Virus record (IMG/VR): IMGVR_UViG_3300045988_074874
DNA: 64,000 nt
Direction: 5' to 3' (one strand)
Source of the DNA: a virus
Shown: positions 1-64,000 of the stretch, one piece after another
Numbering within the stretch: position 1 is the stretch's first letter
Layout: each line of letters starts with the position of its first letter
Program-made: the position numbers and the translations under genes
The notes under the pieces: model-generated
Told to the model about the DNA's origin: nothing
Databases searched by the model: none
The model's input: the letters and a program-made list of their open reading frames with translations, nothing else

Positions 1-72
1 TATAGTATAATAATATATATAGATATAGTATATGGCGTTATATGAGATTGACTAAAAATTTTAAATAAATAG

Positions 73-101
73 TTGACAGAACAACAACTTGTATGTTAAT
101 A
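73..101 (+). promoter_or_regulatory. candidate sigma70-type promoter (TTGACA, 17 nt spacer, TTAATA) upstream of terS-like gene
   Basis: TTGACA at 73-78 and TTAATA at 96-101 in an AT-rich leader ahead of the ORF at 246. Confidence 0.2.
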
Positions 102-245
102 CTGTTAATAGACACGAAAACGAAATATATTTTTTAACGCATTTTGCACAGGATAACAGGAGCCGGAACAATGGCTCACATGTTTTTCTGTGCTTTTTTA
201 TTTGCAATATTTTTATAGATTAACGTTGTAAAGTGAGGTGATACA

Positions 246-839
246 GTGAAAGATAATGCTATAAAAACAGAAAAGGAAACAGAAGTATATTTAAGCAATA
301 TTAATATATATGCTGATGAATATATTAATACAGTGTTATGTGTATCACCTGATAGTGAGAACTACAGAAAAGAAGTAGCTGACAGTTTTGTTGATATGAT
401 TTTTTATATCGCTGATCACATACAGAAACCTAGTAACGATGATATAGAATTATTAGATCATATGTTTAGCGTGTTTGTAAGGTTGTGCAGTAAGTATCAT
501 GTTTTGCCAACTCTGGAAGTATTTAGCTTTCTGGTAGGAATTAACCGTTCAACGTTTAGCGATTGGATGCGTGGGGATTATAGAACTGCCACAGCACATA
601 GCAACACGGTGAAAAAATGGTTCGATATTTGCAAAAACTGTACGCTTAATAGATTGCATAACCAGCCCGGAACAAATGCAAACTTAATTTTCGTAGCAAA
701 AGCTGCTTACGGCATGGCAGAGACGGCACCAATTCCAGCAGGACAGCAACAGGGCATACCACAGCAGACAGCGCAGCAGATCGCAGACAAGTACAAGGAT
801 GTTCTGGAGCTTCCAGAGATGGAAAAGCCGGAGTTATAA
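246..839 (+). CDS. terS: terminase small subunit-like protein (GTG start)
   Basis: 197 aa; C-terminal NANLIFVAKAAYGMAE matches the G-x-IF-x-LKN-x-GW signature of Terminase_2-type small subunits; RBS AAGTGAGGTGA; unusually far (8.5 kb) from terL. Confidence 0.45.
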   Translation: MKDNAIKTEKETEVYLSNINIYADEYINTVLCVSPDSENYRKEVADSFVDMIFYIADHIQKPSNDDIELLDHMFSVFVRLCSKYHVLPTLEVFSFLVGINRSTFSDWMRGDYRTATAHSNTVKKWFDICKNCTLNRLHNQPGTNANLIFVAKAAYGMAETAPIPAGQQQGIPQQTAQQIADKYKDVLELPEMEKPEL

Positions 840-1039
840 CAGCGTGGAACGTACACAAGATTGTTGAAATGTACGCAGATGGCGAACAAACAGACCGAAA
901 AGCGGTAGACATGGCAGTATTTAGTAAATATGCACATATATAACAGTTGAATTTGTGCATGATGTATAGCAGTCTATTTAAAAAACAAGTGTTTATTAAA
1001 TAGATGTAATATTCTGAAAATTGATACGCATTATAATTC

Positions 1040-1270
1040 CCTTGATTACCGCCGAAGGTATCCGAAAAACAGCGTTAAGACCGGGACAACGGGAACCCAT
1101 GGGGCAAAGGGTTGCCCGGTCAGCGTCACCAGAGACAGACCCGGGAGGGGGGTGTATATGGATGCCCCGAACGGCCTAATGAGTGCCCCGACCGCCCCAA
1201 AATTTAAAAAACGCCCTTTTAACAACAATCCCTCAACATGGCAGAGATAGTGATTGCAACATAACAAGCC
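1040..1270. other. GC-rich (~58% GC) structured non-coding element; candidate ncRNA or packaging site
   Basis: Compositional island in a ~37% GC genome; local hairpins such as GGGCAA-AGGG-TTGCCC and runs of GGGAGGGGGG/GCCCC; no plausible + strand ORF. Confidence 0.3.
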
Positions 1271-1322
1271 GTAAGCCTTAACGATTGATAATCACTGACA
1301 TCCGCAGAAAGGAAGGCACAAG

Positions 1323-1532
1323 ATGGAAAAAATAGTAAACAACGATGGTTATCTTCGGTCAGGCTTAATGGATATTGCCAGACAACTACTGAATGTCTGT
1401 AGTGAAACTGGAGTTTCCAATATTCAGATAGTCACATCTCCTTGGAAAGAGGGTAAAGGCATTACTCTTTTAGCGAAAACTGATGACAAACCGATTCTTT
1501 CAGTAAAGATGGATACTGCCTATGAAAAATAA
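1323..1532 (+). CDS. hypothetical protein (69 aa)
   Basis: ORF with RBS GAAAGGAAGG upstream; no recognisable motif. Confidence 0.4.
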   Translation: MEKIVNNDGYLRSGLMDIARQLLNVCSETGVSNIQIVTSPWKEGKGITLLAKTDDKPILSVKMDTAYEK

Positions 1533-1671
1533 TAATCCTCAAGGCGAATCCATCCGCATCCGGTTGCCGTACCAGCTAGAACGAAAACTCATAGCTGAGA
1601 AAAACCGAACCGGCAAGAGTGTATCACAGGTCACTCGTGAAGCATTGGAACAATATTTTCGAAAGAGGTAG
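1522..1671 (+). CDS. ribbon-helix-helix (CopG/Arc-like) DNA-binding protein, 49 aa
   Basis: Translation MKNNNPQGESIRIRLPYQLERKLIAEKNRTGKSVSQVTREALEQYFRKR is a typical RHH beta-strand plus two helices; overlaps the stop of the upstream ORF; below the 60-aa cutoff of the ORF track. Confidence 0.4.
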   Translation: MKNNNPQGESIRIRLPYQLERKLIAEKNRTGKSVSQVTREALEQYFRKR

Positions 1672-1675
1672 ACAG

Positions 1676-2119
1676 ATGTCTTTGCTTGAAAAATTTTTCA
1701 AAAATAAAAAAGGCTTTCAGGAAAAACTTGAGATGCATCCGCTTGAAAAACCTTTAATGCATGACAAGGTATATGAGTATCATCACAAGAAAGCTGTTCT
1801 GGAGGACGGAAGACTGTACGATACAGAATCGGCAAAAAAGGTTTTTACGGACGAATCAAGCTTGAAATATATCTCGTTTGGAGTAAGCACGCAAAGGGTT
1901 TATTTCTTAACTCCGAATAGGCATTGGTTCTCAGCTGAAGAGAGAATCGAAACTGAAAGTGGAATAACTGATGTTGGCGAATGCCGTATACAGGTTACTA
2001 AAACAATTTTTGTGTATAGCAATCTTCGAATGGAAAAAACACACAGAGTCAAAGATCTGATTGGCAAAAACGATTATGAATTATACAAGAAATATTTTGG
2101 GGAGGCAGAGGAAGCATGA
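1676..2119 (+). CDS. hypothetical protein (start moved to internal ATG with RBS AGAGGT)
   Basis: In frame with table ORF 1619-2119; the start at 1676 follows the RHH stop and a good RBS. Confidence 0.45.
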   Translation: MSLLEKFFKNKKGFQEKLEMHPLEKPLMHDKVYEYHHKKAVLEDGRLYDTESAKKVFTDESSLKYISFGVSTQRVYFLTPNRHWFSAEERIETESGITDVGECRIQVTKTIFVYSNLRMEKTHRVKDLIGKNDYELYKKYFGEAEEA

Positions 2120-2475
2120 ATAGTAACAAGAAAGTTTATTATGTGTACGTAGAAAACGGAAAAGCAGTTATTACAGAGGAAGCACCGGACTTCGATAAAG
2201 TTCACGATTACATGCTAGTGAAAGCGGATGGAATCGAGCTTTTTATGGGAGTACATAAGAACCAGGACGATTTGATGCTTCCAGATGAACCGATTGACGT
2301 AGCGACTATGTTGATTAATGCCGAAGCAAGTGTTGATTTAGGGGATAAAGGACCATTAACTTGCCCGAAATACGACCCAAATCAGCTCAGAGAGATTGCA
2401 GAACATCTTCTAGCGTATTGCAATGCACAAGAAAGGGGATGTGTAGATGCCTGTTGTAAGAATTGTGAACCCTAA
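2116..2475 (+). CDS. hypothetical protein; paralog of 4865-5170 (shared C-terminal L-x-QIA-x-HLL-x-YC motif)
   Basis: C-terminus LREIAEHLLAYC compared with LKQIAKHLLIYC in ORF 4793-5170. Confidence 0.5.
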   Translation: MNSNKKVYYVYVENGKAVITEEAPDFDKVHDYMLVKADGIELFMGVHKNQDDLMLPDEPIDVATMLINAEASVDLGDKGPLTCPKYDPNQLREIAEHLLAYCNAQERGCVDACCKNCEP

Positions 2476-2830
2476 ACCGTATGATTGGGCTGGAACTAAA
2501 TGCCTTATTGATGGTAAAACGATTCCAAGAGTGAAATCAGTGGATTTTCATGTTTCTGTTGACGAGGTTCCGACATTTGTATTCGAGATGATGGCAGAGC
2601 CGGATATTAAAATGGAGTGCTTGGCACAAATCAGTTTCACTTCTAAATCAATTACTGATGCAATTTCAGTTTTAAGGCATGAACTGTTACAACACGGGGA
2701 AATTTACCACGGCTTCAAAGCAAGCCTAAAATCGGCTTTAATTGCTTATAATTCATGTGGCTTACCATTTGAGCCGGAAGAAGAAATCGCAGAGAAGATA
2801 CTTAATTTCATGATTGGAGAGGAACAATGA
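2447..2830 (+). CDS. hypothetical protein
   Basis: ORF, RBS GAAAGGGG. Confidence 0.45.
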   Translation: MPVVRIVNPKPYDWAGTKCLIDGKTIPRVKSVDFHVSVDEVPTFVFEMMAEPDIKMECLAQISFTSKSITDAISVLRHELLQHGEIYHGFKASLKSALIAYNSCGLPFEPEEEIAEKILNFMIGEEQ

Positions 2831-3270
2831 GATTACCATTATCGCAGTAGCAATTAATATTCTGATATTTACTACATTAGCTGCATTTTTAATGAGCCGG
2901 AATTACAAAGGCAATCAATTTTCCACAGCATTCTTCTTGCTGATGGAAGCAGGAATGATACTTAATACAGTTTTGATTTGCACAGCGAGGTAAAAATATG
3001 CTTTTAGCATTTCCTACGAGGATTATTCCGTTTTTTATCATAGAACGGGTTAAACCTATAATTAAACCGGAAGGATACGCTTACCCGATTGTGGAGCGGT
3101 ACGCAAGCAAATATTCTTTACATCCGACTTAGCGTTAAAAAATTTCTGTAGTCGATTATATTAAATTTGATTTCCTCCACATATATTGTTTGCATTACAG
3201 AAATAGTAATTATATCACACACAATTCTTTCTCCTGCTTTTGTGATGGTGCGGAGTGGGAGAAAGATTTT

Positions 3271-3342
3271 AGGGCTATCGCCAAAAGGTAAGGTAACGGA
3301 CTTTGATTCCGTCATGTGTGGGTTCGAATCCCACTAGCCCCG
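3271..3342 (+). tRNA. tRNA-Gln (anticodon TTG)
   Basis: Hand-folded cloverleaf: acceptor AGGGCTA/TAGCCCC, anticodon stem ACGGA/TCCGT with loop CTTTGAT, T-arm GTGGG-TTCGAAT-CCCAC. Confidence 0.55.
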
Positions 3343-3398
3343 TTTGCTAGGTTGCGCATGTACCTGGCAATGGTTTATTTCACATAGACCCTCCGATA

Positions 3399-3451
3399 CC
3401 CATCTAGCTCAACGGAGCTGATTAAAGGGGCTTCAAATGTCCCGGATGGGA
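3399..3451 (+). other. tRNA-like mini-element lacking an anticodon arm (acceptor + D-like hairpin + T-arm)
   Basis: 7-bp acceptor CCCATCT/GGATGGG, hairpin AGCTC-AACG-GAGCT, T-arm GGGGC-TTCAAAT-GTCCC; only 53 nt. Confidence 0.35.
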
Positions 3452-3572
3452 ATCCTCGTAAAAACGAGGTACTCTATTTTGCCATGACCTTTGTTGCGGC
3501 TGGTGGCAAAGAACTGCAACAGTAGAAGCAAATCAACTCAAAATCTGCAATCCGGGAGACTGCTTCTACTCA

Positions 3573-3645
3573 GGAAATTTAGTTCAGCGGTTAGAACGCC
3601 CGGCTCATAACCGGGAAGCCCTGAGTTCGAATCTCAGAATTTCCA
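3573..3645 (+). tRNA. tRNA-Met/fMet/Ile2 (anticodon CAT)
   Basis: Clean cloverleaf: GGAAATT acceptor, GTTC-AGCGGTTAGAAC D-arm, CCCGG-CTCATAA-CCGGG anticodon arm, CTGAG-TTCGAAT-CTCAG T-arm. Confidence 0.8.
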
Positions 3646-4022
3646 TTTCTTCCGTATGCTACCCATCCGTTTTATGGGCAGAAAAAACTTTCGGATGAGC
3701 GTATGTGAATCAGAATGAGCAAAGGTATGTAACGGCATAGGCTTGTGCTTGATCTGATTTCCCGTCCGATAAATGCTTCTTAGTTTCAATAAGTCATCAT
3801 AAGTGCACGTTGATGGCAGGGAGTTTTCAAGAAGCATAAAGTTAAAAGGCATAATAATATCCGAAACAACTCCGTGGAGCATACCACGGTTACCAAAAAG
3901 CCGTCAGGTTGGCAAAAATACGATAGTCCAAGTTATGAAAAATTGCCTAGTGGAAAGCATAACACGAAAAAATCATTGCTAACCCGGAACAATCTCCGGG
4001 TTCTGGGGGAATAATACCATAA

Positions 4023-4075
4023 GGGGCAGAGGGCTGATTAACAGTACCAGAGCGGTTCAACTCCGCATTCTCCCA
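4023..4075 (+). other. possible second anticodon-arm-less tRNA-like element
   Basis: GGGGCAG acceptor-like 5' end, GCTG-ATTAA-CAGT hairpin, GCGG-TTCAACT-CCGC T-arm-like, TTCTCCC 3' end; pairing imperfect. Confidence 0.25.
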
Positions 4076-4175
4076 TTATCCAATCTGTAAATATTGGATA
4101 TGAGGAAGCTGTCCGAGATGTAAGAAACAGTCGGCTTGTGGATTGCCGGTACAAATACGCTGAAAATCCACACAA

Positions 4176-4247
4176 GGCAGGGTAGAGAAGTGGAATCTCA
4201 CAAGACTCATATTCTTGAGAACGGCGGTTCGAATCCGCCTCCTGCAA
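4176..4247 (+). tRNA. tRNA with CAT anticodon (Met/Ile2 type), G1-A72 mismatch
   Basis: GAGA-AGTGGAA-TCTC D-arm, CAAGA-CTCATAT-TCTTG anticodon arm, GGCGG-TTCGAAT-CCGCC T-arm, acceptor GGCAGGG/TCCTGCA. Confidence 0.55.
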
Positions 4248-4532
4248 CTTAATCCGCTTAGAGTTAAGTTGTTTGTATACAGGCGGTCTATGCCTCTGGT
4301 GGATTTACGCATGAGCGTAAACGTACAACTCACTAGGCGTTTGCGTAAAAAACTTTTTAGAGAGATGAGACCACTGGCCGTAAGAAGTGATAGTCGGCAA
4401 TTCTAAAAGAACCATCTAGTTCATGCGTTTTACGATGGAAAGGTTAATGCTTATCTGGATATTTGTGTCCAGTCCGAAAGCATATGAAGTGAAAATCAAC
4501 TCAGTTTTTTTAACTGACCGTGACAAGCGGTA

Positions 4533-4601
4533 CGGAATGTAGCTCAGGTGGGAGAGCGCACTACAAAAGTGAGGTCGCAGGTTCGAATCCTGCCTTTCCG
4601 A
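4533..4601 (+). ncRNA. tRNA-like RNA with truncated/non-canonical anticodon arm (69 nt)
   Basis: Canonical acceptor, D-arm (GCTC-AGGTGGGA-GAGC) and T-arm (GCAGG-TTCGAAT-CCTGC) but only 18 nt where 21-22 are needed, giving a 3-4 bp anticodon stem and a 5-7 nt loop. Confidence 0.4.
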
Positions 4602-4654
4602 TTCCTGCGGATTGCCATCGTAGGAATAAATTACTCCTAAGGTATAGTTTGGTT

Positions 4655-4706
4655 TCCAGTACTCCACGTTGGGTGGCTAGTTACGGTTCAAGTCCGTGTG
4701 CTGGAA
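4655..4706 (+). other. tRNA-like mini-element lacking an anticodon arm
   Basis: Acceptor TCCAGTA/TGCTGGA (extendable to 8 bp), CCAC-GTTGG-GTGG hairpin, T-arm TACGG-TTCAAGT-CCGTG; 52 nt. Confidence 0.35.
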
Positions 4707-4728
4707 TTTTTGTTTAGAGAGGTGGCTT

Positions 4729-4908
4729 ATGGAAGAAAAAAATTATTGTTGTACATGTAAATGGTACGCACTGGAAGAAGGAGTCTGCTGTAATGGTGAA
4801 AGCGAACATCGTGCAGATTTCAGATGCCTTGATGATAGTTGTGAATGTTGGGAGGGTATTGAAAATGACAGAACAAGAAGTAAAGAAAATGACAGAAGAT
4901 TTATCTGA
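4729..4908 (+). CDS. small Cys-rich protein (59 aa, putative Zn-binding)
   Basis: ATG with RBS AGAGAGGTGG; ten cysteines in CxC/CC spacing (CCTCKWY...VCCNG...CLDDSCEC). Confidence 0.35.
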   Translation: MEEKNYCCTCKWYALEEGVCCNGESEHRADFRCLDDSCECWEGIENDRTRSKENDRRFI

Positions 4909-5170
4909 TTATAAAAAAGTTTTTTCGGAGTTAGAAAAAAGATGCAGCCAAGGAGCATTAGAATACTGGAATCGCCATTTATGGTATGGGATTACGATTC
5001 AGTCCAATAAAGAAGCGGCATCGCCAAAGGATGGCGAGCCTCCTAAACAACCTTTGAAATTAGTAGATTGGCTGATTGACAGAGGATTAAAAGATGGGAT
5101 CCGATTATACGGAAAGAATGAGCTTAAACAAATCGCCAAACATCTTTTAATTTATTGTGAGGATGAATAA
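4865..5170 (+). CDS. hypothetical protein, paralog of 2116-2475 (start at internal ATG with RBS GGGAGGG)
   Basis: In frame with table ORF 4793-5170; C-terminal conserved motif shared with 2116-2475. Confidence 0.45.
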   Translation: MTEQEVKKMTEDLSDYKKVFSELEKRCSQGALEYWNRHLWYGITIQSNKEAASPKDGEPPKQPLKLVDWLIDRGLKDGIRLYGKNELKQIAKHLLIYCEDE

Positions 5171-5334
5171 TGCAAATAGCAGGAAAAGAAATTAAAGACG
5201 AGTGTTCCAGATGCGGAAATATCCTTGAATGCGAGTTGTTCCGCCAGGGACATGGAATAAAACAGGAACGTGAGAATGTAGCAAAGATGATCGAGTGTCA
5301 GATGAAACATAGGGAGGAAAGGAGTAAATTATGA
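5170..5334 (+). CDS. small CxxC protein (54 aa)
   Basis: ATG overlaps the upstream stop (TAATG); CSRCGN...C motif; below ORF-track cutoff. Confidence 0.3.
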   Translation: MQIAGKEIKDECSRCGNILECELFRQGHGIKQERENVAKMIECQMKHREERSKL

Positions 5335-5421
5335 CATATGATTTATTGAACAGAAGAATGTGTCCGCTATCCGGGATAACTACGACATGGAAATATTTAC
5401 CAAGATTTGAGGGAGGATGCC

Positions 5422-5781
5422 ATGAGAATTGAAGATTTGAAAAATTGGACAGTAGATCAGCTGAAAGAAGAAGTTGTTCGGTTGGCTGATGAGAGCGAAG
5501 CAAAGCAACATGAAATTCTGAACAAAAATAAGAAAATCAATGAGCTTCAGGATAAACTGGATAATATGCGTGCTTATAATAACGAGTTAAAAAGACAGGT
5601 GGACGAAAAGGCAGATACACCATTTTACGACGAATCTATAGAAATCGCAAAATATCACAGGCGGCATGAGTCCGATTGCATTACAATCAATCAGCTTCAG
5701 ACTGCATTGGACGTACTTGTTGACCGATATGCAACTCTGAGAAAGATTCATGGGGTGAGTTTATATGGGGGAGAAAAATAA
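5422..5781 (+). CDS. coiled-coil hypothetical protein
   Basis: RBS GAGGGAGGA; heptad-rich sequence. Confidence 0.5.
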   Translation: MRIEDLKNWTVDQLKEEVVRLADESEAKQHEILNKNKKINELQDKLDNMRAYNNELKRQVDEKADTPFYDESIEIAKYHRRHESDCITINQLQTALDVLVDRYATLRKIHGVSLYGGEK

Positions 5782-6067
5782 TCCTTGTTTTTACATTGGA
5801 GAACAGAGCGACAGCTTGCAAGAACTTTCTGAAATAGAAGATATATCAGATAATTCTTCGGAGAATAACAAACATATGCCAGATTTATTTGGACACAAAA
5901 ATAAATTTAAAGTTGACATTCCTTTCTTTATAAGCCCGTATGACAGAAGAAGACTATATGAATTGGTGTTTGGAATTTACTTAACCAACAATGACCGTAA
6001 AATGCACGGAGAACCTATGATACGCAGAATTGCAGGACGAAAAGAAGTGAGAAAACGTGAAAGATAA
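5765..6067 (+). CDS. hypothetical protein with basic C-terminal KMHG-x4-IRRIAGRK motif
   Basis: ORF; motif repeated in the next ORF. Confidence 0.45.
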   Translation: MGEKNNPCFYIGEQSDSLQELSEIEDISDNSSENNKHMPDLFGHKNKFKVDIPFFISPYDRRRLYELVFGIYLTNNDRKMHGEPMIRRIAGRKEVRKRER

Positions 6068-6329
6068 TATGCGTCTACGTAATATTCCTTGGATAGAAAC
6101 TGTACCAAAAAAATATTTTTCTCCGTTAATGAACGATATGTGTATTGTTCCGTATTGTAATAATTATCTTAAAATGCATGGAAAGCACAAAATAAGACAG
6201 ATTGCCGGGAGAAAGAGAAAAAGAAAATTCAATAATCAATTCAGTAAAAACATAAGAAGTAAAATGAGAATTTATCTCAAACGGAAACATAAAGGTATTA
6301 AACATAAAAAGAATAGGAGATTAACGTGA
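6057..6329 (+). CDS. highly basic small protein sharing the KMHG...IRQIAGRK motif
   Basis: ORF; Lys/Arg-rich, nucleic-acid-binding flavour. Confidence 0.45.
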   Translation: MKDNMRLRNIPWIETVPKKYFSPLMNDMCIVPYCNNYLKMHGKHKIRQIAGRKRKRKFNNQFSKNIRSKMRIYLKRKHKGIKHKKNRRLT

Positions 6330-6559
6330 GCATCAAATCAGCATTTGAATCTGAGGGGATAGATTTTTCTCAGGTAATGAATCCACCGGAGCCGTGGGAC
6401 GGACGGGCATTAATAAAAAATATCAATGGCAAACTGTGGTATTGTTGTCCTTTTTGTGAAAAGAAAGCACTTCTAATTAGCCCAGAGACAAAAATTCGGC
6501 ATCTTAAATTGAAATGCAAGGGTAGCAACTGCAAGAAAGAGTTTGAGGTGAATGTATGA
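6326..6559 (+). CDS. zinc-finger protein, Mu Com-like
   Basis: CCPFC ... KLKCKGSNCKK arrangement resembles Com-type Zn fingers. Confidence 0.4.
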   Translation: MSIKSAFESEGIDFSQVMNPPEPWDGRALIKNINGKLWYCCPFCEKKALLISPETKIRHLKLKCKGSNCKKEFEVNV

Positions 6560-7134
6560 GTACTTGTTATGATTGTGCATACTCAAAAATTGAAACCAAT
6601 GGTAGTCGCAGATTTCTTTCTTGTGGGATTTTTACAAAATATTTCCATGTTCCGTTCTCGTTTCCAACACCAGATATATGTGATGTATTTCGAAAACGAA
6701 GCGGATTCTCCGCATTAGAAGTATTTACTCCTGAGGAAAAAGAGAAATACTTCGCAATATATCGGAAATTACCTTCGTATAATCCAGATGTAAGTCCAGA
6801 AGAATTTTTCAAAGGAATGGACAGCGGATTTTTCGGGATATATCCGAAAAACACTTCGGACATTGTTAAAGCTATTGATTCTATAAAGGTGCCTGATGAA
6901 GATGTTATTAAAACAGTTGCCAGCGATGCGGAAGAACTTCAAAAAACTAAACCTGTGGAACTGGACGAACTTTCGGAAGAAACCAAGTTTAGAATTTATA
7001 AATTAATTGTAAATGAAATTGGAAAGCATTTTTACAATTGCGAGATGCGTATGTCATATAAAGACTTTATACTTGTTGAGGATTGCATCAGAAAAGTTTT
7101 GCAAGGAGAACAAGATGAACACAAAACGGATTAA
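6556..7134 (+). CDS. hypothetical protein
   Basis: ORF, translationally coupled to upstream gene. Confidence 0.5.
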   Translation: MSTCYDCAYSKIETNGSRRFLSCGIFTKYFHVPFSFPTPDICDVFRKRSGFSALEVFTPEEKEKYFAIYRKLPSYNPDVSPEEFFKGMDSGFFGIYPKNTSDIVKAIDSIKVPDEDVIKTVASDAEELQKTKPVELDELSEETKFRIYKLIVNEIGKHFYNCEMRMSYKDFILVEDCIRKVLQGEQDEHKTD

Positions 7135-7291
7135 ATGTATTCTGACAGGTGGTTGCAAGTTCAAAAGTTCGGATACAGAATCGAAATGTAATGATAAAGA
7201 AAAGACTTGCACTATTACGGAAACTTGTTACAAATGCGGGAAGAAGTATACAGCGGTATTTACTTACAAACAATTAGGTATTCCAGATTGA
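7115..7291 (+). CDS. small Cys-rich protein (58 aa)
   Basis: Internal ATG with RBS AAGGAGAA; CxxC/CxxxC pairs. Confidence 0.35.
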   Translation: MNTKRIKCILTGGCKFKSSDTESKCNDKEKTCTITETCYKCGKKYTAVFTYKQLGIPD

Positions 7292-7300
7292 GGTTAATGT

Positions 7301-7621
7301 ATGAGCAAATATTTTGTAGTAAATTTTCCAATAAAGATTTTTGCTAAAGACAAAAAAGTTGTCGATGCGTTGGCAAATATTGATGTGTACCATGAAAAAG
7401 ATAAGAGAATTATTTTTGTAGAATTTGTCACACTTTATACTGTTTTTCCAAAAGAATGTGTTTTTGAAATAGGATATCTTAAAAAGAAATTCAAATTCTT
7501 ACATGTTGAGCCACACGTATCTGATTCTGGACTATATAAAATAAAAATTCAATATAAACGAGAAGAAGATATAAAAGAAAAAGATGAGTGGTGGGATTCA
7601 CTTAGAAGTATTGTGAGGTGA
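7301..7621 (+). CDS. hypothetical protein
   Basis: ORF. Confidence 0.5.
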   Translation: MSKYFVVNFPIKIFAKDKKVVDALANIDVYHEKDKRIIFVEFVTLYTVFPKECVFEIGYLKKKFKFLHVEPHVSDSGLYKIKIQYKREEDIKEKDEWWDSLRSIVR

Positions 7622-7625
7622 GTAA

Positions 7626-8210
7626 ATGAAAAAGATACCAACATTATTTGAGCGAGAATTTAAAGACCATAAGGTTGTAAAGGTTCTTCCGAAAGTGCAT
7701 CCGGGCATGGAATGGGTACTTAAAGGAGAAGGTGTTGCAACAGTCAAATACGACGGTTCTTGCTGCGCGATAATTGACGGAGAATATTATAAAAGATATG
7801 ACTGCAAGAAAGGCAAGATACCACCAGAGGGATTTATTCCTTGTTGCAAACCAGATTCCATTACAGGTCACTGGCCGGGATGGGTAAAGGTTGATGAGAA
7901 TAATCCGTCTGATAAGTGGTTTTTGAAAGCGTATAGTCCGATAAAAGGAAATGTAACAATTTATCTAGCTAACGGAACATACGAAGCAATAGGAAAATAT
8001 TTCTGCGGAAATCCGTACAATATGGATTACGATACACTTGTTAAACATGGCGACGAAATCGTTAAAGTTGAAAGAACATTCGAAGGAATCAAGAAATATC
8101 TTTCCGAACACAAGATAGAGGGATTAGTTTTCTGGAAAGACGGAAGCCCACAATGTAAAATCAAGCGTTCAGATTTTGGCTTTGAATGGCCAGTAAAGGG
8201 GAATTTATGA
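7626..8210 (+). CDS. minimal nucleotidyltransferase of the ATP-dependent RNA/DNA ligase superfamily
   Basis: Motif I VKYDGS (Rnl-type KxDGS), motif IV EGLVFW, motif V CKIKRSDF; only 194 aa. Confidence 0.4.
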   Translation: MKKIPTLFEREFKDHKVVKVLPKVHPGMEWVLKGEGVATVKYDGSCCAIIDGEYYKRYDCKKGKIPPEGFIPCCKPDSITGHWPGWVKVDENNPSDKWFLKAYSPIKGNVTIYLANGTYEAIGKYFCGNPYNMDYDTLVKHGDEIVKVERTFEGIKKYLSEHKIEGLVFWKDGSPQCKIKRSDFGFEWPVKGNL

Positions 8211-8371
8211 ATCCAGTATTTATATTTCTAGTGATATGCGGAGCAGTGGCAGTATGGTTTCTGCTTTACAAATTATTTCAGCCACTAGGTAAATTATTGA
8301 ATCACATTGGCAAAAATGCCATTGATGAGTTAAATAAAGATGAAAGTCAAAATAAGGAGGACAAAGAATGA
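8207..8371 (+). CDS. small membrane protein (54 aa)
   Basis: RBS AAAGGGGAA; single TM helix VFIFLVICGAVAVWFLLY. Confidence 0.35.
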   Translation: MNPVFIFLVICGAVAVWFLLYKLFQPLGKLLNHIGKNAIDELNKDESQNKEDKE

Positions 8372-9321
8372 AAAAAGGACTTTTAGGTGGAATTGGATTA
8401 GCTGTTGTAATCATTGCAGGACTTATATGCGTTGCAAAGTGTAGTGTAAAGGTTCCAGCCGGTTACATTGCGGTCGAGTACAAAATGAACGGGGGAATCT
8501 CCAAGAATGTACTTACGCAGGGGTGGCATTTGATTTCACCTACAGTAAAAACTTCACTGTATTCTGTTGGAATCGAACAGTCTTATCTTACATCTGAAGA
8601 TAAAGGCGATTCTCCAAAAGATGAAAGTTTCAAGACACCAACGGCAGATGGCAAATCTCTTTTAGTTGATTTGGAATTTTCGTATAAATTCGATCAGAAC
8701 AGAGTAACTGATGTATTTACTCAGTTTAAAGGTCAATCCGGGGAATCTGTAAAAAACACCTTTATTAAGCCGAAAATGAAAGCATGGACGCAGGAAGTAA
8801 CTGCGAAGTATCCAGTAACAGATGTTTTCGGTGATAAGCGTCAGGAACTGAATGAAGCACTTGACGAATATCTTAAACGGAAGTTTGAACCATACGGAAT
8901 CATTATTGATACAGTAAACTTTACTTCTATTTCCACTGATGATGAAACACAAGCTGCAATCCAAAAGAAAGTAAATGCACAGCAAGAGCTTGAATTGGCC
9001 AATATTGAAGCTAAAACAGCCAAAGTACAAGCCGATAAAGATAAAGAAGTTGCACTGATTGCTGCTGAACAGGAAAAAGAAAAAGCAGCTATTCAGGCAG
9101 AACAAGCCAAAATTGATGCAGAAGGTAAAGCCGAAGCGATTAAGATTAAAGCTGAAGCCGAAGCGGAAGCAAATAGAAAAATTGCAGAATCACTTACTCC
9201 TGAACTGATTGAAAAACAGAAAATTGATAAATGGGATGGTGAAGTTCCGAAGATTCAGGGAAGTAACACTTCTACCATCGTAGACACAAGAGATATGACA
9301 GCCGATGAGAATGCTGAATAA
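8368..9321 (+). CDS. SPFH/band-7 (prohibitin/flotillin-like) membrane protein
   Basis: N-terminal TM helix, SPFH core, Ala/Glu/Lys-rich coiled-coil tail typical of the family. Confidence 0.7.
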   Translation: MKKGLLGGIGLAVVIIAGLICVAKCSVKVPAGYIAVEYKMNGGISKNVLTQGWHLISPTVKTSLYSVGIEQSYLTSEDKGDSPKDESFKTPTADGKSLLVDLEFSYKFDQNRVTDVFTQFKGQSGESVKNTFIKPKMKAWTQEVTAKYPVTDVFGDKRQELNEALDEYLKRKFEPYGIIIDTVNFTSISTDDETQAAIQKKVNAQQELELANIEAKTAKVQADKDKEVALIAAEQEKEKAAIQAEQAKIDAEGKAEAIKIKAEAEAEANRKIAESLTPELIEKQKIDKWDGEVPKIQGSNTSTIVDTRDMTADENAE

Positions 9322-9395
9322 TAAATAAATCAGTCAGAGAGCCACATGAGAGCCAGACTAAATCCTAAAAAGAAAGGAGGTCTGGCTCTATTTTT

Positions 9396-11132
9396 ATGCA
9401 AAAATTCACAGAAGGTTCGCTTGAATGGTATCGGGCAATTTTAAATCAAATCATTAATGATGATATGACAGTCTGTCAAAATCAGAAGGACTGCCTTGAT
9501 TTACTTTTGAATATGAATATTGACCTTCCTTTCAAGGATAATCCAGATGCACGGAATATGGCAATGAAAGTCAGCCGGTACGCTCATACAACTGCGGCAA
9601 GAAACGCGGCACTGACTGGAAGCGGTAATTTTGATGATATTTACTGGCAGTATTTATTATTGGAAGCACAGAACTATCAGGTTGACAGCGGGCTTCTTTA
9701 CCTTGAAAAGAACCGAATCCCGAAAGAACGATTCTATGAACCACGAAGAAATGTGTTCTTGCAGCATAACATCATAGGTTCACTGCAAGACCTGATGGAT
9801 GACAAATTAGATATATTTGCATTAAGCGTACCTCCGGGTTGTGGAAAGAGTACTCTGGAAGATTTCTTTTTATCATTGGTAGGTGGATGGTTCCCGAATG
9901 ACTTTAACCTGTCTTCGGCACACAGTAGCATTCTGACACGTTCCCTTTATGATGGTGTTCTGGAAATTATCAATGATCCCGTGGAATACACGTGGCATGA
10001 GATATTCCCTAACGTAGAAATTCAAGGAACAAATGCAAAGGAAACTACAGTCAATCTCGAAAGAAACGGACGATTTAAGACATGGACATTTCGTTCTATT
10101 GATGGCTCTTTGACTGGTGCCACTAGATGCAATAGATTCCTTACTGCCGATGACCTTGTGTCTGGTATTGAAGAAGCTTTGAATAAGAACCGACTTGATA
10201 CCCTGTGGACAAAAGTGGTAAATGACTTGCGTTCCCGTAGACTTGAGGGATGCAAAGAGTTTTATATTGCCACCAGATGGTCAGTACATGACCCTATCGG
10301 AAAACTGCAACAACTATATGCCGGAAACCCACGGGCAAGGTTTATTGCAGTTCCAGCACTTGATGAAAACGGAAAGAGCAATTTTCTGTTTACGGTAAAT
10401 GGATTCTCAGAGAAATATTTCAATGATGCTAAAGAATCCATGGATGAAATTTCTTACAACTGTCTTTATCAGCAACAGCCGGTAGAACGTGAGGGATTAT
10501 TATTACCACCGGACAAATTAAAACGATTCTTTTTCAGTAAAGAAGACGTGCCGGATGGATGCGCGGATGAATACATTATCATTCCAGATAAAGATGCAGA
10601 TGCGATATGGGCGGTATGTGATACAAAAGATAAAGGAACTGACTTCGAATCATTACCGATTGCATACCAATACGGAGATAAATTCTTCTTTCCCGATGTG
10701 GTGTTTGATGACACTACAGACTATGACATTTTGGATAGAAAGACAGCAGATATTTTGGTAAGACATAACCCACATAAGATTCGTTTCGAATCAAATAATG
10801 TCGGAAACCGTGTGGCACACAATATCCAGAAAATGATTACCGGAAAGTGTCGAGCTGAAATTGAGACAAAACCAACGTCAGCAAATAAAGAAACAAAGAT
10901 TCTTGTAAATTCGGACTATATAGCAAAACATTTTTATTTTCTGCATCCAAGTCAGTACAAAGCAAAGTCTGATTACGGATTGTTTATGGCTAATGTAACT
11001 ACGTACACTACTAGGGCAAAAGTACCACATGATGACGGAATCGATTCTTTGGCTATGATGGCTGAGTACATACAAAATCCATTAGGTGGTAAAGCAACGG
11101 CAATGCAGAATCCATTTTGGGGAAGGAGATAG
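9396..11132 (+). CDS. terL: terminase large subunit
   Basis: 578 aa; Walker A LSVPPGCGKST, nuclease-domain acidic motifs (ATRWSVHD, DDGIDSL), position upstream of portal. Confidence 0.85.
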   Translation: MQKFTEGSLEWYRAILNQIINDDMTVCQNQKDCLDLLLNMNIDLPFKDNPDARNMAMKVSRYAHTTAARNAALTGSGNFDDIYWQYLLLEAQNYQVDSGLLYLEKNRIPKERFYEPRRNVFLQHNIIGSLQDLMDDKLDIFALSVPPGCGKSTLEDFFLSLVGGWFPNDFNLSSAHSSILTRSLYDGVLEIINDPVEYTWHEIFPNVEIQGTNAKETTVNLERNGRFKTWTFRSIDGSLTGATRCNRFLTADDLVSGIEEALNKNRLDTLWTKVVNDLRSRRLEGCKEFYIATRWSVHDPIGKLQQLYAGNPRARFIAVPALDENGKSNFLFTVNGFSEKYFNDAKESMDEISYNCLYQQQPVEREGLLLPPDKLKRFFFSKEDVPDGCADEYIIIPDKDADAIWAVCDTKDKGTDFESLPIAYQYGDKFFFPDVVFDDTTDYDILDRKTADILVRHNPHKIRFESNNVGNRVAHNIQKMITGKCRAEIETKPTSANKETKILVNSDYIAKHFYFLHPSQYKAKSDYGLFMANVTTYTTRAKVPHDDGIDSLAMMAEYIQNPLGGKATAMQNPFWGRR

Positions 11133-11133
11133 C

Positions 11134-11556
11134 ATGGATATAAAGGAATATCTGAATCAAATTCAACGATATGAAAAAGTTATAAATAACAAACTGGAAG
11201 AAATCGAACACTTAAAATTGCTTGCTACTAGCATTAGTGCTTCGACGTATGGCATTGAACGCGTTCAAACTTCTGGAAGCCAAGATAAAATAGGCGATAC
11301 AATTGCAAAATTGGTGGATGCGCAGCGTGAACTGGCTGATAATGTGGTAGAACTTATGGATAAGAAGCAGAAACTTATAGATGTTATAGAGTCTGTGAAA
11401 AATCCCCAGTATTATGATTTTTTGTATAAACGATACGTAGAGGGAAAAAAGCTAACTGTCATTGCAGATGAAATGGAATACAATGAAGAATATATTAAAC
11501 AATTCCACGGGAAAGCAGTAAATTACGTAAAAGAAATGATTAATTTCAAAAGTTAG
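11134..11556 (+). CDS. putative late-gene regulator (ArpU/RinA or sigma region-4-like)
   Basis: 140 aa from ATG at 11134 (RBS GGGGAAGGAGAT); coiled-coil N-terminus and C-terminal HTH-like segment; sits directly before the first copy of the conserved motif. Confidence 0.35.
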   Translation: MDIKEYLNQIQRYEKVINNKLEEIEHLKLLATSISASTYGIERVQTSGSQDKIGDTIAKLVDAQRELADNVVELMDKKQKLIDVIESVKNPQYYDFLYKRYVEGKKLTVIADEMEYNEEYIKQFHGKAVNYVKEMINFKS

Positions 11557-11597
11557 CACCTTTTCTTACTGAATATAACTTTCCGATTATGTATAAT
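11555..11597 (+). promoter_or_regulatory. conserved motif AGCACCTTTTCTTACTGAATATAAC + 12 nt + TATAAT (copy 1 of 3), candidate late promoter
   Basis: Near-identical 25-mer at 23082 and diverged copy at 35641; each follows a stop codon and precedes a structural operon. Confidence 0.45.
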
Positions 11598-11672
11598 ATA
11601 TGATGAAAATGTATGAAGCATCGGGTGAAAACTCGGTGCTTTTTTCATGTCTAAAAATAGGAGGTATAGGCA

Positions 11673-13160
11673 GTGGGAAGAAACAAAAGCAATTTTGTTG
11701 ACCTATGCCAAGGCGATTTTGGCAGAAAAACTGCCTACACTGGCGTAGCTCAAATTACTACCGAAAATGTTGTTCAAGTTCTATCTGATACGATTGGTAC
11801 ACATAATCGAAACAGAATGATGATTAATTATCTTTATCGGTACTACAAAGGCGACCAACCAATCTTATATCGGGAAAAGCTTGTGAGACCGGAAGTAAAT
11901 AATAGAGTTGTCGAAAATCACGCTCTGGAAGTTGTCAAGTTTAAGGCAGGACAAATATATGGAGAACCTATTCAATATGTCTGCAAAAAGAAAAAAGCAG
12001 ATAAAAAGATAAATGAGCAGGTCGACCTGCTGAATGATTATCTGGACGAAGCAAATGCGGATGCCCGAAATATTCAGCTTGGAATATACCAGAGTGCCGT
12101 AGGAACTGCATACAAGGCAATTCTACGAGAAGACGATTGGACAAAAGACCGTGATTTACCACCATTTAGAATTTTTATTCCGTATCCGGGAGATGTTTAT
12201 ATTGTTTATTCCAGAAACACAGGAAAAGCAATGCTATCTGTTCAAATATTGAAAGATGAAGAGAATCAGCAATATTATCTTTGCTATTCTTCAAATCAAT
12301 ATTTCAAGATAAAGAACGGACAAGTAACCGTCAGCGGCATTAATGGCTTTGGCGGAATCCCAATTATCGAGTATCCAAACAACCATGACCGGCTATCTGA
12401 TGTCGAAATTGCAATTACAGCATTTGATGCGATCAACAAGTATCAGTCGGATAGATTAAACGGTGTTGAACAGTTTGTTCAAGCATTTATGAAATTCAAA
12501 AACTGTGAAGTTGACGAGAATGAATTTTTGAAAATGGTCAAGCTAGGAGCAATATCTGTAAAAGATGCTGGAAACGGTGTTCAGTCAGATGTTGACTTGA
12601 TGACTGCGGAATTAAACCAGTCGGAGAGCCAAGTTGCTAAAGACGACATTTACAATAATATGCTGATTGTAGAAGCAATGCCAAACCGCCAGAGCAACAC
12701 CGGTGGTGATACTGGTAATGCTGTATATTTGCGTAATGGATGGGATTTTGCAGAGCGAGATGCCAAACTTGTTGAAGCATTCACAAAAGAAGCCGAAAAA
12801 GCTTCTGTCAGAATTATTCTCAACATCATTCGCAAAACCTCCAATGATGTCAAGATTTCTACCAGAGATTTTGATGTCAAAATCACCAGAAACCCAACAG
12901 ATAACATGCTTGTTAAAGCACAGGCACTTGATTATCTGTTCAAGAATAAAATTCACCCGCTTATTGCATTGATTACTTGTGGATTATTCAGCGATCCGCA
13001 AAAGGTATATGAAATGAGCTTACCATATCTTGGAACTGTTTATCCCGAACTGGCAAACCCAGACGCAGAAATGAAGAAAGCACAAGAATTGATTAAAGAT
13101 TTTAGTCAGAAATCAATTCAAAATCAATCAGCAACAATTTCTTCCACTGGTGAAGAATAG
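11673..13160 (+). CDS. portal protein (SPP1 gp6-like), GTG start
   Basis: 495 aa, immediately after terL; portal-like size and composition. Confidence 0.7.
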   Translation: MGRNKSNFVDLCQGDFGRKTAYTGVAQITTENVVQVLSDTIGTHNRNRMMINYLYRYYKGDQPILYREKLVRPEVNNRVVENHALEVVKFKAGQIYGEPIQYVCKKKKADKKINEQVDLLNDYLDEANADARNIQLGIYQSAVGTAYKAILREDDWTKDRDLPPFRIFIPYPGDVYIVYSRNTGKAMLSVQILKDEENQQYYLCYSSNQYFKIKNGQVTVSGINGFGGIPIIEYPNNHDRLSDVEIAITAFDAINKYQSDRLNGVEQFVQAFMKFKNCEVDENEFLKMVKLGAISVKDAGNGVQSDVDLMTAELNQSESQVAKDDIYNNMLIVEAMPNRQSNTGGDTGNAVYLRNGWDFAERDAKLVEAFTKEAEKASVRIILNIIRKTSNDVKISTRDFDVKITRNPTDNMLVKAQALDYLFKNKIHPLIALITCGLFSDPQKVYEMSLPYLGTVYPELANPDAEMKKAQELIKDFSQKSIQNQSATISSTGEE

Positions 13161-13181
13161 ACGTTTTTACATCAATTATTT

Positions 13182-13214
13182 AAGGAATCTTGGAAAACTG
13201 AGATTCCTTTTTTA
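13182..13214 (+). terminator. rho-independent terminator after portal
   Basis: AAGGAATCT-N10-AGATTCCTT perfect 9-bp stem followed by TTTTTTAAT. Confidence 0.55.
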
Positions 13215-13319
13215 ATACTCAAAAATATTGCAACAGCCCGTGAGCGCAAATCGGGCACAGATCATGTGCGGAGCGAACCGTGTGAACAAAGTGTGTTGGT
13301 CTGGAAGAAAGGAGATTTC

Positions 13320-13961
13320 ATGACAAGAGAACAGGCAAAACAGGTACTTATCGGTATGGGAATTGAGGAACCATCTGATGAACAGGTGTCTAAATACCTT
13401 GATTCCGTTACAGGAGAAGTAAAGAAAGAAAAAGACAAAAATGCTTCATTACAAGAAAAAGCCAACAAGGCAGCAGAACTTGAAAAAGAATTGGAAGAGC
13501 TGAAACAGCAGAATATGACAGACGCTGAGAAAGCAGAACTGGAACGCCAGAAAGAAAAAGCTGCAAACGAGAAAAGAATTTCTGACCTTGAATCCGCACT
13601 TGCAACTTCCCAGAGAGAAGCACTGACAGGAAAAATCACTTCCATTTTTGCTAATGCAGGAATGCAAGGTGATGCCTACGCAGGAGCAATCAAAGCATTT
13701 TCCAATATGAATGAAGAAGATGCACTCAAAGAAGCACAGACTTTTGTTGATGGAATTTCCGAAGTAAATAAAACAACTCTCGATACTGCAAAAGCTGCAT
13801 GGGAAAAAGAAGCCCTTGAAAACACGCCTAATCCGGGTGGTGGAGCTGGCAACAGTAACGAGACAAAGAAAAGTGATGCATCTGAATATGCAAAAGCATA
13901 CTCAGCAAGAATGAACCCAGAAATCAAACCGGCGGACGATAACGCACCGGTAAATATTTAA
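13320..13961 (+). CDS. scaffolding protein
   Basis: RBS GAAAGGAG; Glu/Lys/Ala-rich coiled coil; between portal and capsid. Confidence 0.55.
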   Translation: MTREQAKQVLIGMGIEEPSDEQVSKYLDSVTGEVKKEKDKNASLQEKANKAAELEKELEELKQQNMTDAEKAELERQKEKAANEKRISDLESALATSQREALTGKITSIFANAGMQGDAYAGAIKAFSNMNEEDALKEAQTFVDGISEVNKTTLDTAKAAWEKEALENTPNPGGGAGNSNETKKSDASEYAKAYSARMNPEIKPADDNAPVNI

Positions 13962-13979
13962 GAAAAGGAGATTTAGATT

Positions 13980-14324
13980 ATGGCTTTTATGAAAACAGAG
14001 CAGTACGAATCCACACCTAATATCCTCGAATCCGAGGTAGGACTGGTACTTAAAACCTATACAGCAGAACAGACAAATGCTGAAACCGTTGGAACTAAGA
14101 AGATCATCAAAGCAGGTTCTGTATATCCGACAAATGCAACCGGTGCAAAAGGAATCGTATTTGAAGAGGTTGATATGACAGACGATGTAAAGAGACCAAT
14201 TTCCGTAATTGTTGCAGGACGTGTTCTTGAAAAAAGACTCCCGGTAACAGTTGATGAAACTGCAAAAACTGAACTTGAGAAATCAGGAATCGTTTTTGTA
14301 ACTACAGAAGACCCAGTATTTTAA
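13980..14324 (+). CDS. head decoration protein (lambda gpD-like position)
   Basis: 114 aa directly upstream of the capsid gene, the D/E arrangement. Confidence 0.4.
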   Translation: MAFMKTEQYESTPNILESEVGLVLKTYTAEQTNAETVGTKKIIKAGSVYPTNATGAKGIVFEEVDMTDDVKRPISVIVAGRVLEKRLPVTVDETAKTELEKSGIVFVTTEDPVF

Positions 14325-14337
14325 GGAGGTATAAAAG

Positions 14338-15372
14338 ATGCCATTTAATGTATTAGAATCAATTACACAGGAAGAAAGACTTAACTTCTCTCAGGATTTT
14401 AGCGTAAAAAGACCGGGTATTCTTGATACCATTTTCCCAGATGTTAAAACCCAGTACCTGAAAGCTGAATACTACAGACTTATGGCTGGACAGAGACTGC
14501 CAGAGGTAGCATTCGTTCATGCGCTTGATACTGAAGCAGAAATCGGAACAAGACCGGGCTTCGAAAAAGTTCTGACTGAAAAACTCTTTATTAAGAGAAA
14601 AATCAATCAGTCCGAAAGATTACAGCAGGCAATTGAAAACGGTGTGCCGGATAATGAAGCACTGAAAAACTTTGTATTTGATGATGCAGCTAACCTTTTT
14701 GAAGGTGTTGTTACCAGAGCGAATGTTATGAAAGGACAGTTCCTTTCTACAGGTGCCGTAAAAGTCAAAGAGAACAATGTAGATCTGAATATTGATTACG
14801 GCGTACCAGCAACTGCAAAAGTAACACTTGCCAACTGGGCTACGCCAGAAGCAGATATCATGGGAGATATCCAGAAGATGGTGGCCGCAGCAGAAGACAA
14901 TGGTTATGTAGTTAATAAAGCCCTTACATCCCTAAAGATGATTAACTATATGAGAAACAATACTGCTATGCAGACAGCGGTTCTGGGAGCAGCAAACAAA
15001 CGTCTTCTGACAAAACAGGAACTTGCAAATCTGCTTATGCAGGAATACGGAATCACAATTGATCGTTGCGATGAGAAATTCCACTTCAGAAAAGCAGATG
15101 GTTCTCTTAAAACAGGCAGATACTTCAAAGAAGATGTATTTACTCTGTATGAAGCAGATGCAAACGGTTCTTTCGGTACAGGACTCTGGGGCGTGACACC
15201 TGAGGAACTTGAATACAGACAGTTCATTCAGGAAGAAAACCGTTCTTTCGTAACACTGTCCATGTGGGCTACACAGGATCCGGTTGCAGTATGGACAAAA
15301 GCGTCCGGTATGTTCGTTCCGGTTGCTCCGAAAGCTAATGGCGGTATCGTTATCGGTACAAAGGGGGAATAA
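14338..15372 (+). CDS. major capsid protein (gpE-like)
   Basis: 344 aa after scaffold and decoration genes, strong RBS. Confidence 0.6.
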   Translation: MPFNVLESITQEERLNFSQDFSVKRPGILDTIFPDVKTQYLKAEYYRLMAGQRLPEVAFVHALDTEAEIGTRPGFEKVLTEKLFIKRKINQSERLQQAIENGVPDNEALKNFVFDDAANLFEGVVTRANVMKGQFLSTGAVKVKENNVDLNIDYGVPATAKVTLANWATPEADIMGDIQKMVAAAEDNGYVVNKALTSLKMINYMRNNTAMQTAVLGAANKRLLTKQELANLLMQEYGITIDRCDEKFHFRKADGSLKTGRYFKEDVFTLYEADANGSFGTGLWGVTPEELEYRQFIQEENRSFVTLSMWATQDPVAVWTKASGMFVPVAPKANGGIVIGTKGE

Positions 15373-15470
15373 CCGGGCATAGTCTCAATGAGAACAGCCG
15401 ATCACCGTCTGTAGCAAGTGTTAAATTCAAAGAACCAACACATAAATACACAGAAAGTGAGCTGTCTAAT

Positions 15471-15575
15471 ATGACTGTACCACAGTTAAGACAGCTTGCA
15501 AGTGATAATGGCTATGCCCTGACAGCAACTAATAAGGCTGGTATCATTTCTGAAATATTAGTTCAGCAAGGGTAG
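15471..15575 (+). CDS. tiny Rho_N/SAP-like peptide (34 aa)
   Basis: MTVPQLRQLASDNGYALTATNKAGIISEIL resembles the Rho N-terminal motif; very short. Confidence 0.2.
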   Translation: MTVPQLRQLASDNGYALTATNKAGIISEILVQQG

Positions 15576-15585
15576 GTGATTTTGG

Positions 15586-15912
15586 ATGAACGAAGAGCTT
15601 ATAAACGATTTGGTAAACTATCTGACCGATGATACAGAATCACCTGAAATGATTTCTCTTGCCGTAAAACGAGCAATTCGTTCGTTCAAGAATAAGAGAA
15701 ACTATCCTTCAAGTTATACAGATAAAAAAATAGATAGTGACATGGAAAAATGCTATGATTGCATATTTGATTTAGCCCTCTATTTTCTTGTGAAGCAGGG
15801 GGCTGAGTTCCAAGGATCACATTCTGAATCTTCTGTAAATAGAAGTTGGGAATCTGAAACCGAAATTTATATTAATCATGGTGTTTTTCCTTTTGCTGGA
15901 AGTTTGAGTTAA
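15586..15912 (+). CDS. head-tail connector protein (gp6-like)
   Basis: N-terminus EELINDLVNYLTDDTESPEMISLAVKRAI resembles Phage_connect_1. Confidence 0.5.
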   Translation: MNEELINDLVNYLTDDTESPEMISLAVKRAIRSFKNKRNYPSSYTDKKIDSDMEKCYDCIFDLALYFLVKQGAEFQGSHSESSVNRSWESETEIYINHGVFPFAGSLS

Positions 15913-15945
15913 AAAAGATGGGATGGAACGCAATGTGTTTTTCCT

Positions 15946-15972
15946 CCCGGTACATTGCAGGGTTGCTCATTA
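15946..15972. repeat. TCCCGGTACA...AGGGTT motif, copy 1
   Basis: TTTTTCCTCCCGGTACATTGCAGGGTT shares CTCCCGGTACA and AGGGTT with 23927-23948. Confidence 0.3.
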
Positions 15973-16022
15973 AAGTAGGGAAAGAGCAAAAATCTTATAG
16001 GGAGTGAAAGAAAGGAAAAGCG

Positions 16023-16334
16023 ATGGGATGTGAACATGAGTGCTTTAACAATCACCGCTTCGAAGAAATCGAAAAAAGTATTCATGATATGCAGGAAAAG
16101 CAGTCTGAAAGGCACAAAGAATTTTATTCAAGAATTAATAAGCTCGAACAGAAGACCGCCCTGTATAGCAATGACTTAGATCATATTAAAGAAACAGTCG
16201 ATGAAATGAACAACAATTTAAAAATCCTCATGGCAGTCCCTGGCAAACGTTATGACACTATTATTGTATGCATTATAACGGCAGTCGTGGGAGCAGTTGT
16301 AGGATTTATGTTGAGCGGTGTATTTCCTATGTAA
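16023..16334 (+). CDS. XhlA-like haemolysin/lysis-accessory membrane protein
   Basis: Coiled-coil N-terminus plus single C-terminal TM (IIVCIITAVVGAVVGFMLSGVF) as in the XhlA family. Confidence 0.45.
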   Translation: MGCEHECFNNHRFEEIEKSIHDMQEKQSERHKEFYSRINKLEQKTALYSNDLDHIKETVDEMNNNLKILMAVPGKRYDTIIVCIITAVVGAVVGFMLSGVFPM

Positions 16335-16373
16335 CAAATTGATTCCACTTGTAAGGGAGGACGGTGGAGTTAT

Positions 16374-16628
16374 ATGAATTATGCAGATTTTTCAGAAGAT
16401 GAAAGAAAATTTTACTTGCAAGAAGCAGGTTTTGATTCACGCGAAGAAAAATTATTTCGATTACGGGCTTATGACGAAAAGACATTATGGGAAGCATCTG
16501 AATTAATGGAGTACAGCCCCAGAACCATAGACCGAATCAATAAAAAAATAAAGCAGAAAATTACCAAAGTTGCCCCGATGTACATTCGGGGCTTTTCTTT
16601 GCATAATGGCGGAAATGTGGCGAAATAG
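16374..16628 (+). CDS. hypothetical small protein
   Basis: ORF with RBS GGAGGACGGTGGAG; its 3' end contains a terminator hairpin. Confidence 0.4.
   Translation: MNYADFSEDERKFYLQEAGFDSREEKLFRLRAYDEKTLWEASELMEYSPRTIDRINKKIKQKITKVAPMYIRGFSLHNGGNVAK
16572..16600 (+). terminator. rho-independent terminator
   Basis: GCCCCGA-TGTACAT-TCGGGGC followed by TTTTCTTT. Confidence 0.5.
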
Positions 16629-16684
16629 TGACGTTCAAATATAGTGCTTCTTCCTATATGATATAAGCATAAGGAGAAAACAGT

Positions 16685-16879
16685 ATGCTTATATTAGAGA
16701 ACCCTTATGAAGGATTATGGGAAAAGCATCTGTCTGTGGATGACATGGACATGATTCTTGAATCCCGGATGGGAGGAACATATTATGGCTTATCCGTATT
16801 ATCAGCCAATAATGGCAAATCCATATCAGCAACCACAAATACAGCCATATCAAGACAGATTGGCACAGCTACAAAATAG
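16685..16879 (+). CDS. hypothetical ORF overlapping start of next gene in another frame
   Basis: Strong RBS ATAAGGAGAAAACAGT-ATG; overlaps 16785-17291 by 95 nt. Confidence 0.25.
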   Translation: MLILENPYEGLWEKHLSVDDMDMILESRMGGTYYGLSVLSANNGKSISATTNTAISRQIGTATK

Positions 16880-17291
16880 TTATCAGCAAACAATGCCGTA
16901 TGGACAGGCGCAGATGCAACAGCCCATGCAGCAGATTCCGCAGATTTCCATGTTGCAAGGGCAAATGGTGGATGGAATTGATACTGTAAAAGCAAAGGAT
17001 GTTGATATGTCCGGCAATCCTGTTTACTATCCAAAAACAGATGGAACAGAAATATATAAAAAGCAATTACAGGCAGACGGAAGAAGCAGGATTTTTGTTT
17101 ACCGACTTGCAAATCCAGACGAACAGCAGCAACCGAAGCAGGAAGAAAAACAGATTGACATTGAGTCCATGTTTAACCAGCTTCGGAATGATGTTTGTTC
17201 TGAGATTTCCGGAATCAAAGATATGTTCCCGACATTTATGTCAGGAACATCGGAAGCTGCAAAACAGCAGAACGGAGGTAAGCAGAGATGA
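16785..17291 (+). CDS. Gln/Pro/Tyr-rich low-complexity protein
   Basis: RBS GGAGGAACA; N-terminal YPYYQPIMANPYQQPQIQPYQ...QQPMQQIPQ tract. Confidence 0.45.
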   Translation: MAYPYYQPIMANPYQQPQIQPYQDRLAQLQNSYQQTMPYGQAQMQQPMQQIPQISMLQGQMVDGIDTVKAKDVDMSGNPVYYPKTDGTEIYKKQLQADGRSRIFVYRLANPDEQQQPKQEEKQIDIESMFNQLRNDVCSEISGIKDMFPTFMSGTSEAAKQQNGGKQR

Positions 17292-17533
17292 ATTTCAACC
17301 CAAACGCCATGATGAAAAAGCAACTTGAGAAAATGATTTCTCAGAGGTTCGGAAGTGTGAATAACATGATGAACGATATGAGTAAATTTGCAGGAAATAA
17401 TCCGACATTGAAAAATGCATTGGATTTATACAAAAAAGGTGATACAGATCAGTTACATCAAATACAGCAAAATGTATTTAATGAAAAACACTTATCACCA
17501 GACGGAATTATCCAGAAGTTCCTTGGATTATAA
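17288..17533 (+). CDS. hypothetical protein
   Basis: ORF coupled to upstream gene. Confidence 0.4.
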   Translation: MNFNPNAMMKKQLEKMISQRFGSVNNMMNDMSKFAGNNPTLKNALDLYKKGDTDQLHQIQQNVFNEKHLSPDGIIQKFLGL

Positions 17534-17629
17534 CATTTCCCCATAATTGGGTGATTCAAAATCGCTACAATTTGGGATGACAGCCGCGGATGTCTCCTAT
17601 TGTAAATAAAATTTAAGGAGACTAAAAAC

Positions 17630-18430
17630 ATGATGAATGGTTCAAATTACAGTCTTAGTGACATTGCTGCCGCTACAGGCTCTAATAATCGCGCCAATGA
17701 TATGTGGGGCGGTGATGGCTTTTCACTTATCTGGCTTGTCTTGATCTTTGCTATCTTTGGATGGGGAGGTTTTGGCGGCTGGGGCGGCGGCTTCGGTGGA
17801 AATGGTGCAAATGGTGCTGGATTCCAAGGATGGGCCACACGTGCAGATATCAATGAGAGCTTTGCTCTTAATGATATCCAGAATGGTATCAGAGGTATTC
17901 AGCAGGGTATCTGCGACAGCACATATGCTCTCAACAATACCATGCAGAGTGGCTTCAACGGCGTGAACGTTGGAATGCTTCAGGGCTTCAATGGTGTTCA
18001 ACAGGCAATTAACGCTGATACCGTAGCTGGTATGCAGAATACCAATGCATTACAGTCTCAGTTAGCAAACTGTTGCTGTGAAACAAGAGAAGCTATACAG
18101 GGTATCAACTACAACCTTGCTACCAACACTTGTGCTCTCCAGAACACAATGAACAACAACACCAGAGATCTTCTGGAAAACCAGAACAGCAACACAAGAG
18201 CAATCCTTGACTTCCTGACTAACGATAAGATTGCAACATTACAGGCAGAGAACTCTGATCTGAAGCGTGCTGCATCTCAGGATCGCCAGTCCGCGCTGAT
18301 TGTAACTGAAATGAATGCACAGACGCAGCGATTAATCAATTCAATCAATCCATCCCCGATTCCTGCATTTCAGGTACCGGCTCCGTATGCATACGCAGGA
18401 TGCAACGGATATGGAAACGGTTGCTGCTAA
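17630..18430 (+). CDS. membrane protein with Gly/Trp-rich segment and Cys-rich C-terminus
   Basis: TM helix LIWLVLIFAIFGW followed by GGFGGWGGGFGGNGANGAGFQGW, then CCC and CNGYGNGCC clusters; RBS AAGGAGA. Confidence 0.5.
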   Translation: MMNGSNYSLSDIAAATGSNNRANDMWGGDGFSLIWLVLIFAIFGWGGFGGWGGGFGGNGANGAGFQGWATRADINESFALNDIQNGIRGIQQGICDSTYALNNTMQSGFNGVNVGMLQGFNGVQQAINADTVAGMQNTNALQSQLANCCCETREAIQGINYNLATNTCALQNTMNNNTRDLLENQNSNTRAILDFLTNDKIATLQAENSDLKRAASQDRQSALIVTEMNAQTQRLINSINPSPIPAFQVPAPYAYAGCNGYGNGCC

Positions 18431-18460
18431 GTAACTCACCCTTAGAGGTTGACTAATTCT

Positions 18461-18491
18461 AAGAGGTGGGTTACGGCTCACCTCTTATTTT
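18461..18491 (+). terminator. rho-independent terminator
   Basis: AAGAGGTG-N10-CACCTCTT then ATTTTG. Confidence 0.55.
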
Positions 18492-18508
18492 GATTGAGAG
18501 GTAAAAAT

Positions 18509-18934
18509 ATGAGTTGTAAAAATGTTTGTAAGCTCTGCAACCATCTTGTAATCAGCCAAGCCGTTGCATTTACAGGAGGCAATCTTGTAATCACACTCCC
18601 GGCAGGCAGTTATTCCAATGGAGAAAAGTATTGCATTGTGATCGCACAAAGTATACCAACAACCACTACGATTACCGCCCCGGTAATGATTCAAATAGGA
18701 ACAGGAACAACTTTGTATCCGCTAGAGAATCGTTGCTGTGCACAGGTTACAGCTTGTGGCGTAAGAACCAGAACGAAGTACGCAACAAGAGTAGCTACAA
18801 GTGCAACTGGTGGAGTATTCAAGATGTTAGGAAATCCAGCTTGTAGTCCGAGTAACAATTTGACAGCAATTAATGGTACAGCCCCAACGACAGACACACC
18901 TGTTACACAGGCTGTTAGAAAGGGGGAACTGTAA
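18509..18934 (+). CDS. Thr/Cys-rich hypothetical protein
   Basis: RBS GAGAGGTAAAAAT; CKNVCKLC N-terminus, Thr-rich beta-like body. Confidence 0.45.
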   Translation: MSCKNVCKLCNHLVISQAVAFTGGNLVITLPAGSYSNGEKYCIVIAQSIPTTTTITAPVMIQIGTGTTLYPLENRCCAQVTACGVRTRTKYATRVATSATGGVFKMLGNPACSPSNNLTAINGTAPTTDTPVTQAVRKGEL

Positions 18935-19560
18935 TGCATAAAGTTGCAATGGAAATGGGAAAATGGGCTATGGAAAAAGCCAAAACACATGGCTTCGACA
19001 ATCTCAGTGCTCAAGACTGGGACGATCTGAAAGACTGCATGGAATCCGTAAAGTGTGCGATTTGTGCAGATAAAGATTACAGAATCGTAGAAGCTATGGA
19101 CGAATGCGAACAGGAAGAGAAGTATCTTGGACGCATGGGATATGACAGGTATCGTTACGCAAACGGCAGATTTGCCCCGAAAGGCAAAGGAAGTCGCATG
19201 GGATATAAACCGTATCTGTACATGGAAGATGATGATTGGATGGAAGAGTATCTGAACAATCCAGAGTTTGAACGTAATATGTACCGCATGGGATATCATC
19301 CAGACCGTAGTGATATGAGAATGGATGGAATGAACCATAAGCAGTCCAGATATGGTGAAAGCTATGACAGATACAGCGAAAACCGCAGACATTACCATGA
19401 TTCCAATGATACAGAATCTAAGAGAAAAATGGATGATTCCATGAAAGAGTATACATCTGACATTATCCGTAATCTTACAGAGATGTGGTCAGATGCAGAC
19501 GCGACTCTTAGACAGTCGATGAAAACCGACTTAACCCGTCTGATACAGCAGATGAATTGA
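18934..19560 (+). CDS. hypothetical protein with three (G/S/Y)RMGY repeats
   Basis: GRMGYDRYRY, SRMGYKPYLY, YRMGYHPDRS; Asp/Arg/Tyr-rich. Confidence 0.5.
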   Translation: MHKVAMEMGKWAMEKAKTHGFDNLSAQDWDDLKDCMESVKCAICADKDYRIVEAMDECEQEEKYLGRMGYDRYRYANGRFAPKGKGSRMGYKPYLYMEDDDWMEEYLNNPEFERNMYRMGYHPDRSDMRMDGMNHKQSRYGESYDRYSENRRHYHDSNDTESKRKMDDSMKEYTSDIIRNLTEMWSDADATLRQSMKTDLTRLIQQMN

Positions 19561-19579
19561 CAAATAAGAATTAAATTTT

Positions 19580-19612
19580 GCCCTTGTTACAGAAATGTAG
19601 CAGGGGCTTTTT
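19580..19612 (+). terminator. rho-independent terminator
   Basis: GCCCTTG-N14-CAGGGGC then TTTTT. Confidence 0.5.
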
Positions 19613-19638
19613 AGCTGAGAAAAGGATGGTGATAAACC

Positions 19639-20025
19639 ATGCTAAGACAATTTTATATGAACGGGGACTTATGGAGAGTGCAGTTCGTATCTCCGCACGA
19701 CAGTGTGTTAATTGATCGCACAGGTAATAGAACACTTGGAGTATCGGATTATTCCACCCATGTTATTTCAATCGCAAATAACCTTCACGGGGAACTTCTG
19801 AACCGTGTGTTTATCCATGAATTAGGTCATTGCGTGATGTTCAGCTACGGTCTATTACCAGAACTTCACCGCATGGTCAAAAAACGATACTGGGTGGACG
19901 CAGAGGAATGGTGTTGCAATCTTCTAGCTGACTATTCTTGTTTCGTGATTGGCACAGCTAGAGATGCTTTAGGAAACCAGTTCACATATGTATCTCCTGT
20001 TGGGGTAGAAAGGATGATAGCTTAA
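19639..20025 (+). CDS. small HExxH zinc metallopeptidase-like protein
   Basis: FIHELGHCV motif in 128 aa. Confidence 0.5.
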   Translation: MLRQFYMNGDLWRVQFVSPHDSVLIDRTGNRTLGVSDYSTHVISIANNLHGELLNRVFIHELGHCVMFSYGLLPELHRMVKKRYWVDAEEWCCNLLADYSCFVIGTARDALGNQFTYVSPVGVERMIA

Positions 20026-21713
20026 TGGCATTTGCAGACAATAATATCATACCAATACAATTAGATTATAGATTCGTGACAACCCGTAAAATCTGGCAAT
20101 ACGACTACGGTCAGATATTGAGCATCACAGGACAGAATCTTCCAACAGCTACGGAGGTACATTTTAGCCTCGATATAAGAGGTGGAAGCACACTGTCAAG
20201 AGTTGGAACAACAATAGATGGCGTGACAACTGTTAAGATTCCAGACGAATTACTGAAAAACAATGGAAAGTCTGGTGATTTTTCTATCTATGCGTTCGTA
20301 TACGTGGCTGATGAGGAATCCGGCAATACAGAGTACAGAATTACTATTCCGGTGTACAGTCGACCAAAGCCAGAGAATCCAAGCGTAGATCCAGCACCGG
20401 AACCGAATATTTTCCATGAAACGGTTACTGCGGTCAATAACGCGGCTGATCGGGCAGAAAAAGCAGCGAAAGATACGGAGCAAATACGTGACAATCTGAA
20501 TCTTGACCTGTCAGAGAAAATTACTCGACCACAGTCCGCAAAGGTTGGACAGGTAATAGCGGTAAAAGAAGTCGGTACAGACGGCAAACCGACAGATTTC
20601 GAAGCAAAGGACATGACAGGCGGTGCGTCTACGGAAGAAATCAAAGAAGCTGTCGGTGCGTATATGCAAGAACACCCGTTTGAAGAGACCGACCCAACAG
20701 TTCCAGACTGGGCGAAACAACCAGAAAAACCGACATATACTGCAGAAGAAGTTGGTGCATTACCAGATAATACAAAGATTCCAACAAAGACATCTGAACT
20801 AGAAAATGACAGCGGATTTCTTTATTCTCCCCCAACTCCCGAAGTTGGCAAAATCCTCAAAATCAAATCAGTCAACGAAGATGGCACATTCGTCTGTGAG
20901 TGGGCGGATGGTGGAAGTAACTTGGATGTGCGGATTAATGGTGAGAGTATTGTGCAGGATGGGGTTGCGGAGATACCGATATCTTCGCATGATACTCTTG
21001 GATTGGTATACACCGACAACTCGGCCGGAGGCTATACTACTGGGCTAATGAATCAACAAGGAAGATTAAAAGTAAATACCGCAAGCATTGACGATGTAAA
21101 TAAGAGACGTCTTAGAAAAGAAATTGATTGTTCCAACTTTGATTACGCCGTCAAAGCCGCCATGTGCGATGGAAAAGGTGCTGCATGGACAGCAGAGGAA
21201 CAGGCGGCAGCTAGGGAGAGGATGGGGATTATTTCAGAAGATGATTTTGAATTAATAGCAACTGTGAACCCATCCAAAGAAGAAATTGTCAGTTCTATGT
21301 TAATAGATTTAGCCGAACCTATAAAAGCAAATTTTTATATTGTTTGTAACATAGGAATCACAGACAAATCACTAAATTATGTGAACATTCCACGACTTCA
21401 ATTGACGATTAATGATTACACTACATGGATGTATCAATCTCTACAAAAAAATAGTACAGAATTACGATATATGTTAATGCAGATACCGATATGTAAAAAA
21501 AGCGGGCTTGTTATTTTATCCAATCCTATACCTATAAATAATGATTTTCAGTCAGGTACAAACCTTGTTGGAAATGGATTAGGAATAGCACCATACAGTG
21601 ATCGTAATTATTCAAAAGGAATAACCAAAATAAACATTACAGCGAAAGATAACTACTCAGCAGGATATTTTTCGAAGAATACTGTGTTCACAATATATGG
21701 AAAACGTATATAG
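20025..21713 (+). CDS. tail fibre / receptor-binding protein with BppU-like N-terminal domain (XkdV-like)
   Basis: N-terminus IIPIQLDYRFVTTRKIWQYDYGQ resembles baseplate upper protein N domains; followed by XkdW/XkdX-like genes. Confidence 0.5.
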   Translation: MAFADNNIIPIQLDYRFVTTRKIWQYDYGQILSITGQNLPTATEVHFSLDIRGGSTLSRVGTTIDGVTTVKIPDELLKNNGKSGDFSIYAFVYVADEESGNTEYRITIPVYSRPKPENPSVDPAPEPNIFHETVTAVNNAADRAEKAAKDTEQIRDNLNLDLSEKITRPQSAKVGQVIAVKEVGTDGKPTDFEAKDMTGGASTEEIKEAVGAYMQEHPFEETDPTVPDWAKQPEKPTYTAEEVGALPDNTKIPTKTSELENDSGFLYSPPTPEVGKILKIKSVNEDGTFVCEWADGGSNLDVRINGESIVQDGVAEIPISSHDTLGLVYTDNSAGGYTTGLMNQQGRLKVNTASIDDVNKRRLRKEIDCSNFDYAVKAAMCDGKGAAWTAEEQAAARERMGIISEDDFELIATVNPSKEEIVSSMLIDLAEPIKANFYIVCNIGITDKSLNYVNIPRLQLTINDYTTWMYQSLQKNSTELRYMLMQIPICKKSGLVILSNPIPINNDFQSGTNLVGNGLGIAPYSDRNYSKGITKINITAKDNYSAGYFSKNTVFTIYGKRI

Positions 21714-21722
21714 AGCGGGGTA

Positions 21723-22028
21723 ATGATAGTGAGCAAAATAGCAGAATACAAACAAATCAATACAAGAACAGAATCTTACACAGTAACCGTTCCAGCCGAG
21801 TACGATGAAGACGGTAACCTCATCTCTGAAGAACATGAAGAAACCCGTACCCGTGAAGTCCCAGTGATGGGAATGGTCTACAGAGATATGACACCCGAAG
21901 AGATTGCCGAACTGGAGAAGATTCAGACGGAACTCCCAGAAGAACAACCAACTCAGCAAGATCGTATCGAAGCACAGGTTATGTATACGGCACTGATGAC
22001 AGACACATTATTAGAAAGTGAGGAATAG
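21723..22028 (+). CDS. XkdW-like small acidic protein
   Basis: Position between fibre protein and XkdX homologue. Confidence 0.35.
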   Translation: MIVSKIAEYKQINTRTESYTVTVPAEYDEDGNLISEEHEETRTREVPVMGMVYRDMTPEEIAELEKIQTELPEEQPTQQDRIEAQVMYTALMTDTLLESEE

Positions 22029-22030
22029 AA

Positions 22031-22156
22031 ATGTTTGAGAAAATTAAGAGATTTTTCAACCTGCATCTGTACACAAAGAAGCAGATCAGACAGTTTTGTG
22101 ACAAGGGCGTAATCACCCCGGAGCAGTATAAGCAGATCACCGGAGAAGAGTACTAA
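22031..22156 (+). CDS. XkdX family protein (41 aa)
   Basis: MFEKIKRFFNLHLYTKKQIRQFCDKGVITPEQYKQITGEEY matches the XkdX pattern (ITxEQYxxITGE); below ORF-track cutoff. Confidence 0.5.
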   Translation: MFEKIKRFFNLHLYTKKQIRQFCDKGVITPEQYKQITGEEY

Positions 22157-22173
22157 CATGAGTGAGGTATATT

Positions 22174-22560
22174 ATGAGAGGGTTAAAGCGACAGCAACAG
22201 ATAGTATACTGGTCAAAAGTAACCGAAGCACTTGATGGGATAGATACCGTATCGTCCTACAGTCAGCCACAAAGTTTTAAGTTTTCCGTATCATCCACCG
22301 CAGGAACACCAGAGGAAATATCGGCAGGAATTGTGCCGGATTACGACAGGTACATTACTTCATTCAACCGTTCTTTCCATCCGCAAGAGGGAGATGTATT
22401 TTGGATTGATACCGTGCCACAGGTTGACACACTCGGAAATCTGGTTCTGGAAGATGGTATTCCTACAACACCGCCAGATTATCGTTTGAAGAAAATCCTT
22501 GATACGCAAAGAGGGAATCTGGCTAGATATGGAATTAAAAAGATAGGTGCAGAAGAATGA
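22174..22560 (+). CDS. head-tail adaptor / head closure-like protein
   Basis: ATG with RBS GTGAGGT; size and position typical. Confidence 0.4.
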   Translation: MRGLKRQQQIVYWSKVTEALDGIDTVSSYSQPQSFKFSVSSTAGTPEEISAGIVPDYDRYITSFNRSFHPQEGDVFWIDTVPQVDTLGNLVLEDGIPTTPPDYRLKKILDTQRGNLARYGIKKIGAEE

Positions 22561-23075
22561 GCGGACGAGTAATCAAATGCAATCTGAGTCAAAAATCTAT
22601 TGGAAATGCAATCAAAGAGTTGAAAGCATATCAAAACAGCCTTCGCGATAAAAATGAAGTATTTCTTAAAAGACTTTGCGAATTGGGAATTCCTGTCATA
22701 GACGAAAATATTATGTTGGCACAGGGAGATTCTGATAAAAACCACAATACCTACATCAAAATCAACAGGTTCGGAAATTACGCGCAGGCAACTCTTGTGT
22801 GCGAGGGTTCTGGGATTTTATTCATAGAATTCGGTGCAGGTATTTCGTACAACACTCCGGCAGGAACAAGCCCCCATCCAAAAGGAGAAGAATTTGGATA
22901 TACTATTGGTTCTTACGGACAGGGTAAAGGAGAAAATGAATCGTGGGTATATGTGGCAGATTCTGGCGAATGGGTACGTTCTTACGGTACGGAGGCTACA
23001 ATGCCCGTTTACAAAGCAAGTGTAGAAATTATGCAGAACATCCGTAGAATCGCAAAAGAAGTGTTTTCTGCATAA
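22557..23075 (+). CDS. tail-completion / neck protein candidate
   Basis: 172 aa coupled ORF ahead of major tail protein region. Confidence 0.4.
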   Translation: MSGRVIKCNLSQKSIGNAIKELKAYQNSLRDKNEVFLKRLCELGIPVIDENIMLAQGDSDKNHNTYIKINRFGNYAQATLVCEGSGILFIEFGAGISYNTPAGTSPHPKGEEFGYTIGSYGQGKGENESWVYVADSGEWVRSYGTEATMPVYKASVEIMQNIRRIAKEVFSA

Positions 23076-23081
23076 AAACAT

Positions 23082-23124
23082 AGCACCTTTTCTTACTGAA
23101 TATAACGTCTGTTTTATGTATACT
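23082..23124 (+). promoter_or_regulatory. conserved motif copy 2 (AGCACCTTTTCTTACTGAATATAAC + 12 nt + TATACT)
   Basis: Identical 25-mer to 11555-11579. Confidence 0.45.
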
Positions 23125-23193
23125 GTAAGATATAAAAGCATCTACCGGAATGGTGGGTGCTTTTTCTATGCTCAAAACAAGGTGGTGACAGAG

Positions 23194-23595
23194 ATGCCAG
23201 ATGTAGTAAAAAATCCAGTTTCGGATGTATTTGAACGATGGATAACAACTATTGAACCTGTTGTAGGAAAAGGTAACTTTTCTAATGATGAAAGCCAGAC
23301 GGTAGCTTCAAGCAAAAAGGTTTACGCACGTTTGTTCTTGCTTGGAAATCCAACATCACGTGGCAATCTTGAGGGAGACGAGTGCGCGACAACGCCATCT
23401 TTCCAATCAGAATCCTATGCGACTGGTTCAAAAGCTTCTTCAAAAGTATATGAAATTGACGCTGCCAGTCACAAGGCTATGGTTGGCATGGGGTTCCGTA
23501 GAATATATGGGCCCGTAAGACAAAATAATGCTGATAACAGCATAAAACGTGTTGTTAGCAGATATAGCCGGATATATACCGGCACATTACTCTAG
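23194..23595 (+). CDS. hypothetical tail-module protein
   Basis: Internal ATG with RBS AAGGTGGTGA chosen because the table start (23116) would overlap the conserved promoter motif. Confidence 0.4.
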   Translation: MPDVVKNPVSDVFERWITTIEPVVGKGNFSNDESQTVASSKKVYARLFLLGNPTSRGNLEGDECATTPSFQSESYATGSKASSKVYEIDAASHKAMVGMGFRRIYGPVRQNNADNSIKRVVSRYSRIYTGTLL

Positions 23596-23612
23596 GAAAG
23601 GAGTGAAAAAAC

Positions 23613-23906
23613 ATGGAACAGATTATGAACTATGTGAAACCGGAACTTCTTATTGTCGCGGTTGTACTGTACTTTATCGGAATGGGTATTAAAAAGTCCG
23701 AAGTCATACCGGACAAATATATCCCGGCAATCCTTGGTGCTTTAGGCATTCTGATTTGTGGAATTTATGTTATTGCTACATGCGCTATATCTGGCGCACA
23801 GGAAATCGCAATGGCAATTTTTACCGCAATCACACAGGGAATCCTCGTTGCAGGACTTAGTAATTATGTAAATCAGATCGTAAAGCAGGCAAGCAAAGAA
23901 GACTAG
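23613..23906 (+). CDS. holin-like small membrane protein
   Basis: 97 aa with two or three TM helices and a charged C-terminus; RBS GGAAAGGAG. Confidence 0.5.
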   Translation: MEQIMNYVKPELLIVAVVLYFIGMGIKKSEVIPDKYIPAILGALGILICGIYVIATCAISGAQEIAMAIFTAITQGILVAGLSNYVNQIVKQASKED

Positions 23907-23926
23907 AAGGAGGTGATCCTTTTATC

Positions 23927-23948
23927 TCCCGGTACAGGGTTAAGTATC
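23927..23948. repeat. TCCCGGTACA...AGGGTT motif, copy 2, preceded by orphan perfect SD GAAGGAGGTGATCC
   Basis: ATCTCCCGGTACAGGGTTAAG; compare 15946-15972. Confidence 0.3.
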
Positions 23949-24016
23949 AGAACCAGAGCCATTAAGGCTCTTTTTTATTGCAATAATTCATAGCCGAAAG
24001 GCAGAAAGGAGCCAAA

Positions 24017-24496
24017 ATGGCACGATTAACTACACTTGGTGTGAAATTTTCATATGCCGTTGAAACCGTGAAAGGCACAAAGCCTACCAAATTCACACAG
24101 CTGGAAGAAGCCTCTTCCATCGGCGGTATTTCTCTTGAAACAGAACAGATTGACGTTTCTGCACTGGAAGATTATCTGACACAGTATGCAGCTGGTAGAC
24201 AGGATACTGGTGGTACATGGGAAATTGAATTCATCATGGATCCAGACAAATCTGTTAAACAGATTAAAAAACTGTACGAAGATTCTAAAGCTGCAAAAAC
24301 TACAGGACTGGCAACCTGGTTCCAGGTGTCATTCCCGGATATGTCCGACGCATTCTTTGTTATTGCAGAATGCGGTCGTGAAATTCCAATGCCAGAAATT
24401 GCACAGAACGAAGCAGCAACCATGTCTATTTCTCTTATCATCAATACATATAAGGGACTGGATACCAAAATTGAGCCGACAGCGGCTGCTGAATAA
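24017..24496 (+). CDS. major tail protein (TP901-1-like)
   Basis: 159 aa, strong RBS, followed by two chaperone-sized ORFs and the tape measure gene. Confidence 0.5.
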   Translation: MARLTTLGVKFSYAVETVKGTKPTKFTQLEEASSIGGISLETEQIDVSALEDYLTQYAAGRQDTGGTWEIEFIMDPDKSVKQIKKLYEDSKAAKTTGLATWFQVSFPDMSDAFFVIAECGREIPMPEIAQNEAATMSISLIINTYKGLDTKIEPTAAAE

Positions 24497-24520
24497 GATG
24501 TAAAACAGGGAGGATAATTC

Positions 24521-24934
24521 ATGTTTAGTTTCTCAGTAAATGATAAAACATACAAAGTAAAATTCGGATACGGAGTGCTTACTCAGTCGGACATTCTTAC
24601 ACAGGTGTCTTCTATGGGGGCAATCACCAATCCGAAAGATATGATTAAAATGCTTCCAGAACTGATTCTGGCAGGACTGCAAAGAAAACACAAAGATGAA
24701 TTCGGATACGAAACCGAAGAGGAAAAGAAAGTTGCATATGAAAAGGTATGTGACCTTCTGGACGACTACGAAGATGAATCCACAGAGGAAAATCCTCATA
24801 ATGGATTTACTTTATTCGAAAAAGCGAGTAAGGAGCTTGAGAAGAACGGTTTTTTATCCGGCATGATAAATGCAATGGAGAAGGCAGAGACGAAACTTCC
24901 GAAGACTCCACAGGATCACAAGAAGAAGAGCTGA
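24521..24934 (+). CDS. tail assembly chaperone (gpG-like)
   Basis: Position between major tail protein and tape measure, acidic C-terminus. Confidence 0.4.
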   Translation: MFSFSVNDKTYKVKFGYGVLTQSDILTQVSSMGAITNPKDMIKMLPELILAGLQRKHKDEFGYETEEEKKVAYEKVCDLLDDYEDESTEENPHNGFTLFEKASKELEKNGFLSGMINAMEKAETKLPKTPQDHKKKS

Positions 24935-24975
24935 GCTTTCCTGAGGTAGTCCACAAAAAGCTACTTCCACTTTAT

Positions 24976-25338
24976 TTGTCTATTGGCGTTTCTGAGGAAA
25001 AGTTTTGGGATTCCACACCATATGATTTAGAACCATACATGGAAGCCTACAAATTAAAACAAAAAATGGCTGATTCGCAAGCATGGCAGTTCAACATGTA
25101 CACGATGTGTGCAGTTCAGACTGCGGTTGCAAATGTGCTTATTGGTAAAAAGTCAAAGGCTGAATACCTTAAAGAGCCATTTTCACAAACAGCTGAAAAG
25201 CAAAAGCAAGAGGATGAAGAGAATCTTTCTGAAGCAGAAAAGAAACGGCAACGTGACAGGTTGCTCATGACATTGCAACTCATGCAAGCAAATTTTGAGT
25301 TGAATCATGGTAATAATGACGAGGGCAGGCAGGATTAA
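24976..25338 (+). CDS. tail assembly protein (Gp15-like)
   Basis: Position and size. Confidence 0.4.
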   Translation: MSIGVSEEKFWDSTPYDLEPYMEAYKLKQKMADSQAWQFNMYTMCAVQTAVANVLIGKKSKAEYLKEPFSQTAEKQKQEDEENLSEAEKKRQRDRLLMTLQLMQANFELNHGNNDEGRQD

Positions 25339-25366
25339 AAGTCTTGTCTGCCCTTTATTTTTTTTG
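25323..25366 (+). terminator. strong hairpin plus T-run immediately upstream of tape measure gene
   Basis: GGGCAGGCAGGA-TTAAAAG-TCTTGTCTGCCC (12 bp with 2 G-T) then TTTATTTTTTTT; the stop codon of the upstream gene lies in the loop. Confidence 0.45.
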
Positions 25367-25385
25367 ATTAAAAGGAGGTGCTTTA

Positions 25386-28052
25386 ATGGCCGATAATACC
25401 ATAGATACCCTCAATATACAAATAGAGAGTAGTTCTTCCAGAGCTGTTCAATCTATCAACGACCTTATTAAAAAGCTAGATGTATTGAATAAATCTTTGA
25501 ATGGCATTAATACTGGTGGGTTGAGAAATTATGCTAAAGAGCTTGGGCGAGTTACCGTTGCTTTCAGTTCTCTTGGAAATGTCAATACGTCTGGCTTAGA
25601 TCGTACCATAGCAAAACTGAATGCTCTCAGCAAAATCAACCTGAGTAATCTGCAAAATCAGAAAATAAGTCTTGACCTCGAAATTAAAGGTGGAGATCAG
25701 ACGCAAAAATTGCAGTACGCCATCGACAAAACCATTCGAGATATAAAAGTTGACACGTCATCATTATCTGAACAACTCATTAAGTCATTTGACCTTAAAG
25801 GTGGAGCGGCGGCTAAAATTCGCGCTCAGATGAATGAGCTGTCCAAAGCTATGGCAAGCTCTTATGACGGAACAGATATGTCTGCAAAACTCAACGATAC
25901 GCTTAACAGCATTGCTAACACTATTATCAAAAGCGGAAGTGTTGTTAAGGGAAATTTAGGATCATATCTTGATGGTGCTGAACAGGAATGGATTGATTTC
26001 TATAATTTCTTTAAGAATAAAAGAATTTATATTTCTGACATGCTCAAAGCAGATGTCGGAAACGGTGAATTCAATAGCTTACTGAAGGAAAATCTGAGCA
26101 ATATTGTGCGTGATGCCGCAAAAGGAATAAATCTCAATGAATCATGGGAAGAATTGGCAGACAGATTTCCTACTCTGATTCCTAAAGATACAATCAATGC
26201 CGCAGATCAGTTGATTGCTGTTCTTGAAAACCTCAAAAAAGTAAGAGATTCTATTAAGCCTGTTTCAATTCAAGACCTTACCGGCAAGGATTCAGCTATA
26301 GCATCAGATAAGGCATGGGGGTTCAGCACAGACGCATACAATCAATTAGCCGAGAGTGTAAAGAAACACATTGAAAGTGCTTTAAGTACCGCAAACGGTG
26401 AACTTCCAATTGATGTAAAAATCAATACAGATAAAATTGTCCTTGATATTCAGAAAGCAATCAATAAAGCGGCAGACCTGAAATACAATACTGTCAATGT
26501 AACTCTGGATGCAGATGTTACGACAGTAAAAGACGCAATCACAAAGAAATTAAAAGATATTGATGCCGGAGAAATGACTGATTTATCTACCAGTATGGCA
26601 AAATTTGCAACCTCTCTCCGCGATCTGGGAAGTGTGAATTTCAAAGGGACTGGATTGAACGCAGTGATTAATTCCATTAATCGTCTTGGAAAATCCGATT
26701 TCAGTCAGTTTGATACAGGGAAATTGGGTGAAATTCTTACTGAGATGCAGAAACTTGATACTATTCCAGACGTTTCTCCGAGCGTTAGCCGGTTCACAAC
26801 CGCTATAGCTAAACTTGCCGACACAGGACAGTATATCGGCAATGTATCAAAGGAACTTCCGAATCTTGCGACAGGTTTAAATAATACGGCTGCTAAATTA
26901 AGCTCTATGAGCGAGGTATCAGCATCCACCAATGCTTTTATTACTTCTCTTGGAAAATTAGCTAGTGCAGGAGATAAAACTGGAAAGACTGCAAGCCAAT
27001 TATCAACTCTTGCACAAGAGGTTTTGAAGTTTTTTGACGCAATGAAAAGCGCACCAGATATCAGCTCAAGCACAATAAGAATGACAGAAGCTCTTGCAGT
27101 ATTAGCATCGTCTGGAAGCAAAGTAGGGCGTGCTACAAATAGCGTTTCGAATTCATTTAACACGCTTTCTTCGTTAGGTTCGAAAGCAAATACTGTAATC
27201 CATGGGTTGACAAATGCTTTTCAAAAATTTGCTTCAAAAGCTATTTCTTTAGGCGGAAAAGCCGTATCTGCAATCGCAGGTATTGGAAATGCATCTTCTG
27301 AAGCCGGCGAAAAAATAAGAAGATTGTCAAATCCTCTGAGTTCGGTAACGAATAAGTTGAGTGCTCTTTATGCCAAAGGTTTCCTCGCAAAAAGAGCATT
27401 AGATGTTCTGACATCGCCAGTAGAATCCGCAATGAACTATGTAGAGACCCTGAATTACTTCAACTCTGCATTCAATCAGGTGGCAGAAGGAATCGACACT
27501 GACGAATGGAAGAAAAGTGGTATAAAATCTGCTGAAGCATATGCAAATTCATTCCAAGAAAGAGCAAAACAGCTTTCGCAGAAACTGACAGGATTCGAAA
27601 TTTCAGATACTGGCGAATTGGCTAGAACCAATACCGCCAGTCTTGGACTTGACCCAGAAAAGACTATGCAGTATCAGGCAACATTTGCGCAGATGGCATC
27701 ATCTATGGGCGATACATCAGAGACTGCATTAAAATTGTCTAATGCACTCACTATGATTGGTGCAGACCTTGCATCTGTAAGAAATATGGACTTTGAAGAT
27801 GTATGGCAGGACATGGCATCTGGTTTGACTGGTATGAGCCGCGCTATGGATAAGTACGGCATTAATATCCGTAATGCCAACATGCAACAGGAACTGTATA
27901 ATCTTGGAATTAATACCAGCATATCGAATTTGTCTCAGGCAGATAAAACGATTCTGAGAACGATTATATTGCTGAACAACTCTAAGTATGCGTGGGCTGA
28001 TTTATCAAACACGATAGACGATGGTTTTTGCGAACTATCATTTGTCGCCTAA
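25386..28052 (+). CDS. tape measure protein, N-terminal part (exon 1; last ~9 codons probably intron read-through)
   Basis: Long Ala/Ser/Leu/Lys-rich helical protein; ends ...YAWADLSNTIDD just before the canonical PANQ-x-R motif that resumes at 29276. Confidence 0.55.
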   Translation: MADNTIDTLNIQIESSSSRAVQSINDLIKKLDVLNKSLNGINTGGLRNYAKELGRVTVAFSSLGNVNTSGLDRTIAKLNALSKINLSNLQNQKISLDLEIKGGDQTQKLQYAIDKTIRDIKVDTSSLSEQLIKSFDLKGGAAAKIRAQMNELSKAMASSYDGTDMSAKLNDTLNSIANTIIKSGSVVKGNLGSYLDGAEQEWIDFYNFFKNKRIYISDMLKADVGNGEFNSLLKENLSNIVRDAAKGINLNESWEELADRFPTLIPKDTINAADQLIAVLENLKKVRDSIKPVSIQDLTGKDSAIASDKAWGFSTDAYNQLAESVKKHIESALSTANGELPIDVKINTDKIVLDIQKAINKAADLKYNTVNVTLDADVTTVKDAITKKLKDIDAGEMTDLSTSMAKFATSLRDLGSVNFKGTGLNAVINSINRLGKSDFSQFDTGKLGEILTEMQKLDTIPDVSPSVSRFTTAIAKLADTGQYIGNVSKELPNLATGLNNTAAKLSSMSEVSASTNAFITSLGKLASAGDKTGKTASQLSTLAQEVLKFFDAMKSAPDISSSTIRMTEALAVLASSGSKVGRATNSVSNSFNTLSSLGSKANTVIHGLTNAFQKFASKAISLGGKAVSAIAGIGNASSEAGEKIRRLSNPLSSVTNKLSALYAKGFLAKRALDVLTSPVESAMNYVETLNYFNSAFNQVAEGIDTDEWKKSGIKSAEAYANSFQERAKQLSQKLTGFEISDTGELARTNTASLGLDPEKTMQYQATFAQMASSMGDTSETALKLSNALTMIGADLASVRNMDFEDVWQDMASGLTGMSRAMDKYGINIRNANMQQELYNLGINTSISNLSQADKTILRTIILLNNSKYAWADLSNTIDDGFCELSFVA

Positions 28053-29272
28053 CATAGTAATGTGTTAGTGAAAATCGAGTAAAATCGGTAAAACCTGTAC
28101 TGAATACTGTATTTGTGTTATAATAAATACAGGTGATATGATTGAAAAAAGAATTTGTAATTTATACAGCAACTAATAAAATCAACGGGAAAATATACGT
28201 TGGAAAAACTTATAATTTTGAAAAAAGAAGAAAAGAGCATTTTTATGACATTAATGATGATATTCCTTTCCATAGAGCTTTAAAGAAATATGGAATTGAA
28301 AATTTTGAATGGAAAATCATTGATTGTGCCAAAACCGATGATGAAATAAAGGAAAAAGAAATATACTGGATAAAAAAGCTTAATACATGTATTCATTCAA
28401 AAAACTCAAATGGGTACAATATAACATTGGGTGGCGAAGGCGGTGTTTCGTGGAATTCACTTCCGGTTATTCAGTATGACTTAGATGGGAATTATATTCA
28501 AGAATTTCTAAGCTGCCAACATGCTTCAGTATGTACTGGAATAGGGCGCCATAATATAGGAGATTGTGCCAATGGAATTACTAAACAATCTGGTGGTTAT
28601 CAATGGAGATACAAAGTCGAAAATAAAATTGACTCCATAGAAGCGTATCAAAGGGCAGAATCACCTCGCAAAAGAAGTATCATACAGCTAGATCTTGATG
28701 GAAATTTTATAAACACTTTCAATTCCGTAACAGAAGCAAGCAAAAAGATTGGAATAGGAAGAGCTAATATATCTTCTTGTTTAACTGGTAAAATAAAAAG
28801 AAGTGGTGGTTATCAATGGATTTACGCAGATAACTATGACGAAAATCAAAATTATAAGTTTAAAGGAATATCAGAGGGTAATGGAATATTCCAATTAGAT
28901 CAGAACAAGAAAATAATAAATCATTTTAATAATTGTTCTGAAGCAGCGAGGTTTCTAGGAGAAGAAACAAAAGTACACAAACAAATTCATAAAGCAATAA
29001 ACACCGGCCACAAATGTAGAGGATTCTACTGGTGCAAGTGTGATGATTATATCAATATTCAGCATGGCAATACCGAGGTAATCGCATAGATAGCGAAAGG
29101 CTATGCGACACCGTAGAGCGTAGGAGATGAATAAATATAATTCTCCCAAGAGTGCTCGACAACCATAAGACGTAGAAATACGTCTTATTTTTATGGTTGA
29201 AAATGTACGCCGACCTTATGGGAAACCATAAGAAGTAGAGGATAAAAAGCCTTTACGATAACAAAGTGAAAT
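28023..29272 (+). mobile_element. candidate group I intron carrying a GIY-YIG homing endonuclease, splitting the tape measure gene (boundaries approximate)
   Basis: The conserved TMP motif ...TIDD | (N)QPANQIRMLQSNFASLGRTIG is restored across a 1.25 kb interruption; ~300 nt of non-ORF sequence with hairpins flanks the HEG ORF. Confidence 0.35.
28142..29089 (+). CDS. GIY-YIG homing endonuclease with repeated GGYQW DNA-binding modules (TTG start)
   Basis: FVIYTATNKINGKIYVGKTYNFEKRRKEH is the GIY-YIG motif; three NUMOD-like repeats (SGGYQWRYK, SGGYQWIY); embedded in the TMP gene. Confidence 0.7.
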   Translation: MKKEFVIYTATNKINGKIYVGKTYNFEKRRKEHFYDINDDIPFHRALKKYGIENFEWKIIDCAKTDDEIKEKEIYWIKKLNTCIHSKNSNGYNITLGGEGGVSWNSLPVIQYDLDGNYIQEFLSCQHASVCTGIGRHNIGDCANGITKQSGGYQWRYKVENKIDSIEAYQRAESPRKRSIIQLDLDGNFINTFNSVTEASKKIGIGRANISSCLTGKIKRSGGYQWIYADNYDENQNYKFKGISEGNGIFQLDQNKKIINHFNNCSEAARFLGEETKVHKQIHKAINTGHKCRGFYWCKCDDYINIQHGNTEVIA

Positions 29273-29293
29273 CAACCGGCAAATCAGATTCGC

Positions 29294-32200
29294 ATGCTTC
29301 AATCTAACTTTGCATCCCTTGGTAGAACAATAGGTTCCTTGTTCATTCCTATACTGCAAACAGTACTTCCATATATCAATGCAATTGTAATCGCATTACA
29401 AAGAATGTTTGCTTATATTGCAAAATTGCTTGGAATCAAACTGTCAAACTTTGTATCATCTACTGGTGGTATTTCTGTAAATACCGGAGATATTGCAGAT
29501 AATATGGATAATGCCAGTGGTGCAATTGACAATGCCAATACCAGTGCAAAAAAACTCGAAAAAACATTGTCAGTTCTTTCATTTGATGAACTGAATCAGC
29601 TTAATGACAATTCTGATTCTGGTAGTACAAGTAATCCATCTTCTGGCTCTGGCGGTGGCGCATCACATCTTCCGGCGCTTGATGCTGCTTTAGATGATGC
29701 TTTATCTGCATATCAAAAAGCATGGGACGAAGCTTTTAAAAAGATGTCCAATAGGGCAAATGAAATGGCAGATGCCATTGTAAATGCCTTTAAGAGAAAA
29801 GACTGGAAAGGTCTTGGAAAAATCATGGCTGATGGCATCAACTGGGGGATGCAAAAGCTTTATGATTTCATTAACTGGAATAACGTAGGTCCTTACATCA
29901 CTAAATTCACCAGTGCGTTCACCCAGACTTTCAACAGCCTTGTTGATAATATCAACTGGGATTTGATGGGACGTACCGTTGGAGCTGGTATTAATACAAT
30001 AGTTAATACAGCCAATCAGTTACTTGAGGGAACGAATTTCAAAAACCTTGGTAAGAAATTTGCAGAAGGTATTACAGGCTTAGTTCGTGAAGTTGATTGG
30101 ACTAATTTTGGAAACATGCTTGGAAACAATTTTATGAAAGCATGGGATGTGCTTACGGGATTTGTCGAAAACCTTCCATATAGTGAAATTGGTCAGTCTG
30201 TAGCAACTGGATTAAATGGAATCTTTGAGAAAGTAGATTTTGGAGAAATAGCACATGCGCTTGCAACAGGTTTAAACGGAGCTTTTGATTCGTTAGATGC
30301 ATTTACAGAAACATTCGACTGGAATGAACTGGTTGATAATATTACAAATGGTATTGTGACATTCATGCAGGAATTTGACTGGAAAGAGAATGGACAGAAA
30401 CTTGAAAATTTTATCAATCATCTCTTAACATCATTAATTGACATCGCAGAAGGTGTTGATTGGGAAGCGTTTGGACACAATGTAGGCGTATTCCTCAGTG
30501 AAATTGACTGGGGAAAACATCTTGCACAGTTACTTACGGTTATCGGAGACGTTCTTGGTGGAATCTGGGAAGGACTTGGAACAACATCTGCTGGCACATT
30601 TGTTCAGGCAATGGCTGTTTTTGCTATTGGTGACAAATTAATGCCACTCGTTGACACCATTACCAAATTCTTTACAGGCGATACTGTTTTTGGAAATCTT
30701 TCTAAAGCTGTACAAGGTATGCTGAGTCCCGCAATCACAGAAGCTGTAGCGACAACTATTCCAGCTCTTGGTACTTCCTTGGGTGCGCTTGTGGCAACTG
30801 GTGGTGGAATTGCTCTTGCAGTAGGTGGTGCAGTATTACTTACCAAGAAATTAGCAGGACTTTTTGAGACCATGCAAGGTGGTAATGGAATGACTACACA
30901 GTATGGTGGTTATCTCCATGATTACGCAACACAGCTGACTGATGTAGCGAATCTTACAAACGATCAATCGGAAGCGTTGTGGCAGCTGATTGAGAAGGAT
31001 GAAGAACTTGGAAAAACTCACGATGAAATGTACTCTGATATGGTTGAAAAGCTTAAAGAATACGGAGTGTCCACAGATCAGGCAAAAACCGCTCTTGAGC
31101 AGTATGGCGCACAGGCAGGTGTATCGGCTGAATTTGTTGAAGGCATGACCGATCAAATTTCTGCTCTTGGAGAAGGTGTGTCTGAAGCTGCAAGTAAATT
31201 TGATACATCAAAAATAAGTGTCGATAATTTGAAAGATACTCTGTACGCATTGAGCCTTTCTTCTACAGAATTCGGAGGTAATTATACGACGGCATGGAAT
31301 GCAATAAGCGAAGTACCTTATAGCAACACAAAAGATGCATTAGACGCGGTCTACACTTCTCTCAAAAACGCAGGTGTTCCACTTGACGAACTTGATAAGA
31401 AGTTAAGAGAAGATTTTCCAGAAGCAACTGTAGCTACTAAATCAGCAGTAGACAAGAATATTGTTGGAGCGCAGCAGACTATTTCAACATCAGTTGGACA
31501 AGCATCTAAAGATACAAAGACAGCCACAAATGAAATGGCAAAAAATGCCACAGATGATTTCTCGGAAATTCAGAAACAAGCCGATACTTACATGAAAGGC
31601 ATGGAAAGCACAACTACTAGCTCATGGGGCAACTCTTCCAGAGAAGCTACATTGAAAGCCAGGGAAATGAAGAATGCCGTAAGCACAGAACTCGGGAACA
31701 TGGACAAATCTGTAACAAGCCATTTCCAAAGTCAGTACAACATTGCTTATAAGAAATGGGAGAATATCGGAAGAGATATTTCTTCCTACATTTCAAAGGA
31801 CATGAACAACAAAATTGGCAGTTCCTTGAACAGTGTTGTAGATACAATCAAGAGCAAGTTTGCCGGGTTGTATAATGTCGGCAAAAATGCAATGCAAGAA
31901 CTGTCAAACGGCATGAAATCTGTCCATATCAGTACACCGCATATGTGGATGAACATGAACGCTTCCACAAGCGGAAACCACTATTCCTACAACTGGGATT
32001 CTGGTGTAAACTGGTACAAGAGAGGCGGTCTGTTTGATTCCGCATCTGTTATCGGTGTCGGTGAAGCCGGAAAAGAAGCTGTATTACCGCTTGAAAACCA
32101 AAAGGCTATGAAGGATATAGCCGACAGCATTATGTCTGGCTATGACGGCAATATGGGTCTCAGCAAGGAAGACATTATGGAAGCTGTTGAGCGTGGCGTA

Positions 32201-32353
32201 GTTACTGCTTTGATGAACAATGGTGGCTTTGGTGGTTCTTCACCAGAGTACATCATGAACAGCATAAAAGTGAACGAGCGTGAACTGGCACGAATCGTCA
32301 CAAAAGCGCAAAATAATACAGATTACCGTATGAATCCGTCACCTGTGTATTGA
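29294..32353 (+). CDS. tape measure protein, C-terminal part (exon 2 probably begins near 29270)
   Basis: In-frame upstream codons read NQPANQIRM, the canonical TMP motif; TM helices then a long repetitive region. Confidence 0.55.
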   Translation: MLQSNFASLGRTIGSLFIPILQTVLPYINAIVIALQRMFAYIAKLLGIKLSNFVSSTGGISVNTGDIADNMDNASGAIDNANTSAKKLEKTLSVLSFDELNQLNDNSDSGSTSNPSSGSGGGASHLPALDAALDDALSAYQKAWDEAFKKMSNRANEMADAIVNAFKRKDWKGLGKIMADGINWGMQKLYDFINWNNVGPYITKFTSAFTQTFNSLVDNINWDLMGRTVGAGINTIVNTANQLLEGTNFKNLGKKFAEGITGLVREVDWTNFGNMLGNNFMKAWDVLTGFVENLPYSEIGQSVATGLNGIFEKVDFGEIAHALATGLNGAFDSLDAFTETFDWNELVDNITNGIVTFMQEFDWKENGQKLENFINHLLTSLIDIAEGVDWEAFGHNVGVFLSEIDWGKHLAQLLTVIGDVLGGIWEGLGTTSAGTFVQAMAVFAIGDKLMPLVDTITKFFTGDTVFGNLSKAVQGMLSPAITEAVATTIPALGTSLGALVATGGGIALAVGGAVLLTKKLAGLFETMQGGNGMTTQYGGYLHDYATQLTDVANLTNDQSEALWQLIEKDEELGKTHDEMYSDMVEKLKEYGVSTDQAKTALEQYGAQAGVSAEFVEGMTDQISALGEGVSEAASKFDTSKISVDNLKDTLYALSLSSTEFGGNYTTAWNAISEVPYSNTKDALDAVYTSLKNAGVPLDELDKKLREDFPEATVATKSAVDKNIVGAQQTISTSVGQASKDTKTATNEMAKNATDDFSEIQKQADTYMKGMESTTTSSWGNSSREATLKAREMKNAVSTELGNMDKSVTSHFQSQYNIAYKKWENIGRDISSYISKDMNNKIGSSLNSVVDTIKSKFAGLYNVGKNAMQELSNGMKSVHISTPHMWMNMNASTSGNHYSYNWDSGVNWYKRGGLFDSASVIGVGEAGKEAVLPLENQKAMKDIADSIMSGYDGNMGLSKEDIMEAVERGVVTALMNNGGFGGSSPEYIMNSIKVNERELARIVTKAQNNTDYRMNPSPVY

Positions 32354-32403
32354 TTTTACGGTATGGATGTGGTAATATGATAAATGCATAAACGTTAAGA
32401 AAA

Positions 32404-32464
32404 GAGCACACTAAAGATGAAACGAGGGAAAAAACTCACGATTCTTTGGTGTGCTCTTTTTTTG
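32404..32464 (+). terminator. terminator after tape measure (14-bp stem, 25-nt loop, T7)
   Basis: GAGCACACTAAAGA pairs with TCTTTGGTGTGCTC, followed by TTTTTTTG. Confidence 0.55.
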
Positions 32465-32578
32465 TTTGGTAAAACCAACAGGCTAGACCGATCATCGAAA
32501 AGCGGAAATGCCTTGCCGCCTGCCTGTTGATTTACATACATTTCAAGGCATCTTATATACGAAAGGCAGGTATTTTCT

Positions 32579-33784
32579 ATGGAAAGAATTCCTATTAGTA
32601 AGAAAATTAGATTTGAAGTATTTAAAAGAGATCAATTTACATGTCAGTACTGTGGACGCATGGCTCCAGATGTAATATTAGAAGTTGACCATATCGATCC
32701 AGTGGCAGAAGGCGGCACCAATGATATTATGAATTTAATCACATCATGCCGGGATTGTAATAGAGGGAAAGGCAAAAATAAACTTTCCGATAAAAAAATT
32801 ATATCATTGCAACAACAATCTTTAAAAGAATTAGCTGAAAAAAGAGAGCAGCTCGAAATGGTTGCTGAATGGAAGAAAGAATTGTTGAATTACAACACCC
32901 AAGCAATTAATATGCTTTCAGATTATTTTGAGCAATTAACTGGTTCTAGTGTGAACGAACATGGCAGAAATAATATTAATGTATGGTTAAAACGTTTTGG
33001 AGTAGAAAAAATAATGACTGCCATGGAAAATTCTGTAAAAACATATTGTAAAGAGTTTTCATATGAAGAAATTGAAAAAGCTTTTAAAAAGATTCCTGGA
33101 GTTTGTATAAATTGTGAAAAAGGAAATAGTTCGCAAATTTATTATTTTAATTACATAAAGAAAGTCCTTAACTCCAAGAATATAAAATTTGATTTGAAGT
33201 TATTGAAATATTATGTCGATACTTATTTGGTTTCCGATGATGCTTTCGAAGAAGAGAAAAAAACGAAAAGATATATTAAAATGTTCGAAAATAGAAAATT
33301 TGATATTAGCATAAAAAAAGTACAAGACAGAATTATGCAAAATTGTTATATACCTATGGGTGACATTGACTGTAAGAAAACGATTGAAAATCTTAAATAT
33401 GGTTTAAATACGAATCATAAAGGATATTTTTTCTCGGACAGGTATTCGCTTCAGAACAGAATTGATTTAAAACCATACGTTAAAAATTTTATTGAATTTA
33501 TTGAAGAATTTTACAAAGAATATTACAACACATTTAACGAACCTCATCCCAAATTAACCATCGAACAATGTTTAAAATTATTGAACAGATATGCTTGGAA
33601 TGCGTATTGGGGCTTAGCGACCAAAGAAACTTATCGTAATATGTCTTTTGTTCTTTCGATTGGAAAAGAGATGAATTCGAAAGTTCGAATAATGGAAGCC
33701 ATGTCCGCTTGCGGCACGGGGATATGCCGGGAAAAATATGAAGAATATGAATCAGAAAAGGGTACACATAAATTTGAATGTTGA
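32579..33784 (+). CDS. HNH endonuclease (free-standing, 401 aa)
   Basis: N-terminal CQYCG...DHIDPVAEGGTNDIMNLITSCRDCNRGKG HNH motif. Confidence 0.65.
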   Translation: MERIPISKKIRFEVFKRDQFTCQYCGRMAPDVILEVDHIDPVAEGGTNDIMNLITSCRDCNRGKGKNKLSDKKIISLQQQSLKELAEKREQLEMVAEWKKELLNYNTQAINMLSDYFEQLTGSSVNEHGRNNINVWLKRFGVEKIMTAMENSVKTYCKEFSYEEIEKAFKKIPGVCINCEKGNSSQIYYFNYIKKVLNSKNIKFDLKLLKYYVDTYLVSDDAFEEEKKTKRYIKMFENRKFDISIKKVQDRIMQNCYIPMGDIDCKKTIENLKYGLNTNHKGYFFSDRYSLQNRIDLKPYVKNFIEFIEEFYKEYYNTFNEPHPKLTIEQCLKLLNRYAWNAYWGLATKETYRNMSFVLSIGKEMNSKVRIMEAMSACGTGICREKYEEYESEKGTHKFEC

Positions 33785-33952
33785 TAATCATATTTTATAG
33801 ACGCAACAAAGACGCACTCAGGTAAAGGTTTAGGTATAGATATAGGTAAAGATATAGATAAAGAAAAAGATATAAATAATATAATAGTATCTAAGGATAC
33901 TATTCGTTTAACAAATCAATTATGTAAAGCAGAAATGAGAGGAGAAAGTTGA

Positions 33953-34240
33953 ATGCCAGTAGACAGACCATTGTTTGAACCGGGGGACATAGTAAAACAT
34001 TTCAAGAGAGAAACCGTCAGTGATTTGCGGAGCAATGATTACCTGTATAAGATTGTCGGCGAAGCAAAACATACAGAGACAGACGAACCGCTGATAATTT
34101 ACCGTGCTTTGTATGGAGAAAGAAAACTATATGCCAGACCACAAAAAATGTTTTACAGTTTGGTTGATAAAGAAAAATATCCAGATATTTCACAGAAATA
34201 CAGATTTGAAAAATATGAAGGACAGATATTCATTGAATAA
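33953..34240 (+). CDS. DUF1653-like small protein
   Basis: 95-aa ORF; family assignment by recollection only. Confidence 0.35.
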   Translation: MPVDRPLFEPGDIVKHFKRETVSDLRSNDYLYKIVGEAKHTETDEPLIIYRALYGERKLYARPQKMFYSLVDKEKYPDISQKYRFEKYEGQIFIE

Positions 34241-34352
34241 AACAACCTAAAATCTGTTTTAAATACAGAGGGCGATTATTTCCTCACATAGATGCTTCAA
34301 ATGGATTTTAGATGGAAAACGATACAATAATTAATTAGAAAGCGAGAAAGAA

Positions 34353-34682
34353 ATGAGTAGACTTGGAAAAGAAATGCCGGCAGAGTATTCAGACAGGTTT
34401 GATGAACTGAGACAAAATCGAGTAGAAGTCAGTTTTTACAAATATGACACGGCAAAAGATAATTTCGGTGAGAAATTGGTAAACGCCATAGAATCTCATG
34501 ATATGTGCGTCAAAAAATATCTTAAAACCGGCAACACGGAGTATCTTTGCGATGCTGCGAATTATTTGATGTTTGAATTCATGTATCCATCAATCAAAGG
34601 TGCATATTTCAAAGCTACTGACAGCGGAGAAAGTGCCGGAGTAGCTGGAACACCAATTAATCAGTTAAAGGAGAAGTGGTAA
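34353..34682 (+). CDS. hypothetical protein
   Basis: ORF. Confidence 0.4.
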   Translation: MSRLGKEMPAEYSDRFDELRQNRVEVSFYKYDTAKDNFGEKLVNAIESHDMCVKKYLKTGNTEYLCDAANYLMFEFMYPSIKGAYFKATDSGESAGVAGTPINQLKEKW

Positions 34683-34683
34683 A

Positions 34684-35316
34684 ATGAAAAAATTCAAAAA
34701 TGTGCTACTTGCAATTTTATGTTTGTTCCTCGTTACGGGAGCCACAGGATGTGCCCTGTTGGACGATACGCTCAATGATATCAAAGGCGATCTTGCTGGA
34801 AATGGATATACCATCCGCACATATGACAACTATGGCGAAAAGGTTATGACTACAGTCGGGGACAAAATCAACGTAAAAGGAAATCCGGTCAAAACAACAT
34901 CATACGACAGTGACGGTTCTGTGATTACTGGATATGAAATGTCGTCTGTAATTACCATCAACATTGACGGAAAAGAAATTCAGAGCTGCGGAGACACCTG
35001 TATATTCGAGCAAGACGGATTGGAACCGGATGTAGATTTTGAACAGACAGATATTTACAGTCAATCCACCGGAAAGATTGATGAAAATACATATATTGCC
35101 GGAATCGTAAACCAATATAAAAATTATTTTGGAAAATCCCGAGTGGTAGTTATTAAATCGCAACTCGGACAACCTATCACAGCATATTCTGGTGACGAGG
35201 TGTATTGGAAGATTCCGAAGAAATTACCTAAAATGACAAAACTTATGATCGACGGGAAAGCCCTTTATATTCACAGGGCAAACTTCCAGATTATTGACAC
35301 TGCGTTATTGAATTAA
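34684..35316 (+). CDS. lipoprotein (possible superinfection-exclusion type)
   Basis: Signal peptide with lipobox LVTGATGC. Confidence 0.5.
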   Translation: MKKFKNVLLAILCLFLVTGATGCALLDDTLNDIKGDLAGNGYTIRTYDNYGEKVMTTVGDKINVKGNPVKTTSYDSDGSVITGYEMSSVITINIDGKEIQSCGDTCIFEQDGLEPDVDFEQTDIYSQSTGKIDENTYIAGIVNQYKNYFGKSRVVVIKSQLGQPITAYSGDEVYWKIPKKLPKMTKLMIDGKALYIHRANFQIIDTALLN

Positions 35317-35332
35317 TAAGAGGTATATAAAA

Positions 35333-35641
35333 ATGCAGACTAATTATATTGAACTTGGAAGAAGTCGCTTTTTCAGGAACAAACAATTTGCCTACATAGA
35401 CACAATGGGATTTCTTGCTGATCGGATTTTTATAGAGAATAAAGTCCGAGTAAAATTCTGTGGGGACTACAAACACAGAGAGAAAAATTATGTTGTCGTA
35501 ATCTGCAAAGTAAAGGAAAAAGATGTACCTATGTTTTTGCAGGCACTGAAAGAATTAAAGAATCGGGCACTTCTTATGGGGAATACGGATTATGAGACAT
35601 TTTGCAAAGAACAAATCCGTTTAATGCAAAGCAAAATATAA
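35333..35641 (+). CDS. hypothetical protein
   Basis: ORF, RBS GAGGTATATAAAA. Confidence 0.4.
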   Translation: MQTNYIELGRSRFFRNKQFAYIDTMGFLADRIFIENKVRVKFCGDYKHREKNYVVVICKVKEKDVPMFLQALKELKNRALLMGNTDYETFCKEQIRLMQSKI

Positions 35642-35663
35642 CTTTTTCTTACTGAATCTCACC
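35641..35663 (+). promoter_or_regulatory. conserved motif copy 3 (ACTTTTTCTTACTGAATCTCACC), diverged
   Basis: Shares CTTTTTCTTACTGAAT with copies at 11555 and 23082; upstream of the tail-fibre/endolysin operon. Confidence 0.35.
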
Positions 35664-35750
35664 TTGTATATGTGATAAAATAAAGAATCATAAAGCGTCT
35701 ATCAGAGCGATAGGCGCTATTTTTATGCGATTTTTAAGGAAGGTGACAAA

Positions 35751-36149
35751 ATGTCGATTATATTTGTAAAACCAATGGGTGCTCCCGAAAACCAAAAACA
35801 GGGTTTTTCGCCTTCTGGATTTTCATGGGGGCTTCAAGACATATCAGCCCCAAAGTCTGGAAGATCTGATGATACAGACATGCACAAAAACAGAATTGGA
35901 CAAGCCCGAAAAATTGGTTTGTCTTGGAATGGGCCGGATAAAGATGAAACAAGTCGCATATTAAAAGCATTTAATCCTGAATATGTGGATATGTATTACG
36001 AAGACGATATGGACAATAAGTGGGAATGGCGAACATTTTACGTTGGAGATAGAAGTGCGATGCGTAAATGTTGGTGGATTGGAAATAAAAGGCATGAAAC
36101 GGTGTCTTTTGATATTATCGAAAAACATGGAAGGAAAGGCGCGTTTTGA
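35751..36149 (+). CDS. hypothetical tail protein (small, Dit position)
   Basis: ORF coupled to the large fibre gene. Confidence 0.4.
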   Translation: MSIIFVKPMGAPENQKQGFSPSGFSWGLQDISAPKSGRSDDTDMHKNRIGQARKIGLSWNGPDKDETSRILKAFNPEYVDMYYEDDMDNKWEWRTFYVGDRSAMRKCWWIGNKRHETVSFDIIEKHGRKGAF

Positions 36150-39100
36150 GAAATTTATCATCTAACTGGAAAGAAAAAGTTAAGAACGGAATGGACGTGC
36201 AGTACCTCAAGTATGCAGATATCACACTTACAGACGGAACTGTACTCAATCTGACCAGTGCCGATCTGTGGCAAAACGGATTAAGCTTTGAAGATTCAGT
36301 GTCTAGTGATAGTACTTTTGATATCGGTTCTGCAATCGTTAATGTGTTGGATTTAAGTATTAATAACTTTAATGGCGAATACTCTGGTTATGATTTTGAA
36401 GGCGCAGAAGTAGTTACATATGTTGGATTGGAACTGGACAATGAAACTACTGAGAAAATCCGCATTTGTACAATGACAGTTGTTGAACAGCCGGAAGATG
36501 AAACAGTAACCATCGACCTGACGTGCGAAGATAACATGCGGAAATTTGATCGTAATTATTCTGACAGTAAGCTGAAATATCCGGCAACCAGAGGGCAAAT
36601 TATCAGGGATGCCTGCGAAGTATGTGGAGTAACCTTACAGACAACGTCTTTTGACAGAGATGATTATATTGTACAGATACGTCCTGACAATGAGGCTTTG
36701 ACGTTCCGACAGGTATTACAATGGGTAGCTCAGATCGGATGCCAGTGGTTAAGATGTGATGAATATGGCAGACTTTGCGTAAAGTGGTACGATACAGAAA
36801 AAACAGATGCACAGGAAATTGATACGACTTATAGTTTTACGCCACAACACACAGATGTTGTAATTACAGGTATTCAAGTAACTGAATACAGTGATTCTTC
36901 AAATGAAGAACCAGAAAGCTATATGGTTGGTACGCAGGGATATGTACTGGCCATTTCTGATAACAAATTAATCAGAAAAGGCGATGGACAAACGATTGCT
37001 TCGATGATTGCCGAGAAATGCGTTGGAATGATATTTAGACCATTTGAATCTCAATGTCCTACAGATGTAGCCTTGGAAGCCGGAGATGCAATTACAATAG
37101 AAGATCGAAATGGAAATCTGTATAACACCTACCTCACGACTACCACTTTGCAACCGGGAGCTGGACAAAAGATTGCTTGCAATGCAAAAAGCGCAGCAAA
37201 AAACAGCACTGTGCGGTACGGACAACTTACTCAGGTGTATGTTGAAGCTCGAAAACTTGTCAAAAAAGAACAGACTGCAAGAGAACGTGCTATACAAAAT
37301 CTTGAAGAATCTCTGTCTATTGGAAGCGGACTGTTCGCAACTTACGTTCAGCAAGAAGACGGAAGTACAATTTCGTATTTCCATGACAAGGCAAAGCTCG
37401 AAGATTCTACGAATGTAATCAAGATCACGTCAGAAGCGGTAGGCGTGTCAAATGATGGTGGTAAAACATATCCGTTTGGTTTCCAATTAACCGGAACCAT
37501 GATAGCAAAATTGTTATACGCAGAGGGAATTAATGCGGATTTTATCAACGCCGGTGCGCTTACTATTAAGGACGGGAAAGGAAATATAATCTTTTCCGTC
37601 AACATGGACACAAATTCTGTGTACATCAACCCGGAATATCTGATGATTGGAGATGTAAGTCTGTCTGACAAAATCAAAGAATTGGATGCAAATGTTGCCG
37701 CAGCTAAGAACATGACCATGACACTTTCAAATGAGTATCAGGCGATTTCTACTGATGAGAACGGAAACATTCCCGGAGAGTTTCCACAGGTGCAGACCAC
37801 TGCACAGGTAATGTACGGAACGATGGACGTAACGGACGATTGCAGTTATACGATCACGGAATCTGAAAATGTGACCGGAATCTGGGATAAAACTACGCAC
37901 ACTTATACTGTTAGCGAAGTTACGGCAGACAATGTATGGGTTGACATCAAAGCAGTGTATCTGAATACCATCACCATAACCAAAAGATTCAGCGTATCTA
38001 AGCAGAAATCTGGTACTCCCGGAAGAACTTATGTGTTAGAATCATCTACTACAATTTTGAAGAAAGAAAGTGAAAACAGCATAACACCGAATGTTGTGAT
38101 ATTTAGCGCGTACTACCGTGATGGCAAGAACACAGGTAGAACAGATTATGCCGGAAGATTTGTTATTGAGGAAACGTCCGATGGAAAGACATGGAAGACA
38201 GCTTATTCGAGTGTAGCAGATGAGACCAGCGTTAACTACTATGCAGATTACGTTTTTGCGGATTCTGATGGAGTATTGGTTGCAGACAGCGACGGTTCAC
38301 TGATTGGTGTCCGTTCAAAAGATATCGTAGGATTACGGTGTAGCTTGTACGCATCGGGCGGAACCACGAATCTGATTGACACAGTCAAACTTGATGTTAT
38401 CACAGAAGTCACGGCTCTGACACAGGAAGATATTTTGAAGCTCCTGACCAATGATGGAGAATGGAAAGGTATTTACAGGGGCGCGGATGGGGAACTGTAC
38501 ATTTCATTCAGTGCCGCAATGGGCGGTTTGCTGAAGCTGGGAGGCAAAAACAATGGAAATGGTGTTCTGAAAGTGTTTGATGAATCTGGAAGATTAATTA
38601 ATATTTTGGAAAATAGAGGATTTATGTATGGCTATGACCTAAATGATAAAAACTTGGAATTTACACAAGTCAATCAGAACGGTTGTCAACTATATATATG
38701 GGATGAAAAAAATAAAGAAATCATCAGACAATTAGATGTTGGAATAAATTGGCGTAAAAGCAGCGACGGCAATAAATATGTTGTTGAAATCAATGCTGAT
38801 AAAGAATTTACAATAATCCTAAATGATGGTATTGATTCGGATACGAATCCGTATAGTCCATTTTCTTGTGATTACAATTACAGCACAATTTACAACAAAT
38901 TCAGATGTTATAAGGGAGAGGTAACACTTGACAGCCTTACATCGAAAGCCACAAAGCTCCTAAACGTCAAGCAGAATACGAATGCTTACAATCTGTTGCT
39001 TATGACAGATGGAACTGTAACCAGAGCAGCGTCTTCGTCCAAACGCTATAAGGATATTGGAGACGCCATTTCGGAAATGGATATTGATAATTGGTACAAA

Positions 39101-39373
39101 ATAGAACCAGTCTGGGCGAAATACAAAGACGGTTATCTTGCAGAAGGCGACGAAAACGAAGGACGCTATCTGCCTATGTTCATTGCGGAGGATGTAGAAG
39201 AACATTTTCCACAGGCAGCTACACATGTGAACAATCAGATAGAAGACTGGAACTATCGTATGATGATCCCGGCAATGTTCGCAATGATTAAACAGCAAAA
39301 ATCCGAAATAGACAACCTAAAAGAGGATATCAAAGAACTGAGAAAAATTATAAAAGAAATGAGAGGTGAATAA
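36146..39373 (+). CDS. Tal-like tail tip / fibre protein with C-terminal intramolecular chaperone (peptidase S74-like) domain
   Basis: N-terminal region resembles phage minor structural protein N-terminal (Tal) domain; C-terminus ...MMIPAMFAMIKQQKSEIDNLKEDIKELRKIIKEM matches the S74 chaperone pattern. Confidence 0.55.
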   Translation: MRNLSSNWKEKVKNGMDVQYLKYADITLTDGTVLNLTSADLWQNGLSFEDSVSSDSTFDIGSAIVNVLDLSINNFNGEYSGYDFEGAEVVTYVGLELDNETTEKIRICTMTVVEQPEDETVTIDLTCEDNMRKFDRNYSDSKLKYPATRGQIIRDACEVCGVTLQTTSFDRDDYIVQIRPDNEALTFRQVLQWVAQIGCQWLRCDEYGRLCVKWYDTEKTDAQEIDTTYSFTPQHTDVVITGIQVTEYSDSSNEEPESYMVGTQGYVLAISDNKLIRKGDGQTIASMIAEKCVGMIFRPFESQCPTDVALEAGDAITIEDRNGNLYNTYLTTTTLQPGAGQKIACNAKSAAKNSTVRYGQLTQVYVEARKLVKKEQTARERAIQNLEESLSIGSGLFATYVQQEDGSTISYFHDKAKLEDSTNVIKITSEAVGVSNDGGKTYPFGFQLTGTMIAKLLYAEGINADFINAGALTIKDGKGNIIFSVNMDTNSVYINPEYLMIGDVSLSDKIKELDANVAAAKNMTMTLSNEYQAISTDENGNIPGEFPQVQTTAQVMYGTMDVTDDCSYTITESENVTGIWDKTTHTYTVSEVTADNVWVDIKAVYLNTITITKRFSVSKQKSGTPGRTYVLESSTTILKKESENSITPNVVIFSAYYRDGKNTGRTDYAGRFVIEETSDGKTWKTAYSSVADETSVNYYADYVFADSDGVLVADSDGSLIGVRSKDIVGLRCSLYASGGTTNLIDTVKLDVITEVTALTQEDILKLLTNDGEWKGIYRGADGELYISFSAAMGGLLKLGGKNNGNGVLKVFDESGRLINILENRGFMYGYDLNDKNLEFTQVNQNGCQLYIWDEKNKEIIRQLDVGINWRKSSDGNKYVVEINADKEFTIILNDGIDSDTNPYSPFSCDYNYSTIYNKFRCYKGEVTLDSLTSKATKLLNVKQNTNAYNLLLMTDGTVTRAASSSKRYKDIGDAISEMDIDNWYKIEPVWAKYKDGYLAEGDENEGRYLPMFIAEDVEEHFPQAATHVNNQIEDWNYRMMIPAMFAMIKQQKSEIDNLKEDIKELRKIIKEMRGE

Positions 39374-39374
39374 T

Positions 39375-39785
39375 ATGGCAGATGCATTAAATGTAAAGAA
39401 AATCAGCGCATTCGCAGACAACACAACACCGGCAGATACAGATTGTTTCTTGACAGCTACGGGAAATGTGGCAAAGAAAACAACCGTGGCGCAGGCAAAA
39501 GAGCTTTTCGGTGTATCTTCTGGATTGAAATTATTGGCAGCCACAACGGTTAAATTCAAAGTTGCATCTACTGCGAGCGGAGCGTCTACAGGCACCATAA
39601 CTACGGCATTTAATGTTGCTGATGGAGCAACTGTATTCGTTCCGGTGTATCTGGCAAGTGGATGGCTTACACCTGCAAGCTGTTCGGCTGTTGCTGGCAA
39701 ACTCAATGTAAGTTTCATCAATGCCACAACCGCAGTACATAGTACCGATGTAACATTTCTTGTTTTACAATTTGCTGAATTTTAG
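39375..39785 (+). CDS. small Ala/Thr-rich structural protein
   Basis: RBS GAGAGGTGAATAAT; beta-rich composition. Confidence 0.4.
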   Translation: MADALNVKKISAFADNTTPADTDCFLTATGNVAKKTTVAQAKELFGVSSGLKLLAATTVKFKVASTASGASTGTITTAFNVADGATVFVPVYLASGWLTPASCSAVAGKLNVSFINATTAVHSTDVTFLVLQFAEF

Positions 39786-39802
39786 AAAGAGAGGACAAAA
39801 GA

Positions 39803-41470
39803 ATGCTCAAAGAAAATATCACAGTACTCAGAAAAATCCTGTATGCGGTTGAAACTGGTGGACAGGTATATGGAAAACAACGTTACAATGCGTTCATTGG
39901 CGCCGGCGCAAACACTCCGAATGAAAAAGCAATCACTATCGGAGCTGGTCAGTGGTATGCAGGCGAAGCCAAACGGCTCTTACAGAAAATACAGAGAGGA
40001 AATCCGGCACTATTCAAAAAAATGGACACTCAGGGGCTTGAATCCGACCTGTTGAAAAAGAACTGGTCTACCTATGCGATTTCCCCGTCATCCGCAAAAG
40101 CAAAATGTATCATTTCTATCATCAGTTCCAATCTCGGTATCAAGTGTCAGGATGAGCTGATGGAAGAACAGATCACCGAGTATTCTGAAAGTATCGCGAA
40201 GAAATACGGAACCATGCCGGACGATGCCATGATGGAATGTATCAACATTATTCATCAGGGCGGCGCATCTGCATTACAGAGGATACTGAGTAAGGCTAAA
40301 AAGCCTTATACTTCAGAAACCATCTATGCAGCATTATGCACAGACCCAGCAGACCCGAGATCGAATCAGGTTGGTGACTACACAACAAGACAGAAGAAGG
40401 TCATCGAGATGATTCGGGTATATGCAAAAAAGGAGGCAACGACAGTGGCAAAAACAAAATTACAAAAATTCACAGAACTCGGTGATTATTACGCAAACAA
40501 TGGCGGCAATAAACCGTATCTGGAAAAACGCACAAACGCTTATCTTGATGATTTCCAGAAAAATGCCGGATATAACAATTACACCAAATTTGCCCGTGAT
40601 GTAGATAATTGGGGACAGCCGGGATGTCAGGGACAGCCATGGTGCGCAGAGTTCCAGTTCTGGAAATTAGTCAAAATTCTCGGCATTACAAAAGCGTTGC
40701 AGATTATGGGCGGCGGTTTCTATAATTGTCAGAGCATTACACAGTGGGCGAAGAAAAATGGTACATGGCACAGCACGCCAAAAGATGGAGCACTTGTTAT
40801 CTTCCGTGATGGCTCTCACATCGGATCTGTCCGCTCTTATAGCAATACGTACATCTACACCAACGAAGGAAACACTTCAAGTGCAGCAGGAGTCATTGCA
40901 AACGGCGGATCCTGCCGAAATAAACGCTATCTTCGCAGTGATCCGGTAATCGACGGCTATATCTGGATTACATGGGGAGATGAGAAAACTTCTACAGAGA
41001 CATGGAAAGCAACCGGCACGGTTACATCTACAGTTGATGCCCTGTACATCCGCGAGGAACCGAATGGTTATGTCCTCGGACAGATCAACAAGGGAAATCG
41101 CGTAGAAATTAACGGTGAGAAATCCGGTATGTGGACGAAAGTCAAAGTTGTTGGAATCGGCATTGGATGGGCGGCAACTAAGTATTTGCAAGTTGACGGA
41201 GCTGAAAACAAACCGACTACAATCACCAACAAGCAGAACAAGACGCAGCGTCTCTTTGTCGGAAAAGTATCTGCGGCATCTACGGTTGTACGCACGTGGG
41301 CCGGTGGCAACTATCCGTCTATTAAGAAATGGCCTAAGCTTGTGAGAGGCAACCTTGTTGACGTGATGAATTTCACTCAGAAAGCAACAAACGGTGCTTC
41401 ATGGCACTATGTCCGCATTGCAGGCAAGTACTACGGATTTGTGGCTGCAAAAGATATTTGCAAAGTGTAA
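39803..41470 (+). CDS. endolysin: N-terminal catalytic domain, CHAP-like Cys peptidase region, two C-terminal SH3b domains
   Basis: PGCQGQPWCAEFQFW (CHAP Cys motif), ...HIGSV... His, and two SH3_3/SH3b-like repeats (YIREEPNGYVLGQINKGNRVE...; VRTWAGGNYPSIKKWP...). Confidence 0.6.
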   Translation: MLKENITVLRKILYAVETGGQVYGKQRYNAFIGAGANTPNEKAITIGAGQWYAGEAKRLLQKIQRGNPALFKKMDTQGLESDLLKKNWSTYAISPSSAKAKCIISIISSNLGIKCQDELMEEQITEYSESIAKKYGTMPDDAMMECINIIHQGGASALQRILSKAKKPYTSETIYAALCTDPADPRSNQVGDYTTRQKKVIEMIRVYAKKEATTVAKTKLQKFTELGDYYANNGGNKPYLEKRTNAYLDDFQKNAGYNNYTKFARDVDNWGQPGCQGQPWCAEFQFWKLVKILGITKALQIMGGGFYNCQSITQWAKKNGTWHSTPKDGALVIFRDGSHIGSVRSYSNTYIYTNEGNTSSAAGVIANGGSCRNKRYLRSDPVIDGYIWITWGDEKTSTETWKATGTVTSTVDALYIREEPNGYVLGQINKGNRVEINGEKSGMWTKVKVVGIGIGWAATKYLQVDGAENKPTTITNKQNKTQRLFVGKVSAASTVVRTWAGGNYPSIKKWPKLVRGNLVDVMNFTQKATNGASWHYVRIAGKYYGFVAAKDICKV

Positions 41471-41537
41471 CAAGTGTGATATAATAAATATACCATAATT
41501 CAACTCCTCCCCAGAGTTTAAGCATGGACTCAAAAAA

Positions 41538-41580
41538 AGAGATGGTCTGTTTCTTCCTTGACAGACCATCTCTTTTGCTT
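41538..41580. terminator. bidirectional rho-independent terminator between endolysin and the minus-strand island
   Basis: AGAGATGGTCTG-N12-CAGACCATCTCT flanked by an A-run upstream and TTTTGCTT downstream. Confidence 0.6.
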
Positions 41581-42287
41581 CACTTAATAATGTATTCCCA
41601 ATATTGATTTTTAATATCCGCATATCCGTTCTTACGAATCAACACTTTATCCCCGGAAAACATCGTAAAATCAGAATCCAGCTTTTGCACATAATCCATG
41701 TTTACAACAAATGACTTATGGCAACGCAAAAACCGTTTATCAAGGTAAGGCTCAACCGACTTTAAAGTTGCATACATACTGTGCATAATCCCGTTCGTGC
41801 AATGAACAAAAACTTGCTTATCCCGTGCTTCGAGGTACTCGATTTTGTTCAATGGAATCCTTATAATGCAATCTCTGTGTCTGATTGTGAGCATCTTGTG
41901 TTTCATATCACTCAAGGTATTGTCAATCATAGAAAACATTCTTCCGTGTTCATTTCCCTTGATGATATAATGCGTAAATTCAACATCCAACGCATCAAAA
42001 ACAAAATCCTTGTGAGCTGTCCAGAAAGCAATTTTGCCCTTATATCCACACTCTCGGAGTTCTTTGGCAATATCCACGCCATTTTCGTTTTTAAGTATTA
42101 CATCCAAGACAATCATATCAAACCATTTTCCGTCCTTAACATCATCTATCAAGGGTTCCCCACTGAAATAACCGTCTATCGTATAATTCCGGTCACCGTT
42201 TTGCTTCAAAAACGGTTCAATCCGATGCTTAAAATACTCAACCTGTAGTTCACAATCGTCACAAATAGCAATTTTCATAGTAATCAC
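41580..42287 (-). CDS. LytTR-family response regulator (REC + LytTR DNA-binding domain)
   Basis: N-terminal IAICDDCELQ...MIVLDVIL receiver with Asp, C-terminal LytTR-type domain; no cognate kinase in window. Confidence 0.75.
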   Translation of the reverse strand: MITMKIAICDDCELQVEYFKHRIEPFLKQNGDRNYTIDGYFSGEPLIDDVKDGKWFDMIVLDVILKNENGVDIAKELRECGYKGKIAFWTAHKDFVFDALDVEFTHYIIKGNEHGRMFSMIDNTLSDMKHKMLTIRHRDCIIRIPLNKIEYLEARDKQVFVHCTNGIMHSMYATLKSVEPYLDKRFLRCHKSFVVNMDYVQKLDSDFTMFSGDKVLIRKNGYADIKNQYWEYIIK

Positions 42288-42491
42288 CTTCCGTTTATCG
42301 CCTACGCTTCAACTTTCATCAGATTATCCTCATCTAATCAATTAATTATGGTAATATAGTAGCACTGAAACGGAAATGTGTAAATAGTTCAGCAGAAGTT
42401 CGAAAAAAATCGACATCTTAATACGTTGGTACAGCCTGCCAGATTACTCTGGGGAGGAGATGTGATCGTGAATGCAGGTTTTGCCATAAAA

Positions 42492-42525
42492 AGAGCCGGG
42501 GAGTAAAATCCTCGGCTCGTTGCTG
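42492..42525 (-). terminator. rho-independent terminator of the lipoprotein/Zn-ribbon operon
   Basis: GAGCCGGGGA-GTAAAA-TCCTCGGCTC, T-run on the minus strand. Confidence 0.45.
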
Positions 42526-42526
42526 T

Positions 42527-42676
42527 TTATCCTTTGAAAATACGACCGCAACTTTTACATTGGTATTTTGTGGAGAACAATCCTTTACTAACGATCTGAA
42601 CATTAGCACTACGACAAGTAAGAGCAGGGCATTTTATCTTTTGAGTCACTTTATCTATTTTCTTTCTTTTCCTCAT
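42527..42676 (-). CDS. Zn-ribbon protein (49 aa)
   Basis: MRKRKKIDKVTQKIKCPALTCRSANVQIVSKGLFSTKYQCKSCGRIFKG; ATGA overlap with the upstream lipoprotein stop; not in ORF track. Confidence 0.35.
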   Translation of the reverse strand: MRKRKKIDKVTQKIKCPALTCRSANVQIVSKGLFSTKYQCKSCGRIFKG

Positions 42677-43191
42677 TTAACATCCCTCACGTTTTCGATA
42701 TATTTTGGCATAAACCACGCTGAATTGTGACCGCTCCAATAGTCGATACCATAATCAATAATTTCCCCATAAAGTGTCAAGTAAGTCCCTGGAACATAGT
42801 CTGTATTTTTGAAATCATAATCATTGGAGTATAGAATACCCACGTCATTGCCGCTTCCGTAGCTGTCGGTATCTTTTGAATAAATGCCAACAAGACTGCA
42901 ATTACTGCTAAGATTATACTTTTCAGTCTTGTCGGAGATCATTAAATCATAAGGGTCTATTGTTGCAGTGCCTTCAACGTAAAGATCTATTTTGACAAAC
43001 TGACCTTCCAGACTTTTCTTTGAGAAAGTAATATCTTCATACCACATTTCGGTACATTTTTTCTTGTATTCTTCCTCTGATAAAGAATTCATGTCTGTTT
43101 CTTCTTGAGTCATTTCAGCGTCTGCATAGACTTCTATGGGGCAAGCGCATAAAATTCCTGACAGCATTGCAACTATAAGTTTTCTTCTCAT
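42673..43191 (-). CDS. secreted lipoprotein of unknown function
   Basis: Signal peptide MRRKLIVAMLSGILCAC with lipobox; Tyr/Asp-rich mature part. Confidence 0.5.
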   Translation of the reverse strand: MRRKLIVAMLSGILCACPIEVYADAEMTQEETDMNSLSEEEYKKKCTEMWYEDITFSKKSLEGQFVKIDLYVEGTATIDPYDLMISDKTEKYNLSSNCSLVGIYSKDTDSYGSGNDVGILYSNDYDFKNTDYVPGTYLTLYGEIIDYGIDYWSGHNSAWFMPKYIENVRDVK

Positions 43192-43377
43192 GGTGCATTC
43201 CTCCTTGGTAAAATTTGCATATATTATACCGCAAGAATCGACAATAGCATAGTCAAAACCGAAATATTTTTCATATTTTTATCCATTAAAAATGCAGTTT
43301 TATCGTTTTGCCCGATTAATTTGCACAAAAAGTGGTATAACTAAGTACATAAATTATAGACTAAAGAGGTATATATT

Positions 43378-43722
43378 ATGAGGAAGATTGAGAGATTGCT
43401 GATCACAGCAGGAGTAATCTTCTTTGCAAGCTACATCATTCACTTGCCGATGTGCAATCAAGATTATTTACGTAAAAGCTTCATCCGCTTGGCAGATGAT
43501 ATGTGCAAGCATTCAACTTTAAGCCAGAGCACAAAAGAGGTTCTAAGAACGAACGATATTGTAAAAAACACAGAAAATCCGGTAAATACGAACTTTATAT
43601 TTGCGAAAGTAAAGGTCATATTTGAAATCACAAATATTCCAGTTTATCGCTGGCAACTGGCGAGGGGGAATTTGAATGCATCCCGTTTTACTCCACTTTA
43701 TTGGACATATCATAAGGTATAA
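43378..43722 (+). CDS. membrane-anchored hypothetical protein
   Basis: N-terminal TM helix; RBS AAAGAGGT. Confidence 0.35.
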   Translation: MRKIERLLITAGVIFFASYIIHLPMCNQDYLRKSFIRLADDMCKHSTLSQSTKEVLRTNDIVKNTENPVNTNFIFAKVKVIFEITNIPVYRWQLARGNLNASRFTPLYWTYHKV

Positions 43723-43914
43723 TGAAAACATAAGTTCGAGACATATTTCCCACTGTCCAGACATATACTGTAGTAAAGTTTCGATTGGGAGGGTTATTTA
43801 TGGATTATAAGAAAGAGATTATAAAAATGATAGATGAAATTGAAAGTCAAAAGATTTTGCGTTATATATATCTTATACTACTCGACATTCCGAAACGATA
43901 TTGGAGGTGAAATA

Positions 43915-44214
43915 ATGCTTTTTAAAAGAAAGAAAAAAGCAAAGCCTTACCGCATAGATACATCGCAGAAAGGCTTTGAGTACGTTGGTATTAAATTGAC
44001 AGATCAACAGTTCCAAGACGTATGTGATTTGAATTTGTTGTGGTCGGATGAAAGAAAAGATATTCCTGCTTTTAATATGCTTGTCCTTATGAAAGTATTA
44101 GGATTACTGCCACCCGAAATGGTGTGCGATAGCAGAAGCAGCGACACCGATAATAATTCCAGTTCCGATATCTACGAGACGTTGGAACGTAAATTTGGTA
44201 AAGTTATAAGATAA
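43915..44214 (+). CDS. hypothetical protein (3' end overlaps convergent minus-strand gene)
   Basis: RBS GGAGGTGAAATA; overlaps 44104-44481(-) by 110 nt. Confidence 0.3.
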   Translation: MLFKRKKKAKPYRIDTSQKGFEYVGIKLTDQQFQDVCDLNLLWSDERKDIPAFNMLVLMKVLGLLPPEMVCDSRSSDTDNNSSSDIYETLERKFGKVIR

Positions 44215-44481
44215 TTTTATCGCAAATCGTTTGGTTTTTTCGGATTTTGATGGATATGCTTTATGATATTCGGCAATTCCTAAATCTGTGATGTGTATAT
44301 CGTAAGTAGAAGTCTGAATTGTATAATGCTTGGAATTTAATGAATCGAGTAATGGTATTAGTGAAAAATCATCACAGTCCAGTTTATATCTAACCGTTAC
44401 GAGCATAGCATTATGTTCTTCGTTCATACATTCAATAATTGCTTTTAATACAGCTGCTTCTGATAACATAACGCACCTCAC
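44104..44481 (-). CDS. hypothetical protein with C-terminal TM helix, coupled to repressor gene
   Basis: ATGA overlap with the XRE gene stop. Confidence 0.4.
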   Translation of the reverse strand: MRCVMLSEAAVLKAIIECMNEEHNAMLVTVRYKLDCDDFSLIPLLDSLNSKHYTIQTSTYDIHITDLGIAEYHKAYPSKSEKTKRFAIKLSYNFTKFTFQRLVDIGTGIIIGVAASAIAHHFGWQ

Positions 44482-44819
44482 TCACTTAAAAGATTAATCA
44501 ATTCTATAATGTGTTTCTTTTTGGCATCGGACAGTCCGAAGTATTTCTTTAATGCATCGGACAGTTCGGTGTCTTTTCTTATCTGTGCAATCAAATGTGC
44601 AGATTCATCGGAAAAATCTTGTTCCGGCTCTTTTCCTGTCATCAGATAATCTACAGATACGTGAAAGAAATCTGCGATTTTTCGCAAATTTTCAGCATTA
44701 GGAGTACTTTTATCCAGTTTGCTTGCGTATCCCTTTGCGAAACCACATTCAGTTTCTAACGCATTTAATGAAGTTTTCTGTTCTTTACAAAGTATTTTAA
44801 CTCTTTCTCGTAATGTCAT
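44478..44819 (-). CDS. XRE-family HTH transcriptional regulator (CI-like repressor candidate)
   Basis: HTH_3 pattern (TSLNALETECGFAKGYASKL); divergent from the Cro-like gene. Confidence 0.65.
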   Translation of the reverse strand: MTLRERVKILCKEQKTSLNALETECGFAKGYASKLDKSTPNAENLRKIADFFHVSVDYLMTGKEPEQDFSDESAHLIAQIRKDTELSDALKKYFGLSDAKKKHIIELINLLSE

Positions 44820-44862
44820 TTTTGTTTCCTTTCAATTCTGAAAAAAAACGCAAAAATAGTAC

Positions 44863-44890
44863 TTGACATTCTGAAAATATCGCTTATAAT
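44863..44890 (+). promoter_or_regulatory. consensus sigma70 promoter (TTGACA-16-TATAAT) reading rightward toward cro-like gene
   Basis: Exact hexamers; spacer contains operator half-site TTCTGAAAATA. Confidence 0.5.
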
Positions 44891-44977
44891 GTAACTATCA
44901 GTACTGAAAATAACGCAACAAAATAAGGACATAAAGAATGCCCAAGTTTATTTTTTATGATTTTGTGTGGTAGCTTG

Positions 44978-45006
44978 ATTATAGAATATATTCAGAAGTA
45001 TGTCAA
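44978..45006 (-). promoter_or_regulatory. consensus sigma70 promoter (TTGACA-17-TATAAT) on minus strand reading leftward toward repressor gene; face-to-face with the 44863 promoter
   Basis: TGTCAA at 45001-45006 and ATTATA at 44978-44983 on the + strand. Confidence 0.5.
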
Positions 45007-45050
45007 TAATGTTGTGATATTTTCAGTAAAAATATGAAAGGAGGTATCGA

Positions 45051-45242
45051 ATGATGATTTACGACAAGGTGAAAGCCTTGGCAAAAAAGCGAAATGTTTC
45101 CATTCGCAAAATCGAAATAGATTGCGGATTTTCGCAAGGTAGTGTTTGTAAATGGAATGAAGTTTCTCCATCTGCCGAAAAAGTGAAAAAGGTCGCTGAT
45201 TATTTAAAAACTTCGGTAGATGAAATTTTGAAATCCGATTAA
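45051..45242 (+). CDS. Cro-like XRE-family HTH protein
   Basis: 63 aa, HTH_3 pattern, RBS AAAGGAGGT. Confidence 0.6.
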   Translation: MMIYDKVKALAKKRNVSIRKIEIDCGFSQGSVCKWNEVSPSAEKVKKVADYLKTSVDEILKSD

Positions 45243-45258
45243 CAAGAAAAGGAGATAT

Positions 45259-54196: not shown

Positions 54197-55216
54197 ATGG
54201 ATAAAGAAATTGTTGCAAATTTTGAGAATTTATATCGTTCTTACAAAAAGGTTAAGAGCGGTAAGAAATTTAATTCAGGTACTGCAAGATTTTCTAATTT
54301 GTCTCTTGAAGGCATTCATCTCTTGAAGGAACAATTGGAAAGTCAAACGTATACCATAAATCCGTATAATAAATTTCAAATTCATGAGCCAAAAGAGCGA
54401 ACGATAGAATCATGTGCATTTAAGGACAAAGTAGTGCAGAGATGCTTTTCTGATTACATTCTGACACCAAAACTTGAAAATATCCTGATTAAATGGAACA
54501 CTGCCGGGCAGCAAGGAAAAGGACAACATATGGCGATGGATGGATTAAGAGATCAGATGTTGAATTTCTATAAAAGAAATGGAATGAATAGTTGGATTGT
54601 AAAATGTGATATTCATAAATATTTTTACAACATAGACCATGAAATTATGAAAGACGTGCTGGACTATTATTTTGATGATAGTTTTACGACTTGGCTGAAT
54701 CATTTGTTTATCGATAGTACAGATAATCCGGGAATTCCATTAGGGAATCAGGTAAATCAGAAATACGCTCTTTTGTTGTTACATTCATTGGATCAAATGA
54801 TAACGATTGAATTTGGAAATCCATATTACGGACGATACAACGATGATTTTTATGTGATTTGTAAAACGAAAGAAGATGCCAGAGAAATTCTTGAAGCAAT
54901 CCGAATGATGATTGAAAGCCTTAGACTGGAACTAAACCCTAAATCACAAATTGTACCGTTTCGCATGGGATTGTGTTATCTGGGCTTTCATCATTACGTG
55001 ACTGATAAAGGAAAATATATCAGAAAATTGCGTGGCGATAAGAAAAGAAAAACACAGAGAAAAATCCGCAGGTGGGTACGGACAGTAAATGACGGAAAGA
55101 TGTCAATGGAAAAATTTAATGAAAAGTATGGAGCATGTAAGAACCATATGCTTCATGGGGACTGCATTAAATTATGCCACAGTATGGATTTAGAAATTGA
55201 AAGGAGAATGAAGTGA
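54197..55216 (+). CDS. reverse transcriptase, DGR type
   Basis: Motifs: VKCDIHKYFYNIDHEIM (RT motif 1/2), PLGNQVNQ (DGR-type I/LGxxxSQ variant), RYNDDFYV (YxDD), LELNPKSQI. Confidence 0.8.
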   Translation: MDKEIVANFENLYRSYKKVKSGKKFNSGTARFSNLSLEGIHLLKEQLESQTYTINPYNKFQIHEPKERTIESCAFKDKVVQRCFSDYILTPKLENILIKWNTAGQQGKGQHMAMDGLRDQMLNFYKRNGMNSWIVKCDIHKYFYNIDHEIMKDVLDYYFDDSFTTWLNHLFIDSTDNPGIPLGNQVNQKYALLLLHSLDQMITIEFGNPYYGRYNDDFYVICKTKEDAREILEAIRMMIESLRLELNPKSQIVPFRMGLCYLGFHHYVTDKGKYIRKLRGDKKRKTQRKIRRWVRTVNDGKMSMEKFNEKYGACKNHMLHGDCIKLCHSMDLEIERRMK

Positions 55217-55563
55217 GATTAATTAGTCAGAATGGGGAATTTGATGTTCCTTATGAAATCGCAGCATTAAGTAGAACAGAAAATATCATAAGAGTATATG
55301 TGCCAATAGTTGGTGAAAAAGGAACAGTCATGGCTCGTTATTCGACAAATGAAAAAGCCAAAAAAGCTATGAAAGCGTTGCACAAAGTGTATGCAGGAAT
55401 GTTTCTTGCACAAAACGTTGAAATGAGCGATGACGATTGCGAAGAATGCATAAAAATGGCTGCAAGAGGTTTTGGAATCATCAAAACAATGGTTAACAGC
55501 CCAGATATGAAATTCGAACCGGCAAACATCGTGTTCAGATTCCCGGAGGAGGATGGAGTATGA
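55213..55563 (+). CDS. hypothetical protein downstream of RT
   Basis: Coupled ORF; not obviously Avd-like. Confidence 0.4.
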   Translation: MRLISQNGEFDVPYEIAALSRTENIIRVYVPIVGEKGTVMARYSTNEKAKKAMKALHKVYAGMFLAQNVEMSDDDCEECIKMAARGFGIIKTMVNSPDMKFEPANIVFRFPEEDGV

Positions 55564-55790
55564 GAGAAATAAAAGAAATAGACTTAAACCAAAACGTCAA
55601 AATTGATATTACTTTAAAAGAATTGGACGTCATTAGAGTATGTTTAGCGGTGGCGAACGATTCTGAAATAGAGTCAGTTTTTGAAAGTGGCAATATAAAA
55701 TATGAATCTCAAGAAAAATATACATTGATAAAGGATTGCCGAAATATTTTAGAAAGTTATGGGGTTCTAAGAAAGAGTGATGAAGCATGA
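55560..55790 (+). CDS. hypothetical protein
   Basis: ORF. Confidence 0.4.
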   Translation: MREIKEIDLNQNVKIDITLKELDVIRVCLAVANDSEIESVFESGNIKYESQEKYTLIKDCRNILESYGVLRKSDEA

Positions 55791-55990
55791 AGAGAGTAGA
55801 CAGCAAGAAGGACTGGGAACATGTAATAACCATTGAACTTACGTTGAGGGAACTCAAATTAATGCGAGATAGCATGTGCAAAGTAAGTTATGCGGAATTA
55901 GAGAGTCTAAATAGAGGAAAAGACATACCATATGCCTATTCCGATTTAGAGAAAGCCATAGATGAAGTTGAAAATATCTTAGAAGCATAA
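55787..55990 (+). CDS. hypothetical protein
   Basis: ORF. Confidence 0.4.
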   Translation: MKRVDSKKDWEHVITIELTLRELKLMRDSMCKVSYAELESLNRGKDIPYAYSDLEKAIDEVENILEA

Positions 55991-56021
55991 ATGCAATGCA
56001 CAGAAAGCGAGGTGATGCCAT

Positions 56022-56789
56022 TTGTTCATGCGAGTAATTTCAACAGGAAGTACTAAAGGAAATTGTTACGCTTTGCAGTCAAGTACAGGCGAGATTGTTC
56101 TTCTTGACTGCGGATGCAACTACAAGAAAATCCTTAGAGGGATTGACTACCAGATAAGCAATGTTTCCGGTGTGCTTCTTTCACATGAACATGGCGATCA
56201 CACAGAGTCTTTTAAAAAAATAATGGACGCAGGTATTCAGATTTACACTAATGACGAGACAGTTGAGAACATGAATGTCCGAACTGGTGAACTGATGAAA
56301 GGTGTTCCAGAAAGATATCCGTTCAATGTAGGTTCATTCAATGTGATTCCATTCAATCTCCCACATACGACATACGATAAAGATACGAAGCAGCTTGTAC
56401 CTTGTCCGAACTATGGATATCTGGTAGGACACAATGAAATGGGTAGACTTCTGTGTATGACTGATTTTGAGTACAGCAAATATAATTTCCAGAAAATGAA
56501 CATACATCATATGGTAATTGAATGCAACTACTGCGAAGAATTGGTGGACAAAACAGAAGTTAACTACAGGCATAGATTAAAAGGGCATTGTTCTTTGCCA
56601 ACTTGTAAGCAATTCATTAAGCAAAATCGCACAGAATCGCTTCGAACGGTAACACTTGTACATTTAAGCGGTCAGGCATCAGATGCCCGTAAAATACAAA
56701 AAGAAATACAGGAAGTCACAGGAAACAATGTTCTGGTTCAGATTGGACGGGCTGGATTAGAAGTTGACTTGAATTTGTGCCCGTTCTGA
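56022..56789 (+). CDS. metallo-beta-lactamase-fold hydrolase
   Basis: LLSHEHGDH motif. Confidence 0.6.
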   Translation: MFMRVISTGSTKGNCYALQSSTGEIVLLDCGCNYKKILRGIDYQISNVSGVLLSHEHGDHTESFKKIMDAGIQIYTNDETVENMNVRTGELMKGVPERYPFNVGSFNVIPFNLPHTTYDKDTKQLVPCPNYGYLVGHNEMGRLLCMTDFEYSKYNFQKMNIHHMVIECNYCEELVDKTEVNYRHRLKGHCSLPTCKQFIKQNRTESLRTVTLVHLSGQASDARKIQKEIQEVTGNNVLVQIGRAGLEVDLNLCPF

Positions 56790-56904
56790 AAGGAGGAATT
56801 TTTATGGAGATGGCAGACTGTAGCAAATGTAGATTCCGTAATTGCTGTACGTTGGCGTGGGATTACGGTTCACTTTACTGTAACGACTATGAGGAGGAAG
56901 ATAC

Positions 56905-57279
56905 ATGGAACATTTTTTAGAATCACTTAAAAAATTAAAGAAGCCGTCAACTCACAGTAATCCAGAGGAAGTTGACCCACTGTTTTGTCGGTACAACAAG
57001 GGCTGGAATGATGCAATCGAAAAGGTTGAGAAACTGATTAATTCATATAGCTTATCGGATATGTGGATTCCAGTAGACGTGAAACTGCCACCGGAACCAA
57101 AACCTAATCATAATTTTAAAGGAGACATATATTTGATTGCTACCGAAAAAGAAACAATTCCATTCAGAGCAATGTGGAATGGAGAATATTTTACAGACGG
57201 TTTCGAAAAATTGAAAGTAATTGCATGGATGCCTTTGCCAGCTATGCCAGAACCGTACAAGGAGAACAAACATGAATAA
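56905..57279 (+). CDS. DUF551-like protein
   Basis: WIPVDVKLPPE...IAWMPLP pattern typical of DUF551. Confidence 0.45.
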   Translation: MEHFLESLKKLKKPSTHSNPEEVDPLFCRYNKGWNDAIEKVEKLINSYSLSDMWIPVDVKLPPEPKPNHNFKGDIYLIATEKETIPFRAMWNGEYFTDGFEKLKVIAWMPLPAMPEPYKENKHE

Positions 57280-57694
57280 AGTAATTTTGATCGGACGTTT
57301 GGCAAAAGACCCAGACATCCGAATGGGAACAAACAATACAACGATTGCCAGATACACACTTGCAATCAACCGTAAGTATCACAAAAATAATGAACCCACG
57401 GCTGATTTTATCGGTTGTGTGGCTCTTGGGAAGAACGGTGAGTTCGCTGAAAAGTATCTGCATCAAGGAATCAAAATCGCAGTCATCGGAAGAATCCAGA
57501 CTGGCAGTTATACTAACCGCGATGGGAAGAAAGTGTACACCACTGATGTATTAATCGAGGACCAGGAATTTGTGGAGAGCAAGAAGAGCCAGTCAGAAGA
57601 GCAGTCGCAGCCACCAGTTCCAAGTCCAGAACAGGACACAAGCGGATTCATGGATATGCCATCAATTATGGATGACGAACTTCCGTTTAATTAA
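57272..57694 (+). CDS. ssb: single-stranded DNA-binding protein
   Basis: MNKVILIGRLAKDPDIR... canonical SSB N-terminus, C-terminal acidic tip DDELPF; RBS AAGGAGAA. Confidence 0.8.
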   Translation: MNKVILIGRLAKDPDIRMGTNNTTIARYTLAINRKYHKNNEPTADFIGCVALGKNGEFAEKYLHQGIKIAVIGRIQTGSYTNRDGKKVYTTDVLIEDQEFVESKKSQSEEQSQPPVPSPEQDTSGFMDMPSIMDDELPFN

Positions 57695-57705
57695 GGAGTG
57701 ATGAA

Positions 57706-58134
57706 ATGAAACCAGTTTTAGAAACAAAATTCGCATACAAAGGTTATCCATGTGTAGTTCTGTTTATGCCCGGAGCATACAGATGCGGATATGTTGGAGT
57801 ACCTTACAGCCACAAGTTAGCAAAGAAAAGAGTTGTCGATTTAGGCTATCTTAACTGTCATGGTGGAGTTACTTATGCAGAACCATCACTATATGATTGC
57901 AACGATGATAACACATGGTGGATTGGATTTGATTGTGCTCATTGTTTTGATGGATATGATGTTGATACAGCAAAACAGTATTTTGGAGATGACCCAGACT
58001 TTAAAAGACTTTTTCATACAATGGAATACTTCTGGAGAGAGTCTTTCGGCTTCGAAACGGATTTCAAAATCTGTTCACTTGCTTATGTCAAAGATGAGTG
58101 CAAGAAACTTATTGACCAGATTGAAAAGGAGTGA
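57706..58134 (+). CDS. hypothetical protein
   Basis: ORF. Confidence 0.45.
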   Translation: MKPVLETKFAYKGYPCVVLFMPGAYRCGYVGVPYSHKLAKKRVVDLGYLNCHGGVTYAEPSLYDCNDDNTWWIGFDCAHCFDGYDVDTAKQYFGDDPDFKRLFHTMEYFWRESFGFETDFKICSLAYVKDECKKLIDQIEKE

Positions 58135-58140
58135 TACCGG

Positions 58141-58719
58141 GTGGGCTATAAAAAGCTTCGTCAGGTTAAGGCTATCGAAGCAAGTAATAAGAAAAGGCTT
58201 TTAAAAGTCAATCCCAAATTGGATGATGAAGCTGGGATATACATGTTGTGGCGAACGGAAACCCACGGGTACGTAGGACAGTCGAAAGGAATATTAACCA
58301 GGCTATCACAACATATGACTGGATACGAGCAACATATTGACCTTTCTATGAAAGCTCATGGGCTGTATTCAGAAAGCAATAAGAGCGGTTATAAGATCGA
58401 TTTCTTTCATTGCCCGATTGATGAACTTGACAAGAAAGAGAGAGAGTACATTCAAAGAGCGATTGATGCTGGGTGGATTATAAAAAACAAGACAGGTGGC
58501 GGACAGGATGAAGGGAAAGAAAAGATCGCTGATTACCGACCAGCAAAAGGTTACCGCGATGGGTTGAAGCAAGGTAAAATTGTCCTTGCAAGAGAATTAA
58601 AGCATATCATTGATACTCACTTAAATGTGTCAATCAAACCAGAAAAATCAAACAATAAAGTGTCTATAAAGGCACTTGAAAAATTCAACAATCTTCTTGA
58701 TGAAGAATCTTACAAATGA
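58141..58719 (+). CDS. GIY-YIG domain nuclease (GTG start)
   Basis: GIYMLWRTETHGYVGQS GIY-YIG motif. Confidence 0.5.
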   Translation: MGYKKLRQVKAIEASNKKRLLKVNPKLDDEAGIYMLWRTETHGYVGQSKGILTRLSQHMTGYEQHIDLSMKAHGLYSESNKSGYKIDFFHCPIDELDKKEREYIQRAIDAGWIIKNKTGGGQDEGKEKIADYRPAKGYRDGLKQGKIVLARELKHIIDTHLNVSIKPEKSNNKVSIKALEKFNNLLDEESYK

Positions 58720-58846
58720 TAAAGCTGCCGGTTCTGGCAGAAAATTCCAATTAAATAAATGAAAGGAGCTTGCCTTCATATGACGCAAGGGTGCACCGGG
58801 CTTCTTTTAAAAGATGAAATTAAAATGTGAAATCTATAGAGATTCT

Positions 58847-59647
58847 ATGCAGAATTATAAAAAATATGCAATTCCAAGAGCACAACTTGTAATTGCGGAT
58901 GTGCCTTACAATGTTGGCAACAATTTTTATGGTAGCAACCCTATGTGGTATACAGGGGGCGATAACAAAAACGGTGAAAGTAAATTAGCCGGAAAAGCAG
59001 CTTTTAACTCAGACTTCAATTTCAACTTGTATGAGTACTTTCATTTCTGCTCAAGAATGTTGAAGAAAGAAGATAAAAAGCCCATACAAAGAGGAAGAAG
59101 CAGCAATTCACCGTGTATGATCGTATTTTGCTCATTTGAACAAATTCAAACTCTGATTAATGCAGCTGCAAAACATGGATTTATCCATTATATCCCCCTT
59201 ATATTTATCAAAAACTATAGTCCACAGGTGCTAAAAGCGAATATGCGTGTAGTTGGTGCCACGGAATATGCGCTTCTGTTTTACAGAGACCGACTTCCAA
59301 AATTCAGAAACGGCGCACAGTTTGACGAAAATGGAAAGACAATCAGAGGAACCGGACACATGGTATTTAACTGGTTCCAGTGGGAAAGAGACCCAAAAGA
59401 TATCCCGAAGATTCACCCTGCGCAGAAACCAGTTGCACTTTTAAAGAAACTGATTAAAACGTTTACTGATTCCGGCGATGTAGTTATTGACCCATGCTGT
59501 GGAAGCGGAGCCACATTGCGAGCCGCGTATGAGCTTGGAAGGAATGCTTACGGATTCGAAATTGATCGGACATTTTACGAAAGAGCAAAGAATGAAATGC
59601 TTATCTTCGAGAAATATTCGCAAATGAATATTAATGATCTTATCTAA
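58847..59647 (+). CDS. N6-adenine/N4-cytosine DNA methyltransferase (beta class)
   Basis: Motif IV ADVPYN before motif I DPCCGSGAT. Confidence 0.6.
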   Translation: MQNYKKYAIPRAQLVIADVPYNVGNNFYGSNPMWYTGGDNKNGESKLAGKAAFNSDFNFNLYEYFHFCSRMLKKEDKKPIQRGRSSNSPCMIVFCSFEQIQTLINAAAKHGFIHYIPLIFIKNYSPQVLKANMRVVGATEYALLFYRDRLPKFRNGAQFDENGKTIRGTGHMVFNWFQWERDPKDIPKIHPAQKPVALLKKLIKTFTDSGDVVIDPCCGSGATLRAAYELGRNAYGFEIDRTFYERAKNEMLIFEKYSQMNINDLI

Positions 59648-59739
59648 AAAGCGCACGCCCTCTGGGATTGGAACAGTGAAACTTGTTTCCCGGCATATCA
59701 CGCTATCCGGTTCCAGAGGTAAAAAGAAAAGAGGTAACT

Positions 59740-60009
59740 ATGGTAAGTAAATATAACACCGAAAGAAAGTATCTCGAGGGACAAGAGAACAGAAAAGAAA
59801 TTTATCTGTTTCTTATCAGATATTTTACAAAATATGGATACGCGCCGTCATTTAAAGAAATTGCCGAAAGCCTTGGCATATCAAAAGCAACTGTGCAACG
59901 ACATATGAGGCAGCTTGAACTTGATGGATTGATTGCTACTGCACATCCGAATACTCCACGAGCGTTTCGCCTTGTAGGGTATGAATATCGAAAGGTGGCG
60001 GAAGTATGA
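59740..60009 (+). CDS. LexA-type winged-helix DNA-binding protein (no peptidase domain)
   Basis: YLFLIRYFTKYGYAPSFKEIAESLGISKATVQRHMRQLELDGLI matches the LexA N-terminal DNA-binding domain. Confidence 0.5.
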   Translation: MVSKYNTERKYLEGQENRKEIYLFLIRYFTKYGYAPSFKEIAESLGISKATVQRHMRQLELDGLIATAHPNTPRAFRLVGYEYRKVAEV

Positions 60010-60257
60010 GACTATACAGTGTTTTCGAGAATGAACAATGGATTGGCGATATGACCGCTGATGATATTTCGCAAATGCTCAAATGTACCAGAAAAGAAGT
60101 CTTAAATGCAGTTACAAGTGCAAATCTAATTGCCGGAAAATACGCAGTTGTCTATGACGGTGATAATACCGTGACTGGAACCACGCCATTAGACAGAAAA
60201 CTTCTGAAAGAATTTGTTCTAATCACAAACCAGTTGAAAGGGATGATGGGAGTATGA
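60006..60257 (+). CDS. hypothetical protein
   Basis: ORF. Confidence 0.4.
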   Translation: MRLYSVFENEQWIGDMTADDISQMLKCTRKEVLNAVTSANLIAGKYAVVYDGDNTVTGTTPLDRKLLKEFVLITNQLKGMMGV

Positions 60258-60709
60258 ACAGGGCAGAACGCAGAAGACAGCAGAAAGCGGCTGAAAAGTC
60301 ACGGAATCCAATTCCATACAATTTTAGTAATTACAGTTTGGAACAGATTTCCAAAACGACAGGCGCAAGAGTCGAAACACTAAAACTGTACTTGAAGCAA
60401 CGTGAAGATGAAATGCGCAAGGAAATATCGGAAGAACTTATTTCAGAATCACAAGAAAAGCTGTGGAAAGCAGAGGATTATATCGCAGTTGCAAATGTTC
60501 TAATCAGTTTGTTTGCAATTAAGAAAACATGGGGATTTACAAAATCCAATCAGAGATTCTTAGAAAACCTAAACTCTGCCAAAGAACATATTGAAGAAGT
60601 TGGAATTGAAAAAGCATACCAGGAAGCAAAAGAAACAATGGGAATTAAACTTGAATTTGATTCCATAAATATAAATAAAGAATTTGGATTTGGAGAAAGT
60701 GAGGACTAA
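60254..60709 (+). CDS. hypothetical protein
   Basis: ORF. Confidence 0.4.
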   Translation: MNRAERRRQQKAAEKSRNPIPYNFSNYSLEQISKTTGARVETLKLYLKQREDEMRKEISEELISESQEKLWKAEDYIAVANVLISLFAIKKTWGFTKSNQRFLENLNSAKEHIEEVGIEKAYQEAKETMGIKLEFDSININKEFGFGESED

Positions 60710-60711
60710 TC

Positions 60712-61287
60712 ATGGCAGAGAATTGCAATGAATGCAGCATTGCGTGGATTCGCGGTGGTGAGTACGCAGAAGTATCAGCGCATAACGGCAGTAAGATGAA
60801 AGGAAGAGTCCTGAAGCTTGTAGAACAGCATCCAGAAGATGTGAAGATTCTGGCTACGAACAAAGATGGTTCCATATTTGCTCATGTCCCAGTTAAGTAC
60901 GTGAAACTACGAGCGCCAAGAGAATTAACAGAAGAACAGAGAGCCGAACTGGTGGAACGTGGAAAGAATATGTCCAGAAATAAATCAGTTGATTACGAAG
61001 AAACGTCAGACTTCGATTCTGATGATGAAGATGAGAAATGTTCGATGTTTAATGAAAGAATGGGAATTAATGTTGAAAATGGTAAAAGTAGGATTTGTCC
61101 TAAATGCGGGAATCGTTTTCATGTTTTCGCAGATTATAACCGGCATTGTGGAGGAGATTTATATTGGTGCGAATGTACAGAATGTAAAACCATAGCAAAA
61201 ATACATCACAGTAAGGAAGCTGCAATAGTGGCTTTTAAGGAAGGATTGGTGCACAAAAATGAGCAAAGTGAACATATATGGGCTTAA
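60712..61287 (+). CDS. Cys-rich hypothetical protein
   Basis: Several CxxC pairs (CNECS, CPKCGN, CECTEC). Confidence 0.4.
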   Translation: MAENCNECSIAWIRGGEYAEVSAHNGSKMKGRVLKLVEQHPEDVKILATNKDGSIFAHVPVKYVKLRAPRELTEEQRAELVERGKNMSRNKSVDYEETSDFDSDDEDEKCSMFNERMGINVENGKSRICPKCGNRFHVFADYNRHCGGDLYWCECTECKTIAKIHHSKEAAIVAFKEGLVHKNEQSEHIWA

Positions 61288-61486
61288 AGCATATATAAGT
61301 AAAACGTTTGATTTGCATGTTGGCAAAAGAATCAAATACGTAGAACGTGGCGGGGAAGAAAAAGAGCATATCTATGAGGTAAAACAACTTTTTCCGCATT
61401 GCGTTTTACTGGAAGATATTTTTGATCATACAAGAATTTGTCCTTGTTACAGCGAATTAAGCTTGATGTTAAGAGGGATTGAATAA
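61259..61486 (+). CDS. hypothetical protein
   Basis: ORF overlapping the upstream gene end. Confidence 0.3.
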   Translation: MSKVNIYGLKAYISKTFDLHVGKRIKYVERGGEEKEHIYEVKQLFPHCVLLEDIFDHTRICPCYSELSLMLRGIE

Positions 61487-61515
61487 AAATCTGGTTAAGA
61501 AGATGGGAGTTTAAA

Positions 61516-62955
61516 ATGAAATTTATAGATTTTTTCGCAGGAATCGGAGGATTTCGTAGGGGAATGGAATTGGCGGGGCATGAATGCGTTGGTTTTTGCG
61601 AATTTGATAAATTTGCTACTGCGAGTTACATCTCAATGCACTTGCTGACAGACGAGCAACGAAAGGCATTGGAAGATATTCCTATCAAGAAAAGACAGAA
61701 AGAAATATTAAAGGAGGAATACAGAAATGGAGAATGGTACGCAAATGACATTAGAAGAGTGTATGCCGGAGACATTCCAAAAGCAGATTGCTGGTGTTTC
61801 GGATTCCCTTGCCAGGACATATCCGTTGCAGGAAAGCAAGCCGGATTTCAAGGAAATCGTTCAAGCCTGTTTTTCAGAGTTATGTACCTTGTCGGACAGC
61901 TCAAAGAAGAAGATAAACCCACTTTCCTTTTCATTGAGAACGTTAAAAATCTGCTTAGTGTTAATGGGGGATGGGATTTCGCCAGACTGCTCATTGAAAT
62001 GGAGCAGGAGGGGTATGATGCAGAATGGCAAGTGCTCAACTCCAAAGATTTTGGAGTCCCACAAAATAGAGAAAGGTGCTTCATTATCGGACATCTTAGA
62101 GGGAGAAGTACCTCAAAAATATTTCCTATCGAAGGAACAGACGGAAAAAATAGTGTTTCGTTAAATCTTCTTGGTTGTCTTAATGGTAGAAATTCGCAGC
62201 GAGATAGAGTTTATAGTGACAATGGATTAGCACCAACAATCAGTACGAAGCCGGGAGGAAATACAGAACCCAAAGTATCCATATTATTTGATACAAGTTA
62301 TATTGGTCAAGATGGAAAAGCACGCATATATGAAAATATTTGTCCAACACTAACAAGCAGAGATTATAAAGAGCCTAGAAGTGTCGGAGTAGTATGCAAT
62401 GTGAACCCGTCAGGAAAAGGAATGAACGGAAATGTGTATGATTCGACTGGCTTAAGCCCTACTTTAACAACAAATAAAGGAGAGGGAAATAAGATTGTAA
62501 TCCCAGTATTGACACCAGATCGTATAGAAAAACGTCAGAATGGAAGAAGATTCAAAGAAAATGGTGAACCAATGTTCACATTAACATCTCAGGATAGACA
62601 CGGGGTCGCAATTGATCCGCTCGGAGTATTGCGTAACGTTCGCACAGAATATGGAAAAGAAGTTGCCAACACACTCGACACGAGTTGCAATCAAGGAATA
62701 TTTGTGCAGGTATCGGAAGAATTAACGGTATATGCAGTGTGGTACGAAAAATATCAGTGTTACATAGCAATTCGGAAGCTGACACCGAAAGAATGTTTTC
62801 GGCTGCAAGGTTGGTCTGATGATTATTTTGAAAAAGCACAGTTCGTAAATTCTGACAGTCAGTTATACAAGCAGGCAGGAAACGGAGTAACAGTGACAGT
62901 TATAGAAGCTATAGCAAGAAAAATGAAGGTGGAGAGCGTAAAGCTGCACCGGTGA
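61516..62955 (+). CDS. DNA (cytosine-5) methyltransferase
   Basis: Motif I FAGIGG, motif IV GFPCQDIS, motif VI ENVKNL. Confidence 0.85.
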   Translation: MKFIDFFAGIGGFRRGMELAGHECVGFCEFDKFATASYISMHLLTDEQRKALEDIPIKKRQKEILKEEYRNGEWYANDIRRVYAGDIPKADCWCFGFPCQDISVAGKQAGFQGNRSSLFFRVMYLVGQLKEEDKPTFLFIENVKNLLSVNGGWDFARLLIEMEQEGYDAEWQVLNSKDFGVPQNRERCFIIGHLRGRSTSKIFPIEGTDGKNSVSLNLLGCLNGRNSQRDRVYSDNGLAPTISTKPGGNTEPKVSILFDTSYIGQDGKARIYENICPTLTSRDYKEPRSVGVVCNVNPSGKGMNGNVYDSTGLSPTLTTNKGEGNKIVIPVLTPDRIEKRQNGRRFKENGEPMFTLTSQDRHGVAIDPLGVLRNVRTEYGKEVANTLDTSCNQGIFVQVSEELTVYAVWYEKYQCYIAIRKLTPKECFRLQGWSDDYFEKAQFVNSDSQLYKQAGNGVTVTVIEAIARKMKVESVKLHR

Positions 62956-62985
62956 TTTATATGCAGAATAACGGGCAGGTAGCGT

Positions 62986-63582
62986 TTGGATAAATCAATC
63001 ATGGAGGACTGCACAATAGCGTGTCAGTTGCTTACATGGGGAAAGGGAATAAGAAAAATGAGAGATAAAGAACGCATTTTGATGATTATTATTTCAAGGA
63101 TCATACCGGGACTGACTTTTTGTACGGCAAAGAAAGAAGATTATATTCGACCGTTTATATTTAACACGCATGAATTAAAAGCCGGTGATCTAGTTATGGC
63201 GAATACTACTACTTTCCCGAATGAATTTATGGTCGGTTTCGTGCATGAGGTAAAAAGTGATTGCGTCGTTATCCGGGAAATAGGCTCTAAAAAGTTGTGC
63301 AATTATTATAACGAAGCTTTTTCGGTCATTAACAAGGAAAAACTGGGGTACGAAATTCTTGAAGGTGTGCAGTATAAAACGTATCAGAAAGTTTTGAAGG
63401 CATTTTCAAAATACACAAGCTATTCAACCAGATTTCGAAGTATAGAATTTTCTGGTAATACTTGCACGGTAACAAGCAGGATAATGTTCAAGAACGACAA
63501 AAACGGCGAAATTTCTTTCGAGTACAACCAGAAGACGAAAATTTCCGATATAGGTAAATTGTTGGAAAAAGCCGGGTTATAA
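62986..63582 (+). CDS. hypothetical protein
   Basis: ORF. Confidence 0.4.
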   Translation: MDKSIMEDCTIACQLLTWGKGIRKMRDKERILMIIISRIIPGLTFCTAKKEDYIRPFIFNTHELKAGDLVMANTTTFPNEFMVGFVHEVKSDCVVIREIGSKKLCNYYNEAFSVINKEKLGYEILEGVQYKTYQKVLKAFSKYTSYSTRFRSIEFSGNTCTVTSRIMFKNDKNGEISFEYNQKTKISDIGKLLEKAGL

Positions 63583-63611
63583 TACGAAAACGGGGAAAGT
63601 GAGGATGAGAA

Positions 63612-64000
63612 ATGAGAAAGAATAATTATACTTCATTTTTTAAAATCAAGCCAAAGAAAGTGGAAAAATATATTCGTTGTAAAAAATGCGGCGGGAATAT
63701 GGAATGGGTTGAATACTATCCACCACAAATCAAATGTCCGAAGTGCGGATATACGGTATATCCAAAACCTTATGAGCCAGATTGTATCAAACTACCAGAA
63801 ACATGGGAAAAATATTCTGAATTATACGAGAAAGCGAGAATGAAAATGAGCTTTATGTCGGAAGTAATATGGGAAGGATACGCAAATACATCATCTTCAG
63901 AAGCATTGAAAGAACAGTTCAATAAATTTTGTAATTGGTGTTGGGGGCATAGCTATGGAAACTGTGATATTTGTAGAAGAGAATACCATAAATTGTACAT
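63612..64000 (+). CDS. Zn-ribbon protein, 3'-partial (runs off window end)
   Basis: RBS GGGGAAAGTGAGGATGAG; CKKCGG...CPKCG...CNWCWGHSYGNCDIC; no stop before 64000. Confidence 0.4.
   Translation, partial: MRKNNYTSFFKIKPKKVEKYIRCKKCGGNMEWVEYYPPQIKCPKCGYTVYPKPYEPDCIKLPETWEKYSELYEKARMKMSFMSEVIWEGYANTSSSEALKEQFNKFCNWCWGHSYGNCDICRREYHKLY

Follow-up and report, generated by a model that had tools for sequence, protein, structure and literature searches.

A probable, divergent small terminase gene separated from terL by a variable accessory-gene bay in a lineage of gut phages

The small and large terminase subunits of phages are usually encoded by adjoining packaging genes, terS and terL. T7 provides a precedent for terminase genes that do not abut, with genes 18 (terS) and 19 (terL) separated by 18.5/18.7. 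T4 has a tRNA cluster together with the RNA repair enzymes Rnl1/Pnkp, which act against the PrrC anticodon nuclease. The window analysed here, the whole 64,000-nt stretch of the human-gut phage record IMGVR_UViG_3300045988_074874, carries only + strand genes from 1 to 13 kb, and its terminase pair is split by an interval, the bay, that differs from the two small fixed genes of T7 in being variable, 6 to >10 kb long and occupied by ~20 genes plus tRNAs. As in T4, one region encodes both tRNAs and an RNA ligase, here either Rnl-like or RtcB, but the bay has no identified polynucleotide kinase/phosphatase partner or known host nuclease, and a T4-like role can only be proposed. In P22, gene 3 adjoins gene 2 (terL), whereas the window terS lies 8.5 kb away. 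The P22 gp3 small terminase (PDB 3P9A; Pfam GP3_package, PF16677; PHROG 606) is only 7% identical to the window TerS, which has a ~85-residue N-terminal extension relative to gp3 and a C-terminal third modelled at low confidence.

Closer to the window is the cultured Clostridium phage Maintenon (ON453900, host [Clostridium] innocuum), whose TerL is 42.5% identical. In the annotation by its depositors, 2.65 kb separate terS from the downstream terL and contain ~12 small ORFs along with tRNA-Trp, Gln and Met; this interval is three times shorter than that of the window and has no annotated RNA ligase, RtcB or SPFH gene. The bay resembles other hypervariable phage regions (morons, plasticity regions, anti-defence clusters) in its co-oriented orphan genes and in content that varies among close relatives, which carry members of known counter-defence families (Tad2-like, MazG, DNA methylase) as well as homing endonuclease genes. 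Unlike hypervariable regions at module ends or in early regions, it sits inside the packaging pair and combines a tRNA array with a sharply conserved scaffold. A literature search returned no direct description of an accessory bay at such a position. The features of the locus, by position in the window, are:

73..101, + strand: promoter-like site upstream of terS (TTGACA, 17-nt spacer, TG-TTAATA), read by eye
146..199, + strand: strong stem-loop in the terS leader with U6 behind it, resembling an intrinsic terminator
246..839, + strand: terS, supported as encoding a small terminase subunit of divergent sequence and P22 gp3-like fold, 197 aa, GTG start
747..836, + strand: C-terminal 30-residue tail of TerS, putatively TerL-binding
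1037..1195, + strand: GC-rich conserved structured element, core hairpin 1079-1121
1323..2993, + strand: left block of small ORFs (1323-1532; 1522-1671, RHH-like, core; 1676-2119; 2116-2475; 2447-2830; 2814-2993)
3270..3343, + strand: tRNA-Gln (UUG), core; ARAGORN, Rfam RF00005 59.5 bits
3573..3645, + strand: tRNA-Met (CAU), core; Rfam 74 bits, 42/42 loci
4176..4248, + strand: second CAU tRNA, variable, in only some loci; Rfam 54.6 bits
4533..4601, + strand: aberrant tRNA-like gene, built on a tRNA-Thr scaffold but with its anticodon arm shrunken; Rfam 48.7 bits
4696..7621, + strand: small orphan ORFs, most of them Cys-rich, with 5170-5334 (54 aa) and 6326-6559 (77 aa, Zn-ribbon-like) as core genes
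7626..8210, + strand: Rnl-like RNA ligase, 194 aa, KYDG motif; phrog_14301 E 4e-55
8186..9321, + strand: two-gene cassette, a 61-aa transmembrane protein (8186-8371) and an SPFH/Band-7 protein (8368-9321)
9331..9395, + strand: 65-nt invariant junction before terL, right-hand anchor of the variable bay
9396..11132, + strand: terL, large terminase subunit, 578 aa; phrog_38 E 7e-50
11134..11556, + strand: DUF1492/sigma-region-4-like regulator between terL and the portal gene
11615..11642, + strand: strong intrinsic terminator (12-bp stem and T-run) at the end of the terS-terL unit, ahead of the portal gene
11673-13160: portal gene, downstream of the terminator

Both terminase ORFs lie where a preliminary description of this DNA had placed them, and ORF 9396-11132 is a solid TerL: besides the phrog_38 match, a Walker A motif (PPGCGKST) can be read from its translation, and IMG/VR holds 323 relatives. 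In a profile search its T7-type RNaseH-like nuclease domain scored below the cut-off. The terminator beyond it folds at -19.5 kcal/mol (z -5.6). At the other end of the unit, the site at 73..101 may be a promoter, judging from its letters; a TTGACA box also precedes terS in relatives, and the site was not among the results of a consensus scan. The leader stem-loop folds at -25.6 kcal/mol (z -6.27; 0/200 shuffles fold as well), a terminator scan flagged its inner stem, and relatives have an analogous GC hairpin and T-run at the same place.

Two further structured elements belong to the conserved parts of the bay. The structured element 1037..1195 has no match in Rfam; nhmmer found one + strand copy ~190 nt 3' of terS in 56 loci. 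In its core hairpin (-22.2 kcal/mol alone, z -3.45), 93% of cells are paired, against 16-46% in slid registers, and both sides change in 6 of 11 pairs. The junction 9331..9395 is identical in 17/17 inspected loci whatever cassette precedes it, and divergence begins exactly upstream of it. It contains a terminator-like hairpin (9349-9389; -23.7 kcal/mol, z -3.95) in which the GGAGG ribosome-binding site is buried, with AUUUUU-AUG following.

Between the terminase genes (840-9395), ~20 plausible protein ORFs and four tRNA-model matches come close to the "about 25" small genes and RNA genes first reported; the genes all point the same way, and their ends overlap or abut. The ligase-like gene proved to be an RNA ligase, with Pfam RLIG1 at 30.3 bits (cut-off 25) in addition to phrog_14301, and the SPFH protein said to lie immediately before terL is indeed there (Band_7 E 3e-20, phrog_200 E 3e-65), ending 75 nt short of it. 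The tRNAs and tRNA-like elements are real, including tRNA-derived fragments and the tRNA with a shrunken anticodon arm. In this last gene the arm has a 4-bp stem and a 5-nt loop, a 4-nt deletion relative to the Rfam model; its acceptor, D and T arms are almost the same as in the tRNA-Thr(UGU) of relatives, with the anticodon arm replaced, and one tRNA scaffold carries differing anticodon arms across relatives. Other assignments stand in part. The RHH protein is weakly supported (Pfam RHH_1 E 0.011, below cut-off; NCBIfam RelB-like E 0.0012), and the paralogous small proteins come down to two pairs with weak local similarity (2116-2475/4793-5170 and 5765-6067/6057-6329, E ~5e-5). The Zn-finger and Cys-rich character is visible in the translations, but the small ORFs in 4696..7621 gave no significant family matches. 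PADLOC returned no match for the SPFH protein, the RNA ligase or the small ORFs, and no anti-defence gene of known type was found in the window itself.

Is the wide separation peculiar to this phage? In every one of 42 independent, related IMG/VR contigs with complete copies of both genes, terL is preceded by terS at a distance of 5.8-9.4 kb; in other loci the 10-kb flank ends within terS or before reaching it. The arrangement is not an artefact, because it recurs in these 42 independent contigs. More distant relatives, Maintenon among them, retain the split at 1.7-8.2 kb: 8.2 kb in MT835477, 6.8, 3.5 and 1.7 kb in loci L085, L087 and L088, and 6.3 kb in Eggerthella phage EL753P1. No adjacent terS-terL pair with an empty site and a target duplication was found in the 42 complete loci or in six more distant loci checked. 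The split is an old, lineage-wide trait that hundreds of relatives share. TerL relatives are found in Blautia, Acetatifactor and Pseudobutyrivibrio MAG contigs, and the lineage is one of Clostridia gut phages, probably of Lachnospiraceae/Blautia.

The identity of the upstream gene requires more care. ORF 246-839 has no Pfam match of its own and passes no curated family threshold; its match to PHROG terS is weak (E 0.003). Of its distant homologs, 32/104 match PHROG 606 (phrog_606, terS; best E 4e-10) and 4/104 Pfam GP3_package. A profile-to-sequence alignment by hhalign shows homology with the TerS annotated in Maintenon (95.6% probability, E 1e-8). The predicted model is of moderate quality (mean pLDDT 68, residues 140-197 low). 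Among PDB folds it strongly matches the small terminase of P22 and no other, and 11 of the top 15 BFVD entries bear the name small terminase or DNA-packaging protein.

A further line of evidence comes from the end of the protein. Across 41 loci, identity in the last 30 residues of TerS follows TerL identity (Spearman +0.78, a figure with few clades behind it and to which shared ancestry of the blocks could contribute), while the body without the tail is anti-correlated with it (-0.68). A mosaic junction lies directly upstream of the tail segment. In L012, the TerS body is ~18% identical to that of the window and the last 26 residues are identical; the body is swapped independently of the TerL-tracking tail. 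The homologs in PHROG 606, the homology to the Maintenon TerS, the tail, the P22 fold match and the BFVD names together support ORF 246-839 as a true small terminase, far diverged in sequence but folded like P22 gp3; this bears out its first labelling as terS-like.

It could instead be a protein with a small-terminase-like fold that does not work as TerS, for example an HTH regulator or DNA-binding protein heading a late operon, the true TerS being encoded elsewhere in the ~78-kb genome or dispensable. The lack of a curated family match for the protein itself would fit such a regulator, as would its place just behind a promoter-like site and a terminator, where the first regulatory gene of an operon is typically found. 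One source calls a homolog "bacterial regulatory protein", and a few homologs match generic HTH families. In the very distant lineage L096, where the terS-like gene is 27% identical, the next genes are a tRNA array, small ORFs and then the portal gene, with no homolog of the window TerL among them; the terS-like gene of L096 has no obvious link to a terL. Nor was a pac or cos site located. Yet the fold matches P22 gp3 and BFVD small terminases specifically, not repressors, one third of homologs match the PHROG terS family, the annotated Maintenon TerS is homologous, and the tail follows the TerL lineage despite 8 kb of mosaic DNA between the two. No other conserved ORF near terL resembles TerS either. 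The preliminary alternative, that ORF 246-839 may not be the true TerS, is not supported: the upstream neighbour of terL differs between relatives (RtcB, SPFH, membrane protein or small ORFs) and the conserved downstream one, 11134-11556, is DUF1492/sigma-like and has no terminase-like fold match. That the protein is not the working TerS is unlikely.

The bay itself had been proposed as a hot spot for accessory genes, and synteny with the 42 relatives agrees. Because the terS-terL distance varies (5.8 to >10 kb), the 42 intervals hold ~128 ORF families, of which only 4 occur in at least 41 loci, and alignability is low, the interpretation as an accessory-gene hot spot is supported. Per bin, DNA is alignable in 0.14-0.74 of relatives in the bay vs 0.9-1.0 in terL and most downstream structural bins. 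Pfam-confirmed cargo in relatives comprises RtcB, resolvase, HNH, Bro-N/ANT, DUF2828-vWA, Tad2-like, MazG, N6_N4 methylase and LemA genes. RtcB occurs in 16/42 loci and the Rnl-like ligase in 9/42, never together, and the TM and SPFH genes co-occur in the same 7/42. Could most of the interval nevertheless consist of conserved, lineage-specific genes for late regulation, packaging or head assembly that diverge fast because they are small? Part of it is indeed conserved backbone and not cargo. The RHH family is present in 42/42 loci, the 77-aa family (6326) in 42/42 and the 54-aa family (5170) in 41/42; the tRNA set varies around a Gln and Met core, and tRNA-Gln(UUG), found in 42/42, also lies between the terminase genes or after the terS-like gene in distant relatives, even at 27-45% TerS identity. 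The shared orientation and overlapping or abutting ends would fit as well. Against this, most families are present or absent, not merely divergent: 124 of the 128 occur in fewer than 41 loci, many in 1-5. The other left-block families are present in 21-38/42 relatives and the remaining 4696..7621 families in 1-35/42. Functionally unrelated cassettes (RtcB, Rnl, SPFH, LemA) alternate in one slot, and several genes (methylase, MazG, Tad2-like, HNH, Bro-N/ANT) have well-known non-structural roles. That most of the interval is not cargo seems more doubtful still than a TerS elsewhere. Finally, a single landing between terS and terL of a discrete mobile element, whether transposon, integrative island or satellite-like insert, is very improbable, despite the small serine recombinase right after terS in 31/42 relatives and the HNH endonuclease genes in 5, given that the window keeps its island with no recombinase and no bracketing long direct or inverted repeats, that the split varies in size across lineages down to ~33-45% TerL identity, and that content turns over piecemeal, not as a single unit.

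We consider it likely that ORF 246-839 is a genuine TerS opening a unit that contains terL, the two being separated throughout the lineage by a cargo bay within the same operon whose cassettes are exchanged. In this model, terS would head a + strand transcription unit ending with terL and the DUF1492 regulator, with a timing of expression that we infer, and the bay would have pulled the two genes apart while staying within their operon. The TerS tail, the structured RNA, the RHH gene, tRNA-Gln, tRNA-Met, the two small Cys-rich genes and the 65-nt junction with its hairpin would form a fixed scaffold, between whose anchors cassettes may be swapped when co-infecting relatives recombine. HNH homing endonucleases probably aid this turnover, and the small serine recombinase perhaps does so. 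TerS would act in trans in packaging, its conserved C-terminal tail docking onto the TerL made from the distant gene, and its DNA-recognition/oligomerisation body may itself be exchanged as a module.

Much of the cargo may serve translation or RNA integrity, through extra tRNAs and through RtcB or the Rnl-like ligase as alternatives in the terL-adjacent slot. It has been proposed that phages use their own tRNAs to evade tRNA nucleases of the host (PMC10264068), and a similar role would be conceivable for the tRNAs and ligases of the bay. The Tad2-like, MazG, methylase and Bro-N/ANT cassettes could act in counter-defence or host takeover, and membrane modules (TM+SPFH, or LemA and a membrane protein) are also among the cargo. 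Involving no new mechanism, the case is a real and tidy example of the known plasticity of phage genomes.

Of the two terminase genes, the large-subunit gene terL (ORF 9396-11132, 578 aa) is the easier to recognise. Its product matches phrog_38 over residues 125-569 (E 7e-50), carries the Walker A motif PPGCGKST in translation and corresponds to profiles of both an ATPase and an RNaseH-like nuclease, the latter with scores under the cut-offs of Pfam Terminase-T7_RNaseH-like (23.9 bits vs. 27) and NCBIfam TIGR01630 (35.6 bits vs. 41.65); judged by its sequence, it is the large terminase. The preliminary description placed the small-subunit gene, terS, far upstream at ORF 246-839 (197 aa, plus strand), and both ORFs are as it described them. 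Adjacency to terL is usual for terS rather than strictly defining, and here it is absent: a gap of 8,556 nt separates the terS stop from the terL start, whereas the gp3 gene of P22 abuts terL. The two genes share a strand and an apparent common transcription unit.

The protein encoded by ORF 246-839 says little about itself in direct searches. It matches no family above curated threshold in Pfam or NCBIfam (0 in each) and nothing in PADLOC; PDB sequence-profile searches with two alignments gave chance-level matches only, and the terS family phrog_606 is matched weakly (E 0.003). At the nucleotide level, GenBank phages yielded just two short unannotated fragments. Five further lines of evidence nevertheless support its identity as a small terminase. 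The fold of its model is like that of the solved small terminase P22 gp3, its nearest solved relative; the Foldseek matches in BFVD are mainly named small terminase, DNA-packaging protein or gp3; 32 of 104 full-length homologs match PHROG 606 terS (best E 4e-10); the annotated terS of the cultured Clostridium phage Maintenon (ON453900), which also matches several PHROG terS families, aligns to the TerS-family profile (hhalign 95.6%, E 1e-8); and the C-terminal tail co-varies with TerL, as described below. Pfam, silent on the ORF itself, recognises four of the same 104 homologs as GP3_package (PF16677). An exhaustive HMMER search yielded 272 representative TerS-family homologs, clustered at 50% identity. 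As to a putative DNA-binding helix-turn-helix region, a conserved motif, PTLEVFSFLVGINRSTFSDW, is present, helices are predicted at residues 90-97 and 101-109, and a few homologs match HTH Pfam families.

Could the true TerS be a different ORF beside terL, as the preliminary description allowed? The gene directly upstream of terL changes from one relative to the next (RtcB, SPFH, a membrane protein or small ORFs), and the sole conserved neighbour, ORF 11134-11556 just downstream, encodes a DUF1492/sigma-region-4-like regulator (phrog_36, E 2e-19; PF07374 in its homologs), whose model resembles nothing beyond generic helical hairpins and sigma factors. The alternative is therefore not supported, and ORF 246-839 is the probable terS. 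In Firmicutes phages, genes for such regulators are usually found ahead of terS; in the window the gene sits between terL and the portal gene, with a strong terminator behind it.

Relatives of this TerL number 323 in IMG/VR, in genomes of about 75-84 kb. Both genes are complete in 42 related loci, and in every one of these terS precedes terL by 5.8-9.4 kb; at other loci terS is truncated at the 10-kb flank or falls outside it. The distance is 8.2 kb in an 84.7-kb GenBank gut phage (TerL 79%, TerS 47% identical), 6.8, 3.5 and 1.7 kb in MAG-borne relatives, and 2.65 kb in Maintenon, with tRNA-Trp, Gln and Met between. In the Eggerthella phage EL753P1 the two genes are 6.3 kb apart, with nrdD, thymidylate synthase and endolysin genes between them. 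The split is lineage-wide. TerL relatives also occur on contigs from bins of Blautia, Acetatifactor, Pseudobutyrivibrio and other Clostridia. One of these contigs is 230 kb long, which suggests a Lachnospiraceae host and possibly a temperate phage.

Some related genomes show arrangements or annotations of their own. In EL753P1 (OP172808) the ORF at 1842-2678 is annotated as hypothetical and matches the terS-family profile (E 4e-7), and terL is unannotated. One metagenome contig (L096, 5247-11893) has a TerS-like homolog, 27% identical, followed by a tRNA array starting with tRNA-Gln(UUG), eight small ORFs and the portal gene; no homolog of the window's TerL lies between the terS-like gene and portal, a caveat to the TerS assignment. 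In that lineage terL may have been relocated, or a TerL of unrelated sequence may be in use. For very distant TerS homologs, most contigs were too short for a synteny look-up, and the one long contig lacks a nearby TerL homolog.

The terS gene itself is mosaic. When 41 related loci are compared, identity in the final 30 TerS residues (747-836, residues 168-197) follows that of TerL (Spearman +0.78, a correlation that rests on a few clades), and that of the remaining body is anti-correlated with it (-0.68). The TerS of relative locus L012 has a body about 18% identical to that of the window and the same last 26 residues, and that of L003 a body about 58% identical and the same last 44. The TerS proteins of L035-L037 match the window's body at 96-97% identity and differ from it in the tail (83%), and those of L003 and L004 have exactly its tail on bodies of only about 58% identity; the window terS is thus a natural chimera. 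Comparison with L003, L012 and L035 puts the mosaic junction inside terS, upstream of the tail. The C-termini of small terminases bind the large subunit in P22 and other systems. The sequence pattern suggests that a putative docking tail stays matched to TerL as the body that recognises DNA is swapped.

The DNA between terS and terL, which the preliminary description took for a hot spot of accessory genes, behaves as one. A simple ORF call with clustering gave about 128 ORF families across the 42 loci, most of them in fewer than 10. In 500-nt bins of the interval, the share of 36 relatives with DNA alignable to the window is just 14-74%, vs. 90-100% for terL and most structural genes. The variable genes occupy a fixed position with anchors on both sides, as expected of an accessory island: the left boundary lies inside terS, just before the conserved tail, and the right boundary is sharp, the same 65 nt (9331-9395) standing before terL in every locus inspected, whatever precedes them. 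This junction would be the right-hand recombination anchor of the bay. As a transposon or integrative mobile element the interval was rejected, with no bracketing repeats of at least 16 nt and no recombinase in the window.

Within this scaffold, four families recur in at least 41 of the 42 loci: an RHH protein, a 77-aa Zn-ribbon-like protein, a 54-aa Cys protein and a short ORF beside tRNA-Gln that may not be a gene. The RHH call on the window's own ORF (1522-1671) is weak.

Cassettes recognised by Pfam in the interval of the window's relatives (number of the 42 loci)
RtcB RNA ligase: 16 loci, always the last gene before terL
Rnl-like ligase: 9 loci, never together with RtcB
TM protein with SPFH protein: 7 loci
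LemA with a membrane protein: 4 loci
Small serine recombinase (Resolvase and HTH_7): 31 loci, just after terS; absent in the window
Bro-N/ANT: 11 loci
HNH endonucleases: 5 loci
DUF2828-vWA: 3 loci
Tad2-like: 3 loci
MazG: 2 loci
N6_N4 methylase: 1 locus

The serine recombinase follows terS and a GC-rich element (for example at 1364-2032 in L004), a place where the window is non-coding (839-1323). Another gene without a counterpart in the window is a 229-aa ORF upstream of terS in L055 (2116-2805); its reading as Cas5-like was discarded, the match to Pfam Cas_Cas5d being sub-threshold (E 0.002, 18.7 bits vs. a cut-off of 23) and probably not meaningful.

In the window itself, where all plausible genes in the first 13 kb are on the plus strand, the interval contains about 20 protein ORFs and four tRNA-model matches. 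The SPFH protein that had been placed just before terL is borne out: ORF 8368-9321 matches Band_7 (73.6 bits vs. a cut-off of 23.6), begins with a hydrophobic N-terminus in translation (GGIGLAVVIIAGLICVA), in keeping with a membrane anchor, and ends 75 nt before terL. Its gene is paired with one for a 61-aa TM protein in all seven loci that have it. The paralogous small proteins reported earlier reduce to two pairs of small ORFs with short local similarity. Most other ORFs of the interval are orphans. As for known anti-defence genes, relatives have the Tad2-like, MazG and N6_N4 methylase genes listed above; none was recognised in the window, and PADLOC found nothing in its cargo. The window's tRNAs and RNA ligase are only candidates for such a role.

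With Rfam RF00005 (threshold 29), three tRNA genes (3270, 3573 and 4176) reach 54.6-74 bits and have a cloverleaf with a 7-nt anticodon loop. The tRNA-like elements of the preliminary description correspond to fragments and to one aberrant gene. The four model matches comprise Gln-UUG, two CAU tRNAs and this aberrant one. Among the 42 loci, tRNA-Gln(UUG) and one tRNA-Met(CAU) are present in all, and Thr, Tyr, Ser, Arg and Ala tRNAs are variable. The aberrant tRNA (4533-4601, 48.7 bits) shares three arms (acceptor, D and T) with tRNA-Thr(UGU) genes of relatives and has its anticodon arm replaced; because the arm lacks 4 nt, leaving a 4-bp stem and a 5-nt loop, there is no 7-nt anticodon loop. 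The same tRNA-Thr scaffold carries ACA, AUC or unreadable anticodons elsewhere (L030 4857-4925, L035 5035-5105, L071 3812-3887). Some of these anticodon arms look non-functional. A pseudogene, a variant that evades nucleases and a decoy are possible readings of such a tRNA. Between the tRNA genes lie tRNA-like fragments at 3395-3455, 4046-4075 and 4676-4705. One folds as an acceptor stem with D-like and T-like hairpins and no anticodon arm (z -1.9), and the other two are lone T-arm-like hairpins with GGTTCAA. Turnover of tRNA genes probably left these fragments behind.

Downstream of the tRNAs, the ORF earlier called ligase-like (7626-8210) matches phrog_14301 RNA ligase over its full length (E 4e-55) and Pfam RLIG1 above the cut-off (30.3 bits vs. 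25; partial, C-terminal half). With KYDG as its KxDG motif (residues 41-44), it is by sequence an ATP-dependent RNA ligase, Rnl/RLIG1-like. In L020 the Rnl-like ligase gene is in two ORFs (9153-9446 and 9450-9734), an apparent frameshift or decay that is consistent with a dispensable cassette. T4 Rnl1/Pnkp and PrrC provide the precedent for RNA repair against a host tRNA nuclease. The recurrence of tRNAs together with one of two alternative RNA ligases suggests that the translation apparatus may be guarded or repaired against host tRNA nucleases, in line with that precedent. Phage tRNAs have been hypothesised to counter such nucleases (PMC10264068).

The packaging genes and the interval are framed by several regulatory or structured elements.

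Elements in and around the terS-terL interval (coordinates in the window, strand, description)
73-78, plus strand: promoter-like TTGACA box, conserved in relatives
146-199, plus strand: strong hairpin and U6 before terS (z -6.3), with an analogous hairpin and T-run in relatives
1037-1195, plus strand: GC-rich structured element about 190 nt after terS, with a core hairpin at 1079-1121
9349-9389 within 9331-9395, plus strand: junction hairpin before terL (z -3.95) that buries the GGAGG RBS and is followed by AUUUUU-AUG
11615-11642, plus strand: strong terminator after the DUF1492 gene (z -5.6)

The layout of 73-199 recalls antitermination-controlled late operons. At the other end, the junction 9331-9395 may act as a terminator or may gate translation of terL. 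The GC-rich element is present as one copy per locus, on the plus strand, in 56 loci, is precisely deleted in four, and has no Rfam match. As a patch of 241 nt it folds no better than shuffles (z +0.9), and only the covarying core hairpin stands up: six of its 11 pairs show compensatory changes, 93% of cells are paired vs. 16-46% in shifted registers, and the G-T pairs fit the plus strand only. An antitermination RNA, a processing site and a packaging signal are guesses as to its role. No co-variation of the patch with the TerS allele was seen, which makes a TerS-matched pac site there less likely. Several contigs end 50-660 nt upstream of terS at differing nucleotides, so no physical genome terminus can be inferred near terS.

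How might such an arrangement be maintained? If TerS acts in trans, as we infer, terS need not abut terL. The interval would be co-transcribed with the packaging genes and tolerant of insertions, and could on that account gather cassettes. These would be swapped by homologous recombination at the conserved anchors, probably with the help of homing endonucleases.

A bolder reading, which we consider improbable as a whole, takes the packaging unit as a gated expression bay and the tRNA-Thr-derived gene as a nuclease-proof or decoy tRNA. In it, a promoter is followed by three conserved terminator-like hairpins, before terS, at the terL RBS and after the DUF1492 gene. The conserved structured RNA behind terS could help RNA polymerase or ribosomes in cis to get past these gates, by analogy with the put RNAs of phage HK022, and cargo, terL and late regulator would then be released in a fixed order. 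The tRNA with the altered arm would not be a pseudogene on such a scheme and would be a partner of the alternative RNA ligases.

Phages are well known to have variable accessory regions, and in T7 small genes separate terS from terL. The nearest described arrangement is that of Maintenon, where the split is annotated; no discussion of it was found in the literature searched, and a search for a described terS-terL cargo bay returned nothing specific. The novelty lies in where the bay sits, how large it is, how its scaffold is built and what it contains across a large gut-phage family; the terS assignment is new as well.

A small terminase is hereby assigned for a large and abundant family of human-gut Clostridia phages, in which standard profiles leave the protein unnamed. 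The genes terS and terL are usually handled as one indivisible marker cassette; a plug-in bay of 6 to more than 10 kb with tens of alternative genes can lie between them, and the split matters for automated module calling and for packaging-site prediction. The natural chimeras, with swapped TerS bodies and a constant TerL-matched tail, form a data set on TerS specificity vs. TerL docking. The bay is also a defined place in which to mine counter-defence and translation-protection genes from phages of hard-to-culture gut anaerobes.

What the first reader, a model, noticed from the sequence alone, without database searches (positions are those of the whole stretch)
1040..1270. GC-rich structured island just downstream of the terS-like gene
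About 230 nt at ~58% GC in a ~37% GC genome. It has no credible ORF and contains nested hairpins (GGGCAA-AGGG-TTGCCC; CCGGGAC...GACCCGGGAGGGGGG; GCCCCGA...GCCCCGACCGCCCC). Composition and position suggest a structured RNA (ribozyme, riboswitch-like leader or sRNA) or a packaging-initiation site.
Basis: seen in the sequence. Interest (0 to 1): 0.5.

Follow-up and report, generated by a model that had tools for sequence, protein, structure and literature searches.

The report
Conserved hairpin element beside phage terS-like gene
The GC-rich patch is real and is one copy of a non-coding, hairpin-forming element found at the same spot (just after a terminase-small-subunit-like gene) in more than 200 related human-gut phage contigs. 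It matches no described RNA family, most likely works as a folded RNA, and its function is still unknown.

Summary
Window 1038-1220 is the most GC-rich stretch of the 64 kb (63% against 39%). It is non-coding and occurs once. It is not a chance island. About 210 IMG/VR contigs of an ~80-kb gut phage family carry a homologous element 141-212 nt after the stop of the same terS-like gene, while the genes downstream vary.

The element is modular:
- a GCC-GNA-GGC mini-hairpin;
- a long irregular hairpin (window 1072-1126) whose stems occur in six sequence versions that stay complementary, and whose 20-nt G-rich tip (CCCAUGGGGC) is nearly invariant;
- two further small hairpins and a G5/UAUAUA/C5 hairpin;
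- an A-rich tail.

A second covarying fold ('module C') follows at 1239-1300.

No Rfam family matches. Single-sequence folding energy is no better than shuffled sequence.

Best reading, confidence about 0.45: a cis-acting structured RNA on the + strand of the terS-to-downstream transcript, recognised at its conserved loop by a protein or RNase. Packaging-site, stand-alone ncRNA and single-stranded-DNA readings are not excluded. Hybrid and deletion variants (17 contigs) show the main helix is not indispensable.

The parts
1032..1037 (+). TATAAT, a -10-like hexamer 7 nt before the point where conservation begins. A possible promoter, with no good -35.
   Evidence: Read directly in the sequence. 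Many variants have an nAnnnT hexamer at the same offset. The consensus scan found no two-hexamer promoter here or in L047. This is inference only.
1038..1050 (+). Conserved 5' motif UCCCUUGAYYACC, which marks the start of the element.
   Evidence: Alignments. The pattern CCTTGANNACNGCCGNAGGC retrieved almost only this phage family from IMG/VR.
1051..1059 (+). P1 mini-hairpin GCC-GAA-GGU (3 bp plus a G-N-A triloop).
   Evidence: In 211 copies the loops are GAA 137, GCA 68, GUA 2, AAU 3 and AAA 1. The stem is GCC/GGC, with a G.U variant in the window.
1070..1126 (+). Main hairpin. P2a is 1072-1076 with 1122-1126 (GCGUU/AGCGU, two G.U pairs). P2 is 1079-1085 with 1115-1121. A1086 is a bulge. P3 is 1087-1090 with 1111-1114. 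The apical loop is 1091-1110 and contains CCCAUGGGGC (1096-1105).
   Evidence: Covariance model R1 gives a single hit in the window: 80.9 bits, E = 1e-15. It gives one hit in each of 50 loci. Pair counts are, per-sequence folds and the register-aware count.
1129..1145 (+). P4, a small hairpin. It is weak in the window type (CCAG..CCGG). It is clear in other types: CCGG-CAUGGAUA-CCGG, CUGG-AUGA-CCGG, CCUGG..CUAGG.
1147..1168 (+). P5 hairpin, with a G-run (5-7 G) pairing to a C-run across a UAUAUA-type loop.
   Evidence: It is a unique pattern in the window. Variants are listed. In L223 and L409 the orientation is swapped, C5 first and G4 after.
1171..1220 (+). P6 region (GCC..RUGAGU..), a C-rich stretch and an A-rich tail (CCCCAAAAUUUAAAAAACGCCCUUUU).
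   Evidence: The tail CCCGAAAAAAYAAAAAAGC is shared by all types and by the short versions.
1239..1300 (+). Module C, a second structured unit. The window carries a rearranged variant in which AGUGAUU 1249-1255 pairs with AAUCACU 1290-1296.
   Evidence: In relatives the canonical form is a 9-bp outer helix, a 3-bp hairpin with a 7-nt loop, and a 6-bp helix seen in four compensated versions. It is present after the island in 62 of 86 unique loci.
246..839 (+). The terS-like ORF to which the element is always linked.
   Evidence: phrog_606 at E = 0.003 only. No Pfam, PDB sequence or fold match. The element starts 141-212 nt after this gene's end in 198 of 212 copies. The six other copies with enough upstream flank to examine follow a divergent homologue; the other eight were not examined, and several sit too close to a locus end.

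Best explanation
The island is one copy of a conserved, modular, non-coding element that acts as folded RNA on the + strand. It lies in the transcript running from the terS-like gene into the variable accessory-gene cluster, either as the 3' UTR of the former or as the 5' leader of the latter.

Its core is a roughly 16-bp irregular hairpin presenting an almost invariant 20-nt G-rich loop (GGGAACCCAUGGGGCAAAGG in the window). Around it are a GNA-triloop mini-hairpin, two small hairpins, a G5/C5 hairpin with a UAUAUA loop, and an A-rich tail.

The most likely mechanism is cis control of the fate of that transcript. A phage or host protein or RNase would recognise the conserved loop on a stem whose sequence is free to change. 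It would then either process or stabilise the mRNA, or make the transcribing polymerase read through the terminators and tRNA genes that follow.

Shown here: conservation, fixed position, non-coding nature, compensated stems and conserved loops.
Inferred: transcription, the strand, the binding partner and the regulatory outcome.
For: Presence and position
- The element is present in every relative examined, always after the terS-like gene.
- It is more conserved (92-100% identity) than the body of the neighbouring gene, which can be as little as 27-64% identical.

Stems change while loops stay
- There are six stem versions, A to F. P2 reads GACCGGG/CCCGGUC, AUCCGGU/ACCGGAU, GGCAAG/CUUGCC, CCAGGG/CCCUGG, ACCGGA/UCCGGU. 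P3 reads CAAC/GUUG, CAGC/GCUG, AAGC/GCUU, CGGC/GUCG.
- Tool count: 86.2% of cells paired against 73.8% in shuffles, 7 of 11 pairs changed on both sides, covariation 0.320 against 0.143 (0 of 500 shuffles), and slid controls at 51% or less.
- Register-aware count: mean 6.43 of 7 pairs against 5.27 +/- 0.12 when the 5' and 3' halves are re-dealt.
- P5 occurs with swapped G and C arms.

Support for the + strand
- G.U pairs sit at fixed places in P2a, and both become A.U in L100 and L114.
- The hairpin is more stable on the + strand in 45 of 49 unique sequences, with mean ddG -3.4 kcal/mol.
- Module C has widespread G.U pairs that would be C.A on the other strand.
- All neighbouring genes are on the + strand.

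Non-coding
-.

Single copy per genome region
-.
Against: - There are no expression data.
- No consistent sigma-70-type promoter or terminator brackets the element.
- Single-sequence MFE is no better than shuffles.
- For the whole 175-nt element the - strand folds better in 72 of 111 unique sequences.
- Single substitutions in P2/P3 give G.U on the + strand five times and on the - strand four times (my reading).
- A hybrid lineage of 13 contigs (L036 type) has non-complementary arms, with 4 of 7 pairs.
- Four contigs (L056 x2, L362, L376) have lost the hairpin. Short versions (L021, L026, L029, L039, L049, L353-L358) keep only P5, P6 and the tail. So the main helix is dispensable in nature.
- There are only about six independent stem types, several of them built on the self-complementary CCGG core. 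The covariation is therefore real but shallow.
Confidence: 0.45

Rival explanations
1. It is a DNA recognition site for packaging: a pac-type site bound by the terS-like protein. The conserved blocks (CAGCG repeats, CCCATGGGGC, GCCGAAGGC) would be the binding sites, and the A-tract would provide a bend.
For: - Linkage to the terS-like gene is strict. 198 of 212 copies lie 141-212 nt after its stop, and the six other copies with enough flank to examine follow a divergent homologue.
- The 3' end of that gene and the island travel together as one mosaic block.
- CAGCG occurs at 1070 and 1121, about five helical turns apart.
- An A-rich tail is present in all versions.
Against: - Double-stranded DNA sites do not need compensated stems, and stems here change while keeping complementarity.
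- The same hairpin type goes with terS-like proteins whose helix-turn-helix regions differ. Type A goes with 100, 72-75, 64 and 27% identical proteins. Near-identical proteins go with types A and B. L086-like proteins go with types A and D.
- 11 of 80 related contigs end in the AT-rich stretch upstream of the gene, and only one ends in the island.
- The terS assignment rests on one weak PHROG hit (E = 0.003). The model (mean pLDDT 65) found no fold match.
Confidence: 0.17
2. It is a stand-alone trans-acting non-coding RNA. Examples would be a self-associating RNA that dimerises through the self-complementary CCCAUGGG loop, a protein sponge, or a component of a phage ribonucleoprotein such as a packaging RNA.
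For: - The downstream neighbours are unrelated from one phage to the next. In 29 of 86 unique loci a convergent gene with its terminator follows, so there is no fixed gene to regulate in cis.
- CCCAUGGG is a perfect palindrome displayed in a large apical loop, and it occurs once in 64 kb.
- Conserved loops on variable stems are typical of RNAs bound by partners.
Against: - No + strand terminator follows the element in the window or in L047.
- Loop variants break the palindrome without compensation: CCCACGGG, CACAUGGG, CCCAUUGG.
- There is no evidence of a discrete transcript.
Confidence: 0.15
3. It acts as folded single-stranded DNA or a cruciform. Examples would be a lagging-strand or primosome-type initiation signal, or a site for structure-specific recombination that drives exchange of the variable gene cassettes next to it.
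For: - Compensated stems are equally expected for folded DNA.
- C-GNA-G triloop mini-hairpins are unusually stable in DNA (my own knowledge). Here the loop varies only as GAA, GCA or GUA in 207 of 211 copies.
- YAGCGU resembles the CS-6 TAGCGT of ssoA origins (my own knowledge, not tested).
- The element sits at the edge of a hypervariable region, and a small serine recombinase lies 0.5-1.5 kb downstream in 84 relatives.
- Wobble counts do not favour one strand.
Against: - The window lacks the recombinase but keeps the element.
- There is no second copy or inverted partner site in 64 kb.
- The fixed G.U(T) pairs in P2a and module C would be poor in DNA.
- No similarity to any plasmid record.
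- No Rep or HUH gene was noticed among the ORFs scanned.
Confidence: 0.1
4. It has no function of its own. It would be a GC-rich selfish insertion, or a relic kept by hitch-hiking with the terS-like 3' end and shuffled by recombination.
For: - Hybrid, deleted and short versions persist in nature.
- Its composition is foreign to the genome.
- It has a mosaic distribution.
Against: - It is present in every relative, at one position only and in a single copy.
- The 20-nt loop is nearly invariant across stem types that have diverged by about 30%, and the stems remain compensated.
- No copies are found elsewhere in phage or plasmid collections.
Confidence: 0.08

Closest known systems
Processive antitermination RNAs (HK022 put; Bacillus EAR; conAn-type leaders of Gram-positive conjugative elements)
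   Same: - Cis-acting stem-loop arrays of about 70-300 nt.
- They lie inside or at the head of a very long one-directional operon, upstream of terminators and inserted genes.
- Here all genes from 246 to about 41 kb are on the + strand, with tRNAs and variable inserted genes just downstream.
The properties of these families are from my own knowledge.
   Different: No sequence or Rfam match, EAR included. Read-through was not tested. The element follows the first gene rather than directly following a mapped promoter.
RNase III processing and retroregulation hairpins in phage polycistronic mRNAs (T7 R sites, lambda sib)
   Same: Intercistronic, irregular hairpins of about 16-20 bp with bulges, placed just after a gene. 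They set mRNA 3' ends and stability (my own knowledge). The main hairpin here is 16 bp in three segments.
   Different: Those sites are recognised mainly by helix shape. Here a 20-nt apical loop is the most conserved part. That points to a sequence-specific partner. Cleavage was not tested.
phi29 pRNA (packaging RNA)
   Same: A phage-encoded structured RNA functionally tied to the packaging machinery, which multimerises through loop-loop pairing (my own knowledge). Here there is strict linkage to a terS-like gene and a palindromic loop.
   Different: No match to the Rfam pRNA model. This is a different phage type, about 80 kb with TerL, portal and tape measure genes. The palindrome is not maintained by compensation. 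The resemblance is a lead only.
Orphan candidate structured RNAs of phage metagenomes (for example the 8,495 IMG/VR csRNAs of PMC10690425)
   Same: The same kind of object: a covarying intergenic motif found only in uncultivated gut phages, with function unknown.
   Different: I could not check whether this motif is already in that catalogue, because no supplementary files are held.

Membership tests
Any Rfam 15 family (ribozymes, riboswitches, sRNAs, pRNA, EAR, ROOL/GOLLD etc.) | Covariance-model score at or above the family's gathering threshold | tested here: not met
   Whole window at gathering score: only 4 tRNAs and int-alpA. Region 850-1450 at E<=10: only a chance snoRNA hit at 1314-1398. 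Five relatives of the other types at E<=1: nothing in the element.
Rho-independent terminator | GC-rich hairpin followed directly by a U-run on the transcribed strand | tested here: not met
   The scan finds none at 1000-1330. The hairpins are followed by an A-rich tail, not a U-rich one.
Metabolite riboswitch | Conserved aptamer upstream of a consistent set of functionally related genes, with an expression platform (terminator or SD sequestration) | tested here: not met
   The downstream genes differ: a 69-aa ORF, RHH, HNH, Bro-N/ANT, HTH, and a convergent gene. No terminator is present. Module C, not the island, has possible SD-sequestering pairings.
pac/cos packaging site | Genome termini or the packaging series start at or next to the site | tested here: inconclusive
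   The only proxy available is contig ends. 11 of 80 fall 75-735 nt upstream of the terS-like gene, and one falls in the island. Raw reads are not available.
pac/cos packaging site | Site specificity co-varies with the DNA-binding domain of TerS | tested here: not met
   Hairpin types A to D are combined freely with terS-like variants. Conserved motifs shared by all types could still be the target.
pac/cos packaging site | The neighbouring gene is a genuine small terminase | tested here: inconclusive
   phrog_606 at E = 0.003 only. No Pfam or PDB match. The AF2 model has pLDDT 65 and no Foldseek hit with E<=0.001.
Processive antitermination RNA (put/EAR-like) | Promoter-proximal RNA that makes RNA polymerase read through downstream terminators | not testable with these tools
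   Only the context fits: a long one-directional gene array, with tRNAs and inserted genes downstream.
phi29-type pRNA | Intermolecular loop-loop complementarity maintained by covariation, and binding to the portal | tested here: not met
   The loop palindrome CCCAUGGG is present. Natural variants break it without compensation. There is no Rfam pRNA hit. Portal binding cannot be tested.
ssoA-type single-strand origin | Long imperfect hairpin with RSB and CS-6 (TAGCGT) motifs, on a rolling-circle replicon | tested here: inconclusive
   TAGCGU or CAGCGU lies at the 3' foot of the hairpin. That is not in a terminal loop, which is where I recall CS-6 sitting. No similarity to plasmid records. No Rep gene was seen.
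Protein-coding gene or small ORF | Open frame with a start codon conserved across relatives | tested here: not met
   A 23-30-aa ORF ending at 1250 exists only in type A. 123 contigs with module C lack it. Homopolymer length polymorphism is present.

The most novel reading that the evidence does not exclude
The element is an RNA cofactor or control element functionally coupled to the small-terminase-like gene, in one of two forms. It could be a packaging-associated RNA that multimerises through its palindromic loop. That would be the first pRNA-like molecule outside phi29-like phages. Or it could be a new class of processive antitermination RNA that lets a 40-kb late operon tolerate inserted genes, tRNAs and terminators.
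Probability: 0.1. Interest if true: 0.85.

Novelty: new member of a known kind. Interest (0 to 1): 0.5.

Why it matters
This phage family is common in human gut viromes. There are 418 relatives in IMG/VR from one protein query, and 1,256 protein clusters of the linked gene in public data.

A non-coding element that every member keeps at one position is likely to control something central, such as expression of early or accessory genes, mRNA fate or packaging. It keeps its loop sequences conserved and its stems compensated. It also borders a hot spot where accessory genes are swapped.

It gives a concrete and easily synthesised RNA of about 180 nt, plus a 60-nt partner module, for structure probing and pull-downs. 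It would also be a candidate new Rfam family.

If it turns out to be a DNA site instead, it would define the packaging or recombination signal of an uncultivated phage group.

Tried and rejected
1. Known RNA families: none match.
2. tRNA or tmRNA: none in the island.
3. Thermodynamic signal: absent.
4. Repeats or a second copy in the window: none.
5. Similarity to GenBank phages or plasmids: none, apart from an unrelated 190-nt hit at 2643-2832.
6. Small ORF MDAPNGLMSAPTAPKFKKRPFNNNPSTWQR (1158-1250): rejected because it is confined to type A.
7. Minus-strand ORF 1046-1267: rejected because of frame-breaking G-run polymorphism.
8. The pattern CAGCG-N14-26-CCCATGGGGC was too loose. The single genome-contig scan returned chance hits in GC-rich bacteria, and none matched the element by BLAST. 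The host and any prophage copies therefore remain unknown.
9. MAFFT and RNAalifold on the hairpin recover only P3. Type D has no bulge and falls out of register. The CM-based alignment has the same problem, so understates the pairing. I counted with free register.
10. Strand from wobble pairs: indecisive for single mutations, favourable to the + strand for fixed G.U pairs.
11. Structure of the terS-like protein: low-confidence model, no fold match.
12. Catalogue of phage csRNAs: supplements are not held.
13. attP or integrase link: rejected. The ORF after int-alpA is an HNH endonuclease and lies 31 kb away.
14. G-quadruplex: a canonical G3+ N1-7 x4 motif is present in types A and D only, so it is not a conserved feature (my reading).
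Full report
**The observation**

The window is a phage genome segment. All long ORFs from 246 to about 41 kb lie on the + strand. They include TerL (9396-11132), portal (11673-13160), tape measure (29294-32353), a tail protein and an endolysin.

- 100-nt windows reach 62-66% GC at 1051-1200.
- The highest 150-nt GC value anywhere in the 64 kb starts at 1049: 63.3%, z = 4.6, against a window mean of 39.1%.
1040-1270 is 53.7% GC and the genome is 39%.
- ORFs in the region are all 73 aa or shorter.
- As a single sequence the region folds no better than dinucleotide shuffles on either strand: z = +1.17 and +0.46.

No Rfam 15 family matches, neither at gathering score over the whole window nor at E<=10 over 850-1450. 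ARAGORN finds tRNAs only at 3270-4601. The sequence occurs once in the window.

**Relatives**

The protein of the upstream ORF (246-839) retrieved 418 related places in IMG/VR, of which 80 were kept. Exact DNA motifs from the island retrieved many more. Almost all come from human-gut datasets and from contigs of about 75-85 kb.

Every relative has a GC-rich patch 150-350 nt after the stop of the homologous gene. The island is 92-100% identical in loci whose upstream protein is only 27-75% identical to the window's. Conversely, loci with 92-95% identical proteins carry a different island type. The explanation is mosaicism. The last 25-30 codons of the gene, the spacer and the island form one block that recombines with different gene bodies.

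In 198 of 212 copies the element starts 141-212 nt (median 152) after the gene's end. The six other copies with enough upstream flank to examine follow a divergent homologue with a different C-terminus. The other eight were not examined, and several lie too close to a locus end.

The downstream side is variable. It can hold a 69-aa ORF and an RHH gene (window), an HNH gene, Bro-N/ANT, an HTH gene, or a convergent DUF6471 gene with its terminator. In 84 loci a small serine recombinase lies 0.5-1.5 kb away, and the window lacks it.

GenBank phages and PLSDB plasmids contain nothing similar.

**Anatomy (window coordinates)**

Conservation starts at UCCCUUGAUUACC (1038-1050), directly after a TATAAT (1032-1037). 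The parts that follow are listed below.

- *P1* (1051-1059) is GCC-GAA-GGU. In 211 copies the triloop is GAA (137), GCA (68), GUA (2), AAU (3) or AAA (1). That is essentially G-N-A.
- *The main hairpin* spans 1070-1126.
  - P2a is 1072-1076 with 1122-1126, with two G.U pairs.
  - P2 is 1079-1085 with 1115-1121.
  - A1086 is a bulge.
  - P3 is 1087-1090 with 1111-1114.
  - The 20-nt apical loop is 1091-1110.
- *P4* is a small hairpin. It is weak in the window type and clear in the others.
- *P5* (1147-1168) pairs a G-run with a C-run across a UAUAUA-type loop.
- *P6* follows, then a C-rich stretch and an A-rich tail ending near 1220.
- *Module C* is a second unit. It is found after the island in 62 of 86 unique loci and directly precedes the Shine-Dalgarno sequence of whatever gene comes next.
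  - It has a 9-bp outer helix, UGGCAGRGA with UCUCUGCCA.
  - It has a 3-bp hairpin with a 7-nt loop.
  - It has a 6-bp helix whose middle pairs occur as CCGU/ACGG, CAGU/ACUG, CCAU/AUGG and CGGU/ACCG.
  - The window has a rearranged version at 1239-1300.

**Evidence for structure**

Among 208 contigs the main hairpin occurs as 49 distinct sequences falling into six stem types.

| Type | 5' strand (P2, bulge, P3) | 3' strand (P3, bulge, P2) |
|---|---|---|
| A | GACCGGG-A-CAAC | GUUG-CCCGGUC |
| B | AUCCGGU-G-CAGC | GCUG-ACCGGAU |
| C | GGCAAG-GG-CAGC | GCUG-A-CUUGCC |
| D | CCAGGGAAGC | GCUUCCCUGG |
| E | ACCGGA-G-CAGC | GCUG-UCCGGU |
| F | GACCGGG-U-CGGC | GUCG-CCCGGUU |

The loop GGGWWCCCAUGGGGCRRYGG hardly changes across these types.

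A covariance model built on this hairpin finds exactly one hit in the window (80.9 bits) and one in each of 50 loci. Counts on that alignment are:
- 86.2% of cells are standard pairs, against 73.8 +/- 1.1% in shuffles (0 of 500 reach it);
- 7 of 11 pairs change on both sides;
- the covariation score is 0.320 against 0.143 (0 of 500);
- slid controls pair 51% or less.

This understates the pairing. Type D lacks the bulge and sits one column out of register, and RNAalifold recovers only P3 for the same reason. Allowing the register to float, 186 of 208 contigs have 4 of 4 pairs in P3 and at least 6 of 7 in P2. The mean is 6.43 of 7, against 5.27 +/- 0.12 (maximum 5.67 in 1000 trials) when the 5' and 3' halves are re-dealt.

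The margin is moderate because several types share the self-complementary CCGG core. The signal comes from about six lineages, not dozens.

P5 gives an independent hint. L223 and L409 have C5...G4 where the others have G5...C4-5.

**Which strand, RNA or DNA?**

For the + strand as RNA:
- All flanking genes are on the + strand.
- P2a contains two fixed G.U pairs. In L100 and L114 both G residues have become A, giving A.U pairs.
- The hairpin is more stable on the + strand in 45 of 49 unique sequences, with mean difference -3.4 kcal/mol.
- Module C has common G.U pairs (GGCAGGGA with UCUCUGCC; AAGC with GUUU) that would be C.A mismatches on the other strand.

Against, or neutral:
- Over the whole 175 nt the - strand has the lower MFE in 72 of 111 sequences.
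- Single substitutions in P2/P3 produce G.U on the + strand five times (L042 type, L011, L108 type, L111, L166) and on the - strand four times (L017, L023, L194, L223). This is my reading.
- No consistent promoter or terminator is detected.
- The TATAAT at 1032-1037 lacks a -35, and other variants have only nAnnnT hexamers at that offset.

Transcription may therefore come from the promoter upstream of the terS-like gene. There a TTGACA-17-TTAATA motif at 73-105 and a terminator-like hairpin at 160-177 form a short leader.

**Limits on the structural requirement**

- A hybrid lineage (L036 type, 13 contigs) joins a type D 5' arm to a type C 3' arm and keeps only 4 of 7 P2 pairs. L184 is another imperfect hybrid.
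- Four contigs have lost the hairpin. In L056 (x2) the loss lies between GACCGGG direct repeats. The others are L362 and L376.
- Short versions retain only P5, P6 and the A-rich tail, and some are followed at once by an HNH gene. They are L021, L026, L029, L039, L049 and the MT835477 group L353-L358.

The most widely shared core is therefore the 3' half. The large hairpin is an add-on that most lineages keep, but not all.

**What it is not**

- *A protein-coding gene.* An SD-preceded 23-30-aa ORF ending at 1250 exists only in type A, and 123 contigs with module C have no such ORF. G-run length polymorphism breaks the minus-strand ORF.
- *A terminator.* An A-rich tail follows the hairpins, not a U-run.
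- *A metabolite riboswitch.* The downstream genes are unrelated to one another.
- *An attP site.* The ORF after the int-alpA RNA at 32.5 kb is an HNH endonuclease, not an integrase.

**Packaging-site idea**

The linkage to the terS-like gene is the one strong argument. Against it:
- The stems are compensated.
- Stem type does not co-vary with the helix-turn-helix region of the protein.
- Contig ends cluster in an AT-rich low-complexity stretch 75-735 nt upstream of the gene (11 of 80, plus the window itself). Only one contig ends in the island.
- The terS assignment is weak. It rests on phrog_606 at E = 0.003. There is no Pfam or PDB hit. The AlphaFold model has mean pLDDT 65 and no Foldseek match at E<=0.001.

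Conserved motifs common to all types could still be protein-binding DNA, so I keep this rival at about 0.17.

**Most likely mechanism**

I favour a cis-acting RNA element in the transcript that leaves the terS-like gene and enters the variable gene cluster. Its conserved apical loop, and probably the GNA triloop and the UAUAUA loop, would be read by a protein or RNase, while the stems serve only as scaffolds.

The outcome could be processing or stabilisation of the upstream message. It could also be terminator-resistant transcription through the tRNAs, inserted genes and convergent terminators that follow.

Conservation, position, non-coding nature and stem compensation are shown. Transcription, the partner and the outcome are inferred. 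Confidence is about 0.45 for 'cis-acting structured RNA', and much lower for any one outcome.

**Comparison with known systems**

Functionally the nearest analogues are processive antitermination RNAs (put, EAR, conAn leaders) and RNase III or retroregulation hairpins of phage mRNAs. phi29 pRNA is a more remote analogue suggested by the terminase linkage and the palindromic loop. None is matched by sequence or model, and their defining activities cannot be tested here.

The element is best filed as a new orphan structured motif of gut phages. It may already be listed among the IMG/VR csRNAs of PMC10690425, which I could not check.

**Verdict**

The feature is real, conserved, probably an RNA-level element, and of unknown function. 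It is a solid lead for RNA biologists but not a demonstrated novelty of kind. Interest 0.5.

Noticed in passing
window 73-190: A TTGACA-17-TTAATA promoter-like site (73-105) is followed by a GC hairpin at 160-177 and a T-run, just upstream of the terS-like ORF. It looks like a short leader or attenuator, in a lambda PR'-tR'-like arrangement.
   Followed up: no
window 1239-1300; canonical form e.g. L010, L034, L085: 'Module C' is a roughly 58-nt three-helix fold with four compensated versions of one helix and frequent G.U pairs. It lies immediately upstream of the Shine-Dalgarno sequence of whichever gene follows (Bro-N/ANT, HTH, serine recombinase). It has possible alternative pairings with the SD region. 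No Rfam match.
   Followed up: partly
window 32476-33784: An int-alpA RNA (RF02996, 45 bits) sits directly in front of a 401-aa HNH endonuclease ORF. That ORF is wedged between the tape-measure gene and the following tail genes. No integrase is involved.
   Followed up: no
window 52934-55216: A reverse transcriptase gene (phrog_1423, 54197-55216) is preceded by two tandem paralogous ORFs (phrog_9958). These share 82%-identical 38- and 33-nt repeats about 600 nt apart. The layout is like a diversity-generating retroelement. The mismatches I looked at were not clearly adenine-specific.
   Followed up: partly
window 46572-47142: About 21 head-to-tail copies of a 27-nt unit lie inside ORF 46297-47274 (phrog_4433/27197). 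It is the second most GC-rich stretch of the window.
   Followed up: no
window 1-60 and starts of L017, L020, L028, L033, L034, L037, L049, L069, L071, L080: Eleven of 80 related contigs, and the window itself, begin or end in the AT-rich low-complexity stretch 75-735 nt upstream of the terS-like gene. L020 starts with Nextera adapter sequence. This is either an assembly weak point or a physical genome end.
   Followed up: partly
L047 5290-5919 and 83 other loci; absent from the window: A small serine recombinase (Resolvase plus HTH_7) lies 0.5-1.5 kb downstream of the element in most relatives, inside the variable gene cluster. A second class, 32-35% identical, starts right after module C in L010, L025 and L167.
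   Followed up: partly
window 750-839 and homologues: The last 25-30 residues of the terS-like protein (..QQTAQQIADKYKDVLELPEMEKPEL) are identical in variants that are otherwise 27% identical. This is a sharp mosaic junction inside the gene.
   Followed up: no
window 3270-4601: A cluster of four tRNA genes: Gln-UUG, two Met-CAU, and Cys with anticodon ACA as called by ARAGORN. It lies 2 kb downstream of the island.
   Followed up: no
window 950-1015 and relatives: Between the terS-like stop and the element there are two alternative conserved spacers. One has an AU-rich inverted repeat, UCUAUUUAA..UUAAAUAGA in the window. The other has AGGGUGUAC-type and TTGTGCAATAT motifs, the latter fitting TRTG-n-AATATT, an extended -10-like site.
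   Followed up: no

Follow-up and report, generated by a model that had tools for sequence, protein, structure and literature searches.

The window analysed here is the whole 64,000-nt stretch of DNA in IMG/VR virus record IMGVR_UViG_3300045988_074874, and it carries an RNA island of ~1.4 kb at 3,271-4,706. Three canonical tRNAs in this island (Gln, Met and a second CAT tRNA with a G1-A72 mismatch) had been folded by hand in an initial annotation made from the sequence, and all three are called by ARAGORN and Rfam (Table 1). Between them the same annotation described a recurring mini-tRNA architecture: three elements with acceptor stem, D-like hairpin and T arm but no anticodon arm, and a fourth with a truncated anticodon arm. 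These are not three or four versions of a single architecture: the region contains two true armless elements from two distinct families, here called mini1 and mini3, together with two degenerate tRNAs. Moreover, what was regarded as a tRNA cluster is a 1.4-kb island of structured RNAs without an Rfam match. Within 0-3 nt 3' of every tRNA or tRNA-like gene, the alignments of relatives show a covarying hairpin. None of the tRNAs or mini elements of the window encodes CCA and, as read from the sequence, most have a U after the discriminator; the CCA-less tRNA genes of Bacillota have no encoded CCA and usually a U at that place.

Table 1. Features of the RNA island and of the sequence directly 3' of it, with positions in the window.
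Feature	Position	Strand	Basis or remark
tRNA-Gln (UUG)	3271-3342	+	ARAGORN; Rfam tRNA 59.5 bits; first member, constant in the cluster
Hairpin directly 3' of tRNA-Gln, then U-rich stretch	3344-3370	+	Fold; alignment
C/U-rich anti-Shine-Dalgarno-like motif CCCUCC	3389-3394	+	Leader just 5' of mini1
mini1, 53-nt tRNA-like RNA without anticodon arm	3399-3451	+	Minimum free energy (MFE) fold; model R1; covariation
Hairpin directly 3' of mini1 (CCUCGU/ACGAGG), then U-rich tail	3454-3469	+	Terminator-like site; folded
Conserved stem (UUGUUGCGG/CUGCAACAG), possible pseudoknot (CUUUG/CAAAG), covarying hairpin	3488-3569	+	Alignment
tRNA-Met (CAU)	3573-3645	+	ARAGORN; Rfam 74 bits; constant cluster member
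Conserved structured non-coding RNA, 357 nt	3646-4002	+	RNAalifold
Irregular 71-nt tRNA-like gene	4005-4075	+	Pairing scan; fold
CAU tRNA, G1-A72 mismatch	4176-4247	+	ARAGORN; Rfam 54.6 bits, 1:72 flagged non-standard
69-nt tRNA-like gene, 3-bp anticodon stem	4533-4601	+	Infernal/Rfam; ARAGORN
Hairpin directly 3' of 4533-4601 (UUCCUGCG...CGUAGGAA)	4602-4626	+	Stem covaries between lineages
mini3, 52-nt tRNA-like RNA without anticodon arm	4655-4706	+	MFE fold; model R2; covariation
U-run UUUUUGUUU, ribosome-binding site GAGAGGUGG, ATG at 4729	4707-4731	+	Sequence

The first armless element, mini1, lies 121-197 nt downstream of tRNA-Gln in related loci. It has an acceptor stem of 7 bp, whose last pair is U-G, and a discriminator A. 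Its D-like hairpin has 5 bp (first pair A-U) and is joined to the T stem by the 7-nt linker GAUUAAA, which replaces the anticodon arm. The T arm consists of a 5-bp stem and the loop UUCAAAU, giving a covariation-supported acceptor/T stack of 7+5 = 12 bp. Both the MFE and the centroid structure are the proposed fold (-22.0 kcal/mol, z = -3.0), which survives when the whole 230-nt spacer is folded, and a covariance model of the element (R1) run on the window recovers mini1 at 80.1 bits as the sole significant copy. Across 71 distinct homologues, 96.9% of cells are paired and 13 of the 17 pairs are changed on both sides, i.e. compensatory; none of 500 shuffles reaches the observed covariation on any of five measures. 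A U-G wobble occupies 7:66 in 70 of the 71 sequences and G-U is also found at 52:62. Since these pairs would be mismatches on the other strand, the structure belongs to the plus-strand RNA. For the same reason a DNA-level role as an attP, pac or cos site was rejected, as its invariant or recurrent G-U pairs would mismatch.

Variable and constant positions of mini1 are sharply divided. The acceptor pair 1:72 occurs in all four Watson-Crick forms and the discriminator is A, U, C or G; such variability speaks against any specific aminoacylation identity. At 3:70, 65 of 71 sequences have C-G, 53:61 is C-G in 56 of 71 versus the G53-C61 of canonical tRNA, and a GG in the hairpin loop is found in some lineages only. 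The junction (U7-G66, A8-U, the linker G-UAAA and a GGG/CCC T stem) is near-invariant among phages whose terminases are only ~30% identical. The anti-Shine-Dalgarno-like motif is unpaired in the predicted fold; it lies no more than 18 nt from mini1 in 46 of 63 distinct contexts, compared with 5.9% of random 18-nt windows, and reading the alignments revealed no conserved partner for it. Other explanations of these sequences were discarded. As a minus-strand gene start, the CCUCC motif leads in the window to a reading frame that stops after one codon, and a small ORF in mini1 (AAAGGGG, with an AUG 6 nt on) loses its AUG in many homologues. A hammerhead- or HDV-like ribozyme, considered for mini1 and for the pseudoknot, misfits in junction-strand lengths and helix order and has no Rfam match.

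mini3 consists of an 8-bp acceptor stem with discriminator A, a 4-bp hairpin capped by the invariant loop GUUGG, a linker of 6 nt and a T arm with a 4-bp stem and the invariant loop UUCAAGU; its acceptor/T stack is 8+4 = 12 bp. Again, MFE and centroid structures coincide with the proposed fold (-19.1 kcal/mol, z = -2.3), and model R2 scores mini3 at 76.6 bits, the sole significant copy in the window. Pairing is complete (100%) in its 15 distinct homologues, with changes on both sides at 9 of 16 pairs; the 8:65 pair, for example, covaries as C-G, U-A and G-C. The pair closing the T loop (the 53:61 position) is G-C, and 3:70 is C-G in 15 of 15 sequences. Among the RNA genes of the cluster, mini3 invariably comes last. 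In all relatives, its 8-bp closing stem is followed by one base, then 4-9 U and then a ribosome-binding site. The ATG at 4729 opens a small Cys-rich ORF (4729-4908), and in relatives the start codon stands 20-27 nt past mini3 with the U-run kept, even where the downstream ORF is a different one.

These results separate what was right in the first description from what was not. Of the three ~52-nt elements said to possess an acceptor stem, a D-like hairpin and a T arm, mini1 and mini3 are upheld by MFE and centroid folding, whereas the third, placed at 4023-4075, was mis-delimited; the T-arm sequences quoted for them are all present. The concern that the proposed pairings might not be the minimum free energy structures is dispelled for both mini1 and mini3, and covariation in homologous phages, suggested as a check, is found in each. 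The covariance models R1 and R2 do not detect each other's element (mini3 obtains only 6.6 bits with the mini1 model). Judged by alignment and predicted fold, mini1 and mini3 are two families with one architecture.

Both elements occur in single copy, on the gene strand, in nearly all of ~200 related gut-phage contigs. In 80 loci chosen by the terminase gene alone, one copy of mini1 is present in 68 and one copy of mini3 in 74, and no full-length tRNA was found at either site among ~200 related loci. Two natural relatives, L078 and L081, have lost mini1 by a clean deletion. The original statement that such elements are not explained by simple decay thus holds for mini1 and mini3, which are near-universal, show compensatory changes in three helices and have no full tRNA at their sites, but does not extend to 4005-4075 and 4533-4601. 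mini1-type elements are also found in phages with a terminase only 29-42% identical, 0.14-1.3 kb upstream of the large terminase gene and on the same strand, and in some divergent-terminase phages no tRNA is detectable nearby. In every lineage with the large terminase gene inside the fetched locus, the mini1-type element is upstream of this gene and on its strand, at 0.14-7 kb; in most lineages the two are separated by several kb and many genes. A Q-like or transcriptional-regulator gene lies 3' of the terminase gene in the window and in two other loci (L114 and L153).

An RNA ligase is encoded at 7626-8210 (phrog_14301, E = 3.6e-55; PDB 'RNA ligase1', E = 3e-10), and in 51 of 206 related loci the cluster itself contains a gene for a DUF2828+VWA 'RNA-binding protein'. 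This DUF2828 protein, which was considered as a possible relative of Ro60, has no sequence match to any solved structure, and mini elements are found in loci with and without it. For the ligase and the other tested window proteins, no homologue was found in some loci that carry mini elements. A diversity-generating retroelement around the reverse transcriptase was considered and rejected, the only repeat being one of ~77 nt that is 82% identical without clean adenine-specific mismatches. The sole host clue is that the terminase is 42% identical to that of a [Clostridium] innocuum phage. The mini1 and mini3 patterns gave 0 matches in 185,579 representative bacterial genomes, and thus neither a prophage copy nor a host assignment.

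The remaining two tRNA-like genes have another history. The segment 4023-4075 is the 3' two-thirds of a 71-nt gene at 4005-4075, and its architecture differs from that of mini1 and mini3. When that segment is folded alone, its acceptor is a bulged one of 6 bp (z = -1.35). In the 71-nt gene the acceptor measures 8 bp (GGGGGAAU/AUUCUCCC) and the T stem 4 bp; there is no D stem, and the loop of the arm is 5 nt long (AUUAA). It is not called by ARAGORN, Rfam, R1 or R2. Relatives have a full tRNA-Tyr(GUA) of 84-92 nt at this site, and the 71-nt variant recurs in ~35 loci with few substitutions. The gene at 4533-4601, reported to have perfect arms apart from a truncated anticodon arm, is roughly as described: Infernal scores it at 48.7 bits, above the tRNA gathering score, and places a deletion of 4 nt in the anticodon stem; the ARAGORN call is Cys-ACA. 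At the same site relatives hold a 72-nt tRNA with Thr-UGU and other anticodons and the same acceptor and T arm, and the 69-nt form is present in 7 fetched loci. From this comparison, 4533-4601 is derived from the 72-nt tRNA of relatives. Full-length tRNAs at homologous loci had been named in advance as the mark of pseudogene remnants, and such tRNAs occur at both sites, so that both genes are classed as degenerate tRNAs. Aligned with relatives, 4005-4075 and 4533-4601 prove to be tRNAs in which decoding features have been lost; in both cases the form is shared by several genomes, its acceptor and T arms preserved.

Between the tRNA and tRNA-like genes lie further conserved RNAs. In the hairpin 3' of tRNA-Gln the stem varies in sequence among lineages while pairing is kept. 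The region 3488-3569, lying between mini1 and tRNA-Met, stops 3 nt short of the latter. Its stem and hairpin show compensatory changes in an alignment of 83 distinct Gln-Met spacers, among which the candidate pseudoknot helix CUUUG/CAAAG is invariant. The RNA at 3646-4002 is ~290-375 nt long across homologues. It is bounded on its 5' side by tRNA-Met and ends in a 3' hairpin, after which a tRNA or tRNA-like gene begins 2-3 nt on, whichever gene that is; RNAalifold on nine diverse homologues predicts 56 pairs, of which 37 have compensatory changes. Each of the checked structured RNAs of the island is bracketed by a tRNA or tRNA-like gene.

Standard tools see only part of this island. Rfam 15 was searched with the gathering threshold on the whole window and at E <= 10 on 3150-4800 (1.65 kb), the Infernal gathering score for tRNA (RF00005) being 29 bits. 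The proposed check with ARAGORN and Infernal calls the three canonical tRNAs and 4533-4601 but misses mini1, mini3 and 4005-4075, which have no RF00005 match at E <= 10 in the 1.65-kb search and none with ARAGORN. Neither the mini elements nor the pseudoknot region matched an Rfam family, and for the 357-nt RNA the search at E <= 10 gave nothing beyond one noise match. A pairing-based scan (7-bp acceptor, T stem and TTC-type loop) gave 0-2 matches in the shuffled window and, in the real window, the cluster elements plus one extra match on the minus strand (58908-58962) that is likely false. Full-text literature searches returned no description of armless phage tRNA-like elements. With their armless fold, wide conservation and lack of an Rfam match, mini1 and mini3 have the appearance of a so far undescribed tRNA mimic, unable to decode. 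Because standard tRNA finders and Rfam miss these elements, similar islands have probably been overlooked in phage annotation.

What could such RNAs do? Among the roles proposed at the outset, processing punctuation for RNase P and RNase Z appears to fit the anatomy best. RNase P, RNase Z and the CCA-adding enzyme need the acceptor/T-arm minihelix only, and tRNA-like acceptor/T-arm modules sit here among other RNAs and ORFs on the same strand, from which we infer co-transcription. We consider it possible, with a confidence somewhat short of even, that mini1 and mini3 are non-decoding mimics of the tRNA top half that host RNase P and RNase Z cut, and that they serve as cis punctuation of the RNA island and the downstream mRNA. 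The 12-bp coaxial acceptor/T-stem stack, the T loop and the small D-like hairpin would be able to form an elbow, with a linker of 5-7 nt joining both sides at the place of the anticodon arm (positions 27-43). Transcribed from the plus strand together with the tRNAs, the mini elements would be recognised by host RNase P, which would cut the 5' end, and by RNase Z, which would cut after the discriminator. The cleaved elements would act as 'punctuation' in cis, so that neighbouring RNAs get defined ends: mini1 would free a short C-rich RNA upstream and a hairpin/pseudoknot RNA downstream, and mini3 would part the RNA island from the mRNA starting ~23 nt later. The processed RNAs of 52-56 nt would probably get CCA and would be non-decoding, with charging by a specific synthetase unlikely. 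The genes 4005-4075 and 4533-4601 keep the acceptor and T-arm half, as the same role would require. In the divergent phages that have a mini1-type element without a detectable tRNA, only mRNA could be punctuated. Of the other suggestions, a decoy for anticodon nucleases is implausible, since such an enzyme would find no anticodon loop in the elements, and being a substrate for CCA addition is a likely consequence of the structure rather than a function in itself.

Some features nevertheless speak against punctuation. The near-invariant junction of mini1 and the invariant GUUGG loop of mini3 seem to exceed the needs of a pure RNase P/Z signal, which suggests that a sequence-specific partner or a demanding tertiary fold is involved. 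The prevailing C-G at 53:61 of mini1 is unlike the canonical pair, true tRNAs nearby already give RNase P/Z sites so that an extra need inside the cluster is not obvious, and two relatives have naturally lost mini1. The U-tailed hairpins 3' of tRNA-Gln and of mini1 may also be a sign that transcription does not simply run on from tRNA-Gln through mini1. The excess conservation, with the mini1 junction and linker kept at ~30% terminase identity and both mini3 loops invariant, would be better accommodated if CCA-tailed mini elements accumulated and acted in trans as a decoy or sponge, titrating or redirecting a factor whose recognition site is the elbow and acceptor end of tRNA, an alternative that we hold to be rather doubtful. 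Such a factor could be a phage protein, or a host defence toxin of the CapRel-, MenT/AbiEii- or CdiA-type that acts on tRNA 3' ends or acceptor stems by modification or cleavage. RNA-repair and RNA-binding genes near the cluster (the RNA ligase and the DUF2828+VWA protein) are in line with such an activity, as are the several other cluster members that lost decoding and kept the top half. However, acceptor-stem sequence and discriminator vary freely, which would be odd if an enzyme read the acceptor end, and mini elements exist in loci without a found homologue of the ligase or of the other tested window proteins. A bolder version, in which they are the founding class of phage-encoded, CCA-tailed top-half mimics acting in trans as anti-defence or host-takeover RNAs, is unlikely. 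The mini elements would then occupy a factor of that kind, for example a 3'-end-modifying toxin or a tRNA quality-control or repair enzyme, being unable to enter translation, and the junction of U7-G66, A8-U and GAUUAAA would be a specific recognition surface.

The constant position of mini1-type elements on the strand of the large terminase gene, 0.14-7 kb upstream of it, raises another possibility, namely a regulatory leader of the terminase operon that works co-transcriptionally, e.g. as a branched terminator or attenuator or through mRNA stability or translation, with the tRNA likeness being secondary. The stem, single base, U-run and ribosome-binding site in mini3 relatives, the regulator gene after the terminase gene in three of the loci (the window included) and the conserved anti-Shine-Dalgarno-like motif 5' of mini1 agree with it. 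Yet a hairpin suffices for a terminator, which leaves the covariation of inner hairpin and T arm, the T-loop-like and GG-containing loops and the 12-bp stack unexplained; several kb and many genes intervene between mini1 and the terminase gene in most lineages, and the motif has no conserved partner in the alignments read. On balance, such a leader is more improbable still. There is very little to recommend the view that mini1 and mini3 are functionless, decaying tRNA pseudogenes or integration-site remnants, even though the cluster does hold degenerate tRNAs (4005-4075 at a tRNA-Tyr site and 4533-4601 at a 72-nt tRNA site) and mini1 is missing from two relatives. The alignments have 97-100% of cells paired with most pairs compensatory, and by these covariation counts decay of mini1 and mini3 is already refuted. 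The elements are moreover kept across very divergent phages with no full-length ancestor at the site in ~200 loci, and have both acceptor strands, unlike the 3' fragments left by integrases. Acceptor and T arms stay intact even in the two degenerate tRNAs, each of which is shared by several genomes.

tRNA genes are among the commonest accessory genes of phages, and the usual explanations for them are codon supply and the replacement of tRNAs cut by host defences. In this very common group of human-gut phages, selection acts on the non-decoding half of the tRNA: two armless families are kept for their fold, and several neighbouring tRNAs have lost anticodon features while keeping acceptor and T arms. 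If processing punctuation is the true role, these elements would be to bacterial viruses what tRNA punctuation is to mitochondria, and would likewise parallel mascRNA-type processing; if a decoy in trans is the true one, they would represent a new kind of anti-defence RNA. Either way, a natural free-standing tRNA top half bears on minihelix ideas of the origin of tRNA.

Comparison with known systems places mini1 and mini3 close to several RNAs and identical to none. Like canonical tRNAs, they have a 12-bp acceptor/T stack, a 7-nt T loop of the UUCRANY type and a single discriminator base, but the anticodon arm (5-bp stem and 7-nt loop) is missing, with 7 nt in mini1 and 6 nt in mini3 at its place. 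The plant mitochondrial t-elements, MALAT1 mascRNA and MEN-beta are non-decoding tRNA-like structures in longer transcripts, at which RNase P and RNase Z set the ends of the neighbours. The mechanism proposed for the mini elements is theirs. Those systems are eukaryotic or organellar and usually cloverleaf-like, whereas the mini elements are phage-encoded, armless, equipped with a conserved linker of 5-7 nt and divided into two sequence families over a wide phage divergence, and their cleavage is inferred. In the tRNA-like domain of tmRNA, too, the anticodon arm is missing and acceptor stem, T arm and an analogue of the D loop are present; the domain is processed by RNase P. It differs in its G3-U70 alanine pair and large mRNA-like insert; the mini elements have C-G at 3:70, no insert and no tag frame, and in the window ARAGORN finds no tmRNA and Rfam only an 8.4-bit match on a T arm. 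Among viruses, the tRNA-miRNA-encoded RNAs of the gammaherpesvirus MHV68 are full cloverleaves followed by hairpins and C4 of phages P1/P7, a small RNA processed by RNase P, has the acceptor-like end only; in these cases, host tRNA enzymes release a small RNA. The arrangement described here resembles them in that viral tRNA-like elements are directly followed by hairpins, here within 0-3 nt, while the hosts and the transcription machinery differ.

Two bacterial systems deserve comparison as well. YrlA-type Y RNAs contain a tRNA-like module with acceptor, D and T arms and serve as substrates for tRNA enzymes, among them RNase P and CCA addition; in phages as well as bacteria, their genes have tRNA and RNA-repair genes as neighbours (Chen et al. 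2014, PMC4201824). YrlA ends in a Ro60-binding stem, its acceptor-like stem being internal, and RNase P halves the Mycobacterium smegmatis RNA (PMC4201824). The mini elements share with these RNAs a non-coding nature and a tRNA-like module, and relatives have the DUF2828+VWA RNA-binding protein in the cluster; they differ in ending in the acceptor stem, in having D before T as in tRNA and in lacking a long Ro-binding helix, and Pfam and PHROG scans of the tested window ORFs revealed no Ro-like protein. Allo-tRNAs, known from soil bacteria and metatranscriptomes, have an 8/4 acceptor/T geometry and keep the anticodon arm; polycistrons of irregular tRNA-like sequences also occur, which translation cannot use and for which no role is known (PMC7609411). 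The 8/4 geometry recurs in mini3 and in 4005-4075; in contrast to allo-tRNAs, the anticodon arm is absent in mini3 and has a 5-nt loop in 4005-4075, and the mini elements reside in gut-phage operons.

Mini1 and mini3, two plus-strand elements of about 52 nt in the tRNA cluster, fold as tRNAs without an anticodon arm. In both, the minimum-free-energy and centroid structures coincide and comprise an acceptor stem, a small hairpin and a T arm (-22.0 kcal/mol, z = -3.0 for mini1; -19.1 kcal/mol, z = -2.3 for mini3), exactly as drawn in the initial annotation, and the mini1 fold is retained when the full 230-nt spacer is folded. ARAGORN and Rfam, which confirm the three canonical tRNAs claimed for the window, make no call on any of the three elements proposed to be arm-less, even at E <= 10. 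A pairing scan with only a 7-bp acceptor, a T stem and a TTC-type loop as criteria recovered the cluster elements alone, plus one likely false match in an opposite-strand ORF, and gave 0-2 matches in shuffled copies of the window. The third proposed element (4023-4075) had been wrongly delimited: as drawn it folds poorly (bulged 6-bp acceptor, z = -1.35), and the real unit at this site possesses an arm.

Features of the tRNA island and of the remainder of the window
Position	Feature	Description
3271-3342	tRNA-Gln(UUG)	Canonical; ARAGORN and Rfam concordant
3344-3370, 3454-3469, 4077-4100, 4247-4271, 4602-4626	Post-tRNA hairpins	Some with U-rich tails
3389-3394	C/U-rich motif	Anti-Shine-Dalgarno-like; resembles 16S rRNA 3' end
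3399-3451	mini1	Arm-less tRNA-like element
3488-3569	Structured element	Conserved stem UUGUUGCGG/CUGCAACAG, interleaved possible pseudoknot helix CUUUG/CAAAG, covarying hairpin; between mini1 and tRNA-Met
3573-3645	tRNA-Met(CAU)	Canonical; ARAGORN and Rfam concordant
3646-4002	Structured non-coding RNA	About 290-375 nt; between tRNA-Met and next tRNA-like gene
4005-4075	Irregular tRNA-like gene	71 nt; pairing scan and refold
4176-4247	tRNA with CAU anticodon	G1-A72 mismatch; ARAGORN and Rfam concordant
4533-4601	Short tRNA-like gene	69 nt; ARAGORN and Rfam, 48.7 bits
4655-4706	mini3	Arm-less tRNA-like element
7626-8210	RLIG1-like RNA ligase	phrog_14301, E = 3.6e-55; PDB 'RNA ligase1', E = 3e-10
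8368-9321	SPFH/Band-7 protein	Adjoins RNA ligase
11086-11556	Q-like or transcriptional-regulator gene	
11536-11614, 23063-23141, 35619-35662	Motif UAGCACCUUUUCUUACUGAAUAUAAC	At three module boundaries
28142-29089	GIY-YIG/NUMOD1 homing-endonuclease gene	Amid structural genes
32476-32548	int-alpA RNA	Rfam RF02996, 45.4 bits
32579-33784	401-aa HNH-domain protein	Directly downstream of int-alpA RNA
46572-47142	About 15-20 tandem 27-nt units	Within ORF 46297-47274 (phrog_4433)
52934-55216	Reverse transcriptase, two DUF6273 paralogues before it	RVT_1; phrog_1423, E = 3e-87
53424-53500, 54026-54101	Repeat at 3' ends of DUF6273 paralogues	82% identical, about 77 nt

The window belongs to a group of ~80-kb phages very common in the human gut; among cultured phages, a [Clostridium] innocuum phage comes nearest in its large terminase (42% identity). 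Relatives were sampled as 80 loci fetched by the terminase gene only, more than 120 loci from viral contigs found through the mini1 sequence pattern, and 119 further loci from metagenomes. Among the terminase-selected loci, covariance models detect a single gene-strand copy of mini1 in 68 of 80 and of mini3 in 74 of 80; loci without one or the other were judged by reading to have truncated flanks, plus a clean mini1 deletion in two (L078 and L081). Neither model detects the other's family; mini1 and mini3 are two families with a common architecture. The order in relatives is Gln, mini1, Met, variable tRNAs, last tRNA, hairpin and mini3, with constant ends and a variable middle, and the Gln-mini1-Met triad is present in phages whose terminase is just 32-41% identical to that of the window. 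In other lineages, with terminases 29-42% identical (L212, L299, L114, L153 and L243), the large terminase gene is preceded on its own strand, at a distance of 0.14-1.3 kb, by a mini1-type element, and ARAGORN calls no tRNA in the vicinity. One divergent phage (L203) carries two tandem mini1-type copies about 120 nt apart. In another (L153), mini1 is followed after about 60 nt by a tRNA-like element of ~85 nt that ARAGORN leaves uncalled; its 'anticodon' stem has 8 bp and its loop 6 nt.

Because the initial alignments came from a scan that demanded perfect pairing, covariation was recounted on position-defined homologues. For mini1, 33 such sequences, divergent lineages included, had 97.5% of cells paired and both-side changes in 11 of 17 pairs, values reached by 0/500 shuffles on four of five measures. 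With metagenome variants added (71 sequences), 96.9% of cells were paired, 13/17 pairs changed on both sides, and 0/500 shuffles reached the observed value on all five measures; shifting the 3' partners by one to three columns lowered pairing to 34-55%. The metagenome pattern fixed the linker and three T-stem pairs and left the acceptor and hairpin free, and it is in these unconstrained helices that most mini1 covariation sits. For mini3, 15 sequences showed 100% paired cells and both-side changes in 9/16 pairs (reached by 0-1/500 shuffles on four of five measures); they were taken from a pairing-filtered scan, and an anchor-only search without a pairing requirement returned only 52-nt variants, all already in that scan. 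By these comparisons, both elements are conserved and under selection for their fold, and pseudogene decay, against which the initial annotation had argued for the recurring architecture as a whole, can in effect be dismissed for mini1 and mini3.

The acceptor and T stems measure 8+4 bp in mini3, because pair 8:65 forms as C-G, U-A or G-C, versus 7+5 bp in mini1; both stack to 12 bp, as in the top half of a tRNA. The linker of 5-7 nt corresponds to position 26 plus a normal variable loop, as though positions 27-43 had been cleanly excised, and the pair closing the mini1 T loop is C-G, non-canonical with respect to G53-C61. Given the U7-G66 wobble in 70/71 mini1 sequences and recurrent G-U pairs in the T stem, the structure belongs to the plus-strand RNA and not to DNA or the opposite strand. 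Conserved positions cluster at the junction and the T arm, namely U7-G66, the hairpin-opening A-U pair, linker G-UAAA and T-stem GGG/CCC in mini1, and hairpin loop GUUGG and T loop UUCAAGU in mini3. Since all four Watson-Crick combinations occur at acceptor pair 1:72 and any of A, U, C and G serves as discriminator, the pattern does not look like that expected for a specific aminoacylation identity.

The two remaining irregular genes have another history. The unit at 4005-4075 lacks a D stem; its acceptor has 8 bp and its T stem 4 bp, and its arm closes in a 5-nt loop. Because many relatives carry a normal tRNA-Tyr(GUA) of 84-92 nt with an almost identical acceptor stem there, it is a tRNA-Tyr derivative, irregular in form, or a substitute for that tRNA, and not an arm-less element. 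This variant was found in about 35 fetched loci, with few substitutions. The gene at 4533-4601 is roughly as originally described, its anticodon stem being short by four bases. The tRNA that relatives carry at its site is 72 nt long and agrees with it in the acceptor and T arms, but not in the D and anticodon arms (anticodons UGU, UGA, UCA, CCA, UGC and UCU); the 69-nt form was seen in seven other fetched loci. With full tRNAs at both sites in relatives, the argument against decay fails for these two genes. In the penultimate 72-nt tRNA of relatives (e.g. L198, L167), the D and anticodon arms are exchanged as one block on a constant acceptor/T arm; the anticodon differs even among close relatives, and UCA is opal-suppressor-like.

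None of the tRNAs and tRNA-like genes in the window encodes CCA, a U usually lies 3' of the discriminator, and a 6-9-bp hairpin begins 0-3 nt after each gene; where lineages were compared, the stems differ in sequence while pairing persists. The 3646-4002 RNA shows compensatory change in 37/56 predicted pairs (9 diverse homologues), contains the strongly conserved blocks GAGUUUUCAAGAG and UAGUGGAAAGCAUAACACGAUAAAC, and matches nothing in Rfam; whatever tRNA or tRNA-like gene comes next, it always starts 2-3 nt beyond the 3' hairpin of this RNA. The 3488-3569 element, found in nearly all of 83 distinct Gln-Met spacers, stops 3 nt short of tRNA-Met. Downstream of mini3 there is always a U-run, a ribosome-binding site and, at 20-27 nt, a start codon, even with a different ORF. 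The C/U-rich motif (e.g. CCCUCC, ACCUCCUUUC, GAUGACCUCCUUU) occurs <=18 nt upstream of mini1 in 46/63 distinct contexts versus a 5.9% background; the invariant AAAGGGG within mini1 complements it, and no conserved downstream pairing partner was found for it.

Several other features were observed. In 51/206 fetched loci, the tRNA cluster contains a 486-aa DUF2828+DUF7788+VWA protein (PHROG 'RNA-binding protein'); in one (L001:1933-3393) it is preceded by tRNA-like genes (1570-1690 and 1692-1790), one with about 70 nt inserted at the anticodon-arm site, a combination that may be a Ro/Y-RNA-like pairing. The RNA ligase gene lies 3 kb downstream of the island, just before the large terminase gene. 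The reverse transcriptase and DUF6273 repeat region could be a diversity-generating retroelement, but adenine specificity among the repeat mismatches is not clean. The UAGCACCUUUUCUUACUGAAUAUAAC repeats, the first immediately after the Q-like or transcriptional-regulator gene, may be phage-specific promoters.

We regard the identity of mini1 and mini3 as established: both are structured RNAs of the plus strand, mimic the top half of tRNA and are unable to decode. RNase P, RNase Z and the CCA-adding enzyme require only an acceptor/T minihelix; the mini1 and mini3 trailers resemble those of the adjacent true tRNAs, being CCA-less and U-following; and a tRNA or tRNA-like unit delimits those structured RNAs of the island that were checked, as well as the first downstream ORF. 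For these reasons we infer, tentatively, that the elements act as punctuation in cis, which is the best-supported model: host tRNA-processing enzymes would excise mini1 and mini3, and excision would give defined ends to neighbouring RNAs and the downstream mRNA. The same logic would account for the top halves that the degenerate tRNAs of the cluster have retained.

The main weakness of the punctuation model is the conservation of the mini1 junction sequence across very divergent phages, which suggests that a particular partner or an exacting tertiary fold is involved and so keeps alive a trans-acting decoy or sponge role, unlikely as we consider it. A third possibility, that the elements serve the terminase operon as a leader or attenuator, is less probable still.

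For the inferred function, cis punctuation, plant mitochondrial t-elements and mascRNA-type tRNA-like processing signals are the nearest analogues. Anatomically, the tRNA-like domain of tmRNA is nearest; it likewise lacks an anticodon arm but depends on G3-U70 and contains a large insert, and mini1 and mini3 have neither. YrlA-type Y RNAs, characterized by tRNA mimicry, processing by tRNA enzymes and an RNA-repair gene neighbourhood (PMC4201824), have the mimicry and the RNA-repair neighbours in common with the mini elements; however, they end in a Ro60-binding stem, whereas mini1 and mini3 end in an acceptor stem, and no Ro-like gene lies in the window. The 8/4 geometry and irregular tRNA-like polycistrons recall allo-tRNAs (PMC7609411), which retain the anticodon arm. 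No Rfam family matches mini1 or mini3, and searches of the open-access literature turned up no paper on a free-standing tRNA top half, arm-less and conserved in phages. We class mini1 and mini3 with the tRNA-like processing or mimic elements, a kind already known, of which they are an arm-less phage form.

What the first reader, a model, noticed from the sequence alone, without database searches (positions are those of the whole stretch)
28023..29272. Tape-measure gene split by a ~1.25-kb insertion carrying a GIY-YIG homing endonuclease, probably a group I intron
The upstream tape-measure ORF ends ...YAWADLSNTIDD plus 9 unrelated codons. In the frame of the downstream ORF, the codons just after an in-frame stop read NQPANQIRMLQSNFASLGRTIG. 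Splicing near 28022/29270 would restore the canonical tape-measure motif (..TIes-PANQlR..). The insertion comprises a 315-aa GIY-YIG endonuclease with three GGYQW repeats, plus about 300 nt of hairpin-rich non-coding flank. That layout fits a group I intron with a homing endonuclease gene in a peripheral loop. The last putative exon base is U, as group I P1 pairing requires.
Basis: partly seen in the sequence, partly recalled or inferred. Interest (0 to 1): 0.6.

Follow-up and report, generated by a model that had tools for sequence, protein, structure and literature searches.

The report
Group I intron splitting tape-measure gene
A phage tail tape-measure gene is interrupted by a 1,253-base self-splicing (group I) intron that carries its own homing endonuclease gene; this is a well-supported but ordinary example of a kind of mobile element already known in phage tail genes.

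Summary
ORF 25386-28052 and ORF 29294-32353 are two halves of one tape-measure protein (TMP). They are separated by an insert that carries an intact I-TevI-like GIY-YIG/NUMOD1 homing endonuclease (28142-29089).

The insert is a group I intron, but its boundaries are 28016-29268, not 28023-29272. Exon 1 ends at U28015, which pairs with G28044 in P1. The intron ends at G29268. Splicing there gives a 1,904-aa ORF reading ..NTI|NQPANQ.., exactly as in uninterrupted relatives.

The two non-coding flanks belong to one RNA fold that spans the ORF: P1-P2-P3-P4-P5(ORF in L5)-P6-P7-P7.1-P3'-P8-P7'-P9-P9.1. In 23 non-redundant relatives, 92.9% of pair cells are paired (33-44% when partners are slid) and 41 of 60 pairs show compensatory changes. 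P3 and P7 form the group I pseudoknot. A compact ORF-less relative matches Rfam RF00028 end to end (E = 5e-9).

Rfam misses the window copy because the ORF splits the core. The same intron sits at the same TMP site in at least four other phages.

Group I introns with HEGs in TMP genes have been described since 2008, and splicing was shown in phage ICP1 in 2023. This is therefore a new member of a known kind. Splicing and homing here are inferred, not shown.

The parts
25386..28015 (+). TMP exon 1 (877 codons + 2 nt; ends ..AAC ACG AU|)
   Evidence: ORF listing; PHROG TMP profiles; junction fixed by intact homologs and the splice test.
28016..29268 (+). Group I intron, 1,253 nt (IA-type core of ~305 nt plus a HEG in L5)
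28012..28047 (+). P1 stem-loop. Exon CGAU 28012-15 pairs with GUCG 28044-47 (U28015·G28044 at the splice site). Intron AGA 28016-18 pairs with UUU 28041-43. Extension 28020-27/28032-39. AUUU 28040-43 can alternatively pair with exon 2 AAAU 29269-72 (P10).
   Evidence: RNAfold; pair table; same P1 geometry in relatives.
28050..28067 (+). P2 hairpin, 7 bp, GUAA tetraloop. The in-frame stop of exon-1 read-through (UAA 28050-52) lies at its base.
   Evidence: 7/7 alignment columns covary.
28075..28079 (+). P3 5' strand UCGAG (pairs with 29155-29159 across the ORF)
   Evidence: 5/5 pairs with double changes, 100% paired in 23 sequences.
28085..28089 (+). P4 5' strand UCGGU (pairs with 29072-29076), preceded by J3/4 UAAAA
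   Evidence: 100% paired, one UA->AU swap; Rfam alignment of the homolog assigns the same helix.
28094..28106 (+). P5/P5a 5' strand (CC..CUGAAUA); pairs with 29056-29067 (UAUUCAG..GG) and closes the loop that holds the ORF
28116..28136 (+). Candidate expression signals for the HEG: extended -10-like TGtTATAAT (28116-28124) and RBS AGGTGA (28131-28136)
   Evidence: Read from the sequence. Similar TGnTATAAT/TTGACT..TATAAT plus RBS lie upstream of the HEGs in relatives. The simple -35/-10 scan did not list it, so this is weak.
28142..29089 (+). Homing endonuclease gene, 315 aa, GIY-YIG (I-TevI-like) + NUMOD1 repeats + NUMOD-like HTH, inserted in L5. Its 3' end overlaps P5', P4' and the 5' strand of P6.
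29056..29076 (+). P5a'/P5' (29056-29067) and P4' ACCGA (29072-29076)
29084..29106 (+). P6 hairpin GCAUAG/CUAUGC (contains the HEG stop codon UAG 29087-89)
   Evidence: 5/6 pairs covary, 94% paired.
29107..29122 (+). J6/7 (GACACCGUAGA) and P7 5' strand GCGUA 29118-22
   Evidence: P7 100% paired, GC<->AU swap in 8/23 sequences.
29123..29146 (+). P7.1 hairpin (GGAGA/UCUCC) between P7 and P3', a subgroup-IA feature
   Evidence: 5/5 pairs covary, 100% paired.
29155..29159 (+). P3 3' strand CUCGA
29160..29199 (+). P8, long hairpin with GAAA loop. Its inner part plus the U-run resembles an intrinsic terminator (29165-29188).
29200..29210 (+). J8/7 AAAAUG and P7 3' strand UACGC 29206-10
   Evidence: Nearly invariant across the family; aligns to the Rfam J8/7-P7' consensus in the homolog.
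29215..29232 (+). P9 hairpin, 7 bp, GAAA tetraloop
29236..29255 (+). P9.1-like hairpin UAGAGG/CCUUUA (invariant in the family; used as the search motif)
29268..29268 (+). Terminal guanosine (omega-G), last intron base
29269..32353 (+). TMP exon 2 (starts A|AAU CAA CCG GCA AAU CAG = (I)NQPANQ). No Shine-Dalgarno sequence lies before the internal ATG 29294.

Best explanation
Window 28016-29268 is a mobile group I intron of the IA type that interrupts a single tape-measure gene.

Splicing (inferred). The TMP message is transcribed through the intron. The ~305 nt of ribozyme, split into 126 nt before and 179 nt after the endonuclease ORF, folds into P1-P9.1 with the ORF looped out of P5. An exogenous guanosine bound at P7 attacks after U28015, which is held by the U·G pair with G28044 in P1. 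The terminal G29268 then takes the G site, exon 2 is aligned by P10 (AAAU 29269-72 with AUUU 28040-43), and the exons are ligated. The spliced mRNA encodes a 1,904-aa TMP reading ..NTI-NQPANQ...

Homing (inferred). The intron-encoded I-TevI-like GIY-YIG enzyme is translated from its own ribosome-binding site. It is expected to cut intron-less TMP alleles of co-infecting relatives near the conserved TI-NQPANQ coding sequence, so that repair copies the intron in.

Shown here: the split gene, the exact in-frame junction, the conserved and covarying group I fold that spans the ORF, the intact endonuclease, and orthologous insertions at the same site. Inferred: catalysis of splicing, endonuclease specificity, and homing.
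For: (1) One gene in two pieces. PHROG TMP profiles continue from ORF1 to ORF2 with an 8-position gap. Five uninterrupted homologs, including Dulem virus 39 (58% identity), read ..TI-NQPANQ.. or ..TL-EQPANQ.. across the break.

(2) Exact junction. Only 28015|29269 reproduces that sequence. It gives a 1,904-aa ORF with no stops, a U at the exon end and a G at the intron end. In a blind test using only P1 pairing and the terminal G, 1 of 8 combinations gave an open frame, and it is this one.

(3) The flanks belong to a family. The 3' flank is 70-96% identical to segments in 135 phage records. These lie in split TMP, large terminase and DNA polymerase genes, usually just after an endonuclease ORF. 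More than 120 further loci were found in IMG/VR, and the 5' flank is found by a profile in 55 of them.

(4) Structure. A MAFFT alignment of 23 non-redundant ORF-deleted introns scored against my helix model gives 92.9% paired cells (33-44% when slid), 41/60 pairs with double changes, and covariation 0.535 versus 0.161 shuffled, with 0/500 shuffles as high. P3 spans the ORF (5/5 covarying, 100% paired) and crosses P7. All core pairs but one (a U-U in P5) are intact in the window. RNAfold of the ORF-deleted window intron recovers every nested helix, z = -7.7.

(5) Link to the curated family. The compact ORF-less member in Arcanobacterium phage TPWB06 (71% identical to the window core) hits Rfam RF00028 over model positions 1-253, 39.9 bits, E 4.9e-9, with the same helix assignment.

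(6) Same site elsewhere. L048 and L105 are identical at the junction. L065, L089 and MT839765 are diverged TMPs with the intron at ..ACGAU|..G|A xxx xxx CCA GCN AAC CAG. L065 and L089 carry orthologous GIY-YIG genes; the MT839765 contig is cut before its ORF.

(7) No ribosome-binding site precedes ORF2's ATG, so exon 2 needs splicing to be expressed.
Against: No RNA data: splicing and homing are not shown. Rfam RF00028 does not hit the window itself at the gathering score or at E<=10, either on the whole insert or on the 3' half alone. The homolog's hit (39.9 bits) is below the family's gathering score of 50. P7 and P4 vary little, so their support rests on one covarying position each. The terminator-like hairpin in P8 could in principle stop transcription before exon 2. 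The subgroup (IA1 or IA2) was not determined with subgroup-specific models.
Confidence: 0.92

Rival explanations
1. A free-standing homing endonuclease gene has split the tape measure into two separately translated genes ('genes in pieces', as in the Aeromonas phage Aeh1 nrdA split by mobE). The two polypeptides assemble without any RNA splicing.
For: Two long ORFs with their own start codons are called mechanically. Rfam gives no group I hit on the window. Free-standing HEGs next to TMP genes are common (PMC10448857), and the window has one right after the TMP (32579-33784).
Against: Both flanks of the HEG form a conserved, covarying group I fold that spans the ORF. The same flanks occur without any ORF as ~250-nt inserts that keep the host gene in frame. 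ORF2's ATG is an internal Met with no Shine-Dalgarno sequence. Removing exactly 28016-29268 restores the family sequence to the residue.
Confidence: 0.03
2. It is a group I intron by descent but no longer splices (a decayed element in a defective phage), so the tape measure is a pseudogene.
For: Nothing here measures activity. Degenerate introns and HEGs are frequent (PMC2504315).
Against: 59 of the 60 modelled core pairs (P2-P9.1), and also P1 and P10, are intact in the window. The J8/7, J6/7 and P7 positions that are invariant in the family are unchanged. The HEG ORF is full length with the GIY-YIG catalytic domain recognisable. Both exons are open for 877 and 1,027 codons. Identical copies occur in two independent IMG/VR contigs.
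Confidence: 0.05
3. The insert is another kind of intervening element (a group II intron, an intein, or an IS element).
For: None beyond the fact of an insertion in a coding sequence.
Against: There is no reverse transcriptase or maturase ORF and no domain V/VI. The insert is not in frame with the host protein and carries stops, so it cannot be an intein. There are no terminal inverted repeats or transposase. The fold is the group I P3-P7 pseudoknot.
Confidence: 0.005

Closest known systems
Group I introns in the tape-measure genes of Bacillus cereus-group prophages (TMP-IVS1/2/3; Tourasse & Kolstø 2008, PMC2504315)
   Same: Same host gene type, an IA-class ribozyme, and some copies carry GIY-YIG or HNH HEGs. 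The same RNA family is involved: the abundant IMG/VR class with exon 2 ACAATGTATGAAGATCAAG matches Bacillus phage vB_BtS_BMBtp13 'tape measure | HNH nuclease | tape measure' and carries the window's P9.1 motif.
   Different: Different TMP family and insertion site (here just before the PANQ motif), a different phage lineage (gut-type phage, ~40% GC), and a different HEG. Those introns were also only predicted, not tested for splicing.
Vibrio phage ICP1 tape-measure intron with an HNH HEG (Barth et al. 2023, PMC10448857)
   Same: A TMP gene interrupted by a HEG-bearing intervening sequence. Splicing into a full-length TMP transcript was shown there by RNA-seq and RT-PCR.
   Different: An HNH enzyme rather than GIY-YIG, a Gram-negative host, and no sequence relationship tested or seen here.
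Phage T4 td intron with I-TevI
   Same: A phage subgroup-IA intron carrying a GIY-YIG endonuclease with the same catalytic domain (PDB 1MK0/1LN0, E 3e-9), looped out of the P4-P6 domain. From established knowledge, I-TevI drives homing by cutting the intron-less allele upstream of the insertion site.
   Different: From my own knowledge, the td ORF is in P6a; here it is in L5. The DNA-binding region is built from NUMOD1 repeats rather than the I-TevI zinc finger, minor-groove helix and HTH. The host gene is structural, not nucleotide metabolism.
Rfam RF00028 (Intron_gpI)
   Same: The compact homolog aligns over the full model with matching P1, P2, P3, P4, P5, P8, J8/7 and P9.
   Different: The score is below gathering (39.9 vs 50). 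The window copy is not detected because the 950-nt ORF splits the core. The P6 and P7.1 region fits the model poorly.

Membership tests
Group I intron | 5' splice site follows a U that forms a U·G wobble with the internal guide sequence in P1 | tested here: met
   U28015·G28044 lies within a 15-bp P1 stem-loop. The same geometry is found in relatives.
Group I intron | Intron ends in a guanosine (omega-G) | tested here: met
   G29268. The position is fixed independently by protein homology and is the only open-frame solution.
Group I intron | Conserved core with P3-P7 pseudoknot, P4-P6 domain and P8 in the canonical order | tested here: met
   Order P3-P4-P5-P5'-P4'-P6-P7-(P7.1)-P3'-P8-P7'-P9. 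92.9% paired and 41/60 pairs covary. P3 crosses P7.
Group I intron | Significant match to a curated group I covariance model | tested here: inconclusive
   Window: no RF00028 hit. Compact homolog L001:2812-3039: RF00028 at 39.9 bits, E 4.9e-9, full length, but below the gathering score of 50. The ORF-deleted window sequence could not be submitted to cmscan.
Group I intron | Exon ligation restores an uninterrupted, conserved host gene | tested here: met
   A 1,904-aa ORF reading ..NTINQPANQ.., identical in register to Dulem virus 39 and four other TMPs.
Group I intron | Guanosine-dependent self-splicing | not testable with these tools
   Needs RNA work.
Group I intron, subgroup IA | Extra hairpin(s) P7.1/P7.2 between P7 and P3' | tested here: met
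   One covarying hairpin, 29123-29146, lies between P7 and P3'. Only one hairpin is evident, so IA1 versus IA2 is left open. Published relatives are called IA1 or IA2.
GIY-YIG homing endonuclease (I-TevI-like) | N-terminal GIY-YIG catalytic domain | tested here: met
   Pfam PF01541 8e-10; phmmer to the I-TevI catalytic domain 3e-9; phrog_314 'homing endonuclease' 3e-31.
GIY-YIG homing endonuclease (I-TevI-like) | C-terminal sequence-tolerant DNA-binding modules | tested here: met
   NUMOD1 x2 (2e-24) and I-HmuI NUMOD-like (2e-13).
GIY-YIG homing endonuclease (I-TevI-like) | Cleaves the intron-less allele and promotes homing | not testable with these tools
   Indirect only: orthologous HEG plus intron at the same site in diverged TMPs (L065, L089), and intron-less alleles with a conserved target, AAAYCARCCGGCAAATCAGAT.

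The most novel reading that the evidence does not exclude
The endonuclease ORF ends inside the catalytic core. Its last ~12 codons are P5', P4' and the 5' strand of P6, and its stop codon lies in P6. Ribosomes translating the HEG must therefore melt the P4-P6 domain. ORF-bearing members of the family also carry a terminator-like extension of P8 that the ORF-less members lack. Together these features could make endonuclease production and tape-measure splicing mutually exclusive fates of a transcript, so the intron would act as a built-in switch rather than a passive passenger. Unrelated HEG families (GIY-YIG, HNH) in this scaffold all end in ..NTEV.., read from the same ribozyme segment. This suggests repeated capture of ORFs at one permissive point.
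Probability: 0.25. Interest if true: 0.4.

Novelty: new member of a known kind. Interest (0 to 1): 0.22.

Why it matters
The practical value is for annotation. This phage's tape measure is one 1,904-aa protein, which from the usual ~0.15 nm per residue rule implies a tail of roughly 280 nm. It is not two 'minor tail' genes plus a stray nuclease. The same mis-annotation is visible in public records: phiCP13O gp23/gp24, S-CoN_Ph2 terminase fragments, MMB025 DNA polymerase fragments, and TPWB06.

The work also shows that a single IA-type ribozyme scaffold is very widely spread among phages of Firmicutes and gut phages. It occurs in TMP, terminase and DNA polymerase genes, with at least three endonuclease families inserted in the same loop. 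Standard Rfam scans miss it.

It opens no new biological question. Mobile group I introns in phage tail genes are established.

Tried and rejected
(1) Rfam at the gathering score on the whole window, and at E<=10 on 27900-29400 and on the 3' half alone, gave no group I hit. This was shown to be uninformative: the compact homolog is also missed in a multi-locus scan but is found when scanned alone.

(2) blastn of the 5' flank against phages gave no match. A profile HMM was needed to find it.

(3) My first hand model put the 5' splice site at U28027, paired with G32 at the top of the hairpin, with G29268 at the 3' end. It is in frame (..DDGL-NQ..) but adds four residues absent from every intact homolog, so I rejected it. 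The alternative 28022/29278 (..DD|ANQ..) was also rejected.

(4) An early assignment of GAGCG/UGCUC as P4 and of the GAAA hairpin 29215-32 as P8 was dropped once the family alignment showed the real P3', P7 and P8.

(5) A link to the classic S. thermophilus phage lysin intron is not supported. Those phages carry the motif at 1.4-2.9 kb, in the packaging region and unannotated.

(6) Whether the reverse transcriptase ORF at 54197 belongs to a diversity-generating retroelement: no template/variable repeat was found in 34-58 kb.

(7) The -35/-10 scan did not pick up the extended -10-like TGtTATAAT upstream of the HEG, so the internal promoter remains a weak inference.


Full report
**What is there.** The region holds three + strand ORFs. 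The first is 25386-28052 (888 aa). The second is 28142-29089 (315 aa, TTG start, preceded by AGGTGA). The third is 29294-32353 (1,019 aa). The outer two are contiguous parts of one tape-measure family. ORF1 matches phrog_28918 positions 1-194 and ORF2 matches positions 203-914. For phrog_1535 ('tail length tape measure protein') the ranges are 230-355 and 364-1140. The middle ORF has a GIY-YIG domain, two NUMOD1 repeats and an I-HmuI NUMOD-like domain. It matches the I-TevI catalytic domain in the PDB (1MK0/1LN0, E 3e-9). Only two of the three 'GGYQW' repeats are exact.

**Where the junction is.** A fused query found uninterrupted relatives by tblastn. The best is Dulem virus 39, at 56% identity in tblastn (58% in the alignment) across the break in a single piece. 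In an alignment with five intact TMPs, the break region reads ..DLADTI-NQPANQMR.. or ..ARTL-EQPANQLR... The PAN residues are invariant. The window can reproduce this only if exon 1 ends at U28015 (AAC ACG AU|) and exon 2 starts at A29269 (|A AAU CAA CCG). That removes 1,253 nt and gives a 1,904-aa ORF with no stop. The exon then ends in U and the intron ends in G, as group I chemistry requires.

**The flanks are a mobile RNA, not junk.** The 3' flank (29087-29270) is 70-96% identical at the DNA level to segments in 135 phage records. The hosts include Staphylococcus, Clostridium perfringens, Clostridioides, Streptococcus, Alicyclobacillus, Arcanobacterium, Bacillus and crAss-like phages. Where annotation exists, the segment lies inside a split gene and usually just after an endonuclease ORF:
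- DNA polymerase | endonuclease | element | DNA polymerase in MMB025
- Terminase | homing endonuclease | element | terminase in S-CoN_Ph2
- Tape measure gp23 | ~1 kb | gp24 in phiCP13O
- Tape measure | HNH | tape measure in Bacillus phage BMBtp13

The sequence immediately after the shared ..AAnUG differs from locus to locus, so the exons differ. The 5' flank had no blastn match. It does share a clear layout with relatives: guide sequence, covarying P2 hairpin, AAAAUCGRG, then AAAAUCGGU. A profile HMM found it upstream of the 3' element in 55 loci. At least seven of these are compact ~250-300-nt versions without an ORF.

**The fold.** The compact copy in Arcanobacterium phage TPWB06 served as a guide for laying out the core: P1, P2, P3, J3/4, P4, P5 (with the ORF in its terminal loop), P4', P6, J6/7, P7, P7.1, P3', P8, J8/7, P7', P9 and a P9.1-like hairpin, ending at the terminal G.

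I made 23 non-redundant ORF-deleted constructs and aligned them with MAFFT, which uses sequence only. I then scored my helices on that alignment:
- 92.9% of 1,358 pair cells form standard pairs, against 33-44% when the 3' partners are slid by 1-3 columns.
- 41 of 60 pairs show changes on both sides.
- The covariation score is 0.535, against 0.161 for shuffles.
- 0 of 500 shuffles reach any of the five measures.
- P3 joins 28075-79 to 29155-59 across the endonuclease gene. It is 100% paired, with compensatory changes at all five positions. The window's own UCGAG/CUCGA differs from the commoner UCGGG/UCCGA.
- P7 is 100% paired, with a G-C to A-U swap in eight sequences.
- P3 and P7 cross, forming the group I pseudoknot.

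In the window, every modelled pair but one (a U-U in P5) is a standard pair. RNAfold used none of this information. On the ORF-deleted window intron it recovers P1, P2, P3, P4, P5/P5a, P6, P7.1, P8, P9 and P9.1, at -99.7 kcal/mol and z = -7.7.

**P1 and P10.** Exon CGAU 28012-15 pairs with GUCG 28044-47, which places U28015 opposite G28044. The helix continues into the intron (AGA/UUU) and into an 8-bp extension. The same AUUU 28040-43 can instead pair with the first four bases of exon 2, the usual P10 arrangement. As a blind test, I predicted 5' sites from P1 pairing alone and 3' sites from terminal G's alone. I then asked which combinations leave 480 nt open across the junction. For the window, 1 of 8 does, and it is 28015|29269. 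Many relatives give the analogous ..GAU|AAA.. or ..GGU|AAA.. solution.

**Link to the curated family.** Rfam RF00028 does not hit the window, and it missed all relatives in a pooled scan. Scanned alone, the compact TPWB06 intron matches RF00028 over model positions 1-253 at 39.9 bits and E 4.9e-9. The P1, P2, P3, P4, P5, P8, J8/7 and P9 assignments are the same as mine. The window core is 71% identical to that copy over 264 aligned positions. A 2025 survey notes the same blind spot of Rfam and GISSD for phage introns split by a nuclease loop (PMC11878797).

**Same site, other phages.** IMG/VR loci L048 and L105 are identical to the window at the junction. L065, L089 and GenBank MT839765 are diverged TMPs with the intron at the same codon phase, just before (x)(x)PANQ. 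L065 and L089 carry clear orthologs of the window's GIY-YIG enzyme; MT839765 is cut by its contig end before the ORF. The closest intron-less allele, Dulem virus 39, keeps a similar target sequence. Other members of the RNA family carry different GIY-YIG enzymes, HNH enzymes or a LAGLIDADG-like protein in the same loop. This is the familiar picture of endonuclease genes invading an intron scaffold independently.

**Mechanism.** The mechanism that follows is the textbook one, given under the best explanation. The steps shown here are structural and comparative. Splicing, endonuclease specificity and homing are inferred. ORF2's ATG has no ribosome-binding site, which argues that exon 2 is expressed only after splicing.

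**Known or new.** Tourasse & Kolstø (2008) described IA1/IA2 group I introns at three sites in the TMP genes of Bacillus cereus-group prophages. Some carry GIY-YIG or HNH genes (PMC2504315). A Bacillus phage TMP intron belongs to the same RNA family as the window's. Barth et al. (2023) call the TMP a 'frequently interrupted gene' and show spliced TMP transcripts in phage ICP1 (PMC10448857). Spliced introns in mycobacteriophage tail genes are also documented (PMC3706429). This is therefore a new, unannotated member of a known kind, at a TMP site I did not find described.

**Context.** The window is a phage genome with nearly all genes on the + strand:
- Large terminase: 9396-11132
- Portal: 11673-13160
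- Major tail protein: 24017-24496
- Chaperones: 24521-25338
- The split TMP
- HNH gene: 32579-33784
- Tail protein: 36146-39373

GC falls from ~0.40 to 0.35 over the intron. Only one copy of this intron family is present in the window.

Noticed in passing
window 32476-33784: A 401-aa HNH endonuclease ORF (32579-33784) sits directly after the TMP stop codon. It is preceded by an Rfam int-alpA RNA hit above the gathering score (32476-32548, 45.4 bits vs 35.8). GC drops to 0.34 here. It looks like a second, free-standing homing-type nuclease next to the same gene.
   Followed up: partly
window 29165-29192 (inside intron P8): The inner part of P8 plus the following U-run scores as an intrinsic terminator. 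ORF-bearing relatives (L107, L065; BE20/ROSA types) have the same or an analogous hairpin plus T-run, whereas compact ORF-less copies have a short P8. It may end endonuclease transcripts, or it may be only a stabilising extension.
   Followed up: partly
window 29069-29089; relatives L089, L113, L110, L044, L053: Unrelated endonucleases (GIY-YIG and HNH) in the L5 loop of different family members end in ..NTEV.. or a close variant (NTEI in L044, NTEE in L053). The conserved ribozyme segment AAUACCGAGGUAA (P4' and its flanks) is read as their last codons, and the stop codon lies in P6.
   Followed up: partly
window 29087-29160 versus 29190-29270; loci L013 (cr131_1), cr7_1, cr118_1: crAss-like phages share only the P6-P7-P7.1 module (82-88% identity). 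Many other phages share only the J8/7-P9-P9.1 module. This suggests modular or chimeric intron cores.
   Followed up: no
about 60 Streptococcus thermophilus phage genomes, positions 1.4-2.9 kb (e.g. NC_007019.1 2348-2401): The P9-P9.1 segment of this intron family occurs in the packaging-gene region with no annotated feature under it. These are probably unannotated introns.
   Followed up: no
L001 (Arcanobacterium phage TPWB06) 2822-3066: A compact ORF-less intron of this family joins the annotated 'hypothetical protein' (1616-2860) in frame to the annotated tape measure (3073-). The public TMP annotation is therefore truncated at its N-terminus.
   Followed up: yes
window 54197-55216: A reverse-transcriptase ORF (phrog_1423, 3e-87). 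No template/variable-type direct repeat was found in 34-58 kb, so its system is unidentified.
   Followed up: partly
window 46572-47142: A tandem array of a 27-nt unit (about 20 copies, up to 96% identical) lies inside ORF 46297-47274, giving a 9-residue protein repeat.
   Followed up: no
window 3271-4601 and 7626-8210: Four tRNA genes are clustered near the start of the window, and there is an RNA ligase-like ORF (phrog_14301, 4e-55).
   Followed up: no
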